The notes under the pieces were generated by a model. The model searched no databases and was not told where the DNA came from. It saw nothing but the letters and a program-made list of their open reading frames with translations. From Octopus sinensis (taxonomy: Eukaryota), in NCBI RefSeq assembly GCF_006345805.1, contig NC_043000.1:133424001-133488000 (forward strand): DNA of 64,000 nucleotides, read 5' to 3'. Both the position numbers and the translations under genes were made by a program. Numbering within the stretch: position 1 is the first letter of the stretch; the number at the start of each line of letters is the position of its first letter. Positions 1 through 64,000 of this stretch are shown here, in pieces.

Positions 1-260
1 GGCTTCCCAGACCCCAGTCGAACTGTCCAACCCATGCTAGCATGGAAAACAGACGTTAAACGATGATGATGATGATGTTTATTGATGCATTTAATTTTCT
101 CTTGCATAGTTTTTTCATAAGTCTCTCCTTCATTACTTATACAACTCCCTGTAACCATTTTCTCACACAGACGCCTTTATATATTTTACACTGCATTTTT
201 TTTCATGTGTTTTTCTTATAGTTGCTAAAGCTATTTGATTTATGATTTTGCTACCTACAG

Positions 261-355
261 ATTGATGGAGCATTAGCTGCTATTGATTCCACTCAAGAAA
301 GCCAAATCAGTGAACGGTTTAAAATTAAAGGATTTCCCACTGTGAAATACTTTCG
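261..355 (+). CDS. PDIA5: PDIA5-like internal exon (IDGALAAIDSTQESQISERFKIKGFPTVKYFR), 95 nt, phase 0-2
   Basis: ctacag acceptor, gtaag donor; thioredoxin C-terminal half with the cis-Pro GFPT motif; upstream exons lie outside the window. Confidence 0.9.
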
Positions 356-509
356 GTAAGTGTTAATAAAGATGAAATAAAACATCTGAAAATGACTATT
401 TCAAATTTACCTCTGAATTGAAAATGTCACTGTGTATGTATTTAATGAGTATTTATCAACATCTGATTGAGTATATGAAAAAAGATTCTGTATTATATAC
501 ATAATAAAA

Positions 510-924
510 GGAGGAGTGGCTGTGTGGTAAGTATCTCGCTTACCAACCACATGGTTCCAGGTACAGTCCCACTATGTGGCACCTTGGGCAAGTGTCTTCT
601 ACTATAGCCTCGGGCCAACCAAAGCCTTGCGAATGGATTTGGTAGACAGAAACTGAAAGAAGCCCGTCGTATATATGTATATATATATATATATGTGGGT
701 GTGTGTTTGTGTGTCTATTTGTCCCCCAACATCACTTGACAACCGATGCTGGTGTGTTTACATCCCTGTAACTTAGCGGTTTGGCAAAAGAGACCGATAG
801 AATAAGTACTAGGCTTACAAAGAATAAGTCCTGGGGTCGATTTGCTTGACTAAAGGCGGTGCTCCAGCATGGCCGCAGTCAAATGACTGAAACAATTAAG
901 AGAGTAAAAAGAGAGTAAAAGAGT
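510..924 (+). mobile_element. SINE, family A (tRNA-like head, internal microsatellite, CR1-like 3' stem-loop tail)
   Basis: near-identical copies at 3142, 15187, 53178; (TAAAAGAG)n-like tail. Confidence 0.8.
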
Positions 925-978
925 ATAAATATTTTCTTAAATATTTTTAAAGGTTATATATTACTTTTAATTCAATAA

Positions 979-1320
979 GGCGCATGGCTCAGTGGTTAGA
1001 GCGTCGAGCTTACGATCATGAGGTTGTGAGCTCGAATCCCAGACCGGGCTGCGTGTTGTGTTCTTGAGCAAGGCACTTTATTTCACGTTGCTCCAGTTAA
1101 CTCAGCTGTAGAAATGAGTTGCGACGTCACTGGTGCCAAGCTGTATCGACCTTTGTCTTTCCCTTGGATAACACTGGTGGCGTGGAGAGGGGAGGCTGGT
1201 ATGCCTGGGCGACTGCTGGCCTTCCATAAACAACCTTGCCCGGACTTGTGTCTAGGAGGGTAACTTTCTAGGTGCAATCCCATGGTCATTCATGACCGAA
1301 GGGGGTCTTTACCCTTACCC
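979..1320 (+). mobile_element. tRNA-derived SINE, family C (box A/B head, conserved central domain)
   Basis: tggctcagtggttagagc box A, gagctcgaatccc box B; central domain shared with copies at 5725, 9392, 44135, 59591. Confidence 0.75.
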
Positions 1321-1355
1321 AATTCAATAAATACTATATTTGTTTGTGTTTTCAG

Positions 1356-1421
1356 CAATGGAGAATATATGTGGGACTTCAATGAAAGAAAAGCTGCTGA
1401 CATTGTTTCCTTTATGAAAGA
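1356..1421 (+). CDS. PDIA5: PDIA5-like exon (NGEYMWDFNERKAADIVSFMK), 66 nt, phase 2-2
   Basis: ttttcag/gtaag sites; frame continues from the previous exon. Confidence 0.9.
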
Positions 1422-1489
1422 GTAAGCTTTATTTTGATTTTTACTTGACAGTTTTTTTTTTTTATGTCACTAGACATAAACATATCTGC

Positions 1490-1880
1490 CACACAAAAAG
1501 CACCTGCACTGGTGCCGTGTATAAAGCACCGATGCCAGTGCTACATAAAAAGCACCCAGTACACTCTGTAGAGTGGTTGGCATTGGGAAGGACATCCAGC
1601 CATTGAAATTGTGCCAAAACAGACAATTGGAGCCTGGGCTGCTCTGTGGCTAACCAGCTCCTGTCAAACCATCCAACCCATGCCAACATAGAAAATGGAT
1701 GTTAAATGATGATGATGATGATGATCATCATCATCATCGTCATCGTTTAGCATCCGCTTTCCATGCTGGCATGGGTTGGATGGTGCAACTGGGGTCTGGG
1801 AAGCCAGAAGGCTGCACCAGGCCCAGTTTGATCTGGCAATGTTTCTATGGCTGGATGCCCTTCCTAACGCCAACCATTCC
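1490..1880. mobile_element. Two family B SINE-like repeats joined tail-to-tail at (GAT)n/(CAT)n
   Basis: + copy about 1490-1725, - copy 1726-1880; both match the family B consensus. Confidence 0.75.
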
Positions 1881-2324
1881 ATGATGATGATGATTTTCCT
1901 GTGCAGGTATGATTTTGAAGGTTCATCCATCTATGCTTGGCGATAAGTTAAATATATTCCTTACATGCATATAAACTAGACAAGTTTTGACTATATTATT
2001 GTTTTATGATTTTTTTTATATCTGTATTTGAATGTTTTAAGGAAATTTTTTAATCTTTTGTGTAAGGTAATGGATAAAGTCATTCTTAATTTTGAATCCT
2101 TTAGGAAGATAATTTCAGTTCCATTTTCACAAAGATAAATTTGTATTGTCTTCAATTTTCAAATTTTGTAGTTATTTATCAAAAGATAAAGCTATTTGTA
2201 ATTTAGTTATTCAAATCTATTTAGTGAGCTCATTTAAGATTATAGTCCATCCCGAAATGCTCAGATACATCATTTGTTTCTTTATTAAGGGGAGGGTTAA
2301 GAGGTATCACTATAAGAATTTTCG

Positions 2325-2713
2325 TGCCAGTGGCACGTAAAAAGCACCACCCGACCGTGTTTGTTGCCAGCGCCGCCCCGACTGGCCTCCGTGCCGGTGG
2401 CACGTAAAAAGCACCATCCGATTGTGGCCGTTGCCAGCCTTGCCTGGCCTCCGTGCTGGTGGCACGTAAAAAGCACCATCCGTCCGTGGCCATTTGCCAG
2501 CCCCGTCTGGCACCTGTGCGGGTGGCACATAAAAAGCACCCACTACACTCACGGAGTGGTTGGCGTTAGGAAGGGCATCCAGCCGTAGAAACACTGCCAG
2601 ATCAGACTGGGCCTGGTGCAGCCTTCTGGCTTCCCAGACCCCAGTTGAACCGTCCAACCCATGCTAGCATGGAGAACGGACGTTAAACGATGATGTTATG
2701 ATGATGATGATGA
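2325..2713 (+). mobile_element. Family B SINE-like repeat with 4 internal tandem units and (GAT)n tail
   Basis: GGTGGCACGTAAAAAGCACC units; other copies at 1-76, 3878, 4711, 8682, 14222, 16598, 22158. Confidence 0.8.
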
Positions 2714-2860
2714 GTGTAGTGAGACATCATCCATGCTGACCACACTATTTAGTATGGTAGAAAGTAATTTCACTTAGATATTTTATCGCATAACATAACC
2801 AATTCTAACAGTAAAACCCAAAATATCAAACTACATTTTCAATTACTTTTTCTATTTCAG

Positions 2861-3000
2861 TCCCAAAGAACCACCACCTCCACCTCCACCAGAACCCAAG
2901 TGGGCAGATACTGAGAGTGATGTTCATCATTTGACTGCAGAAAACTTCAAAACTATTCTGAAGAAGAAGAAACATAGCTTAGTAATGTTTTATGCTCCAT
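2861..3000 (+). CDS. PDIA5: PDIA5-like exon (DPKEPPPPPPPEPKWADTESDVHHLTAENFKTILKKKKHSLVMFYAP)
   Basis: atttcag/gtaag sites; poly-Pro linker and KKKKH.LVMFYAP are characteristic of PDIA5. Confidence 0.95.
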
Positions 3001-3141
3001 GTAAGCATTAGCTCATTTTTCGCATTCAGTAACATCTTGATTGATTTAATTTTTCATTTGTGTGTCTTACATTTTGAAATACACTTCTTTGTGTAACACT
3101 CTTTTAATGTATTATATTTTTTTGTATGGTGAAGTGATTAT

Positions 3142-3568
3142 AGGCACAGGAGTGGCTGTGTGGTAAGTAGCTTGCTTACCAACCACATGGTTCCCAGGTT
3201 CAGTCCCACTGCATGGCACCTTGGGCAAATGTCTTCTACTATAGCCACAGACCGACCAAAGACTTGTGAGTGGATTTGGTAGATGAAAACTGAAAGACGC
3301 CCGTCATATATATGTATATATATATGTGTGTGTGTGTGTGTGTATGTTTGTATGTCTGTGTTTGTCCCCCCAACATCGCTTGACAACCGATGGTGGTGTG
3401 TTTATGTCCCCGTAACTTAGCGGTTCGGCAAAAGAGACCAATAGAATAAGTACTAGGCTTACAAAGAATAAGTCCTGGGGTTGATTTGCTTGACTAAAGA
3501 CGGTGCTCCAGCATGGCCACAATCACATGACTGAAACAAGTAAAAGAGAGTAAAGAGTAAAGAGAGTA
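3142..3568 (+). mobile_element. SINE family A copy
   Basis: aligns along its length to 510-924. Confidence 0.8.
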
Positions 3569-5724
3569 TTCTATTACAATTATTTAATCTTTCATTTTGT
3601 TTTTCTGTTAACTAGTTTAGTAAAATTTTCTTATAAATTCATTTTGCTTCTAAAAACTGGCTAATTCCTCTTTGTAGTCAATATCTGAAATATTGTCCCT
3701 CAAATTACCAATTCCTATCAAATAGCTTTCTCCCATTTTGTTTGTACTCATTAATTATTTCCTTGATACTTTTATTGAATGGTAATTTCTTTAGTTCCTG
3801 TGGAGTACTACAGCAATGAAATACCTGTTCATATGAAACTCAAATGTGTCTTTGCAATTTTTATAATGTACGTGCAGGTGGCACGTAAAAAACATTTCCT
3901 ACACTCTTGGAGTAGTTGGCATTAGGAAGAGCATCCAGCCATAGAAACCTTGCCAAATCAGACTGGAACTTACCAGTTTTTAGTCAAACTGTCCAACCCA
4001 TGCCAGCATGGAAAGTGGACGTTAAATGGTGATGATGATGCTAAGGCATGGTTGCGTAGATAAGAAGTTTTTTTCTTAATCATGTGGCTTCAGGTTCAAT
4101 CCCACTGTGTGGCTCCTGAGGCAAGTCTTCTATTATAGCTTTGGGCTGACCAATGTTATGTGAAGGAGTTTAGTAGACAAAATCTGAAAGAGCCTGTCAT
4201 GTATATTATGTGTGTGTGTGTGTGTGTGTGTGTATGCCTCTGCATGAATGTTTACAGCACACATGGAACCATGGCTATGAATAACAACATTGCCTTTTTT
4301 GATTGGGGTGCAAACAATGACGACATTGGTTGACATTTCCTGTTGAAGAATCATCCGCTTTCTCTGTGCTTTCAAATTCCTCTGGGATAAAAAAATCCCT
4401 TATTTGAAAAATAGTTATGGTTTTGCTACAAGGAGAACCAATGCCTGTAAAAATCCTACTTCAGTTAGCTTCTATCTAAGCTATGCTTTCATGGAAATGC
4501 AAACATTAAGCAAAATGAATGAGAGAACAGTCAAATGAATAACTGAATGTTCAGTCTGAGACAATATTGTTTGCTACCAGTATCTAGTCTTGGAAAAGAA
4601 AAAAGCAAGAAAATTTTCTAGAATGACTTGGTATTGTTTTGCTGCACTATAGACTCAACTCTTCTAAGTAGAGCAAGCTAGATCAATTTAGCACCCATGT
4701 AATTAGCCCCCATGCCAGTGGTACATAAAGCGTGCAGGGCTTCACAGAGGCAATGACAAATGACTGAGACCTTTGGCAATATGCTGTGCTTGAGAAGGAA
4801 GCGCCATCAAGACATGTGAAATTGTAGTTATAGCAGATACCGAAATTAGGCAACTGGCACCCACGCTGGTGGCATGTAAAAGCACCCATTACACTCTTGG
4901 AGTGGTTGGCATTAGGAGGGACATCCAGCTGTAGAAACCATGCCAAATCAGACTGGATTATGGTGGAGTACCTCAGCTTACTAGCCCTGGTCAAACCATC
5001 CAACCTATGCCAGCATGGACAAATGAATTCTAAATGAAGATGATGATGATGATAATCTAACTCTTGTCATCTTGATATCCGTTGTAGCTAAAGTCAGTCT
5101 TAGAAATGAATTTGAATCAAGACACGTCTATCCTCTGACATGCTTCTAATCTTTATGATAAGTATTACAAAATTTAATTCATAAATTGCAACCTTTACAA
5201 TTGAAAGAGGAAAAAGATGAACATTTGCCAATGTTTCTGTTGTAATTCCTAGAATTGTTTTTAACAATGTAATCTATTTCCTCTACCCTAGGATAGAAGC
5301 CTTGCTTCTTTCATGCTTGATTTTAACATAAGATGTTAAAAAAAAAAAAAACTCAAGCAGTCCCATCGCCAAACCACCGTAGAAAGTATGGATAAAATAT
5401 TATTGGTATAAACAGCAAGCCACTGTGTTTGTTACTTAACTTGGTTAAATTCATTTTCAAATTATCAGAATGAGTCAAATGGTTCAAATTCAGACATTGA
5501 TTTTGATTGAATTTAAAGTTTCTTCATTTTCCATTTGTTCTTTTCCTGGCAGTGGATGATATATATATTGTATGTTAAGAAGGATTTTTTTTTCCTTTTC
5601 TTTTGGAGTATAGTTACATGAAATATCTTTCTTCTAAAATGATTTCTTTTGATATCTATTTGTTGTAATTCATAGCTTGTCCTAAGTAGTTATTGTAATT
5701 ATTAGTAATGCTATAATAATTAAT

Positions 5725-5965
5725 GTGGAGGCATGGTTAGGGTGTCAGCATCATGATTGTAAGATTGTGGTTTCAATTCCTGGACCGGGCGACGTGTTGT
5801 ATTCTTGAGCAAAACACTTCATTTCACATTGCTCCAGTCCACTCAGCTGGCAAAAATGAGTAACGCTGTGATGGACTGGCGTCCCATCCAGCCGGGGAGC
5901 TCATATGCTATAGAAACCAGGTAACTTGACCCATGAGCCTGACTAGGCTTTGAAAGGGCGCATTT
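5725..5965 (+). mobile_element. tRNA-derived SINE (family C variant), CpG-decayed
   Basis: matches the reverse complement of 59591-59838. Confidence 0.7.
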
Positions 5966-6030
5966 ATTTTTTATAATAATTAATAAACTGTAGTTAAGTT
6001 TCTCTGAAATCAAATACTTTATGCATTTAG

Positions 6031-6101
6031 GGTGTGGACACTGTAAGAAAGCTAAACCAGAATTCACAGAAGCTGCTTTACAATTGAAAGATGAACCTAA
6101 A
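6031..6101 (+). CDS. PDIA5: PDIA5-like exon with active site WCGHC (CGHCKKAKPEFTEAALQLKDEPK), 71 nt, phase 1-0
   Basis: catttag/gtaag sites; the W codon is split across the intron. Confidence 0.95.
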
Positions 6102-6782
6102 GTAAGTTAATTTTTGTCTTGTTTAAAACATAATTTTGCAGTTCTATTTCTTTTCGTTTTTATCTGTAATTTTGGAATTAGTAAATTACATAGAAATAGA
6201 TTCAGTGTAATTAAGATGCTCTGTTTTTGATGAATTGTGTAAGATCAAGTATCATATACGTAAATGTTTATTGTATATATTGACAACAGTTTTAAATATA
6301 CATTACTGATAAAGGAAGAACACTTGTGTGATGGCAATTAGTTACGAACACTACATTTTCTCTGTTTCTCTGTATACTGAACATTTCTAAGATTTGTCAG
6401 CTGAGATGAATGTGCCTTGCTGATAAGATCTAACAAGGCTGAAATATGTCTGTGGCTTCCACCAGTGGACTTTAGAAACAAGATCCTATCATAATTACAT
6501 TGATTTTATCTTACAAAAATTTGGATCAGATAATGTTATTGGAATTATCTCTCTTGCTTGTTGATTTATATTATAAACACATCCAGAATGAATTTTTGTC
6601 TTCTAAGTACACAGTTAATTTCAGTTAACTGAAGTTTTTCAACAAATTATATTACACATTCAAGTCTCTGTTGTTTGTGTGATAAATCCTTGTGCTGAAC
6701 TAATGATATTTCTTCTAACTAAAAATTTTATCGAAAATAGTTTAGATTATATCATTGTGTATTATTGTTATTTCTTTTTCAG

Positions 6783-6911
6783 CTTGCCATATGTGCTGTG
6801 GACTGCACAGAACATACTTCTTTGTGTACAGCTCACGATGTGAAAGGTTATCCTACCCTGAAGTACTTCAATTATGGCAAGAATCCACAAGACTACATGG
6901 GTGGCAGAACA
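6783..6911 (+). CDS. PDIA5: PDIA5-like exon (LAICAVDCTEHTSLCTAHDVKGYPTLKYFNYGKNPQDYMGGRT)
   Basis: ttttcag/gtaag sites; contained in ORF 6765..6980; GYPT cis-Pro motif. Confidence 0.95.
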
Positions 6912-7863
6912 GTAAGTGTTTTTTTTTCTTTTGTCTTCTACATATACTGTGGCATTAACAGTGATAGATACAATTTATGATTTAATGATTGTACTTGTTT
7001 GAGAATATATGAAAATAACTTTCATAAATAACTGCGCCAGGATCCAGCCTGATTTGGCATGGTTTTCTATGGCTAGATGCCCTTCCTAATGCCAACCACT
7101 CTTTGACTTGTGTTAGTCATTTGGCTGCAATCATGCTAGGTATTGTCTTGAAGAACTTAGTTGAACAAACACAAAAATACACTCCCAGACACAAATGCAT
7201 GAATATGTGGTTGGTTTCTACAGAATCTCTATTTACTAAATTCACTCATAGGGCATCGGTTGACCTGGGGCTATAACAAAAAGCACTTGCCCAACTTGCT
7301 TCACAATGGGACTGAACCCAAAATCATATGATTTCAAAGCAAGCTTCTTAACCATGTAGCCATATCTGTATCTATATATTCAAGCTTTTCTTTTATCAGT
7401 TTTTAAATGAATGCTTTCTTTTCCTTTCCTAGTTTTTGATAAGTCTCTGAAACATTTATTCTTAGGAAAATTTGTTTATTGGTTTTAAATTTCCAGTGTG
7501 TTTAATAGCGATGTGCTGCTATTATACACACTGAAAATAGGTTTTATTGTTTAATACTTCTATTTCTCTATCTTGGGTAGAGCATTATCCTTCTTCACTA
7601 CCTCCTTCTGACATTGAAATATTGATAAAATGTATGCATGATTCATTTTGTGCTTCTAATGTTGTGACAACTGCATCTACATTTCTAGACATGATAACTC
7701 AAATCTAACTCCACCTGACAATATTTGCTGTTTCCACTTCAGAATGTGGTAGCTGGTTTTAGGAAAGTTGCTTCAGTTCTCAATATTCTGTAATAGTTTA
7801 TAGTGAAAATATTTTCCAAAATAAAGTATTCATATGAATTATCCTGATTCCTGTCTTTTTCAG

Positions 7864-8059
7864 ACAGCAGATTTTGTAAATTTCTTGAAATCTCCAAATG
7901 CTCCTCCTACACAAGAACCAGTTCCTAAGATGTCACCACAAGAAGAATTTTGGCTAAAAGAAGTTGGGCCTTCTTTCAAAGATGTCAGTTTGTTATCTTC
8001 TATTTCATTTGACTACTTTATCAGTGATAATCCTTCAGCCCTAGTATTGTTCTATTCAG
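7864..8059 (+). CDS. PDIA5: PDIA5-like exon: linker and start of the non-catalytic extra domain (TADFVNFLKSPNAPP...NPSALVLFYS)
   Basis: tttttcag/gtaag sites; contained in ORF 7834..8082; only the 7864 acceptor keeps frame. Confidence 0.9.
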
Positions 8060-9074
8060 GTAAGTTCTGTTATTGTCAATAACAATTTTTTTTCTTATGA
8101 ATTTAGAAACGTTTGTTTGTTCTGTTAACTCTGGAAATAGTTATCAAGGCACTATTTTCAATCTTTCATGACTGTTGGTATTCATGTTCTCTCCAATGCA
8201 GTATGAAAGTATTAAACACTGCATTACAAGCTAACAAAACATTCCTTAGTGTTCCTGCTCCTTATAGTTATGAGCTGGTACCTCACTCATGGTACATATT
8301 TACAAGTGAATCAGTTTGATTTAAGTCTTTTTATTAGAGACACCACTTAAATCTAGCAAGAGAATATGAATCCTTGATTTTCTAGCCAGTAGGTCTGCAG
8401 TCTAAAGATTCAGCCATCTGTGACTCTCTCATCATAATTTAGTAATGTTAAAAGCATATATTTTTAACTTCCCAACTATTACAACTTACCATTATAATGT
8501 AGGAATGACATGTGTCTCATCTATAGTAAAGCATCTATTCTTGACCCTCTGTCATACTTTAGCCTCTCAGCACCTGGCATACTTTAGCCAATTCCCCTTT
8601 CCTAATACTTACCACTTAGTAATGCAAGGGCTCTTCCTCTTCCCTCTTCTTTTTAGTCTTGTAACTTGGTGACCTCACTAGTGCTGGTGGCATGAAAAAA
8701 AAAAAAAGCACACAATACACATTGTAAGGTGGTTGGTGTTAGGAAGGAAATCTGATTGTAGAAAACATGTTATAGCTGACACTGGAACTCAGCACAGCTT
8801 TGCAGCTTGCTGGATCCTGTTAAACTGTCCAATCCAATCCACCATGGAGAATGGACATTAAATGAGGATGATAATTTATATAACTTTTATTGTATGCTTG
8901 GCATGCTTTAACAATAGAAATATCATTATACTTTATGACAGCTTTCATTTTATTCATAGTTATTGCATTAAATTCTAGTTGAAACACAAGCTTCTTGTTA
9001 TTGTGAACATTTATTGGTGTGAACTGTTCTTTTTACCATTTTCATTGTTTGGTCTATTCTGTCTTTCATCATAG

Positions 9075-9142
9075 GCAAACACCCTGACACAGAACTTATG
9101 AAAGAGTTTTCCACGACAGCAACTTTCCTTAAGGCTGGAGAG
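9075..9142 (+). CDS. PDIA5: PDIA5-like exon (GKHPDTELMKEFSTTATFLKAGE), 68 nt, phase 1-0
   Basis: pyrimidine tract plus catag acceptor, gtaagc donor; phases bridge 8059 and 10388; positional equivalent of the 71-nt CGHC exon. Confidence 0.85.
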
Positions 9143-9391
9143 GTAAGCATCTAAAATATTTAATTTAGCTTCCATTAATAGTATAGTTGTTATAAGTGAT
9201 TTCAATTATCATTGCCAGGTTGATACATTTTGACCCATTTTGCACTATTGCAGGGATGAAGCACTGAATTGACAAGTCAAGCTAGAATGATTAGTTAGAT
9301 AAGTAATGCTATAAACCATATGTACTAACACTGCTTCTGTTTGATTAAAAACCATTGATGTATTCTCATTAAATAGCTTGTGCTAAGTGAA

Positions 9392-9965
9392 GGCATGTAG
9401 CGCAGTGGTTAGGATAGTCAGCTCACAATTGTAAATTCGTGGGTTCAATTCCTGGTGGCACAATGTGTGCTTGAGCAAGACATTTTATTTCACATTGTTC
9501 CTGTCCACTTAGCCGGCAAAAATGAGTAGTATATGTATTTCAAAGGGCACATTCTGTATGACACTTGAATCTTCCTAAGAACTACGTTAAGGGTGTGCAT
9601 GTCTGAAGAGTAGGCTGTTCAGTTGATTGGATCAACTGGAACAATCATCAGCATAGTGGAGGTACATGGCCTAGTGGTTAGAGCAGCGGACTTGCGGTCG
9701 AGAGATTGCGGGTTTGAATCTCAGACTGGGCGATGTGTGTGTGTTTATGAGCGAAACACCTAAGCTCCATGCGGCTCCGGCAGAAGGTAATGGCGAACTT
9801 CTGCTGACTCTTTTGCCACAACTTTCTCTCACTCTTTCCTCCTGCATCATGCAGCTCACCTGCGACGGACCAGAGTCCCATCCAGGTGGGGAACCTATAT
9901 GCCAAGGAAACCGGGAAACCGGCCCTAATGAGCCAGGTGTGGCTCAAGAAGGAACAAACAAATAA
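9392..9965 (+). mobile_element. Two adjacent tRNA-derived SINEs (9392-9655 and 9660-9965)
   Basis: the first matches 44135-44451, the second matches 60444-60752. Confidence 0.75.
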
Positions 9966-10387
9966 CCAGTGGAGTGCCAGTTTGCCCTGAGTTACAGTAT
10001 TTTGTTGTCTTATTTTTTTGATCTTCACTTAATCTTTCGCCTATGAAGAATATACAAAATATATTGGTAATATGTTTAAGTCAGCCAAATAAATCTGTTT
10101 AATTCTATGTTTTTGACAAAAAAGTGGCATATTATCTGTTGTTATATTCTAAGTGCTTGTTCTACCGAGGTCAACTTTTCGGGATTGATAAAATAAGTAC
10201 CAGTTGTGCACTGGGATCATGTAATCAACTGCTGGCCGTGTGCCAATGTTTGAACTCAGTATATTTCTTACTCAAAAACTCAACTGGCTTGTTTTATGAT
10301 ACATTGCAATATTGTTGTCAAAAACACCTAAGAATATTAATTATTCCTCAAACCAATTATAAATTCATTTTCTCATCCTTCTTACAG

Positions 10388-10469
10388 AGCACTGACGTTT
10401 TTGCTGCAGTGGACAGATATGCAGACAAAGATTTGGCAGATAAATTTGTTGGGTCAAGATCTCATGTCT
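10388..10469 (+). CDS. PDIA5: PDIA5-like exon (STDVFAAVDRYADKDLADKFVGSRSHV), 82 nt, phase 0-1
   Basis: cttacag acceptor, gtaagt donor; AAVD...LA.KF thioredoxin pattern. Confidence 0.85.
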
Positions 10470-11161
10470 GTAAGTTCTTATGTGTATTGTTATATTTTTC
10501 ATATTGGAATGTTTTGGATGAATTTGCAAGTCCTGATGTTTGTGTGACAGGAGAAAATAATGTGTACACTTAGTAAAATCTATTCAAGCCGAAGAATTTA
10601 GTGTCTATGTAGGTCTTCATGAGGACCTTATTGTCAGCTCCACAGTCTATTCTTTCTAGTTTTTGGAAGTAACACAGCTGGAGTTCATGACTAGATACTC
10701 TTGGAAACATATGTTAAGAATCTGATTCTCATTGCAAAATCTGTTGAAGAGTAGCATGAAGAGTTTCAAATGAGGAAGAATGGTCTAGAGTTCAAAGACC
10801 TAAGATTCAATATGGCAAAGGTCAACATTCTAATTAATAGTGGAGAGTACAAAATAAGGAAAGTGGCCTTGTTTGATATGTGTGTGTGTGTGTGTGGTGT
10901 GTGTGTGTGTGTGGTAGTGGTGGCAAACTGAGAATGAATGCTTCCCTGCATTTGGTGAAGAAATACAGTCTTTATTTGCGGATTAATAATGCTGTGAACA
11001 TGGAGATAGATTTGGTGGAACACATGTAAATTGTAAATTTTTCTGCATGAAATCAATGATGTCATTGTTAATCTACAAATAAAGAATATATAGATAGATA
11101 GAGGGATAGACACACACACACACACAATGCACGCACACACGCGCATGCACACACACACACA

Positions 11162-11212
<51 letters not shown>

Positions 11213-11565
11213 ATCTATATGCTTAATGCAAAAGAACTCTGGCTTATTAACAGGGAACCAGGATTAATTAGCAATAGGGACAATGAAATCAAATAATCAA
11301 ATTATTGTTCATATTGATTTCTAGAAATAATAGTTAGTTTCTGTTACTTAGGTGACATTATTAGTAGTGGAGGGGAATGTAATGAAAGGATAGTAAGAGG
11401 GAGATATAGTTAAAAACAAAAATTACTGATAGCGGAGTTTTCCTTGTGCAAAAGATAGACTGTGTGAATCATATGTAAGAAACGTGAATGTTCCATAGTA
11501 GTGGGACTTTGGCACTGACTATGAAGGACTTGCAGAGGTTAAAGAGATGGGAATCAGTCAGATAT

Positions 11566-12004
11566 ATTTCTTTATTGCCCACAAGGGGCTAAACATAGAG
11601 GGGACAAACAAGGACAGACAAACGGATTAAGTTGATTACAACGACCCCAGTGCGAAACTGGTACTTTATTTATCGACCCCGAAAAGATGAAAGGCAAAGT
11701 CGACCTCGGCGGAATTTGAACTCAGAATGTAGCGGCAGACAAAATACCGCTATCATCATCATCATTGTTCGACTGTGGTCGAGACAATGGAATTTACCAT
11801 GCTACGCCAGACTTCACGGTCCATCATGGCATTACGGAGGTCCTGTTGCTGGATGCCTGTATCCCTGGAGATTACATCAGGGTAGGAGAGTGTGCGCCCT
11901 CTGGTATTGCGAGTAGATGGTTTCTAGAGGAGAAGAGTAGAAATTACTTCTTTTTCCGCTAAGCATTTCACCGACGTGCTAACGATTCTGCCAGCTCGCC
12001 GCCT
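11566..12004 (-). mobile_element. SINE family E with 12-bp TSD (tcagtcagatat)
   Basis: TSD at 11554-11565 and 12005-12016; interrupted by an RTE fragment. Confidence 0.8.
11753..11955 (-). mobile_element. 5'-truncated RTE-type LINE 3' end nested in a SINE
   Basis: minus frame GRTLSYPDVISRDTG...AMMDREVWRSMV then (GAT)n tail; ccgcta duplicated on both sides. Confidence 0.7.
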
Positions 12005-12386
12005 TCAGTCAGATATGATCTACTGAGTGTACTCTGTTAACTTATATGAAGGAGAAGAGCACAAGTGATCTGAGAGCGTAGAAGCATATTTAAAACATTG
12101 ACTGGTGTATGCAGAAGAGACACCTGCATTGGTAGAGACATCTAATGTGAATGGGTGATGAATGTTGGATAGAAAAAGTGCCATGTACTGATGGTGGAAT
12201 GTACCTGCAACAAAAGAAGACATGAGAAGAACTGATGAGGACAGATCTCAGGCTTCTCAGACAAGGTAACAGAAGTTTGTAATGTGTGGTGATAAGGTGT
12301 TATTATGCTAGTATTAAAAAAGGGAGATTGAATTACTGAGGTCTGTGTTGTTTTATAGCTGGGCACCCATATGATTACCTATTATA

Positions 12387-12620
12387 TATTTCTTTACTGC
12401 CCACAAGGGGGCTAAACATAGAGGGGACAAACAAGGACAGACAAAGAGTTTAAGTCGATTACATCGACCCCAGTGCGAAACTGGTACTTTATTTATTGAC
12501 CCCGAAAGGATGAAAGGCAAAGTCAACCTCGGCGGAATTTGAACTCAGAACGTAATGACAGATGTAATACCGCTAAGCATTTCGCCCGGCGTGCTAATGT
12601 TTCTGCCAGCTCGCTGCCCC
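12387..12620 (-). mobile_element. SINE family E with TSD ttacctattata
   Basis: TSD at 12375-12386 and 12621-12632. Confidence 0.75.
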
Positions 12621-12933
12621 TTACCTATTATATTTTATAAAGTACTATTACTGTGATTTTTGCTCTAAATTAAGTTGTTAAATGAGAGATCCATGTCCAA
12701 GAATCTAATAGGGTTGTTGTTGAATAAGTGATAATTTCTAGAACTTTATATCTAAGAATATATCTGTTGAATGTGTGTAAGTATCAAAACGTTAATGACT
12801 TGCAAATTCAACATGTTACATCTAATAACAGACATGTTACATGTAATTTATTGACCATGAGAAAATATCAATTTAATGACTGATACTCTGCCACTGCTTC
12901 CCACTTCTATCTTTAATTTCAATAATGGTTTAA

Positions 12934-13155
12934 CCCTTTTGTTACCATATTTCTTTTGAGATGCTCTGTTTTTCTTTCAATTAATTTTAGATATAACAAA
13001 GAATTTAGTAAAATAACTTAGTTATCATTAAGCTAGTGTCAGGAACATAAATTGTGACTAAGGTTTGGTGGAAGATTTTAATTCAAAACTTATGAAAACA
13101 AAACATTTGTACTAAAGAGCTAGAGCTGGTTTCAGCTGGGTTGGTAACGAAAGGG
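12934..13155. mobile_element. piggyBac-like MITE
   Basis: TTAA on both sides; 14-bp TIRs CCCTTT(T/C)GTTACCA. Confidence 0.75.
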
Positions 13156-13529
13156 TTAATTCTTAACCATTCTGCTTTCATCTGAGTTTTGTTTTATCTA
13201 ACTCACTGCTGTTCTGAGTTGAAATTCTGTTCAGAATCAGTCTACTTTCCATCCCCTGTCAATAAACTAAGTACCAGTTATATATTGGGATACATACAAT
13301 TAAACACCCACTCCTTGTAAAACTTAATTAGATCTATTCTTAAAGAGACATCATGATTCAATGTTTTATTCTATGCTATAGTAAGTGTGTATAATAATAG
13401 AATGTTGAATTGTTTATCATTGGTTTATTCTTAAGAAAATTCCATCTGTCTGTTTTTTTTTCATTTTTAAATCTTTTGTTTTAACTTACTCTTGTTTTTC
13501 TTTTTCTACTTTTTCCTTTTGATTTATAG

Positions 13530-13542
13530 TGAAATATTTCAA
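13530..13542 (+). CDS. PDIA5: 13-nt microexon (tgaaatatttcaa) encoding (L)KYF(K)
   Basis: long pyrimidine tract plus ttatag acceptor, gtgagt donor; supplies exactly the phase 1-to-2 shift and the KYF motif needed between 10469 and 14993. Confidence 0.8.
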
Positions 13543-14221
13543 GTGAGTATTCTATTATTTTTCGATTTACTGACTTTAAACAGTATGTCCTTTGGTCCTG
13601 CTCTTAAACCACTGCACAACTATTTATTTAGAAATTGTATTTAAATACCTATCTTTTTGCCACATTGTTGATAATCTATAATATTTTTCTGATTCCATTT
13701 ATGTAACACTATTATAATTATGAAACAAAATGCCAGACATAATCTATTATACTCTCAACATTAATGATATTTGAAAACAATTGACGGATAAACTATGGAA
13801 CTAAATCAAAGTTATAATCTATTACAGATACATTTATTTCATATAATTTTTAGGACATTTGATTGGAGAATAGATATTTCAATTTAAGAGTCATGTAAAC
13901 ATATATTTATTGATATTTTGTTTTTAGATTCCACAGCTGAGTGTGGCTGCTACTGTAGTTTGTTCACTAGGTCTGGGGTTCAAATCTTGCCAAATGCATT
14001 TTTCTCTGATATGAAAGTACAGCATATTACCAACATAGGCATACTATAGCAGAATATTATTATGTGTGGATTATCCTTTCTGCTCTATAGGTACAAGGCC
14101 TGAAATTTAGTGGGGAGGAGATCAATGTAATTGACTCACCCATCCCCTTCAAAATTGCTGGCCTTGTGTCAAAAATTAGAAAGAATTATATATGGATTAT
14201 GTCTTTGATTTCATTTTATAT

Positions 14222-14602
14222 TTGAGATTGTTGGCCGATACCAGCGCCGCCTTGACTGGCTTCCGTTGCCGGTAGCAGGTAAAAAGCACCAATCTGATCG
14301 TGGCTGTTGCCAGCCTCGCCTGGCACATAAAAAGCACCCACTACACTCACAGAGTGGTTGGCGTTAGGAAGGGCATCCAGCTGTAGAAACACTGCCAGAT
14401 CAGACTGGAGCCTGGTGCAGCCTTCTGGATTCCCATATCCCCGGTCGAACCATCCAACCCATGCTAGCATGGAGAACGGACGTTAAATGATGATGATGAT
14501 GATTATTCTTTCAATGTTTTATGCAATAATTTTAATATAATGGCGGTGCCCCAGCATGGCCACAGCTCATAAGCTGAAACTAGAATCAATCAATCAATCA
14601 AT
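14222..14602 (+). mobile_element. Family B repeat (14222-14502) and an isolated CR1-type 3' tail fragment (14542-14602)
   Basis: GGCGGTGCCCCAGCATGGCC plus stem-loop plus (AATC)n. Confidence 0.65.
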
Positions 14603-14992
14603 CATAATCATTAAGTGATGGAAGCTAACTAGTATTTTCCCATGGACAATTGTGCATAGTTCTTTCTAGAGTAGGTCCACTTTTTGATATGGAAATAAAA
14701 ATAACAACCCTCAAAGAAGAAGAGGCAACAAATGTATAACAAAGAATATTGTTTTCAAAGGTACTCTCCTAAGACTGCATCTTCAGTTCTACCTATATGG
14801 ATTTTTACATGTCAAGAATTAAAATCTTTTGGTAAAAAAAAAAATACAAATTCAAAAGAAATTATGTATTTCATTTGTCTTGGGAAGGTCATTACACCAA
14901 TAATATTAACACACACACACCAGTTATAGATTATGTTTGTTGTCTTATTTTGATATATAAACATGCTAATTTGTTTGATTTTTTTCTTTTAG

Positions 14993-15058
14993 AAATGGAG
15001 AAGCAGTGTCAGAATGTATGGGTAAAACTGTTAAAGAACTGTCAGAATTTATTATGGA
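14993..15058 (+). CDS. PDIA5: PDIA5-like exon (NGEAVSECMGKTVKELSEFIM), 66 nt, phase 2-2
   Basis: ttcttttag/gtaagt sites; same length, phase and NGE...FxM pattern as exon 1356-1421. Confidence 0.85.
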
Positions 15059-15186
15059 GTAAGTTGAATTTTGTGTATTGTGATCGGCCCATATCAACAG
15101 GTCTGAACATTTAGACATACAAATTTTCTGTAGCATGATTGGAATGGTTCTCCATGAGGTTCTGGGTTCAATTTCATTGTATGGTA

Positions 15187-15605
15187 TCTTACTCTTACTC
15201 TTTTCTCTTTTACTTGTTTCAGTCATTTGACTGCGGCCATGCTGGAGCACCGCCTTTAGTCGAGCAAATCGACCCCGGGACTTATTCTTTGTAAGCCCAG
15301 TACTTATTCTATTGGTCTCTTTTGCCGAACTGCTAAGTGACGGGGATGTAAACACACCAGCATCGGTTGTCAAGCAATGTTGGGGGGGGGGACAAACACA
15401 CACACACAAACACACACACATATATATATATAAATATATACGACAGGCTTCTTTCAGTTTCCGTCTACCAAATCCACTCACAAGGCATTGGTCGGCCCGG
15501 GGCTATAGCAGAAGACACTTGCCCAAGATGCCACGCAGTGGGACTGAACTCGGAACCATGTGGTTGGTTAGCAAGCTACTTACCACACAGCCACTCCTGT
15601 GCCTA
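15187..15605 (-). mobile_element. SINE family A copy, full length
   Basis: reverse complement of family A; nearly identical to 53178-53597. Confidence 0.8.
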
Positions 15606-16034
15606 TCTTGGACAAAATGTAATTTCCTGTGTCCTTGAACTAACACATGCCTTGTAAGTGAAATTGGATAGACACAAGGTGTATAGAAGCCCATTGGAGG
15701 GATTGTATCTGTAATTCAAGATATACAGTCTTGTCACATATTGTGTCGTTCTGATTCTGCCTGAAAGTTACCTTAAGAGTACATGTGTCTGTGAAACACT
15801 CGACCATTTATGTATTAATTCAGGAGTTGGTTTTTCAGTGAATAGAACAATTGAAGTTCTCATTGTCAAACAGTGGAGATCCACTATACTTTGTATTTGT
15901 TTGAATGAACATTCTCTTGTCCAACACATACCAGTATGGATTAACAGACATGGAATGATAATGATGATTTCTCACTTGTATTTACAAGACACCAGAACAA
16001 AGCAACATACAAAAGCGGTGAAAGAAACAGCTTT

Positions 16035-16110
<76 letters not shown>

Positions 16111-16597
16111 AAGAGACTTTGTAAATTGCTAACATTGTGTGTTGTCAGATTTGAATTATTAAGTTGTTTTTAGCCTTGAATCAGGCCAGTTGAACAAACC
16201 AATAATCAAATATCTTATTGATCCCAATCATCCCATCTTATTTTCAGGCATAACATTTTTTAAGACTGCATTATCCAATGTGTTCTTTTTAAAACCAATA
16301 AAATATGGATTATGTGGGCGGGTGGGTGGGGTAACTCTTTAGTTCTGCCTTAAACTTGTGTTATTTTATATACATTTGTTATCATCAATTTAGTAGATGT
16401 GTATGTTTGCACAATCTACACTCCTGCATTTACCGATCACCAAACCTCAGAAACAGCGACAAAGGATTGCTTTGGATTTTCCTCTTTTGCATCTGATGTT
16501 AGTCTCTGGATATTTGATGTTGACCTACCCTATGAAGAACTACTATGAACTTTCTTTTTCCTGCTTTCTGCTTAATCATATTTATATACACATATAT

Positions 16598-17127
16598 CAT
16601 CATCATCATCATCATCATCGTTAAGCGTCTGCTTTCCATGCTGGCATGGGTTGGACAGTTCAACTGGGGTCTGGGAAGCCAGAAGGCTGCACCAGGCCCA
16701 GTCTGGTCTGGCAATGTTTCTACGGCTGGATGCCCTTCCTAACACCAACCACTCCGTGAGTATAGTGGGTGCTTTTTACGTGCCAGACGAGGCTGGCAAA
16801 TGGCCACGATCGGATGAGGGAAAAACATTTGAGTGAGGTTGTTGCCAGTGCCGCTGGACTGGCTCCTGTGCAGGTGGCACGTAAAAAACACCATTTGAGC
16901 ATGGCCGTTGCCAGTACCGCCTGACTGGCCCTCATGCCAGTAGCATGTAAAAAGCACCCACTACACTCTCAAAATGGTTGGCATTAGGAAGGGCATCCAG
17001 CTGTAGAAACTCTGCCAGATCAGATTGAGGTCTGGTGCAGCCATCTGGTTCACCAGACCTCAGTCAAATCGTCCAACCTATGCTAGCATGGAAAGTGGAC
17101 GTTAAATGATGATGATGATGATGATGA
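16598..17127. mobile_element. Two family B repeats in opposite orientation (head-to-head)
   Basis: (CAT)n start of the - copy, (GAT)n end of the + copy. Confidence 0.7.
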
Positions 17128-17649
17128 CATCTTTATACCTAATTTATAAATGATTTTGATACCATTCATAGCTGTCTGTGCATTTTTATTTTATTTTGCT
17201 TTCATTAGCTGCTATTTTGTCGCAGATTGAATGACCATACAGAGGCTTTGACTCAGCTTATTCATGGACTATTCAGTTACAGCAGTGGTGTGACCCAATC
17301 CTACTCTGTGCTAGAATTTTTTCTGTTTATTATTTTCAAGCCTTTTATTTCTTTATTTTCTTGTGGGAAAATATTAGAGCAGCTAAAAAGAAACCAGTTT
17401 TCTATACAATGGCTTTGTGTCTCAAACTTATAGGAAAGTTGTTTTGAAATGACAAAGAAAGGCTATCATCAGGAGTCCATATTTGTTTATTTACCCACAT
17501 TGATTTCAACCATAATCATTCAACCATATAGACTCCAGTTGTGATTTTAGTCTGTTGCTTATTTAAGTAATTATATTGAAGTTTTTCTTTTGAAAAGGGT
17601 ATTAACTCAGCAGTTTACACCAGTGTGTGTGTGTGTGTACACGCACACA

Positions 17650-18146
17650 CAAAAGCTGTTGGAGACTGGTCAACAAACTCTTGAGAGGGTTGGTGCTGGA
17701 AGACCATATGTGTGGTAGTAGATTTCAACTCCTTATCTCTGGAAAGACTCAAAAGGGGTTGTCAGATAATTTCTTTGACTTCACCAGCCCTAATTTCTGG
17801 TCTCCTCATACTTCTGATTGTAATTCCATGGATTGCTATGTGTGGGATGCAGTTGAGAAAGATACCAACCACACTTTCTTCGACACCAAAACTGAACTTG
17901 TGGCCAAGATCAAAGAGGTGTTTGAAGATTTTCACAGGGACATAATGAGGAATGCATGTTCCAGGTTCTAGAGTCATCTTGAGGCCATGCTGGAAGCTGC
18001 AGGTGACTACTTTGAGTGAACTGCTATCTCTCAGCCTTAATGTAGTTGATCTTTTGATTTAAAAAAAAATACTTATAGTTTTGGTTGGGATATTGTGTTT
18101 TATTTTCCTTTTTATACAAACTGTCAAATTTAGCCTGAACACCCTG
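17650..18146 (+). mobile_element. Tc1/mariner maT-type (DD37D-like) transposon 3' remnant
   Basis: SDNFFDFTSPNFWSPHTSDCNSMDCYVWDAVEK; terminal tttagcctgaacaccctg resembles a CAGGGTG TIR. Confidence 0.7.
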
Positions 18147-18151
18147 TGTAT

Positions 18152-18229
<78 letters not shown>

Positions 18230-18522
18230 AGTAGGTGAATGAATTATCCTATGTTTATCGTCAGCATGGAAAATTCGTTTAACCGAAACCTGGGTAGCAA
18301 ATTCACATCAGAAACACGGTTGAAGCGACCTGTCAAGGGTAGAAACTCCGGGTTCATGTGCATAAATTTGTGTGTTGTATATGAATAAATGAAAGAATGG
18401 AGTCGAACGAAGATGTTAACAAAATTCCTTTACTCTCGACATATGTTTCGAAGACAGCATGTTTTCATTCCAAAGGAATAAAGGGTGCATTATGCAATCT
18501 TCTGTTGAGAGAGGCTCCCTTT

Positions 18523-18604
18523 CTTTCCTGATGAGAAGATTGCATAATGCACCCTTTATTCCTTTGGAATGAAAACATGCTGTCTTCGAAACATATGTCG
18601 AGAG
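18523..18604 (+). ncRNA. Minimal type I hammerhead ribozyme, copy 1
   Basis: stem I CTTTC/GAGAG; CTGATGA 18528-34; stem II GAAGAT/GTCTTC; GAAA 18588-91; stem III AC-ATAT-GT; GUC cleavage after 18599. Confidence 0.7.
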
Positions 18605-18646
18605 TAAAGGAATTTTGTTAACATCTTCGTTTGACTCCATTCTTTC

Positions 18647-18717
<71 letters not shown>

Positions 18718-19008
18718 TAGGTGAATGAATTATCCTATGTTTATCGTCAGCATGGAAAATTCGTTTAACCGAAACCTGGGTAGCAAATTCACATCAGAAA
18801 CACGGTTGAAGCGACCTGTCAAGGGTAGAAACTCCGGGTTCATGTGCAGAAATTTGTGTGTTGTATATGAATAAATGAAAGAATGGAGTCGAACGAAGAT
18901 GTTAACAAAATTCCTTTACTCTCGACATATGTTTCGAAGACAGCATGTTTTCATTCCAAAGGAATAAAGGGTGCATTATGCAATCTTCTGTTGAGAGAGG
19001 CTCCCTTT

Positions 19009-19090
19009 CTTTCCTGATGAGAAGATTGCATAATGCACCCTTTATTCCTTTGGAATGAAAACATGCTGTCTTCGAAACATATGTCGAGAG
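19009..19090 (+). ncRNA. Minimal type I hammerhead ribozyme, copy 2
   Basis: identical to copy 1; CTGATGA 19014-20, GAAA 19074-77, cleavage after 19085. Confidence 0.7.
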
Positions 19091-19132
19091 TAAAGGAATT
19101 TTGTTAACATCTTCGTTTGACTCCATTCTTTC

Positions 19133-19177
<45 letters not shown>

Positions 19178-20005
19178 CTCTTTTACTTGTTTCAGTCATT
19201 TGACTGTGGGCATGCTGGAGCACTGCCTTTAGTCGAGCAAATCGACTCCAGGACTTATTCTTTGTAAGCCTTGTACTTATTCTATCGGTCTCTTTTGCTG
19301 AACCGCTAAGTTACTGGGACGTAAACACACCAGCATCGGTTGTCAAATTAAGTACCAGTGAAACACTGGGGTCAAGGTAATTGACTAGTGCCCTCCCCAC
19401 AAGATTTCAAGCCTCGTGCCTTTAGTAGAAAGGATTATTAAAAGGTAGTGGTAGTCAAAATGGTTTGTGGTACTGTGTTCCTTTAAATGCTGTGTTCAAA
19501 TCTTACTAGGGTCTGCAAAATACTACTAATATTCTGGGGTTAATTTTCATCAATTTTTCCTGTCTCTCAAAGTGGCCTTGTATATTTATTGGCCAGGTAA
19601 AATTGTGTGCCAGAGAAAAAGCTTTACAGTATTTTTTTTCTGGCTCTTTATGTTCTGGGTTCAAATCCTGCTGAGGTCAACTTTGCCTTTCTTTCCTCCA
19701 GAGTCAATAAAATAAAGTGCAGTCAAATACTTGGTTCACTGGTATCAACTACATCTCTGCCCTCAAAATTGTTGGTCTTGTATCTGACAGAATCATTTGC
19801 GTGTCAGATAAAATGCTTTACAGCATTTCATTTATCTTTAATTTACTGAGTTCAGCTCCTGCCAAGGTCAACTTTGCCTTTCATTCTTTCGGGGTCGATG
19901 AAATAAGTATCAGTTGAGCACTGGGGTTGATGTAATTGACTAGCCCCCTGCCACAAAATTTCAGGCTTTGTGCTTGTAGTTGAAAGAATTATTATTATTA
20001 TCATT

Positions 20006-20389
20006 ACTAGCAGTATCGCCTGGCATTGCTCGGGTTTGTTTCGACCCTTTAGAACTGGAATTTTTGAAAAGTAAAAATTTTGTATTATGTAGCTTGTTAT
20101 TCTCTTTAAGTGAACATTTTTCTGGTTGAAATACACCCAAAAATGGTGACACAGCAGTCAAAAAATAAGGATTTTCATAGGAAAAAAGCACCTTTTTGAT
20201 GTAAATCATTTTTGGTGTTAACATGGTCCGATTTGAATTTTATCTTCTACAGAAGGAAGGGCAAGCCTTCTTCTATCATACTCTCAATTTTGGTCAACTT
20301 GTGCCACAGGGTCTCAGAGGAGATAGTGTTAGTTGAAGGCTACCAAACCTGCCATACACAGACAACTTCAGGTTTATATATATAGAGAT
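20006..20389 (+). mobile_element. Non-autonomous Helitron-like element
   Basis: 5' ACTAGCAGTATCGCC(T/C)GGC and 3' ACAGACAA...GTTTATATA..GAGAT ends shared with 61604-61987; family call from resemblance to Lep1-type ends. Confidence 0.5.
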
Positions 20390-21805
20390 TAACAACATCT
20401 ACAGCTATGGATGGCAGAATTGATAGAGTGGCAGTCTTATAATATTTAGTTACTTCCCTTGGTCATACTAAAAATTCTAATTTTGCCGAGTTAACTTTGC
20501 CTTTCAAAGCTCAGTTGTTAATGTGTAAGGAGGATATTTAAAAATTCTTATACCTAGTTCTTACCTATGTAACATGCAATGTTGAATACATTATTGCATT
20601 GTAAATAATATTTGCTATAATTTAGAGTAAGAGAGGAAAGCAATAGGCTGAGTTTGTTCAAAACAATTATACTACATCCAGAATTATTACATAGTGTTGT
20701 TAGATATTGCTTGAATATAAATCATATCTTCAATAACTTTGGATAAGATGAAAAACTGTAGGAGTGGACCAAAACTATTTGAAAATTAATTTAATTAGTG
20801 AACCTTCCCTAATCTTTGTAATTTTAGTACAGAATTTATTGAATGTTCTTTTTTTTAGTTTGAAGAGTAATGAATGTTTGATATATAAATGTGTTTACTG
20901 TGGCTTTGATAAATATCTGTTAAAGTAATTGTCTCATTCATACTTGAGAAATGTCATTGTTGGCTTCATTAACTTCATGTGTGTTAGTTTTCATTTAAAA
21001 GCCATGCATTTAAAGGTTGAATCTGTTATGCTTTGTGAGATGAACTTTTCCCTGAATGTCAGTTGGTTTCATTCTACCTGAATGGTCAGAAAGTTTTGCA
21101 AAGTGAAATTGTCTCCTCTAACTTTAGGTGTTCATTTTATTTCTTGATAGTTTTTCCACATGATATTTCTTAGTAGTTCTGTTTGCTGTGCTTATTATGC
21201 TCTTACTAATTTAATTGTATTAAACATCTTTTCATGAACTCAACTGATATTAATGGGGTTTTCTTCTGTTTTTTGTTGGAAATTCAGATATTGTTTTCAA
21301 AGGTAACATCTGCAGATAATTCAGCTGTTATGATATATGTTCCTTTCTTATTTATTTATCACATATAGGCAGATAATCAATATGCTAGAAGAAGATCACA
21401 TATGATCTAACTACAAAGACAAAAATGTTCTCCAGAGAAAATTCAGCGAACACCAAAACATAAGCGGGCAGGACAGATGAAAATTATATAAATTTTTTCT
21501 TTGTAGTTAGATCGTATGTGATCTTCTTCTAGCGTATTGGTTATCCACCTAGTGGTTTATCCCTAAATATACACATGTATTGAAATTTTTTCTGATTTTT
21601 CAAAATTTTTATATATGCTAGGCTACTGGTTTTAAATTGATATTAATTAAATTAATATTCAACTTATCTCCCTCATTATTTTAACATTTATCACACATAT
21701 ATAAATTCAGCATATATCTTAAAGATTTCCTCAAATGTATTTTTTTAAATATATTTTTATTATTATTGTCTCTTAATGATAACTTCTGATATATTTTCTT
21801 TTCAG

Positions 21806-22032
21806 CCCATTGGTAGATAATTGGCACTCATCATCATCCAGTAACACTTATAACCCAAATGCAGCTAACTTCAAGAAAACATTATCTACAAACACACATG
21901 TCTTCGTGGCGTTCCATGTCACTAAATGCTCCAACTGTGAACAGATTAAAAATGAGTTTCTCACAACTGCAGAGGAAATGGTGAAACATAAAAGTTTTGC
22001 TTTTGCAGCTGTTAATTGTGATTTTAATTCAG
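21806..22032 (+). CDS. PDIA5: PDIA5-like exon, terminal thioredoxin domain with CSNC (DPLVDNWH...VTKCSNCEQIKNEF...AAVNCDFNS)
   Basis: ttttcag/gtagg sites; contained in ORF 21810..22052. Confidence 0.9.
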
Positions 22033-22157
22033 GTAGGTTTATTATTTTCTAAATATATCCCACAGGTTTTTTTAATACATATTCTTGTTCATGTGAAATA
22101 GGTAACTATTAATATACACTTATAAAGTATTAAAATCAATCAGAATATAACAGAGAC

Positions 22158-22597
22158 ATAAAAGCACCATCCGAGCATGATCGTTGCCAGGGCTGCTGAC
22201 TGGCTCCCATGCTGGTGGCATGTAAAAGCACCATTTGTGCATGATTGTTGCCAGTGTTGCCTTACTGGCACCTGTGCTGGTGGCACATGGAAAACAACAT
22301 TCGAGTGTGGTTGTTGTCAGTGCCACCATTCTGGCTCCTGTGCAGGTGGCACGTAAAAAGCACCATTTGAGTGTTGTCATTGCCAGTACTGCTACACTGG
22401 CCCTCATGCCGGTGGCATGTAAAATCACCCACTACGCTCTGAGAGTGGTTGGTATTAGGAAGGGCATCCAGCTGTAGAAACCTTGCCAGATCAGAATGGA
22501 GCCTGGTGCAGCCTTGTGGCTCGCCAGTCCTCAGTCAAACCGTCCATCCCCTGCTAGCATGGAAAGCGGATGTTAAACAACAATGATGAGGATGATG
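22158..22597 (+). mobile_element. Family B repeat with 5 internal tandem units
   Basis: repeated GGTGGCA.GTAAAA.GCACC; (GAT)n-like tail. Confidence 0.75.
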
Positions 22598-22949
22598 TCA
22601 TCTTCCACTGAGATCTTTGTCAAACAATCATCCTTCACAAAATATTGCTGTTTACAATTTCATATTCTGTAGTCATCAAAATTGACTTCTCTCATATCTT
22701 TTAACTCTTGTCTAATTTTTCCATTAATATTATCAATTTACTGTTTAAACTCTATTGTCATGACGTTCTAACTCTCTTTAGTGACTATTGGTATTGTCTC
22801 TGTGAAGTGAAATTTATTTAAATATATATGTAATATATATAGTCAGTGCTCTGTTAATAAGTTTTGGGGCTGAAAAGGGGAGAGCTTTCATTCTTAATGA
22901 AAAAATATTGTGAGTGATAAAAATCATGCCAGAAGTGATAAAAATCATG

Positions 22950-23400
22950 CCGAAAGTGATAAAAATCAAACAGCCAGTCAACATCATGGTGTTTGGAGTG
23001 ATCACAAAGATGGTGATGTTATGCCTCCATTCATCTTTCCACATGGCCTCAGACTCAACACGGAGGCCTACATCAAGTGCCTGGAGGAAGTAATGCTGTC
23101 TTGGGTGAAGAAGGTGGGTGCTGGAAGACCCTATGTTTGGCAACAGGACTCTGCACCATGCCACACAAGCAGGAGAACCCAGTCATGGCTGTCAGACAAT
23201 TTCTGTGACCACATCATCCCTAACATCTGGCTGCCTAACTCCCCAGACTGCAACCCCCTTCATTATTATGTGTGGAGTGTAGTTGAGCAAGAGGCCAACA
23301 AAATTCCTTGTAACAACAAAGATGAACTGAAGGCAAGGATTATGGCAGCATTCCCCAACTTAAAGAAAGAGACCATCCAGAAGAGTTGCAGGAGATTAGG
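22950..23400 (+). pseudogene. maT (DD37D) transposase fragment
   Basis: YVWQQDSAPCH...WLPNSPDCNPL(H)YYVW; 37 residues between the second Asp and the third position (mutated to His). Confidence 0.8.
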
Positions 23401-24316
23401 TGCATACTTTGATTAACTGCATTGCTTTTTGTTGAGACAAAGTAAAATAAGCTTTCAGTTCAAAATTGGACATTTCATTCTTAATGACCTACCATGCCTG
23501 ATCACTAAATCCACAAGTTTTTTTTTATCTTCTCTGTGTTTATTTTCTCATATTCCTTTCTGTTGAAGAGTGTAGGCTCGAAATGTAAAAGACTTTCTCA
23601 CTTTCCTGAGCATCAAATTAATACACCTGCTTATTCATACACCTGTCTTCGTCTTTTGCTTTTCTGTAAATTTCAACTATGTGTGTATATGTATGTATAT
23701 ATATATACATATATATATATATACATATATATATATGTATGTATATATATATATACATATATATATGTATGTATATATATATATACATATATATATGTAT
23801 ATATGTATATATATATATACATGTATGTATGTATATATATATATATATCATCATTATTTAGCGTCTGTTTTCCATACTGGCATTGGTTAGACAGTTTGAC
23901 TGAAGCTGGAGAGCTATACACAGTTCCAATTTGATCTGGTATGGTTTCTATGGCTTGGTGTATATAAATAAATACCCATTGCTTTTGATAAAAGTCAATA
24001 AGAAGCCACAAAATATAAACCCCTAAACACACACTTACTCTCACTTCAGATATGTGTTTATGCAATAATTTTTAGAGGGTGATGAAAGCTTAACATGTTT
24101 GTATTGAAATAGGATCAAATTTGGTGAATTAAATTGTCTATATGTCTTGTGTAATTTACTAGTGTTAGGTAATATTTACATTGTTTTACTGTATGTACAC
24201 AAAAGCATCATTCAGTTGTTGTATGAATTTAGTCCTCTACTTATAAACACTTTTGATGCAGTTAAAAAAAAAGGTATTATATAACATGTTTGTAAATTAT
24301 TACCTTGTATTTTCAG

Positions 24317-24459
24317 ATTTATGTATAACTGAAAAAGTAAAAGATTACCCAAGTTTCAAACTTTACAAAAATGGAAAATTCTCTCAGAATTATTCAGGTA
24401 ACAATCAAAAGAATAGCTTTGTCAAGTTCTTAAAATCATTTGTAAAAGAAGAGCTGTGA
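24317..24459 (+). CDS. PDIA5: PDIA5-like last coding exon (DLCITEKVKDYPSFKLYKNGK...FVKEEL*)
   Basis: ttttcag acceptor; YPSF cis-Pro motif; C-terminal KEEL ER-retrieval signal then TGA. Confidence 0.93.
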
Positions 24460-24470
24460 TGCACTATTTC

Positions 24471-24520
24471 AATAAAGATTTTAAATATTTGTAAACTGTT
24501 TTGTTCTGTTGTTTAATAAA
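24471..24520 (+). terminator. Candidate polyadenylation signals AATAAA at 24471 and 24515
   Basis: two canonical hexamers 12 and 56 nt after the stop codon, with T/G-rich sequence between and after them. Confidence 0.55.
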
Positions 24521-24932
24521 AGTATGTTTTGGGAGTGAATTTACAAAACATTGCCGAGAATGATCTGAGATGGGTATAATTCCAAAGATAGGAGTTCAAA
24601 TTCTGGTAAGTATTATACTGAAAAATAAGTTATCCATGTTATTATACATGATTTTTTTTCTTTTAATTTTAGATGTTAAGAATTTCTTTCCCATTGGCAT
24701 TAGATAGAGCATAGATAAGAGAGTATATTGGAGTATCTATTTATACATATATATATAAACCGAAACATTTTGGGTATATGTATGTATGTATATGTATGCA
24801 TGCATGCATTGCATTGCATTGCTGTGGTTAAGAAGTTCACTTTCCAGCCATATGGTTTTGGGTTCACTCCATCTGCATAGTCCCTTGGGCAAGGTCATGT
24901 AAGTGGATTTAGTAGAAAGAATGCTGTTTGCA

Positions 24933-24966
<34 letters not shown>

Positions 24967-27879
24967 TTACTCTTTATCTTTTATTAAACTTTTAATACTT
25001 TTGATATTTATATAATAAAAAAAAAGAAAAGAAAAAAGAAAAAAATTAATTAATAAATAAATAAATCATAAATAAAATAATATATAATTATAAAAATATA
25101 CATACATATATATATATATATATATTTGTATATATATATATTTAAAATTTATAAGTTTAAATTATATAAATAATTTTTAAAATTTTAACTTTTATATTTT
25201 TAAATTAATTTTATGTATTGGCTTATGTTTTTCACTGTTTGATTTGCCTAATAGTGGTTTTATCTCTAATTTAATATAATGTATGTATGTATGTATGTAT
25301 GCATGCATGTATGTATGTGTGTGTCGCCATGACGTGATAGATATACAATGAGTTTTGTCGAGGGAATCTCATAGCTAATCATGTGTGATGTGATTTTAAG
25401 CTTACCATGAACATACATGCATCTTACCTGTTATCCTGCAGTTCTTGCCATTTGTGTGAATGCTGATGTATTTTTGTTTGGTACAAAAGCATATAATTAT
25501 TGACAAAAAACAGAAAGTGACGGAGAGAAATGATGATTATGCCGTCTTTTAAGGGCATAAGAGACAGGAGTTAAATGGAATGGCTACTAACAAGAACTGT
25601 AACTGAGTCACATCTACAACTCATCTCATAGGCTGTGAACTTATCTCCTTTTCGGGGGCATTCTATATATTACCTGTGTGTTGTCTTAAACTAAACATGG
25701 GGTCAAATTAAAGAAACAAAAATTCATTCAGATGGATTTATCTTGAATGAATTGATTCTTGTATATTACTGAAACTCATTTTAACAAGCCCAAAATGGAC
25801 AAGTCCATGAGGGGAGCCTCTATGTGGTATCTTGCCCTGTAAGAAATAGTAGCGGTATCTCCTTTCAGTTATACTCTGACATCTTTCAACACGAAAGGGC
25901 ACATTATATAATCATTATATAACCTTTCCAAATACATTATCTGAACAAAAGATGGAAAAGTCATGGTAAGAACATTTTTGATTGTAGATCTGCTCTGTCT
26001 TCCAAACAACAACAAGCATGAAGTTGGTGATGGCATGACTGGAACTTTAAACTTTTGGTCCTTGTAATGTTTGAACTGTATTCATCATTTCTGCCAGTTT
26101 TTTGCAGCATTCATTTCTTACATTGACTATAAGCCCAGAAATTTGCAAAGGAGCATTTTAGTAGAGTTAATCAATCCCAATACATTACTGTGATGAAGCT
26201 GCTATGTGGTCATTCAATCTGCTGGAAAGACAGCTAAATTTCCTTCCAAATCACATGCTTAAAAAAGGAAGGATATTAAATTATTTAGTCTTAGATATAC
26301 AGTATCTAAATAAATGATAGGATGGTCTTGATTGGAGTGCTTTTGATCATATTTTTGTTCAATCAGGTTGATCTGTAAAAGAGGATAAGTGAAGTCCTTC
26401 TTTCTTCAGTTTTGAAATCACTGAGTGAAAAATTTAACCAACCAATAAGTCAGAGATTAACAAGAGTTTTCTTTCAAGAAATGAAAATATCACAACTGTA
26501 CCAAAAGAATAAGAAATGCTTGTCAAACTATGTATCTAACAAGCCTATCGTTTCATATTTAAAGGCTTAACATTTCATTTCACAAATACTTCTAAAGTTT
26601 GATTAATGCTTTTATATTTTTAAAATAAAATTTATGAGTAATAAGTATTTATTTTTTGTTTTTTTCCTACTCTTTATTGAAATCATCATCATCATCATCA
26701 TCATTCATTAAACATTCCACTTTCTAATACTTGCATGAGTCAGACAGAATTCATTGAGGCATATCTTTTATGCTTTTTCTGTTAGCAATCCTCAGCAGTT
26801 TCCAAGAAAGGTAATATTTCCCCATGGCTGGACAAGTTTTTATGGAAAATTCAAAATTTTGAAACAGATGCTATCACTGTTACAAAATTGTGTAACAGAT
26901 ACTATCACTCAATGTCAAGAGAAAGAGCTAGAAGACAAACTGCATCTCATCTAGGCTAACTCAGTTCCTAATTAGTTGAGCTATAACTTATTCTGTAACT
27001 TTTATAACTGGGTCCTGTAATCTGATACCTCTGTAATTATTTCTCCCTTTGCTTTTTTGCCTTTGTAACCTTTTGAAATGCTGCTACACCAATTGTTGGC
27101 TATGATACCTTCCTATATAACCCGATGAACTACATGGGTAAGAAGGCCATATCCTAGTCACCTGAACCTGTGTTCCTTGCATGTGACGAGTCTAGTTGAG
27201 ACCCCACTTCATCTTACCTCTTGCACACAACACACATTTATGTGCCTCTGCTCAAGCATTTGTTATCAGTGAATGTTCTTGAGTTTGTGTTTTACCACAT
27301 CTGTTACTCAACATTATTTTCTATATTGACATTGTGGTAAGAGAGGCATTCTGTTATCCTTTCATTTGTTTCATGGACACTCTACTTTACATTTCTTCTC
27401 AGTTGTTTAATATGTAGACTGGTTGCTGAGTCCACAAGAGGAGCTTTCTATGGTAGCCGCACGATTCACTGTACCCACATTCTAAACGACTAATTTACAT
27501 GCGCACGCACGTGCATACACACACAAACACACATCGTAGTAGTATCAATTCATTCTTAAAATGTAGGAGTGGTTAGCTACTAATTTGTATCATAACATTG
27601 ATATTCAACAGCTGATGGAAAGTGATTTATGAGTTAGCTGATTAACAGATGACATGCCTACAGTTTAAAGAATTCTTTTGACATCAAATGATCATTAAGA
27701 CCTATAAACGCAGGTTGACAAGAAAAAGAGTGGAAGCAGAATATATTTGTATGCGTGTGAGTATGCATATATGTATACACATACACATGCAGATATATAT
27801 AATAAATGCCGAAAAGAATTTCTGTGTATCAGTGTGTCACACTTTCACCCCCTCTCACTATTCAGTGACGCTCCTATTG

Positions 27880-28190
27880 TTCGTTATGCTGGGGTGAGAG
27901 TAACAGTAGGCATAGTGACGGCGAGGGCGGTAGTAAATTGACGGTTGTGATGGTAATGGAGTGATAGTAATAGTATGAGCTGTAGTTGTGATAGAGGTGG
28001 AGGCGACGGTGATGATGGTGCTGGTGGTGGGAGCCGAGGCGGTCAGGGATAACGGTGATAGTAAGCGATGTGAAAGGCAGTGGTGATGGTGGTGGAGGAG
28101 AAGGCGGCGAAGTCAAAGTTATTGATGGTAGTGGCGTCAGAAGGCTGAATAGTGAATGTTTGGCAGTTGTGGTGGTGATGGTGATGGTTG
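27880..28190. repeat. GGT/GAT/AGT-rich low-complexity tract
   Basis: degenerate trinucleotide runs. Confidence 0.7.
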
Positions 28191-28355
28191 AGAGAAAGAA
28201 AGAGGTTAGACAAAAAAATTACTGACCCCCGAATGGGAAGACAAAAAATGTTGTTTATAATGCAGCTTTGCAATAAGTTCCAAGTCAACGAATTACATCA
28301 ATGTTTTGATGAAAATTGTTCATTGCTTGAAAAAAATTGGTCAAGTTTAATACAA

Positions 28356-28497
28356 TTTAATATGTAGTCAATGCATGAAGTGTCGTTGTTGGGCCCAAGG
28401 CCCAATGAAGTGCTCTCCACAGGAGCTTTAATATGTACTCAATGCATGAAGTGTCATTGTTGGGCCCAAGGCCCAATGAAGTGCTCTCCACAGGAGC
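28356..28497 (+). repeat. 71-bp tandem duplication
   Basis: 28356-28426 and 28427-28497, 2 mismatches; spans the boundary of the long inverted arm. Confidence 0.85.
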
Positions 28498-28559
28498 TAG
28501 CTTAAAAGCCTCCGGATAGGGCGACTTTTAAGCTAATAAATAAATATATATATGGAGTT

Positions 28560-29315
28560 ACGATGTGCATCCGTGGTGTTGCGATGTTCATCCGTGAAGA
28601 TGTCACAGCATTGACACCGCTGTCACATTCGAATGCAGTCTACGACACACTCATAGTACATCTAAAGCAACTTGCCGTGGTAATATGCACATTATACCGC
28701 CCACCCAATGCCTCAAACTACAATGGCAAATTTGGGGAAGGTCTTACAAAGATAAAAGAAGTACTCACAAACCTAGACCAATATCTTAATGTACTTCTGA
28801 TGGGTGACTTCAACTTTACCAACGTGTCATAACCTCAGGACTGATACATAAAGAATGCAATCAGGCAGAATCTCTAGTAGATCTCATGAAAATGATGTTC
28901 ATGGAGCAGACCATACTTTCCCCAACCAGAAACAACGACATCCTGGATCTCTGCTTCACAAACAATATGGACCTTATTACAACATAAACATATCACCGTC
29001 TGCCCACTCAGACCTCAGACCATAACATGATAGAACTGTCAATATGTAGTCTAAAGCTAATTAAAGAATCATACAACACTGCTGGATCCCAAGCACTAAC
29101 CAGCCTGAATTTCTACAAGGCTGACTGGAAGTCCACCAACAAAGACTGCACCAGCAAAACTGGCTTAAAAGTCTGTCCATGCAAGACACTGACATGGAAT
29201 TCAATGAATTCATGTCAATAATGCGAGGCATATGCATTAAGTTTGTCCCAGAGAAGAAAACCACCACACATAAGAACATTATTTCCCGATATAGAAGAAT
29301 CCTAATGGGACGGAG
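28560..29315 (+). pseudogene. APE endonuclease region of a CR1-group LINE, degraded
   Basis: RGVAMFI...LYRPP...LMGDFN; TRNNDILDLCFTN; stops and frameshifts. Confidence 0.85.
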
Positions 29316-30542
29316 CCTCTGGCTGAAACCTATTATATATATATATATATTATTCAGATGGCAACACTATGCAGGCAGGTGGCAGGTTTGATCCTGAGAT
29401 CCTTCAGGACCAGGAACAGAGACACAATGCTTCTACTTTGGAGAACCTTTGTCCTTAGTCATCTGGACTGCTGCTCCTAACTGTGGTCCCCACAGAGTTT
29501 AAAACTAATTGCGGAACTAGAGGTGATCCAACGCCCCTATATATATATATATATAATAGTGTACGTTTAAGCACAAAAGAGAAGTGAGGATCTCAAGAAG
29601 CTGGGGAGAGAGAGCCATTACAGGTAAAAACAGTAGTGGGGCTGCCGTGGAAAGAAAAGCGAGAGTGATGAAGTTGAAATTACGAGAAATGTAAGAAGAC
29701 GTGGTGTAATAGGCATGCATGTATGCTTGTGTGTGTGTGTGTGCACCTATGTATGTATGTATGTTTGTATGTATGTATGTTTTTTCTTCGAGTTTAATTT
29801 AATTTCTTATTGATAGAGTTTAAGACGGTTGCTAACAAAACAAGACTTTTTGAGATGAAAAAAAGTTCCCGATGTTTGTGAATACGTGGTTGAGTTGGTG
29901 TGTTTGTTGAACTGTCGATGCATAGACCCAAATGTGTGCATAATGATCTCACTTGGAGAATTTTTGGAGTGTCTTACAAATTTTCGCTGTACCACAAATA
30001 GATTGGATTTGGAGAATCCACGTCAGTTTCTCCTACTCTTATTCCGTGAAACTGAGAATTTCTAGGTTTTTGTGCAATGCAGGTATGTGTACATGTATGC
30101 GCGTGTGTATATATGTTTGTATACATGTATGTATGTGTGTGTGTGTGTGTGTGTGTCCGTCCACGTGTGAGTTTATATAACATCGCGCTTTCAGCCAGAC
30201 AATGAGATGTCTCTATATATTACTTGTGACAATGCACTTTCATTTACCCTTGATCGCACCCCTCTCATTCATTTGGTCCCAATACTATTTATGCTGTTAG
30301 ACCAGCGCAAATATATACATATACAGACAGGGGAGGTAACCGCCCCACGACCGTCTTGAAGATCAGCCATACTTAGTGACGATTGAAATTTTCCTTTATA
30401 GTATCACATCGTGCCTGGCTGTTTATATTAATTTTTAGTATACGCATTAACATTTTGCTAAATCATCCATAAATTTTGATGGTAAATAATAATTTGCTGG
30501 TAGACGAAATTACCTGACCATGAGACGTTCGAACAGTCACCA

Positions 30543-30577
30543 CTGAAGATGTCTACGGTATAGACGAAACTAAAGTC
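30543..30577 (+). other. Hammerhead-like core without helix I
   Basis: CTGAAGA-T-GTCTA(cggta)TAGAC-GAAA-C(taaa)G-TC; flanks do not pair. Confidence 0.35.
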
Positions 30578-30859
30578 ACTCAGTATATGTATATATTTAC
30601 GCTCTTCTTACAGTATTAAGAGTATTTTAACTCTTATTTCTAGCAATCTAGGTGCTTCAGCACCCATATATTAAGAACGAAACAAATTACATTCAGATAA
30701 TTTCTCATTCGTGCGACGCGAATTAGAACACCGCTCTCTAGTTTTGCAAGCGAAGACGGAAAAAATAATTCTTTGTGGTTACGCGACTGTTTAAAGCGTA
30801 AGCGAAATGATTTTGGCGCGCTTTTCCGTTGTGGGCGAAGGATGAAGACTTCTATTGCG

Positions 30860-30925
30860 CACGTGGCGAGTGAGTTCATGCTGGAAGACGATGTGCAACG
30901 AGTGACGTGATGAAAGTCGACGTGA
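30860..30925 (+). promoter_or_regulatory. Cluster of three ACGTG cores (CACGTGG, TGACGTGA, GACGTGA) in CpG-rich unique sequence
   Basis: motifs at 30860, 30903, 30919; regulatory role is inferred. Confidence 0.25.
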
Positions 30926-31499
30926 GGTTTTTTTTTTATGTAGTAGCCGGTGCCATGTGGAATATATGCGAAACGGTGCCGGGCAAAATTCGTGTGGAAC
31001 AGTTGATACAGTATTTGGTGTCGAGTGTGAAGCTGGTTTCGGCGGTTAATGTGAAACGTAGAAGGTTTTGAACTGGCTGCGAAAATAGAGAACTTGGCAA
31101 CGTAAAAAAGACGAAATGGTACCGTGAATTCAGATGTAACAAGAGTCCAGTCGGAAAAAAAGAGATAAAAAAAAAAGATAGAAGATAAATCATTAGACTG
31201 GTGAATAAAAGAAGAGCTCACCAAAAGAAGTCTACACATTTCAGAGGTAAATGAAAGAACTTTCTAAAAACTCTCTAAAGAACTTGTTTGTTTATTCCAT
31301 AAATGTTATTGGCCGCTTAATTAAAGTTCTCGTATTTTGGTTATACTTAACGATTCTGTTTGTTATTTTCAGCTCTTCTGACGTCTTTGATTACTGTTTC
31401 TTTCGCTATAAGCAATTTGGTTTGCTGAACTCGCCTACGCGGTTTTCTGAACTATCGGACACACAGACTGTTGCGTTGTAGGTGGTTTCGGGAGGCTGC

Positions 31500-32737
31500 G
31501 CGCAAAGCGTTCGACAGGGTTGACCATAATATCTTACTCTCAAAATTGACAAATGTTGGAATCCGTGGAAAACTTCTACACTGGATTAAGTATTTCCTGG
31601 CGAATAGAACACAACATGTTCTAGTCGATGGAGTCCACTCAAGCCCAGCAAAAGTCACCAGCGGTGTCCCCCAGGGGACTGTCTTGGGCCCGCTCCTCTT
31701 TATAATTTACATAAATGACCTTTCCAGTGTCGTACACCACTGCAAAGTGAAAATATTTGCTGATGACACTAAGCTCCAGCAAATCATCAATGAAGAAGCA
31801 GACAAAGATAAAAGAAGTACTCAACTCCAGTCTGATCTATATGCAGTGAGTCAATGGGCAGACAAAAACAAAATGAAACTGAACGAGGGAAAATTTGAGC
31901 TGATGCATTTTGGAAGAAAGTCCACACTAAAACAGCCATACTCTCTTCCTTCAGGGGAACCGCTCACGGCCTCTAACAATATCAGAGACCTGGGCATAAT
32001 TGTTGATGACAACCTCAGTTGGAGTGCACACATCAACAAGAAGGTCGATATAGCTCGTAGGATGAGCTCCTGGATCTTAAGAACCTTCCGGTCCATAGAA
32101 CAAGGTGTCATCATACCACTTTTCTCCTCCTTTGTACTGTCACACCTCAAATACTGCTGTCCACTGTGGTCTCCCCATGCAAGACAAAACATCTCGAGGA
32201 TTGAATCACCCCAGAGGGCACTCACTAAACGAATTGAAGGCATGACTGCCCTCGATTATTGGGACCGCCTTAAAGCCTTGAAACTCTACTCTCTCCAGCG
32301 TCGCCGTGAGCGGTACATCATTTGTACGAAGTGGAGAATATACCACCAACTTTGCCCAATCGACCTGAACATTAGATTCAAAGTTCATCCAAGGCTGGGA
32401 CCACGGGCCATACGTCCCCTGCCCAATTCAGGATCACACCATATAGGTACACTGTAACATAATTTCTTTTCCTCAACAGGCCCTGCCCTGTTTAACATTG
32501 TCCCGAAAGAGATCAAAGAGGAAAAGGATCCCGTCAACTTTAAACGGAGTCTGGACAGATTTCTTCAAGGAATACCGGATAAGCCACCCATACTTGGATA
32601 CAACTCACTCAACAAGAATTCACTACTTGAATGGACCATAAACAAAACTTGACTTAAACAGGATTTAGATAATCCTATCAGGTGGTGCTATTAAGTTAGA
32701 CACATCCTGGACCAATCTTTAGTCGAAACATACCTAA
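31500..32737 (+). mobile_element. 5'-truncated CR1-group LINE: reverse transcriptase and 3' end
   Basis: KAFDRVDH, SGVPQGTVLGPLLF, KIFADDTKL in ORF 31471..32457; frame resumes after the stop at 32457. Confidence 0.92.
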
Positions 32738-32832
32738 GTTTATATATATATATATTATATATATATTATATATATATATGTATATGTATAGTATATATAT
32801 ATATGTATATGTATATATATATGTATATGTAT

Positions 32833-32864
<32 letters not shown>

Positions 32865-32872
32865 GTATATGT

Positions 32873-32913
<41 letters not shown>

Positions 32914-32928
32914 GATATATATATATAT

Positions 32929-32962
<34 letters not shown>

Positions 32963-32974
32963 GTATATGTATAA

Positions 32975-33312
32975 GGATTCCAACATCACCATCAAAATAC
33001 AGGTCCAGATACTGCAACAGCTTGGGTTTCAGAGGACCACAGCTCTTTAACATCCTCCCTAAATGCCTGAGAGACTTACATGGTGTGGATGTGGGTTTCT
33101 TTAAAACTAAACTGGATCTCTTCTTGTTGGAGTCCCAGATGAACCTTCCTCACGACAGGAGACGCGGATGCGGGCAGCAGCATCGAACTCCCTTGTTGAT
33201 CAAGTGCCACGTATCAGAGGTGGATTCACATATTAGTGTAGCTCATTCAGCGGTGGTGCCCCAGCATGGCCGCGGCCTTCGGGCTAAAACATTTTTAAGG
33301 ATTTAAGGATTT
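32975..33312 (+). mobile_element. 3' end of a second CR1-group LINE with terminal stem-loop and (TTAAGGAT)n tail
   Basis: [24 protein letters not shown]...FKTKLDLFL; GGTGGTGCCCCAGCATGGCCGC tail. Confidence 0.8.
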
Positions 33313-33317
33313 ATATA

Positions 33318-33374
<57 letters not shown>

Positions 33375-33547
33375 TATATATGTATATATATATATGTATA
33401 TATATATATGTATATATATATATGTATATATATATATGTATATATATATATATGTATATATATTATATGTATATATATATATATGTATATATATATATAA
33501 TGTATATATATATATGTATATATATATGTGTATATATATATATATGT

Positions 33548-33580
<33 letters not shown>

Positions 33581-33641
33581 GTATGTATATATATATATGT
33601 ATGTATATATATATATGTAATATATATGTATATATATATAT

Positions 33642-33672
<31 letters not shown>

Positions 33673-34062
33673 TATATATTATATGTATATATATATATAT
33701 GTATATATATATGTATATATATATGTATATATATATATGTATATATATTATATATGTATATATATATATGTATATATATATATGTATTATATATATATAT
33801 GTATATATATATAATATATATATATATATTGTATATATATATATTATATATATATGTGTATATGTATATATATATGTATATATATATAGTATATGTATAT
33901 ATATATATGTATTATATATATGTATATATATATATATGTATATATGTATATGTATATATATATATGTATATATGTATATGTATATATATATATGTATATG
34001 TATATATATATGTATATGTAATATATATGTATATGTATATATATGATATGTATATATATATG

Positions 34063-34151
<89 letters not shown>

Positions 34152-34260
34152 GTATATATATGTATATGTATATGTATATGTATATATATATATATATGTA
34201 TATGTATATGTATATGTATATAATATATATATATATATATATGTATATGTATATATATAA

Positions 34261-34341
<81 letters not shown>

Positions 34342-34345
34342 ATAG
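33313..34345. repeat. About 1-kb (TA)n/(TATATG)n microsatellite mosaic
   Basis: direct reading; source of several artefactual ORFs. Confidence 0.95.
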
Positions 34346-34619
34346 GGTAGAGAGTTTAAAAAAAAAATTTCACTACCAGTGGCCTAGCGTCATGAGAATT
34401 ACGCCTGGCAAATTATTTTATTTGCTAAATAAAATTCGAAATCTAGGTATGACTAAAAAAGTAACAAGGTAAAAGTTTTTATTTTTCATTCCCTTCGAAA
34501 TTGCTCTTAAACGTGGTTTTGGTCGTTTTCGACTGCTTCTTCTAGCGAGTAAAACTACCTGTTAAAGGTGGCTTCTGTTGTGTTTAAATGTACGCTATTT
34601 TATATTGTGAATATGTTGT

Positions 34620-35635
34620 CTATTGACTTTTTATACATTGAGCCCTTTTCATCGAACAGTGGCCATAATCTCTATCTTTTGCGAACTTATAGAAGGCTTT
34701 AGGGTTTCTTTTTATACTTTCCACCGCCCTGACTTCTCTGCTTACCCTTTCTTTTCCATAGGAGAGTCTGATTTTATTCTCAGTCTCTAAGAGCTCCATT
34801 TTGGGGTATGGCTTTTTGCTGTCATTAGGCTCCTTATTTAAGCGATTCGAGATCTTTATCCTCCGTCCCATTAGGATTCTTCTATCTCGGGAAATAATGT
34901 TCTTATGTGTGGTGGTTTTTTTCTTCTCTGGGACAAACTTAATGCATATGGCTCGTATTATCGACATGAATTCATTGAATTCCATGTCAGTGTCTTGCAT
35001 GGACAGACTTTTAAGCCAGTTTTGCTGGAGTATCTCTTTGTTGATGGACTTCTAGTCAGCCTTGTAGAAGTTCAGGTTGGCTAGTGCCCGGGATCCAACA
35101 GTGTTGTATGATTCTTTAGTTAGCTTTAGACCATATATTGATAGTTCTATCATGTTATGGTCTGAGGTCTGAGTGGGCAGACGGTGATATGTTTATGTTG
35201 TAATAAGGTTCATATTGTTTGTGAAGCAGAGATCCAGGATGTCGTTGTTTCTGGTTGGGGAAAGTATGGTCTGCTCCATGAACATCATTTTCATGAGATC
35301 TACTAGAGATTCTGCCTGATTGCATTCTTTATGTATCAGTCCTGAGGTTATGACACCTTCGGGCCATCTAATGTTGGGTAAGTTGAAGTCGACCATTAGA
35401 AGTACATTAAGGCATTGGTCTAGGTTTGTAAGTACTTTTTATCTTTGTAAGATATTCCTCAAATTTGCCATCGTAGTTTGAGGCATTGGGTGGGCGGTAT
35501 AATGTGCATATTACCATGTCAAGTTGCTTTAGATGTACTATGAGTGTGTCGTAGACCGCATTCAAATGTGACAGCGGTGTCAATGCTGTGACATCTTCAC
35601 GGATGAACATCGCAACACCACGGATGCACATCGTA
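34620..35635 (-). pseudogene. Inverted second copy of the APE endonuclease and linker region of the CR1-group LINE
   Basis: ORFs 35407..35631, 35193..35396, 34620..35000 (IKRNPKAFYKFAK); reverse complement of 28435-29315. Confidence 0.85.
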
Positions 35636-36560
35636 ACTCCATATATATATTTATTAGTTTAAAAGTCGCCCTATCGGGAGTCTTTTAAGCTAGCTCCTGT
35701 GGAGAGCACTTCATTGGGCCTTGAGCCCAACAATGACACTTCATGCATTGAGTACGATGCGAAATCAAAACCTGTTCGTGATCTCGATCTGTTGGGCATC
35801 TTGGTTCTTTTTTTCTATTCTAGGACATTCATCAATGTTGCATAAAGTTAATGTTAACATTTCGATGCACTTTGTTTTCTCTCGTTCAGTTTGAATTGTG
35901 AGTAACAGAAGAATATGAAATCTCAGTAATGGACTGGGACAGCTTGTTGTTTAACCCCAGGTCAAATTTGATTAAGTAGGCCTATGACCAAACTCAGTGA
36001 CATCTTAACACACGGTAGGCTCGGCAATTGCCCGAGCCCCCACTGTAAATATATGTTGTGATCGCCTTTGCAGGGGACCCCTGTGCGTTGCTTTGCACGG
36101 TGTGCGTGTGGGGGTATAGGGGGATGGACTATAATATTGTTATTGGCTCTGTTCCAGCTATGACTATCCCAACATTTTGTATATCTAGGACTAAATTGTT
36201 CAATGTGTCCTTCCCTTTAAAGAAGATGTGATTTTAATGAAATTTGGCAGATAGTTCAAACACTTCGAACTTTTTTGTTCCCTAAAGACGCATTATTCGA
36301 TCGTATACTACATATCTTCATCGTCCAGCTACTTTAAGTCCTCGCTGACCCTTAAAAGTAACTAGACATGAATTTGCTTGCTGCATTTATAAACAGCGAA
36401 GAAAATTGTAGCATCTTTGCCTGAGGCTTGATTCGTAGAACTTTTTCAAAGAAGGTGAAAACAAAATGAGAAATATTAAATTTCTAAATCTCTCATAGAG
36501 ATATGTACGGTGGTGGGGCGATAGAATGGTTGTATACTGTCAATCTAATGTGAACGTGAT

Positions 36561-36801
36561 AGTAGGGGGTTACACCACCGCTGTTTAGCCCTAGGAAGCA
36601 TCGACGCCTCCTGATGGCTTCGACACAGTTTTCCTGTGTCCTTATATACATTTACGAAGGGGTGACAAACACCCCCATGGCTGCTGGGGGTGTTTGTCTC
36701 CCCTTCGTAAATGTATATAAGGACACAGGAAAAATGTGTCGAAGCCAGCAGGAAGCGTCGATGCTTCCTAGGGCTAAACAGCGGTGGTGTAACCCCCTAC
36801 T
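36561..36801. mobile_element. Fully palindromic MITE-like element (117-bp arms, 7-nt loop)
   Basis: arms 36561-36677 and 36685-36801, 4 mismatches. Confidence 0.7.
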
Positions 36802-39631
36802 GAAAATAAAAGTTTGCTGTCAAAAGTTACGGAAGCGACTCGTTTTTAATTTGTTCTTCCTATGAATTGTTGTCTTCCCATGAAATAGGGATAAATGTTT
36901 TCTGATCTTTAGACTTTCTTTTTACATTTCTATCACCAATGAAATAAAAATTCCTTTTATCGCAACTTTTACAGCAAATGTAAATTACCACCTAAATTTC
37001 ACCTTCTTTTAATGAGGCTTCTCGTTTCTGTTTTTCTTTATAAATTCCAGACGCGAATCTTTTCTTATTGGTTGACGAAGCCATCGAGTGAAGCTTAAAG
37101 TTCCAGTCGATACCAATCTTGCATTGAATTTGATTCAACTCTCAGTATTGAGTTCCTTCAGTAAAAATACCTTTGTTATTTTTGTTTTAAATTAGTAACT
37201 ACAATTTAATATTTCTTGTGCTCTCTTTTTTCTCTATCTCTCTGTGTGCATGTATGTGTATATGTGTGTTTCTACCTGTATTTACACACGCATACACACA
37301 TACTCGCACGCGCGCACACACACTCACACACATATTCATATTATACGTTTAAATTCTTATACACGCGAACATACAAATAGATACATATCTAATTTAAGCA
37401 TTTTTGTGTGGGTCTATTTTAGATAAATGTTTGTGGGTATAAGTTTACTAATTTGTTTTGTGAGATTCCTAATGCGAAATCGCGTGTTAAAACAGATATT
37501 GATATTCTTATTTTATCTGATGTCCATTGTCTGGAAATCTTTCGTCAAACACCTGTGACCTCTTCTGCGACTCTTTCATCCACGTGTTTCCTCTTGCTCA
37601 GACAATGGACACGAGATAAAATATGAACAAAAATAAACGAATGAAGAACGAATATATAGTGTGCGTATTTATTTGGCAAGAAAAATAAAATAACCACCTC
37701 GAAATATAACAATATTTGTGGGTATACATGCACGCATATTTAAGGTCAGGTAACTAATATCCCACTTCTGTATTCCATGAACTCTTTCACTGATAAACTA
37801 AATTCAATGGAAACAAGTCATCGAGTAAACAAATGAATGAAATAGCTAAATGTTTTACTTTTTTGTTGCACGAGTGGGCGCACCTATTCAAGGTGTCACG
37901 TAGTGGGATTGAACCGGAAATTATTTGGTTACGAAGCGAACTTGATAGCAACACATCCATGCCCGTGTCTATTTCAAGTGATTTATCAAGAATGTAGCGA
38001 AGTTGTGTATGCATGTATGTATGCATGAAAACATGTACATACGCATGTATACATGTATGTATATGAATATTATGTCATGTCACTCTTGGTACTACAAGGA
38101 ACGTGTAATCCAGTACAACGTTTCGCGTGGGTGACAAACCGGCAACCCCACCGAGTGTAATATACCTCCTGAATCGAAACTTTCTCCCTTGTGATATGTA
38201 TTTATTAGGATCTCTACGAGCGCACCATTACAAACCTTGGTGTGCTCAAATACTCGGCTATCTCTTCCATACGCTTCTTGCGTATTAAGAAGTGATATTC
38301 TATTTGTCATTTTGAACCACACAGTTAGATTAGGTCACTTTTCGTTTCCATTCCGAACCCTCCTCACACAAGCGCAAACAATCTACCTGAAACGTTGATA
38401 TCTCCCGCAAGATTTCAAATAAACCCACAAAATAATTTATCCAATGTATCCTTTTTTTTCTCAAGGCAATCGGGTTTAATTCTAAACCGATTCGTCAAGT
38501 ATTTCTAGCAGATTGGTCGAGTGACCGTGCAGAGGTTCCATTGTTATCTTATTGTAGGGACATTTTTTGAGCGTGTGTTGTATTTCCTCAACTACAATCC
38601 TTGAGCCTTTAGCATTGTGTATGTGTTTCGTGGTGGGGACGATGTGTTAAGAGTTACTATGGTTGTGGGCAAGCATTTGCTTGGCCACCAACAAAGCGAT
38701 AACGCCACTTTATCTCTCTTCCCCACTCAGAGGGAAAATAAGAGCAGGAAACGTTAAAATTCTCATACCCGACCACAGTAGTAATCAAACGGTTCCATAA
38801 AATTCTTATCGAGTAATTGGTACCGATACAAACGACCACCTGTTTATTTGGGAACTAGATTTTACCCTATGTGTCAGGAGTGATTGAGGTAATTTCGGTC
38901 GGATGACTGGATAACAGGAATATAAGATAGTTAGCGACAAGTAAATTTTTCTAAGTAAGCCACTGTAGTTTTTGATCTGACGATAAATTTCATTTTATTT
39001 CCAGAAGCTATCTTACTCTTAACCCTGCCAATCTCAAGCGCAGTTTAGAAGTAAAATCGATAGCAAGGTCTTAAGATAGTGGATCGTTTGACGAATTTTG
39101 CTAAAGTTCTCACTACGATCCATTAATATGCCTCTTTTTATTGCGATCGGCTTAAGCATTTACTAGTTTTCGTATTAACCGTATTGTGGTTATTTGGAGA
39201 TGCGTACAATACTCTTCTGTGTTTGTTTAGATATAAATATTGTGCTTCCGCATGTTAGGTGTATTTAACGAGGGTTTTAGAATTCACTGGGACCTTAAAA
39301 GGGACACTTTTGCATTATTTATGGCGGTGAACAAGGGAAAGTAGTGATGATGTATATCAAATAGCAAGTGTTTAGAACTTAGAATATCGTATACACATGT
39401 ACTAAAAATCTTGATTTCCAAATCGAGAGACTGTCTTTTCGTTCCTTGTGCTGATAAAGCTGGAAATAAATAAAACAATTTGCGGTATTACAACTGTGTT
39501 TGTTTGTGTGTGTGTGCGAGTGCGTGTGTGTGCGTGTGTATGTATGTATGTCTGTATGTATGCATGCATGCATCTATGTATGTATGTATGTATGTATGTA
39601 TGTATGTATGTATGTATGTATGTTTATGTCA

Positions 39632-40000
39632 GGTCACTTTCGAGTGCTACTGGTAACATGTAACCCAGTACAACCTGTTGCATGGTCGGGTCGTCGGCGA
39701 CTAAACCGGCAACCCCACCAAGCTTGCTTGGTGATGAGGGTGTTTATTGGACACCCTGCGGGATGAAAATCAAAACCCGTCAAAGGGTGGAGGAACTCTT
39801 GAGAGTCAACGGCCATCCAATAAATGTCTTAAGGCTGTATCATGCGCGGGGACATAGAAATAATCGGACTGAATACCCGATCGCGCGGTTAAACCATTGG
39901 GAGTGAAGGACTCCTAGCCTTTGTTAGGGAATCCTTCTTGGAGAAAGTAACTCAGGTAACTGGGATAACTCCGACATAAAACCTGCGGCTCAGCGGTTAC
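39632..40000 (+). mobile_element. Probable RTE-type LINE 5' UTR with a candidate HDV-like ribozyme at its start
   Basis: GC/CpG-rich block after (TATG)n; degenerate sister copy near 38075-38150; partial double-pseudoknot fit. Confidence 0.4.
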
Positions 40001-42534
40001 CGAAGATGTTGATTTGTTCTTCTTTTCGGATTATGGCTGCTGTTGCTTAGTGAGTGGGATTGACTCAGTGCACAGCCTTTCCTCACTTAAAAAACAATCT
40101 TCTTGCACAGGCATTGCACGATAACAACATTGATTAAGCTTCGTGCAATGGCCATACTCGATAACGAGGGGGCAGCCACCATGTATGTATGTTTGCTTTT
40201 TCTTTTCTCTTGTAAATCTTGAATAAATTTTAATTGGCCACCTGCTTGATAGCAAAGGTTATGAAGAAAAGCATCTTGTTTTGTTCAACATCATTTTAAA
40301 TCTTAAAAAGGTCTTGCTGACTTACATTTTTCTAGATATCGTGTTCATTTGTTGCACTCTCAGTCTGCCGGTCAGCCTGCCTGCCTGTATGTATGTATGT
40401 ATGTATGGATAGATAGATGGATGTCTGTATGTGTGTATATATGTATATATGCACGCACATACTCACACACAGAAGTCCATATTTAAGAAGTCCATACGAT
40501 GCGGTTTTGTATTAAACAATCTATTTCCCTTTTATGTCTTAATATATTATCACTGTATCTGATATTTCGGTTTAAAACACTCTAGAACCTAATTCTGACG
40601 AAATCATTGGACTTCAGATATTGTTTTGATTTAACAGCGTCGTCTAGAGGTTGCTGACTTACCAGTTCAATATTTTCCGTCAGATGTTCTTGAGAATGAA
40701 CTGCCTAATCAAGTTTTACGACCGAAAAAGGAATTCGTATGCTTTTAACTCTGTACTTGCAAGAAAAATCCATTTGGAAAGAGAAAGGAGAGTGGGGGAG
40801 AAAGTGTGAGTGAAAGGAGAGGAAGAGAGAGAGAGGTAGGGGAGGAAGTTCTTTTTTGTGGAACTGTGGCTGGCAGCTTTTCTTGGTTTAGGGGTGGTAA
40901 AATGGAGGACTCCGCAAAGTTGGTTGAAATCCTCCTGGCAAATGACCAGAACGATAAGTTCTTTTGATGTTCTCCATACAAACATGCGTCGGCTGTCGAT
41001 GAATACAATCTGATTTTTATCAGTAAACGCTGTAGTTTACAATAGTTTTCCTTTTTATGGATTTCAAACCAAACTTTTTGCTGTTTACTTCGGAAGCAAC
41101 AATTTTCTTTCTGTGTAACAATAAAATAACCGTTAAACATTTCTAATTCCGTTACATAAACATTCATGGATTCCATTCCTATCTAAAAACATACATTCTA
41201 TCAACTCGTTAACTGCACACTCGATTCCCATCTAAGAAAAAGTATTCAATCCTTCAAACCAAACTACACTTACTAAAGTTTCGTTGAGAGTTGATATATG
41301 TGAGTATATAAAACACACTTTTCCAATCACCCTGAAGTTACTATAAATACTAGACCTTACATGCTGATCAATCTTGTCAACCTCACACACAAAACGTAAC
41401 TACAATCTTTTGAAGATTAGACAACACTTCAGTTATGACCAGCTACTAACTCCCTATAAAGCTCCATTTAAGACCTACAACAAATCTTACTTGAACTTAC
41501 GAGAGCCTGCTGAAAAGCTCCTGGCTTTAAGGCCTGGTTAGAGGTCCAAACTTCCAAGTTCTTTTACTGGGATTAGAAAAACTGAAGGACCGTTGCAATA
41601 AGTGTGTGAATCTGAGAGGGGAATATGTTGAATGAAAATCATAATTAACTGATCCTCCTGTATTTTCTTTTACCCAAAGCCAGAAACTTTTCAGTACTAT
41701 GTCGCAAAGTTCGGCCCACAAATTTTGAAGGGTTTCATTGCTACACACAACAAGAATACCGAACTACATCGAAAGGTCATTTAAGTGATTATCAAAATAT
41801 CACACATCAACTCACTACAATCTCTGGCTTTACTGATGCTCTACTTCCTATCACTCTGCATATTCTCTTAATGCTACAATGTCTACGGTTTCTTTGAGCT
41901 ATCTTGTAACACACTATCTTTACCCAGGCTCACTAGACAAATATGTCTATCTCTCATTTTATTTCCGTCCCTGCTGTGATACTGTGAGAGGAAGGAGCTG
42001 TACTCGTGGCTTTCGTAGGCTATGAAAACCTTGTGCAACTGAAGCGGCTGTCGTTAAGTTTAAAGTCAACTAGTGAAAGTCAATCTCTGCAAGAAAAATA
42101 TGGGAATGGAATTTCAAAGGGTTGGCATTTAGGGAGGACGGATTATCTGTAGTGTCGAGTAGAGACGAGGAAGAAGAGTGACGAGTATGCCGAAAGGGCG
42201 TGGATGGAAGTGATATACGATTAGCTAATCCTGAGGAACAGTGGCCATTGAGCTTGAAGGAGAAGAGGGAATGAGATGGTATGTTAGTAGGCTACAGATA
42301 TTGGAGTGTGTTGGCGAGTTATATACGTATGAGTGTATATACACCTACACTCGCACATGTATGTATGTATGTATGTATGTATGTATGTATGTATGTATGT
42401 ATGTATGTATGTATGTATGTATGTGTGTATGTATATTGCTTTATTTAATTTAAATGTATTTTAGTTATTTACACATTATTTATTAACTTCTGCCAGTTGG
42501 TTTTTCTATGCTACCACCATGTACGTGTGTATGA

Positions 42535-42603
<69 letters not shown>

Positions 42604-43499
42604 ATAGTGCGTGTACGAGGATTATATATACACACACACAGACACACACATACACACATAGATAGATAAACTTACTTGGAAAATGGACGTGGCGTTCAAT
42701 CAAATAATAATATAATATAATATATATATATATATATTATATGCATATGTATATATATTATATATATACATTATATATAAAGTCATATATATATACACAC
42801 ACATATATATATATATATAATATATAAAGTCATATATATATACACACACATATATATACACACACATATACATACACACACACAGACATATTTATATACT
42901 CATACGCAAATACATGTTCATATACATGTTGGTAGTACAGAAAAAAACAACTGGCAGAAGTCAAATAATTGCCAAATAACTAGAATACATTGAAATTAAA
43001 GCAAAAAAGTTTTTTTTTTAATTCAATAGGCCAAGACGATATTTTTCCCTAACTTTGAGGAAAAGAGAAATCATTTTGCTAATAGTTTTTAGTCTCCAAT
43101 GAAATAAAACTAGGAAGTGTTTCATACAAGATATGATTCATGAAGAAAATATTCATAGAATAGGAAATAATAAATATCCAACAAGCTTTAAAAATATTAA
43201 AGAATCTAACAGAAATTCCAACCAGGAAGTGGAAATATATTCAGCCTTTAGAGAGAGTAAAGTTTTGCTTAATAAACTTATTTTGGTGACGACATTTTGG
43301 AATTAGCTCATTCTTAGAATTCAACAGGATGAGCGGTCGTTATATTCATATAAGGAAGATCCAAATTCTCAAGAATATGCTTTGAAAAATCCTACCACTC
43401 ATCGACAACAATATCTTAATGTTTGTGATGCCTTCATTTTTCTATTAAAAGACCTCTTTTCTCTGGATGTCTAAAAGAATATTTTCAGTGTGAATCTGG

Positions 43500-43760
43500 A
43501 GAAAAACTGAATTCTAGCCTTCATGAGTCGTACTAGTAAGATCGTGTTGAATGTGATCCAAGAAATACTCGTCACTATTGTCAAAGTTGACACTCTTTGC
43601 GTCTGCATGCATGAAACGTCGACGCTAAATGCAGTATATTTGTCAGAATAATCTTGCAGTTGAACGGCCATTGCTCCTGGTATTTGTGGACTTTAAGAAA
43701 ACCTTTGATATCAATAATCTATAAGATCTGGATATTTTAGAAGACAAGGTAAGATTGACT
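43500..43760 (+). pseudogene. Highly degraded RTE-like reverse transcriptase fragment
   Basis: ILAFMSRTSKIVLNVIQE and PLLLVFVDFKKTFD. Confidence 0.5.
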
Positions 43761-44134
43761 GAAGATCTCTACATCGAATCTCATAGTACCACCTTCTGGG
43801 AAGAAATGAAGATACTCCACAGTTCAGTACTTTTAAGCTGCAATGATGCCCACTTTCACCAGTTTTGCGTTTAACCTCAGGAATAACTCATGCGTGAATG
43901 GACTGCATGATCAGCGCATTTAACAACATCTGATATGTAAGGAATGCATTGTACAGATTATAAATATGTGAACAAACAAGTATTGGTGTTTAAGGAAGTT
44001 GACGCATAGAAAATGCTGTCACCTTCAGAAGTATTGCTGTATGAATGTTACGGGCAACACACACATCCTGGAATAACAAAATAAGAGAAGAGCATCGCTT
44101 AGGTAAAGAAGGCTTAGCAATGATGCTTTTTTAA

Positions 44135-44451
44135 CTGGCACTCCGTTGGTCACAACGGCAAGTGTTGTAGTTTATTCAGTCAACGGAACAGCCTGCTCGT
44201 GAAAGTAGCGTGCAAGTGGCTGAGAACTCCAGACACAAGTAGCCTTAACGTAGTTCTCAAGAAGAATTAGCATGACACAAAATGTGACAAGGCTGGCCGT
44301 TTGAAATACAGGTACTACTCATTTTTGCCAGCTAATTACACTGGAGCAACGAGAAATAAAGTGTTTTGCTCAAGGACACAATGTGCCACCGAGAATCGAA
44401 CTTACGATCTTACGATCTTGAGCCGAATACACTAACCACTAAGCCACGCGC
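44135..44451 (-). mobile_element. tRNA-derived SINE (family C variant)
   Basis: reverse complement matches 9392-9655. Confidence 0.7.
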
Positions 44452-45603
44452 TTTCACGATGCCTTTTAACACTTTGAGTCTCTCTTTCTCTCTCTCCAGT
44501 GACCACTAGGACGTTTTTATTAGAGCCAGATCCACTCTCTTATGTAACTTCTCACTCACACTATAGAGACGTTCGGTGAAAGCTATGTTTTTGTCTTATG
44601 CACCAGAAAAGCTTTTGACAGTGCCTGATATGCATATCTCTTTATCAAAACTTTCCAACTTAATTCTCAGAAAGGCAAGTGTTGACAGAGCTGTTTCTGT
44701 TTTACTTCCAGTCAATCTTGGTGCGCTATTTTTATGTCACCCACTCCTTTGCTTCTATACATCAATAACCAACTTGACGCCACGTCCAACAACGCTCACT
44801 CTGCCACTTCTTATGTAACCATGAAAAGTTCTTAATGTCTCCTTTCAACTTGTTGAATTCTGTAAGTGAGCTAATTTCTAAATGTCGTCACCAAAACAAG
44901 TTTATTTGATATTTTTCTACCTAAAGGGTGAATATATTTCAACTTTCTGGTTGAAATTTCGTTGAAATTTCATTGAAATTCTACGATACTTTTGGAAGCT
45001 TCCTGAAATTCTATAAATTTTGTATCAACTGAATATTTAAGATTCTCTTTTTAAACCCGCATTTGTTTCAAACAATTTCTTGTAGCTAGTTGTCGTTGAA
45101 AGAAATCTCGTAGTAGACTCAAAACTATTAACGAACTAGTTCTTTTTTCTTCTCAAAACTGGGAAAAAATATGTATAGAATTTAACAATTAAATCTCACA
45201 AAACATTTAGCTTTATTTTATTGTATTATATTTGCTTGTTTAAGCACCTTTTAGCTGTTTTTCCTGTGCTGTCAATATATATATGTTATATATATGTCTG
45301 TTTTCCCTTGACCAATTCTTTTCTTTTTTCTTTTCCTTCTCTTTATAAAACTAACGTTCTTCCTCTTTATATGACTAACGTTCGTTCTCTTCCTTCCTCC
45401 ACAAACTTGAATGCATTTACCCCTTCTTTGCTTTTTTACGTTCCATTCAATCAGTTACTTAAATAATAATGAACCTTACACTTAATTACTTTCAAACTTA
45501 TTCCTTTAAATAACTTTTCTCCATAAAGCAATCGTTGATAATTGCACCTGTACTTTAGCAAACAATCTATCTCATACTACCTCTTTCTTTCTTTCTTTCT
45601 TTC

Positions 45604-45634
<31 letters not shown>

Positions 45635-47656
45635 CTCTGTCTTCTTTCCTCTATGCTCTGTTGCCTCACAGAGTGTTTTACAGGTATCAAAATTTTTTTC
45701 TGGACTTATATCTAAATACAATGTCCGCCAACCACTACTTTATACTTAAAATTTTAAATTCCAAAAGTCTCATTAAGAATAAATCTCGTTTTGCCCAAAT
45801 AAAGACCACCCTGCAACTTAAGAAGTGTGACAAAATTATAAAAGATAAAACAACAAACAATATTTGGTAAGAGCAATTTATTAAGATTAAGCAGATAATA
45901 GTGAAATTATACTATAGTTGAATTTAGAGGTGTATATTTTTTCAAGTACAATTGTATCATTATATCCGTAGAATTTGTAATACATATTTTCTGTGCTGCT
46001 TTCGCAGCCAAACATACATACATTTATATTATAATGTATTATAATGTATATGTGTGTGTGCGTGTGTGTGTGTGTATGTGTATGTAATATATATATGTGT
46101 ACGTGTGTATGATATATACATATGTGTGTGTATATATATATATATATATATACTATACTTATATATATTATATACATATAAGTATAGTATAGTAGTATAT
46201 AATAGATTATATATATATATATATATATAGTATAATATATTAGTCAAATTATTATATAATATATAATATATTAGTATCTAATATATATATAATATTAATA
46301 TATTAGTATAATAATATATATATATAATATATTAGATAATATATATATATAAATTATACATATAAGTATATGTGCGTGTGTGTGTGCATGTGTGCGTGTG
46401 TGTGCGCGCGTGTGCGCGCGTGTGTGTGTGCACGTGTGTGTGTGTGTGTGTGTGTACTTTTGCAAAAAAAATCAGATTCAATAAATTATATTAAAATGGA
46501 GAAATATTTAAGTGTTATTATTGCATTGATCGAAATAATGAGGAGGTTTGAAATAATGTTGTCGATGCGGAGAATGACGTGGGTGATGATGACAGTAATA
46601 ATAATAGTAATAATAATAATAATATAAAATAATAATAATAATAATAATAATGATAATAATAATTATAATGGTTTCTGATTTAGGCACAAAGCCACCAATT
46701 TGTTGGGGGAATGGCTTAATCGATATTATCGACTCCAGTACTTTATCAACTGGTACTTTATTTTAGCGACCTCGAGAGGATGAAAGGCAAAGTTGACCTT
46801 GGCGGGATTTGAACTCAGAATGTAAAGAGCCGGAAGGAGTGCCGTACGGAAGTTCCGACGCTCTGACAATCCTGCCAGTTCGCCACCTTAGGAATAACAA
46901 TATTAAAGGTTTCATATTTTGGCACATGGCCAGCAATTTTAATGCAGGAATTCAGTCAATTACATCGACCCCAGTGTTCAACTGGTACTCATTTTATCGA
47001 CCCAAAAAGGATGAAGGGCAAAGTCAACCTCGCGGGAACTGGAACACCGAACGTAAACGTGAAGTCAGAAAAAATGCTGTTAAGCATTTTGCCTGGCGTG
47101 TTAACGTTTCTGTCAGCTCGCCGCTCTAGTAAAAACAATAATTATAATAACAAGTTTGAAAGAATATTAACAGTAACAACTATAGACGTTTTGGACATTC
47201 GACTAACAGATAAAATTTTTGAAGTAAAATTATTGCCATTGTTTCGTTTAAAAACCACCTTCACTTCCTTCAGTTTCTTTTGAAAATCTATTTCCGGTAT
47301 ATTTCGTTGTTCGCTCTCGAACGTTCAATGCAGATTACAGGACCTTCAGGTTCTCCACATCGTAGAGATGGCACACTGTGGTGTCTGAAAGCCTTGCGAC
47401 AGCATAGACCTGGTCCACATTCAGAACTGTCGGTGCACTCATCCCCTAGAAACGAAATGAAAAGAATACACCAGATAATATATAAATTTAGATAATATGG
47501 GTGAAAAATTGAATATTAATTTGATTAATATCAATACAAAACCAGTGGCATAGCATATTGAAAAACCCGAAGATTCAGAAAAATTATATTACATACATAT
47601 AATGGATGTCCACTTAATGGTCATCCCTCTTATATGTATATGTATACATATATGTT

Positions 47657-47885
<229 letters not shown>

Positions 47886-47899
47886 TTAATTTTACTCTA

Positions 47900-47953
47900 C
47901 TATGTATTGAGTACCTTATTTACTGTGGTTAACCCCGAATCAACCCGGGACCT

Positions 47954-47989
<36 letters not shown>

Positions 47990-47991
47990 TA

Positions 47992-48047
<56 letters not shown>

Positions 48048-48135
48048 ATATATATATATATAATATATATATATATAATATATATTATATATAATATATA
48101 TATATATATATAATATATATATATATATATAGATA

Positions 48136-48172
<37 letters not shown>

Positions 48173-48336
48173 TATATATTATATATATATATATATTTCG
48201 TTTTTGGATTTGGTTTGCAAGATTCTTTATATGAGTTCGTGTATTTAGGAAAAAAAAAGATGAAATAAGTGGAAATTTTACCGGTGAGTGTGTTAAATAA
48301 GGCACTAAAAGAGAATGACTCTCCCCTGACACAATA

Positions 48337-48394
<58 letters not shown>

Positions 48395-48850
48395 CAAAAG
48401 AGATAACAAAGCCAAGGCTGTAGGACATTTATAAGGAAAGATATATCGATATAGTCTTACACCTGTTTCTGGGATATTATGGATATCCCTTCATCAGAGA
48501 CGATGTGGGATGGTTAAATAGAGGGGAATGTTTGAGTTTGAAATAAGGAAATATTGTCGAAGAGAAGGAGAAAAGGAATATAGAGGGAAATAAGAGAATG
48601 AAATAGGAATAAAATATAAAACATTGCAGTTCCATTATTCGAGTAAAGTGGTGTAGAGAAGTGGTTAAAAAGTTTCCTGTACATTTCCTTATAAATGACC
48701 TGAAAACTCCTCACAGAACTGGCTTTATGTCTTTTGTCTAATATATATATGCATGCTAATACAAGACCCACATTAAACTCCTCACTCGTATCACTATCGA
48801 ACCAAGAGTTTAACTACGGTCTGTCTACAGCACTTACTTAGCGTTATCTA
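47900..48850. mobile_element. Cluster of Penelope-like element remnants separated by (TA)n
   Basis: short inverted end matches, (TA)n spacers and an embedded hammerhead motif; family call is inferred. Confidence 0.45.
48454..48501 (-). ncRNA. Minimal hammerhead ribozyme motif, slightly degenerate
   Basis: minus strand GTCT-CTGATGA-A-GGGATAT(ccata)ATATCCC-A-GAAA-C(aggt)G-TA-AGAC. Confidence 0.55.
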
Positions 48851-48875
48851 CCACTTTTTGGATCTTGTTGATACC

Positions 48876-48921
<46 letters not shown>

Positions 48922-48964
48922 ATCTACATACATACATACATACATACATACATACATACATACA

Positions 48965-49002
<38 letters not shown>

Positions 49003-49214
49003 ATACGCACACACACGCACACACATACACACACATGCACGCATGCACGCACACACAAAGAGGCGTAGATACAAAGAAAATGAAAGCTTTTGTTTTCATC
49101 CCATTTGTGACATTGGGTGTATGTTCACAAACATAAATCCAGCACCTCCCCAGTCAGTCAGTAATAAATTGACGACAAATTGCACTAACAATGTATATGT
49201 GTATCTACATACAT

Positions 49215-49247
<33 letters not shown>

Positions 49248-49346
49248 TACATACACACATACATACATACATACACACATACACACACACACACATACAT
49301 ACATACATACATACATACACACATACATACATACATACATACATAC

Positions 49347-51160
49347 GTATATCGGCGCCGTCAGCATCGGACGTGTAGGTGTAGAGGACCGTTCAAAAAG
49401 TTCGTTTTGAACGCCTTCGTCTAGAAATATGCCAACTTCTCCAGCCTAAATCGGTAACTGGTTTATTTCTCCAATAATTTGTAAGAGAAACCACCTTTTA
49501 CTCACTGACCTAGCGTTATCCTGAACAGATTTTAAAATATACACCTACACCACGCGGAATCTCGCGATCACGATTATGGTTGAAACTAACACCACCACAG
49601 ATAAAAATAGAACTACTTCACCAGTAAGATATTTAAGATGACGTAAGTACTCTTCTCATTTTACTTGGACTCAACAACTAAACCACGATTTTCTTCGGTG
49701 CTATGAAAAAGCCCGAGATGACCATTCAACAGGATAAATGAAGCAGTTGAAACAATACTAGGATCTTCACAGCGAAACAGCTTTGACAACAAGCATCTTT
49801 TGTAAAATAAATAAATAAATAAATAAATAAATAAGTAAAAAAATCAAGTGGCCCTCGATCCCCCCAAAACACCGAGAATGGACAAAAATCTGCCAGAAGC
49901 GGCGTAAAAAATAATGCAAACAAACCACCGTTCCCGCCATCGCTAAATTCAAGTGTGTCTCCAAATTTAGCTGACTCTGTAGCGAAGACTGCGGCATACA
50001 TCCAACTCAAAAACATTTTAAAATTCCAATTCGCAAATTGCTACTTTCTCGAAGCTTTCGTTGAGCAACAGACCATTCCCAACGAGAGTGAGAAAAAATC
50101 CGACCGATCAACAGCAAAAATAAATATATAAATGCAGTGCTAAAAAGGGAAGTGAGCAACACTGTTGGCAATGAGTTCCTCAAGAACTCTCTCCCTGATG
50201 ATCTATACAGCCTCAAAACAGCTGGGCTCTCTTAACTCAGAGAAGACCAGGGTGGAAAACAGTCAGCGTACAAAAGAAGACTATGCATGGGTAGGTTGAC
50301 GGAAGCTTGAAGAAGAGAGTAGAATTGACACCAAGCGCAACCTCTCTTGGAAACCAGACCACTACGTCGCATCACACTTTGAGGGCTATGCGTTTACAAT
50401 CTAGAAACAGGAGATTACCACAAAGTACCTGGTGAACAAGGGAGACAGTGACGCTCTTGTAATCCCAAGGTGCAACCGCGTGTGTAGGCTATGTCATGTT
50501 TCTGTGGAAGACATCACTCATGTGATTAGCAACTGTCCTAAAATGCCGTCGCGGTACTACCTCCCTATGGGGCACGATGTTGTTGCTAAAACAATTTACA
50601 ATGTCATCCGCAAAGAAAGACTGTCCTGAAATAAACTTAGAAAATCCATCTGTTATGGAATACATTCATAAACACCAACTCAAGGGATACTGATGGAATA
50701 TTCCTATCAAAACTTCTGTCACATGTAAACATAACAGGCCAGATATTGTTGTTTGGGACAGAAGGGCAAATGTATGTACCATCATAGAGGTCAGCTGCTC
50801 TGCGTATATAAATATCTCTCTAAGAATCAAAGAAAAAGAGGATATCTATGGACAGCTACTTCGAAAGCTCCAGCTTCTATGAATTCATATTTATACCAAT
50901 AATAATTGGAGCATTAGGTTTTGTTACTGAATGTTTAAAGGAGGATCTGGATAAACTGGGATTTTCAGAAAGAGAAATCGACCGGCTAATTCGTACATTA
51001 CAAGTGCAATCTATGAGTGGAACAGTAAAAATATGCAAGATTTTTCTCAAGTTCCAAATGTGAATTTGTCTGTGTTAACATCCCAAAGATGGAGCCTTGT
51101 ATCTTTGTTGGAAACCGGCTCCCTCCTTAGTGGAAGATTTATAATAATTAAAATATAGAA
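49347..51160 (+). mobile_element. Deleted non-LTR retrotransposon with restriction-like endonuclease (R4/Dong-like)
   Basis: CRLC...H...C zinc knuckle (50432..50629), RPDIVVWD..IEV..K nuclease motif, IPIIIGALG; coding part about 50300-51060, 5' boundary inferred from the (CATA)n array. Confidence 0.7.
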
Positions 51161-51166
51161 TAGATA

Positions 51167-51202
<36 letters not shown>

Positions 51203-51541
51203 TACACACACATGCATATATATATATATACATACATATATCTTTTATCTTTTACTTGTTTTAGTCATTAAACTGTGGCCATACTGGGGCACCGCATTGA
51301 AGGATTTTAGTCGAACGAATCGACCCTAGTACTCCTCTTTTTTGTTTCTTTATACCTGGTACTTATTCTATCCGTCCCTTGGCCGAACTGCTAGGTTGCA
51401 GGGACGTAAACGCACCAACACCAGTTGTCAAGCAGTGATAGGGAACAAACACAGACAAAGACATGCACATACACACGCACGCGCCCATGCACACACACAC
51501 ACACACATACGCACACGCATATATATACACACATACACACG

Positions 51542-51620
<79 letters not shown>

Positions 51621-52475
51621 ATACAACGGGCTTCTTTCTGTTTCCGTCTACCAAATCCACTCAGAAGACAGAGACAGGTGAAGGAACAATAGACAAAATG
51701 TATTAGTTTCACGCTGAGGAAAACTGGAAAAGAAACATGGAGAGAAGAAAAAAACAGAGAGAGAAAGTAAAAACATGTCTGAATGAACGGTTTCACGTGT
51801 TGATTTGACCGGCTTCAATGATTTTATTATAAAACAAACTTACCGCTCTCTCCCAAAGGATATTGGTCGATAGCAGGGCGCGCCAACTTTTTGCAACTAC
51901 CAATCATTGTGTTACCTATCAAAGAAAGACGATATTTAACAATGAATAAAGAACTGAAGCTAAAAAAGAGAATCATAATTTAATAAATCGGTGATAGTGG
52001 AGCGGTGTGGGTAAGAAGTTGGTAGTGAATTCTTCAAAAGAAAGAGGAGAAGGAAGGATGACAGTGGATAGACTGATTCTAAGTGCAATGCGTCTAGTAA
52101 AAGACGGGATGGTCACGATTGGGATGCCTTTGATCTTTGTCCTACTTGACTGGAGGTGACTTAAGGACCAAAAAACAGCAGATGCCACTATAAAAACTTT
52201 TCTGGGTATCTTAAGCTGGATCGTTCAGAATTTGGCGTCTTGCTCACGACAACGATACTACTTATACTCATATACCAATAGAGAGAAATGGTGTTAATTT
52301 TAGCCAATTTCCGAGTTAAAGCCTGGTATTTATTCTAGTTAATTGCTCGAGTTAATCGAATTTTGTTTTTGTTGCTTAGCACCAGCTTTGAGCAGATCTA
52401 TGATCAAAGAAATACTCTTCATTAAAACATTCCGTATCCGTGTTTGTCTTCAAATATCGGCACTTCTGTGTATAC

Positions 52476-52516
<41 letters not shown>

Positions 52517-52524
52517 GCATTTAA

Positions 52525-52902
52525 GGCGGCGAGCTGGCAGAAACGTTAGCACGCCGGGCTAACGGTTTTTCGTCTGCCGTTACGTTCTGAGTTCAAATTC
52601 CACCGAGGTAAACTTTGCCTTTCATCCATTCGGGGTCGATTAAATAAGTACCAGTTACGCACTGGGATCGATGTAATCGACTTAATCCGTTTGTCTGTCC
52701 TTGTTTGTCCCCTCTGTGTGTAGCCCCTTGTGGGTAGTAAAGAAATAGGTATTTCGTCTGCCGCTACGTTCTGAGTTCAAATTCCACCGAGGTCGACTTT
52801 GCCTTTCATCGATGTTATAAGTACCAGTTACGCCCTGGGGTCGATATAATCGACTATCCCTCTTACCCCCAAATTTTCAAGACCTTGTGCCTAGAGTAGA
52901 AA
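52525..52902 (+). mobile_element. Dimeric family E SINE
   Basis: two body units with different tails; same layout as 58038-58429. Confidence 0.75.
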
Positions 52903-53177
52903 TAATAATAATAATGATAATAATAATAATTATTATTAGTTGTAGGAGTAGTAGTATTTAGTTGAAGCAACGGAGTGGTTCAGGGGACGAGAGTTTCGTG
53001 CGTTGGTACTTATCAAAAGTTTGATAAGTGCTAATGCAAGAAACTCTCGACCCTTGAATCGCTGTTACTTCTGCTAGATATTAATTAAAAAATTAGATAC
53101 TTATACTCATATTTTGAATTTTATTCTTCCTGTTTGCATCAGTAAACCTCCTTTGTGTGTTAGTTTGTGTGTGTGAT

Positions 53178-53597
53178 ACTCTTTTACTCTTTACTCTTTT
53201 ACTTGTTTCAGTCATTTGACTGCGGCCATGCTGGAGCACCGCCTTTAGTCGAGCAAATCGACCCCGGGACTTAATCTTTGTAAGCCCAGTACTTATTCTA
53301 TCGGTCTCTTTTGCCGAACCGCTAAGTGACGGGGACGTAAATATACCAGCCAGCATTGGTTGTCAAGCAATGTTAGGGGGACAAACACAGACACACAAAC
53401 ACATACACACACACATATATATATATATATACATATATACGACAGGCTTCTTTCAGTTTCCGTCTACCAAATCCACTCACAAGGCATTGGTCGGCCCGGG
53501 GCTATAGCAGAAGACACTTGCCCAAGATGCCACGCAGTGGGACTGAACCCGGAACCATGTGGTTGGTTAGCAAGCTACTTACCACACAGCCACTCCT
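53178..53597 (-). mobile_element. SINE family A copy
   Basis: near-identical to 15187-15605. Confidence 0.8.
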
Positions 53598-53606
53598 ATA
53601 TATATT

Positions 53607-53688
<82 letters not shown>

Positions 53689-53694
<6 letters not shown>

Positions 53695-53971
53695 ATCACG
53701 TGACCGACCGGGCTATCAGATGCTGCAACACATCGCTGGTCACATGCGCTTCGCATTGTTTTAGCCTTCAAATGACGCCATCCTGCTGCCTAAGCGAGCA
53801 GGCCAACAGAAGAAAGAGTACAACAGGGGTCGCCGCCACCCCCTGTCAGAGCCTCAAGGAGCTTTTAGGTGTTTTCGCTCAATAAACACTCACAACGCCC
53901 GGTCTGGGAATCGACACCGCGATCCTACGCCCGCGAGTCCACTGCCCTAACCACTGGGTCATTGCACCTCC
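53689..53971 (-). mobile_element. tRNA-derived SINE
   Basis: minus-strand box A/B head at about 53900-53971. Confidence 0.65.
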
Positions 53972-54219
53972 ACATACACACACACATATAAACAGCGTGC
54001 AACACGAGACGGAACTCAGAGTGGACTGTCAAGTATTGATATAATAAACATAATTATCCACTCTACCCAACGTACTGAGTTCTAAATGAGATAATGTTTG
54101 TCCTATGTGAAAGCGTCATCTATTTTAATTCGCTGGTAATTCACTACTTCCACTCGACCTCCCGGTACCCTTCATATCCGGTTAAATTAATTTACTTTTG
54201 CAAATTACCAGAGAGAGAA

Positions 54220-54340
54220 TGACGTAAAATCCTGTGCGTGATTCATAAGAAGACACCTCTAGTTATAAATAGAGATATCACTTAACTGGAGGAAAATCAA
54301 CTGGCTGGGCATTACGTCAGCTTTAGGAAAACTGACGTAA
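54220..54340. promoter_or_regulatory. Three TGACGTAA (CRE/ATF-like) sites, one AP-1-like TGATTCA and TATAAATA
   Basis: 54220-27, 54312-19 (reverse), 54333-40; 54239-45; 54264-71. Confidence 0.35.
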
Positions 54341-54737
54341 TGTTTGTATTCATATGCTTATGACCTTTTTTTCGGCTTGGCTTAATGAATAGCAAATATA
54401 GATTCAGATATTCTGTTACATAATCTTGTGTCTTCCATTCAATTTCGTCTTTTTCTCATACGTCAACAATTGCATATCTTTATATTCTCGTATATTCTTG
54501 GTGTTACTATAGCGTGCGATCTGTCGGTACATTATTTTACTACAACGTGCGTCTACAAGTACATTTTAAAAACTATAATGCTAGGTTTACGAGGCCATCT
54601 ACCTTATAGTATGCAGTCTAGCGGCAGTGGAGTAACTAGAGGGTGTACCGAACAGGCAGTCCTTGAGTTTGCTCCACCTCCCAGCTTATACAGTGAGTGC
54701 CGCTTGTAGAGTAAATTGTGATCTTCCCATATCTATC

Positions 54738-54776
<39 letters not shown>

Positions 54777-55869
54777 ACACAGGTCTATAGCAGAAGTACT
54801 AAGACTATTTCTTTACTACCCGCAAGGGACAAACGGATTAAGTCGATTATATCGACCCAGTGCGTAACTGGTACTTATTTAATCGACCCCGGAAGGATGA
54901 AAGGCAAAGTTGACCTCGGCGGAATTTGAACTCAGAACGTAGCGGCAGACGAAATACCACTAAGCATTTCACCCGACGTGCTAACGCTTCTGCCAGCTTA
55001 ATAACACACATACTTGTCTTCCATGTTATCAGTACCATTTCAACGTGGGCTCAATATCGGTTTCACTTTTTGGCACAAGGCCAGCAATTTCGGGGAAGTG
55101 GGTAAATTTGATTACATCGACACCAGTTCACAACTGGTACTTATTCTATCAACTCCGAAAGGACGAACGACAAAGTTGACCTCGGCGGAATGTGAACTGA
55201 GTATGCAAAGACGGACAAAATATCGCTCAGCATTTTGTTCGACATGCTAACGATTCTTCCACCGCCTTATGCAAGCTCAATATTGAAACTCCTTTCTTTC
55301 TTTTTTTTTTACCTCACTGCCTTCTGGGACATAGTTGATTACGTCAACACCTGTATTTATTTTCTTAACCATGGAAAGATAAAAGCAATGTCAAAGTGGG
55401 ATTCGAACTTTGAACGTTACTGACTCCCACTGCGTATTTATTCTGATATCCTATCGTTACTACCATCCACCTCGTCATGAATACTATTATTCTTTTTGTC
55501 AGATAAAATAGAACATAGTAAAAAAGAAATCAGGAGAATTTAAGGATCTTTGTGGTTATCGTCACTGTCTACAGTTTTGTTCCAATTGTTTTCAAATTTG
55601 GTATATAGATTAAGCTTTGTATACTAATCATGAAAATGAAATTCATTTTCTCAATAAATTTATAATTAAAAAGTTATTAGCTTTTAAACTTTGCAAAATT
55701 TGGGTATTTTAGCCATTCACAAGCGAGTATTTTACATATCACCGTGAAGTTCTGTTAGCATACTAAGCAAAGAAGCACCACGTGTTCCATAGCTGGTTGT
55801 GAAGAACTCCGTTTCCATAGTGACCAAAGATGCTGCGCATGCACACAAAGAGTGTAAACAAGGCCTGCA

Positions 55870-56696
55870 TACTACACTCAGTTCTTCCAGGAACTACTAT
55901 CTTCAGTGACCTGTGATGAGCATATCCCAGAAATTGTGGGCTTTGATTTCAAACATAGAACTGTGAACCATAGCATTGGATTTATAAACTCAAAAGATGG
56001 GACTCACACTCAACAAATTGAGAGTACCTGGGCGTCTTTAAAGCGTGGAAACAAACATCGGTGTCGGACATACCGTTCCATGGTTGACTCTTATCTTTGT
56101 GAATTTATGTGGAAAAAGAGATGTGAGAATGATAATTTATTTTATAAAATCCTAGAGTGTATTGCAAACTTTCGCTCTTGAATTTTTTAAACTAGTAAAT
56201 GTCTGTTTTAAGCAATGTTTTGACAGTTATTTCTAGCAACTCCTGCTGGTTTGCTCGTAGCTTTTAAATATTTAATTTGCTCGCGAATGTTTTAATGTTT
56301 TTCACTGTTTACTTTGCTCGTGTATATTTTAATGTTTTGACAGTTATTTCTAGCAACTCCTGCTTGTTTGCTCGTAGCTTTTAAATATTTAATTTGCTCG
56401 CGAATGTTTTAATGTTTTTCACTGTTTACTTTGCTCGTGTATATTTTAATGTTTTGACAGTTATTTCTAGCAACTCCTGCTGGTTTGCTCGTAGCTTTTC
56501 ATATTTAATTTGTTCGCGAATCTTTTAATGTTTCCCACTGTTTACTGGAACTACTTGAATGTTTTGATATGCCGTTGCACCCCCCCCCCCACCGCTTTCT
56601 CGCTACTGTGACAGATGATGGAAGAGACGGCAGACGCGCTGATTTCTGTTTGGCTGAAAATTCTGACTATCATTATCAAACTTTGACACCTGTACC
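55870..56696 (+). mobile_element. Merlin (IS1595/ISXO2-like) transposon 3' remnant
   Basis: VLPGTTIFSD, HRTVNHS, GTHTQQIESTW, YLCEFMW; probable right TIR reading GGTACAGGTGTCAAAG on the minus strand ending at 56696. Confidence 0.75.
56214..56545 (+). repeat. 117-bp minisatellite, about 3 copies, inside the Merlin element
   Basis: gacagttatttctagc at 56222, 56339, 56456. Confidence 0.9.
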
Positions 56697-57504
56697 GTTT
56701 TCACAATTTTTTTTCTGGAAAAAATGAATAACAAATTCGGATTCAGCGTCAAAAATTACATTTATATGATACATTATATATATTTTTTAAAATTTCGACA
56801 TGCAGTGACAATAACCACAAAGATCCGAATTTAGTAAATTTTGTTTTTTAAAAAGAATAAGGTAAAAGAAATCACAACAAAATTTGCAAAACAATGACTT
56901 ACCTTTGTTGAAGGAATCATAACCGAGAGCGCAAACTTCGGACATTTCACAACATTGACTTGTGGTCAAGCATTGTCCACCGGACGGTACACACTAGAAA
57001 ATAATCGCATAAACAAAAATTATCTTTGATTTATATATTTTGTGACTGTATACGCCATTGTAATTTTGTACATCAATGACGGTTTCAAATTTTGGCACAA
57101 GGCCACATACATCAATAATAAAAATGAGATAGGGAACATTTATTATGTTTTATATGGAATTTACAATGGGTGTCTGATTAAGAAGATTGCTTTGTAAACA
57201 TGTAGTTTCGGGTTCGATCCCGCTGTACGGCATCTTAGTCATGTGTCTTCTATTACAGCCCCGGGCTGATCAATGCTGTGTGAAGAATTGGGTAGACGGA
57301 AACAATGTGGGAGTCTATCCTAATCCATCTTTTACTTGTTTCGGGCGTTGGATTGTGGCCATGCTGACCTTGACGGATTTAGTCGAACAAATCAATCTCA
57401 GTTCTTATTTTTTAGGACTGATGCTTATTCTGACTATCATTATTGCCGAACGGCTAAGTTACGGGAACGCAAGCAAACCAACGGTGATGTAGGAACAAAC
57501 GAAT

Positions 57505-57542
<38 letters not shown>

Positions 57543-58037
57543 GCGCATGCACACACATACACCCACACGCACACACAGAGGCACGCATAACACATATATG
57601 TGTGTGCTTGCGTTTGTCCCCACACCACTGTTAATTTGTTTGCATCATCGTAACCTAGCGGTTCGGCAAAGTGACCATTAGATTAAGTATCAGGCTGTAA
57701 AAAATAAGTACGATATGTTCGACTAAACACGTCAAGACGGTGCCCCAGTATCGTTACTGTCCAATGAATGAAACAACTAAAAGATGGATCGTACGTAAAT
57801 TCCACTAATTTTTATACTTCCATTTATCGTTTCTAGAAGCACACGTAGCTCTTCTAGAACAGATGGATGGTGTGGATAAACGGGAGGTTTGTGACGTGTG
57901 AAAACATAACAAAGGAAAAGTTGCTTTAATTATGTAACTCAGATATGAGAGGCGGTCCCCATAACTTCTCCAAGTTCATGCAAAATGGTGAGGTCATCTC
58001 GAGGTTTATGTTCAGTAGATTACTGTCAGCAGAGAAA

Positions 58038-58429
58038 GGCGGCGAGCAGGTAGAATCGTTAGCACGCCAGGCGAAATGCGTAGCCGTATTTCGTCTGCTG
58101 TTACTTTCTGAGTTCAAATTCGCCGAGGTCAACTTTGCCTTTCATCCTTTCGGGGTCGATTAAATAAGTACCAGTTACGCACTGGGGTCGATATAATCGA
58201 CTTAATCCGTTCGTTTGTCCTTGTTTGTCCTCTCTGTGTTTAGCCCCTTGCGGGTAGTAAAGAAATAGGTATTTCGTCTGCTGTTACGTTCTGAGTTCAA
58301 ATTCGCCGAGGTCGACTTTGCCTTTCATCCTTACGGGGTCGATTAAATAAGTACCACTTGCGAACTGGAGTCGATCTAATCGACTGTCCCCCTCCCCCAA
58401 AATTTCGGGCCTTGTGCCTAGAGTAGAAA
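58038..58429 (+). mobile_element. Dimeric family E SINE with 21-bp TSD
   Basis: agattactgtcagcagagaaa at 58017-58037 and 58430-58450. Confidence 0.85.
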
Positions 58430-59029
58430 AGATTACTGTCAGCAGAGAAAACGTTGGACAGGAGTGAATTTCAGGGGATTACATTTCTATAAACGATTGT
58501 CAGAGTGAGGATACGACACAGCAGGGATAACAAGAGGAAGTAAGGAAAGTGCTTAGAGCAATCAAAGGAGAGAGAGGAGGTACACGGCTGACTTATTTGA
58601 AGAAGCAAGACCTATTGTAGGAACTGTAAAAGATGAAAACACAAGAAACTATAGAACTGTGTGCTAGAAGTTGTAGTGTGTTGGTGAATGGGTGTTTGAC
58701 AATCAGCTAGATGACCTCTTTTGTGAGGCGGAGTGGGGTGAGACCGATGCTGCCAAGAATATTAGTTTTTGTGGGAGCTGCTTTACCAAGATCTTGGGGG
58801 ATGCAGGGGGGCAAGATCGAAATACTCTACCAGGATTACAACAGCTAAAGTTTTTCCTACTTTGAAAAAAGTCTAGCTCTGAGGATCTAATTTGTGGTTT
58901 GTTCTAGATGCGTAGTCATCTAATATTAACACTACAAATTATAAAGAGTATAGAGGTTTAATTGGATGGTGTTCTCAAAACAAAAAGTATTGAAAAGGTG
59001 TTCATTTGATATTTCCAGCGAAGAGCTGC

Positions 59030-59330
59030 ATGCGTGCACGCTCCAGCCAGCAGCTTCCTGTCTTATAGCCATCAGTTGCATGCGCTGGTACGGAAATGTT
59101 CTCCGCCTACTGCCAGATCATTTTACCAGGGTCTTACTCTTGTTCGATGTATCAGCTGCAGGCTGGAAGTGACCCTGTGGTAGACCCCGCGGCAGGCTCT
59201 GCACCAGCTGGCTGGACGTGATTGAGCAAGATCTCCAGAGACTCGACAACGTCTTGGGGAATGCAAGGGGTAGGATCGAAACCGCCAGCGATGGGGGAGG
59301 GCACTTGTGGATCTGGTCAGCTTTACGCAT
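59030..59330 (+). pseudogene. RTE-type LINE C-terminal fragment
   Basis: RWYGNVLR...GWK*PCGRPR...WLDVIEQDLQRL. Confidence 0.7.
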
Positions 59331-59386
59331 GACGATGCCTCTAGGATCGGTAACCAGAGAGACGGGGAAAGAGAGTGAGAAAAAGG

Positions 59387-59428
<42 letters not shown>

Positions 59429-59590
59429 AAGAGAGATTTTGTTTCGGTACAGCATTAATGTTCTGAATGGAAGATATTTTCAAAGTCTCTGTTGCTAAGT
59501 GATCTGTAGAAGTAAAGGGGGTGGGGGACACAAAAATAGCACACCACACGTATGTATATATGTATGTATGTATGTCATTATATAATAATT

Positions 59591-59838
59591 AATGCGTCCT
59601 TTTAAAGCCTAGCCAGGCTCATGAGCCCAGTTTTCCGGTTTCTATGGCGTATGTGTTCCCCAGCTGGATGGGACGCCAGTCCATCACCGCGTTACTCATT
59701 TTTGCCAGCTGAGTGAACTGGAGCAACGTGAAATGAAGTATTTTGCTCAAGAACACAACGCATCGCCCGGTCGAGGAATCGAAACCACAATCTTACGATC
59801 ATGATGCTAACACCCTAACCACTAAGCCACGCGCCTCC
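59591..59838 (-). mobile_element. tRNA-derived SINE (family C variant), CpG-intact
   Basis: reverse complement matches 5725-5965. Confidence 0.75.
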
Positions 59839-59844
59839 ACATGT

Positions 59845-60331
59845 ATGTCATTATTCAGTTTTATTTCAAGATTTCTTGCCAATGAAGAAAGAGTCAGTGT
59901 CTGACTAGAGCCAAGTATCCTTCATTGGCATTTCAATTTTTGTATGTATGTATATGTGCAGATTTATATGTTTTGTTTTAGTATGTATTCTCATATACAT
60001 AGTTGCATATATATACTTAAATGATAAACTTCACACATTTTTACAGTTGCAATGACAGCTTGGATTTGTAGTCTTCGAATCAGCTTTTTCGTTTCTGGTT
60101 TTAAGAAGCCTAATTTCTCAAGATTGGTATTTAGGCAGTTTGTCATATATCCCAGGGCCCTAATAATTACAGGTATAAACCTAAACTTGTAATCTGGATA
60201 GAATAACTGCAGATTTCTCAATAGTTCAGCGTAGGTATTCTCTTTTTCACTGATCTTCAACTTTATGTTACATCCACTGGGTAACTAATTTCCACAACTG
60301 TGCGTAGTTTCTCTTCTCTATCCCAAATCAT
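59845..60331 (-). mobile_element. 5'-truncated RLE-type (R4/Dong-like) LINE 3' end
   Basis: MIWDREEK..VVEIS, KENTYAELLRNLQLFYPDY.F.FIPVII.ALG; homologous to 50750-51060. Confidence 0.75.
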
Positions 60332-60443
60332 GTATGTATGTATGTATGTGTATGTATGTATGTATGTATGTATGTATGTATGTGTATGTATGTATGTATG
60401 TATGTATGTTTGTATGTATGTATGTATGTATATATGTATGTGT

Positions 60444-60752
60444 GGAGGCATATGGCCTAGTGGTTAGCGTAGCGGACTCGCGGTCGGAGGATCGCGGGTT
60501 CGAATCTCAGACCGGGCGATGTGTGTGTTTATAAGCGAATCACCTAAGCTCCACGCGGCACGGGCAGAAGGTAATGGCGAACTTCTGCTGACTCTTTCGC
60601 CCCAATTTTCTCTCACTCTTCTCTCCTGCATCTTGCAGCTCACCAGCAATGGACCGGCGTCCCGTCCAGGTGGGGAACCTATACGCCAAGGAAATCGGGA
60701 AACTGGGAAACCGGCTGTATGAGCCAGGCATGGCTCGAGAAGGAACAAACAT
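60444..60752 (+). mobile_element. tRNA-derived SINE, CpG-intact
   Basis: same family as 9660-9965. Confidence 0.8.
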
Positions 60753-61139
60753 CTTTTTAGTTCAGTTTCTTCTCGAGCTGACTTTATCCCTCCCATGCTT
60801 TCCACACTCCCAGAGTTAATAAATTAAATCCTCTACAAATTTGTAGTTTTCTAACAGAATAGAGTATATTAACTTTTACTCTCTGTTTGATCGAATCTTG
60901 GTGGAAATAACAACAGAGCTTGAGTATATAGATGTCTTACAGTATTTAAAATCTCTCCGAGATTAGCGTTACTTAACCCTCTGCTACTCTTCAGAGTAAG
61001 TAAAACAAATTCCATTAATATACTGGGAACGATCCCACTGATCGATCGGATTTTCGCCTTGGTCCAAACTTGTGCAGTCAGGAAAATCTATATTTATATC
61101 ATTGTGTGTCTATAACTGTACATTTGTTTGTCTGTATGA

Positions 61140-61170
<31 letters not shown>

Positions 61171-61204
61171 TGTATGTATGTATGTATGTATGTATGTATG
61201 TATG

Positions 61205-61238
<34 letters not shown>

Positions 61239-61603
61239 TGTATGTATGTATGTATGTGTATGTATGTATGTACGCATATGTGTGTATGTGTGTGTGAAAG
61301 AGAGAGCGAGGGAGAGAGAGTGAAAGAGTGTGTGCGTGTGTGTGTGTGTGCCTTTGTGGGATAAATATGGATTGTAAATAAATATCAGTGTATTAGGAAT
61401 TTTCTCACACTCAGTATCATACAATACTTATTGAATATATTTCGGACTGTTACAGTAAAGAGGAAAAAAGGAAGGAGAGAGAGAAGGAGAGAGTGAGAGA
61501 GGGAGGGAGAGAAGGAGGGAGAGAGAGTGTGTATATGTGCGCGCGCGTATGAAGTACATTTCGTTTGGATTAAGACATCTATATATATATATATATATAT
61601 ATA

Positions 61604-61987
61604 ACTAGCAGTATCGCCCGGCGTTGCTCAGGTTTGTAAGGGAAATAACTATAAAGCATTTTTAGAGAGTTATAGCCAAAAAATAGCAAAAAAATGGAAA
61701 AAAAATGATGGTAAATTTTTTTTGAGAGTAAAAAAGGTTGAGTTGCGTCCCCTAGACAGTCTGTGGTTTGTTTTTTTTGATTCTCGACCCCATGTCGAAT
61801 TTATCGATTTTTTCAGAACTGGGGGAACTTTTCAAATTTTCGCTGCGTTAGTTTTGAATTATGACATTGGCTATGTGTGTGTCAAGTTTCATCAGAATCG
61901 GTTGAAAGCCGTGGTCAGAGTGAGGGTACGAGAAAACAGACACACAGAAACACGCACAGACAAACTGCCGTTTATATAGAGAGAGAT
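61604..61987 (+). mobile_element. Non-autonomous Helitron-like element
   Basis: ends shared with 20006-20389, interior different. Confidence 0.5.
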
Positions 61988-62361
61988 GTATGAATGGTAT
62001 TACGTTGTGGAGAAATAAAGCCAAAACACGATTTACACATTGCGTTCAAGAGTGATTGATCTCTAACACACACTATACAATCATTATTTCTATATTATAT
62101 ATAGGGTAGTTTCATTTAGTTTCATTCAGTAGTTTCCATTTATTGACGTGGCGTGTCGAAATTTTATTGGAGAGCAAAATGTTTCATTGGCAGATTAGTG
62201 TTTATATTTAAAGCAAGATGTGTATATTTTCGGCCATGAAAATAAGAAACCAGGGGTGAAATAATGAAGCGTTAAACTGAATATTTTTTACGAGATTTCT
62301 TCAAACTAAGCGTTCATAAAACTTACATTTCACAAAGTTTCCCAATAGTTCGTGAAACCGT

Positions 62362-62495
62362 CCATTCTTGTAGTATAATTCCACTCACAAGACGGATACA
62401 GTAAAGACCCAGAACTAGGCTAGTACTTCCATTCTTGTAGTATAATTCCACTCACAAGACGGATACAGTAAAGACCCAGAACTAGACTAGTACTT
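62362..62495 (+). repeat. 67-bp tandem duplication
   Basis: 62362-62428 and 62429-62495, 1 mismatch. Confidence 0.9.
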
Positions 62496-62986
62496 CCAAT
62501 TTATTTGCGCCGGGAAGATGTAAATTTAAAGTTGAACTCGGCGGGATGTGATTGTCCAACAAACTTAGAATGTTCGTCACTAAATACCGTCTCACTAGCG
62601 ATTCTATCAAACCAGCATAGAAAATAAACTAGAATCGTTTAGAAATAATGTTGTTTTGATCATGGTCCATTTCCTTAATGTGAATTAATTTTGTGAATTA
62701 AAAAGAAAAAAAAAGCAGGTAGGCGGGCTTTATAGAGGACATCATGTTGCCTGGCAGCAGTTACAGTTCGTACCAGTTTAGATCTTCTTTTGCAGCGAGA
62801 CATCTTAAAGTAGACATTACAGTTCTTAACTATTTCGATATTTCAACCGATTACTTTCGTAAATTATAATAAAAGTATATCGCTCTCTTTATCACTAACC
62901 ATCAGTCAGTCAGCCTGTCTGTACTAGCACACACACCACACACCCACACACGCACGGAAGAACACAGAATTTAGTTTATACATACC

Positions 62987-63219
62987 TATTTCTTTACTAC
63001 CCACAAAGGGCTAAACACAGAGAGGACAAACAAGGACAGACAAACGGATTAAGTCGATTATATCCACCTCAGTGCGTAACTGGTACTTATTTAATCGACC
63101 CCGAAAGTATGAAAGGTAAAGTCGACCTCGGCGGAATTTGAACTCAGAACGTAGCGGCAGACGAAATACTGCTAAGCATGTCACCCGGTGTGCTAACGAT
63201 TCTGCCAGCTCGCCGCCCT
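62987..63219 (-). mobile_element. SINE family E with 19-bp TSD
   Basis: aatttagtttatacatacc at 62968-62986 and 63220-63238. Confidence 0.85.
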
Positions 63220-64000
63220 AATTTAGTTTATACATACCACTTCGAATTATCGTGGCGTTTCTTTGATTTATGTAGTTTCTGCTCTCGGTCACAAATGGAC
63301 CCACTTCTCAATTTCGTCTTTGTATTGGACGATAAATATCTCTCAATACTCTCAATACTCCTAATGTCTGCTCCCCACTTTTTTTAATGATAAAATTAAT
63401 GCTATTAGATAAAATTAATGCTATTATTAACGGAAACGTAAAGGCGGCGAGCTGGTAGAACCGTTAGTTAACCGGACAAAATGCTTGGCGGTATTTCGTC
63501 CGTCTTTATGTTCTGAGTTCAACTTCCGTCAAAGTCGATTTTGCCCTTCATCCTGTCTTGGTCGATAAATTAAGGACTAGTGAAACACTAGGGCCGATGA
63601 AATCGACTAGTCCCCTCTCCCAATTATAATAAAAGTATATTAGACTGTTTTCTGTGTTCCTCCGTGTGTGAGAGTGTGTGTGTGTGTGTGGTGTGTGTGT
63701 GTGTGTGTGTGTGTGTGCTAGAGACAGACAGGCTGACTGACTGACGGTCAGTGATAAAGAGAGCGAAGAAAACAATCTAATTGTAGCATAACTGCAGTTG
63801 TATAACGGTTAAGTGAGGGCAGAAATATCAGATGTTAGAAATGGTGGTATATGCGAATTCAACAACGTAAGTCAGTGAGCGACTGTACCTGTAACAATAA
63901 TAATAATTCCTAAGAATATTTCAGTCAATCTAATCAACCCCTGCGCTCAGCTATACTATTTTATCGCTCCACAAAAAGTTGGATGACAATGGTAACCCTG

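What the first reader, a model, noticed from the sequence alone, without database searches (positions are those of the whole stretch)
13530..13542. 13-nt microexon apparently created by intron gain inside a duplicated 95-nt exon
Seen: exons 10388-10469 (82 nt) and 13530-13542 (13 nt) sum to 95 nt, the size and phase (0-2) of exon 261-355. The peptides are collinear (RFKIKGFPTVKYFR vs KFVGSRSHVLKYFK), and both are followed by a 66-nt phase 2-2 exon starting NGE. The microexon has a long pyrimidine tract and a GTGAGT donor. Inference: a new intron split the duplicated exon. Skipping the 13 nt would shift the frame and remove KEEL, so it could serve as an NMD switch. Automated annotation could easily miss it.
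Basis: partly seen in the sequence, partly recalled or inferred. Interest (0 to 1): 0.7.

Follow-up and report, generated by a model that had tools for sequence, protein, structure and literature searches.

The report
Ancient 13-base microexon in PDIA5-like gene
The 13-base exon is real, but it is an ancient microexon shared with sponges, sea anemones and snails. It was not made by a new intron; the neighbouring 95-base exon arose when the same old intron was lost.

Summary
Exons 10388-10469 (82 nt), 13530-13542 (13 nt) and 14993-15058 (66 nt) join in frame. They encode ...SRSHV-LKYFK-NGE..., collinear with the 95+66-nt pair at 261-355 and 1356-1421. The microexon is not a chance match. Its donor is the best of 258 GT sites in the interval. 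It is the only one of 128 in-frame bridging candidates with good splice sites. None of 3000 simulated introns matched it.

The gene is the 3' part of a multi-thioredoxin, PDIA5-like ER protein that ends in KEEL.

The intron-gain reading is refuted. The same 82+13+66 layout, with a near-identical microexon (TGAAATATTTCAA or 1-2 changes in most copies), occurs in six other genomes. These are an unidentified invertebrate (L001), the sponge Corticium, Nematostella, and the snails Plakobranchus, Elysia and Lymnaea. It occurs in the orthologue of this domain and also in the orthologue of the "95-nt" domain. The split is therefore ancestral, and the 95-nt exon is an intron loss.

All six public gene models I examined break at this junction.

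The NMD-switch idea is untested. Skipping gives an immediate TAA, which any 13-nt exon skip would tend to do. This is a new member of a known kind, of modest interest.

The parts
13530..13542 (+). 13-nt coding microexon TGAAATATTTCAA. It is phase 1 to 2 and supplies (L)KYF(K), the beta-strand that follows the cis-Pro loop of the thioredoxin fold.
   Evidence: It is conserved at 12-13 of 13 nt in six of the nine other microexons found in six other genomes.
13510..13529 (+). Polypyrimidine tract and AG acceptor of the microexon.
   Evidence: 82% pyrimidine over positions -20 to -4.
13543..13548 (+). GTGAGT donor of the microexon.
   Evidence: top-scoring of 258 GT sites in 10470-14992. All 10 microexons found have GTRAGT donors.
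10388..10469 (+). 82-nt exon, phase 0 to 1, encoding STDVFAAVDRYADKDLADKFVGSRSHV plus 1 nt. It belongs to the degenerate third thioredoxin-like domain.
   Evidence: An 82-nt exon with a phase-1 donor lies at the same codon in L001, Nematostella, Plakobranchus and Corticium (both domains).
10470..13529 (+). Ancient phase-1 intron, 3060 nt here. It is inflated by two copies of an interspersed repeat of about 190 nt and by (GT)n/(CA)n tracts. It has no terminal repeats or target-site duplication.
   Evidence: The orthologous intron is about 60 nt in Corticium, 172 nt in Nematostella and 342 nt in L001.
13543..14992 (+). Phase-2 intron of 1450 nt between KYF(K) and NGE. The paralogous domain has an intron at the same position (356-1355).
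14993..15058 (+). 66-nt exon, phase 2 to 2, encoding NGEAVSECMGKTVKELSEFIM.
261..355 (+). 95-nt exon of the paralogous active 'a' domain (IDGALAAIDSTQESQISERFKIKGFPTVKYFR). This is the derived, fused state (82+13) after intron loss.
   Evidence: The orthologous exon is split 82+13 in Corticium, Nematostella, Plakobranchus and Lymnaea, and the Elysia 'a'-domain microexon is also present.
1356..1421 (+). 66-nt exon, phase 2 to 2, of the 'a' domain (NGEYMWDFNERKAADIVSFMK).
2861..8059 (+). Exons 2861-3000, 6031-6101 (WCGHCK), 6783-6911 and 7864-8059. They encode the active a' domain and the linker into domain 3.
   Evidence: Pfam Thioredoxin E=2.7e-36.
9075..9142 (+). 68-nt exon of domain 3. It reads GKHPDTELMKEF... 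where relatives have WCGHCKxMKPxY, so the active site is lost.
   Evidence: L001 has a 68-nt CGHC exon at the same place.
21806..24459 (+). Exons 21806-22032 (CSNC motif) and 24317-24459. They encode the last thioredoxin domain, which ends KEEL-stop.
   Evidence: Pfam Thioredoxin E=3.3e-18.

Best explanation
Window 13530-13542 is a constitutive, obligatory 13-nt coding microexon of a PDIA5-like multi-thioredoxin ER protein that ends in KEEL. It encodes the core beta-strand (L)KYF(K) between the cis-Pro loop and the NGE turn of the third thioredoxin-like domain seen in the window. Unusually strong flanking signals define it: a long pyrimidine tract and a GTRAGT donor. Leaving it out shifts the frame into an immediate stop.

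The microexon and the phase-1 intron upstream of it are ancient. The 82+13+66 exon layout was already present, in both of the paralogous 'VDAT-type' domains, in the common ancestor of sponges, cnidarians and bilaterians. In the window's lineage the copy in the upstream 'a' domain lost that intron, which fused 82+13 into the 95-nt exon. The copy in domain 3 kept it, even though domain 3 has since lost its CGHC active site and its GYPT loop.

Shown: the sequence, frames and splice signals; the statistics; and conservation in seven genomes. Inferred: inclusion in mRNA, and the direction of change, which rests on parsimony.
For: 1. The exon is not a chance match and is the only workable bridge.

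2. L001, an unidentified invertebrate, has almost the same exon sizes. L001 reads 95, 66, 140, 71, 129, 193, 68, 82, 13, 69, 251, 146. The window reads 95, 66, 140, 71, 129, 196, 68, 82, 13, 66, 227, 143. Its microexon TGAAGTATTTCAA lies at the same place.

3. The same split is present in the 'a' domain of Nematostella (82-nt exon, then TGAAATACTTCAA), Plakobranchus (TGAAATATTTCAA), Elysia, Corticium and Lymnaea. It is present in domain 3 of Elysia, Corticium and Lymnaea.

4. All 10 microexons have GTRAGT donors.

5. Fused exons without the microexon occur in scattered lineages and domains, as recurrent loss would predict. They are the window 'a' domain, L001 'a', L002 'a', L005 domain 3 and cichlid PDIA5 'a'.

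6. Window domain 3 is homologous to the active domain 3 of L001 (32% identity, E=5e-14).

7. The intron has no terminal repeat or target-site duplication of the kind a recent insertion might leave.
Against: - No transcript or cDNA evidence for the window's species could be obtained, so inclusion in mRNA is inferred.
- The window's organism and L001's organism are unidentified, so the loss in the 'a' domain cannot be dated or assigned to a clade.
- The ctenophore Mnemiopsis has a different intron (before GFPT) and no microexon. The feature is therefore dated only to the sponge/eumetazoan ancestor.
- Window domain 3 gets no Pfam hit. Its fold is inferred from homology to L001.
Confidence: 0.88

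Rival explanations
1. One reading: after the domain or exon was duplicated, a new intron was inserted into the 95-nt copy and created the microexon as a lineage-specific novelty.
For: Within the window alone, the paralogous exon is unsplit at 95 nt while this copy is 82+13.
Against: The same intron and microexon occur at the identical codon and phase in sponge, cnidarian, gastropods and L001. They occur in both paralogous domains, including the orthologues of the 'unsplit' one. The intron ends carry no signature of insertion.
Confidence: 0.03
2. Parallel gain: the site is a proto-splice-site hot spot, and introns were inserted there independently in several phyla and in both domains.
For: Intron presence is patchy across lineages and domains.
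Against: This needs at least four or five independent insertions at exactly the same nucleotide. Each would have to sit next to a second conserved intron 13 nt away and leave near-identical 13-nt exons. Recurrent loss explains the same pattern far more simply. Loss of both introns together is seen in L005 and the cichlid.
Confidence: 0.04
3. The microexon is a regulated on/off switch. Tissue- or stress-dependent skipping produces a transcript with a premature stop that is degraded by NMD, tuning the level of the protein.
For: Skipping gives GTC|TAA immediately, with two exon junctions downstream. The nucleotide sequence of the microexon is unusually constant, including synonymous sites.
Against: Any 13-nt exon shifts the frame when skipped, so this is not specific evidence. 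Splice signals are strong and consensus-like in all 10 copies, which suggests constitutive use. Between the window and L001, the flanking introns share no recognisable sequence beyond the splice signals, unlike classical conserved AS-NMD cassettes. No expression data are available.
Confidence: 0.1
4. It is not an exon at all. Domain 3 is decaying, and the gene is spliced some other way or ends early.
For: Domain 3 has lost CGHC and GYPT and gets no Pfam hit.
Against: All 12 exons stay in frame through to KEEL with canonical sites. There is no alternative bridge with usable splice sites. The LKYFK|NGE sequence is perfectly retained, and the layout matches the orthologues.
Confidence: 0.03

Closest known systems
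PDIA5 (PDIR) family of ER protein disulfide isomerases
   Same: Tandem thioredoxin domains with WCGHCK motifs, proline-rich 'DPKEPPPPPPPE' linkers and a C-terminal KEEL. The best named database relatives are annotated as protein disulfide-isomerase A5 or A5-like.
   Different: After the a' domain, where vertebrate PDIA5 ends, this gene has two more thioredoxin-like domains. Sponge, snail and L001 genes have them too. Here the first extra domain is catalytically dead (GKHP in place of CGHC, SRSHV in place of GYPT), and the last has CSNC. Cichlid PDIA5 has no microexon: its 'a' domain segment is a single 162-nt exon.
Evolutionarily conserved, frequently misannotated small microexons of 15 nt or less, described systematically in plants (PMC8831610)
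   Same: An ultra-short coding exon inside a conserved domain, deeply conserved in position and size, and missed or mis-modelled by automated annotation. All six public models examined here break at the site.
   Different: This is an animal gene family. Conservation reaches sponges and cnidarians, and the microexon exists in two paralogous domains of one gene. A full-text search for 'microexon' with 'PDIA5' returned one paper, an autism GWAS by title; I did not read it.
Neuronal, SRRM4-regulated alternative microexons of animals (from general knowledge; not tested here)
   Same: Very short exons that need strong flanking signals to be recognised.
   Different: Those are mostly multiples of 3 nt, are alternatively included and modulate protein surfaces. 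This one is 13 nt, shifts the frame if skipped, and encodes a core beta-strand, so it is expected to be constitutive.
Alternative splicing coupled to NMD through cassette exons, e.g. in SR-protein genes (general knowledge)
   Same: Exclusion would create a premature stop upstream of the exon junctions.
   Different: There is no evidence of alternative use, and no conserved intronic flanks.

Membership tests
PDIA5-like multi-thioredoxin ER protein | Thioredoxin (PF00085) domains with CxxC active sites. | tested here: met
   the a/a' segment scores E=2.7e-36 and the last domain E=3.3e-18. WCGHCK lies at 6031-6101 and CSNC in 21806-22032.
PDIA5-like multi-thioredoxin ER protein | C-terminal ER-retrieval tetrapeptide (KEEL/KDEL type). 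| tested here: met
   ...SFVKEEL followed by a stop at 24457-24459.
PDIA5-like multi-thioredoxin ER protein | The closest named relatives are PDIA5. | tested here: met
   queried with domains 3-4 of the window's orthologue L001: the named hits are mostly PDIA5 or PDIA5-like (Musca, Corticium, Elysia, Plakobranchus, fishes), with some TXNDC5 further down the list. The window's a+a' core is 52-69% identical to the PDIA5-annotated Corticium, Plakobranchus and Elysia proteins.
PDIA5-like multi-thioredoxin ER protein | N-terminal signal peptide and b domain. | not testable with these tools
   The 5' part of the gene lies outside the window.
PDIA5-like multi-thioredoxin ER protein | The domain carrying the microexon is a thioredoxin fold. 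| tested here: inconclusive
   No Pfam hit at E<=0.01. However, it shows 32% identity (E=5e-14) to the active CGHC domain 3 of L001 over its full length and has the same exon layout.
Constitutive coding microexon | An internal exon of 15 nt or less with canonical AG/GT and strong signals. | tested here: met
Constitutive coding microexon | Required to keep the reading frame and the conserved peptide. | tested here: met
Constitutive coding microexon | Conserved in position, size and sequence in orthologues. | tested here: met
   10 microexons in 7 genomes.
Constitutive coding microexon | Present in mature mRNA. | not testable with these tools
   No transcript-derived sequence of this species, or of any species for which I fetched a microexon-bearing locus, was found.
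Recently gained intron | The intron is absent at that position in outgroup orthologues. | tested here: not met
   It is present in sponge, cnidarian, gastropods and L001.
Recently gained intron | Signature of the gain mechanism at the intron ends (target-site duplication, terminal repeats, duplicated AGGT). | tested here: not met
   no repeat involves the intron boundaries at 10470 and 13529.
AS-NMD regulatory cassette | Skipping yields a premature stop upstream of an exon junction. | tested here: met
   (GTC|TAA). Two junctions lie downstream.
AS-NMD regulatory cassette | Documented alternative inclusion and NMD sensitivity. | not testable with these tools
   No RNA data.
AS-NMD regulatory cassette | Conserved intronic flanks. 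| tested here: not met
   the window and L001 flanks align only as T-rich low-complexity sequence. Solid identity is limited to the exon and its splice consensus.

The most novel reading that the evidence does not exclude
The 13-nt sequence is nearly invariant. TGAAATATTTCAA is identical in a sponge, two sea slugs and this window, synonymous sites included. That constancy could reflect a second, RNA-level function. The microexon would then be a splicing-controlled gate, conserved for more than 600 million years, whose skipping sends the PDIA5-like mRNA to NMD, for example to tune ER folding capacity. Its retention in a catalytically dead domain would then be explained by that regulatory role.
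Probability: 0.08. Interest if true: 0.6.

Novelty: new member of a known kind. Interest (0 to 1): 0.35.

Why it matters
1. It corrects an evolutionary inference. An apparent textbook case of intron gain inside a duplicated exon is in fact intron loss in the other copy. A within-genome comparison of paralogues gives the wrong polarity unless outgroups are consulted.

2. It exposes a systematic annotation error. PDIA5-like gene models in Nematostella, Corticium, Elysia, Plakobranchus (two models) and Lymnaea (gene split in two) all fail at this 13-nt exon. The result is junk peptide or truncation in the middle of a thioredoxin fold. The motif AG-T[GA]A[AG][AG]T[ATC][TC]TT[CT]... -GTRAGT, lying between a G[FY]PT exon and a [DN]G exon, could be used to repair them.

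3. It adds a well-documented animal example of an ultra-short constitutive microexon retained since early metazoan evolution, present in two paralogous domains of one gene.

Tried and rejected
- a homologue search with the window's domains 3+4 gave one weak hit only. No cephalopod or close orthologues are in the protein database, so no direct check against an annotated or transcript-derived protein of this species was possible.
I used the single-exon translation 7864-8058 instead, and that opened the way to orthologous loci.
- no genomic record for the amphioxus protein P0002, so amphioxus intron positions are unknown.
- a search with the corrected Nematostella peptide, meant to find transcript-derived proteins containing GYPTVKYFKDGE from that species, returned no near-identical sequence. 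One search likewise found no transcript-derived protein matching any microexon-bearing locus.
- Alternative splice routes around the microexon (alternative donors and acceptors, other bridging exons) were rejected on splice scores and stops.
- I noted by eye a weak ungapped similarity (about 11 of 20) between the first bases of intron 10470 onward and microexon+donor, as a possible trace of a local duplication. I did not pursue it, because the ancient origin of the intron makes it irrelevant.
- The TE-insertion/target-site-duplication model for the intron was rejected. No boundary repeats exist, and the interspersed repeats lie in the interior.
- Pfam on transposase-like ORFs at 17606-17968 and 22901-23413, and on the repeat ORF at 11599-11913, gave nothing.

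Full report
**What is there**

The window is AT-rich eukaryotic DNA (36% G+C). Its + strand carries the 3' part of a multi-exon gene. I rebuilt twelve exons with canonical AG/GT boundaries that stay in frame to a stop:

| Exon | Length (nt) | Note |
|---|---|---|
| 261-355 | 95 | 'a' domain |
| 1356-1421 | 66 | 'a' domain |
| 2861-3000 | 140 | |
| 6031-6101 | 71 | WCGHCK |
| 6783-6911 | 129 | |
| 7864-8059 | 196 | |
| 9075-9142 | 68 | domain 3 |
| 10388-10469 | 82 | domain 3 |
| 13530-13542 | 13 | microexon |
| 14993-15058 | 66 | domain 3 |
| 21806-22032 | 227 | CSNC |
| 24317-24459 | 143 | ends KEEL-stop |

One search listed the fifth exon six bases short. The sequence shows the donor at 6912.

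The product has tandem thioredoxin domains joined by proline-rich linkers. Pfam Thioredoxin matches the a/a' part (E=2.7e-36) and the last domain (E=3.3e-18). The named relatives are PDIA5 or PDIA5-like proteins.

The domain that contains the microexon (7864-15058, "domain 3") has GKHP where relatives have CGHC, and SRSHV where they have GYPT. It gets no Pfam hit. It still aligns over its whole length with the active domain 3 of an orthologue (32% identity, E=5e-14).

**Checking the observation**

- 82+13 = 95 nt.
- The phases are 0 to 1, 1 to 2 and 2 to 2.
- The peptides are collinear.
- A 66-nt "NGE" exon follows in both copies.
- There is a long pyrimidine tract and a GTGAGT donor.

This is not chance:

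- The donor at 13543 is the best of 258 GT sites between the flanking exons.
- Of 128 in-frame bridging candidates, it is the only one with usable signals on both sides.
- None of 3000 simulated introns gave a 13-nt AG...GT segment matching the paralogue's peptide as well.
- No other of the 453 such segments in the whole window, on either strand, comes close.
- Skipping it yields GTC|TAA. Alternative donors that would bypass it score -3.5 to -9.4, and alternative acceptors hit stops.

**Bringing in relatives**

A word-indexed search with domains 3+4 found nothing useful. An exhaustive search with the exon 7864-8058 peptide found two kinds of hit. One was a 1307-aa amphioxus protein with about ten thioredoxin domains (P0002). 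The others were short exon-level ORFs from genomic contigs. Fetching those contigs gave L001, a 20-kb piece of an unidentified invertebrate genome.

L001 carries a clear orthologue with the same a, a', 3, 4, xDEL architecture and almost the same exon sizes. L001 reads 95, 66, 140, 71, 129, 193, 68, 82, 13, 69, 251, 146. Its domain 3 is still active (CGHC, GYPT). It is built from three exons:

- an 82-nt exon ending ...GYPT+T|gtaagt;
- a 13-nt microexon TGAAGTATTTCAA, with acceptor ttgtcttaacag and donor gtaagt;
- the next exon, which starts DGKEAF.

The window's core is only 66% identical to L001. This is therefore conservation across a large distance, not a close relative.

**The decisive comparison**

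Annotated PDIA5-like proteins from other phyla show junk or truncation exactly after G[FY]PT:

- Nematostella: "GYPTGTSYMDGEFAF".
- Corticium: "GFPTVCVCVCLSH...RDGKFAF".
- Plakobranchus: "GFPTGTWGVQIKKKK...RDGEFAF", and a second model that runs into junk.
- Elysia: "GYPTQKVLRKV...".
- Lymnaea: a model ending "GFPTCK", and the gene split into two models at the upstream domain.

I fetched the loci. In each there is an upstream exon that ends one base after the G[FY]P[TS] loop codons. It is 82 nt in Nematostella, Plakobranchus and both Corticium domains, 79 nt in Elysia domain 3, and was not measured in Lymnaea. Then comes a 13-nt exon and then the DG- exon:

| Species | Domain | Microexon |
|---|---|---|
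| Nematostella | a | TGAAATACTTCAA |
| Plakobranchus | a | TGAAATATTTCAA |
| Elysia | a | TGAAATATTTCAA |
| Elysia | 3 | TGAAATTCTTTGG |
| Corticium | a | TGAAATATTTCAA |
| Corticium | 3 | TAAAGTATTTCAA |
| Lymnaea | a | TGAGGTATTTCAG |
| Lymnaea | 3 | TAAAGTTTTTCAC |

All ten microexons, counting the window and L001, have GTRAGT donors.

Fused exons without the microexon occur in several places:

- the 'a' domain of the window, L001 and L002;
- domain 3 of L005;
- cichlid PDIA5, where the whole segment is one 162-nt exon.

The ctenophore Mnemiopsis has a different intron and no microexon.

**Interpretation**

The microexon exists in both paralogous domains of a sponge and of gastropods. It also exists in the 'a' domain of a cnidarian, at the same nucleotide and phase. 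So the 82+13+66 layout predates the sponge/eumetazoan ancestor and predates, or accompanied, the domain duplication.

The 95-nt exon at 261-355 is the derived state, produced by precise loss of the phase-1 intron. The microexon is not the product of a gain. Independent gain would need many insertions at one nucleotide in two domains. Recurrent loss is observed directly and explains the patchy pattern.

The intron here is long (3060 nt) because it has accumulated interspersed repeats and microsatellites. Its ends carry no insertion signature.

**How it works**

The 13 nt supply codons for (L)KYF(K). From general knowledge of the thioredoxin fold, this is the beta-strand that follows the cis-proline loop and precedes the NG turn. 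The fold cannot form without it. The frame also collapses without it, so it should be constitutively spliced. Its recognition presumably relies on the strong flanking signals seen in every copy.

Inclusion in mRNA is inferred, because no transcript data were reachable. The NMD-switch idea is formally possible, since a premature stop with two downstream junctions would result. Nothing specific supports it. The splice sites are strong, and the intron flanks are not conserved between the window and L001.

**Comparison with what is known**

The gene belongs with PDIA5. It represents an apparently ancestral longer architecture, with two more domains than vertebrate PDIA5.

The feature is one more case of a deeply conserved, ultra-short coding microexon that automated pipelines miss. 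This class has been described systematically in plants (PMC8831610, found). A full-text search for microexon plus PDIA5 returned one paper, an autism GWAS by title, which I did not read.

**Verdict**

- "Real microexon, easily missed" is supported.
- "Intron gain" is refuted in favour of intron loss in the paralogue.
- The "NMD switch" is untested and unlikely.
- Novelty: a new member of a known kind. Interest is modest. The main value is as an annotation fix and as a cautionary example for inferring intron gain from paralogues alone.

Noticed in passing
window 7864-15058 (exons 7864-8059, 9075-9142, 10388-10469, 13530-13542, 14993-15058): The third thioredoxin-like domain is catalytically dead. 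It has GKHP in place of WCGHC and SRSHV in place of the G[FY]PT cis-Pro loop, and it gets no Pfam hit. Its reading frame, exon layout and LKYFKNGE strand are nevertheless intact. The orthologous domain is active in L001, the snails and the sponge. Domains 3+4 are only 29-37% identical to any relative, against 44-69% for the a/a' core.
   Followed up: partly
window 261-24459; L001; L010; P0002: The architecture ...a, a', 3, 4, xDEL is shared by the window, L001, gastropods and a sponge, whereas vertebrate PDIA5 ends after a'. Amphioxus has a 1307-aa version with about ten thioredoxin domains. The ancestral metazoan PDIA5-like protein may have been longer than the vertebrate one.
   Followed up: partly
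P0047 (Nematostella), P0027 (Corticium), P0070 (Elysia), P0072 and P0160 (Plakobranchus), P0141 and L012 1-3241 / 6001-11175 (Lymnaea): Six public gene models are wrong at this junction. They show junk peptide, truncation, or one gene split into two models exactly where the 13-nt exon lies.
   Followed up: yes
L001 929/930: The intron after ...MFYAP+T in L001 starts GCAAGT. This is a GC-AG intron at a position where the window and the other domains have GT.
   Followed up: no
window 18239-18528 and 18725-19014: Two near-identical copies, 486 bp apart, of a segment with matching ORFs (INERMESNEDVNKIPLL...; MNYPMFIVSMENSF...). They form a tandem duplication inside the 6.7-kb intron between exons 15058 and 21806.
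   Followed up: no
window 11562-11752 and 12384-12575: Two copies, 91-96% identical, of an interspersed repeat of about 190 nt lie inside the intron upstream of the microexon. (GT)n and (CA)n tracts lie at 10879-10913 and 11110-11199. Similar peptide-level repeats recur elsewhere in the window.
   Followed up: partly
window 31471-32457 (+): An ORF of 328 aa with a reverse-transcriptase domain (Pfam RVT_1, E=1.3e-20), probably a non-LTR retrotransposon fragment. Long TA/TG-rich microsatellite arrays follow at about 32800-34260.
   Followed up: partly
window 17606-17968 and 22901-23413 (+): ORFs that resemble the C-terminal part of Tc1/mariner-type transposases (e.g. ...QQDSAPCHTS...NSPDCNPLHYYVW...) lie in introns of the gene. 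Pfam gave no hit, so the resemblance is unconfirmed.
   Followed up: partly
L011 501-653 and 1801-1974 (Mnemiopsis): The ctenophore 'a' domain has a phase-0 intron between ...GVK and GFPT. This position was not seen in any other species examined, and there are no introns at the microexon boundaries.
   Followed up: no
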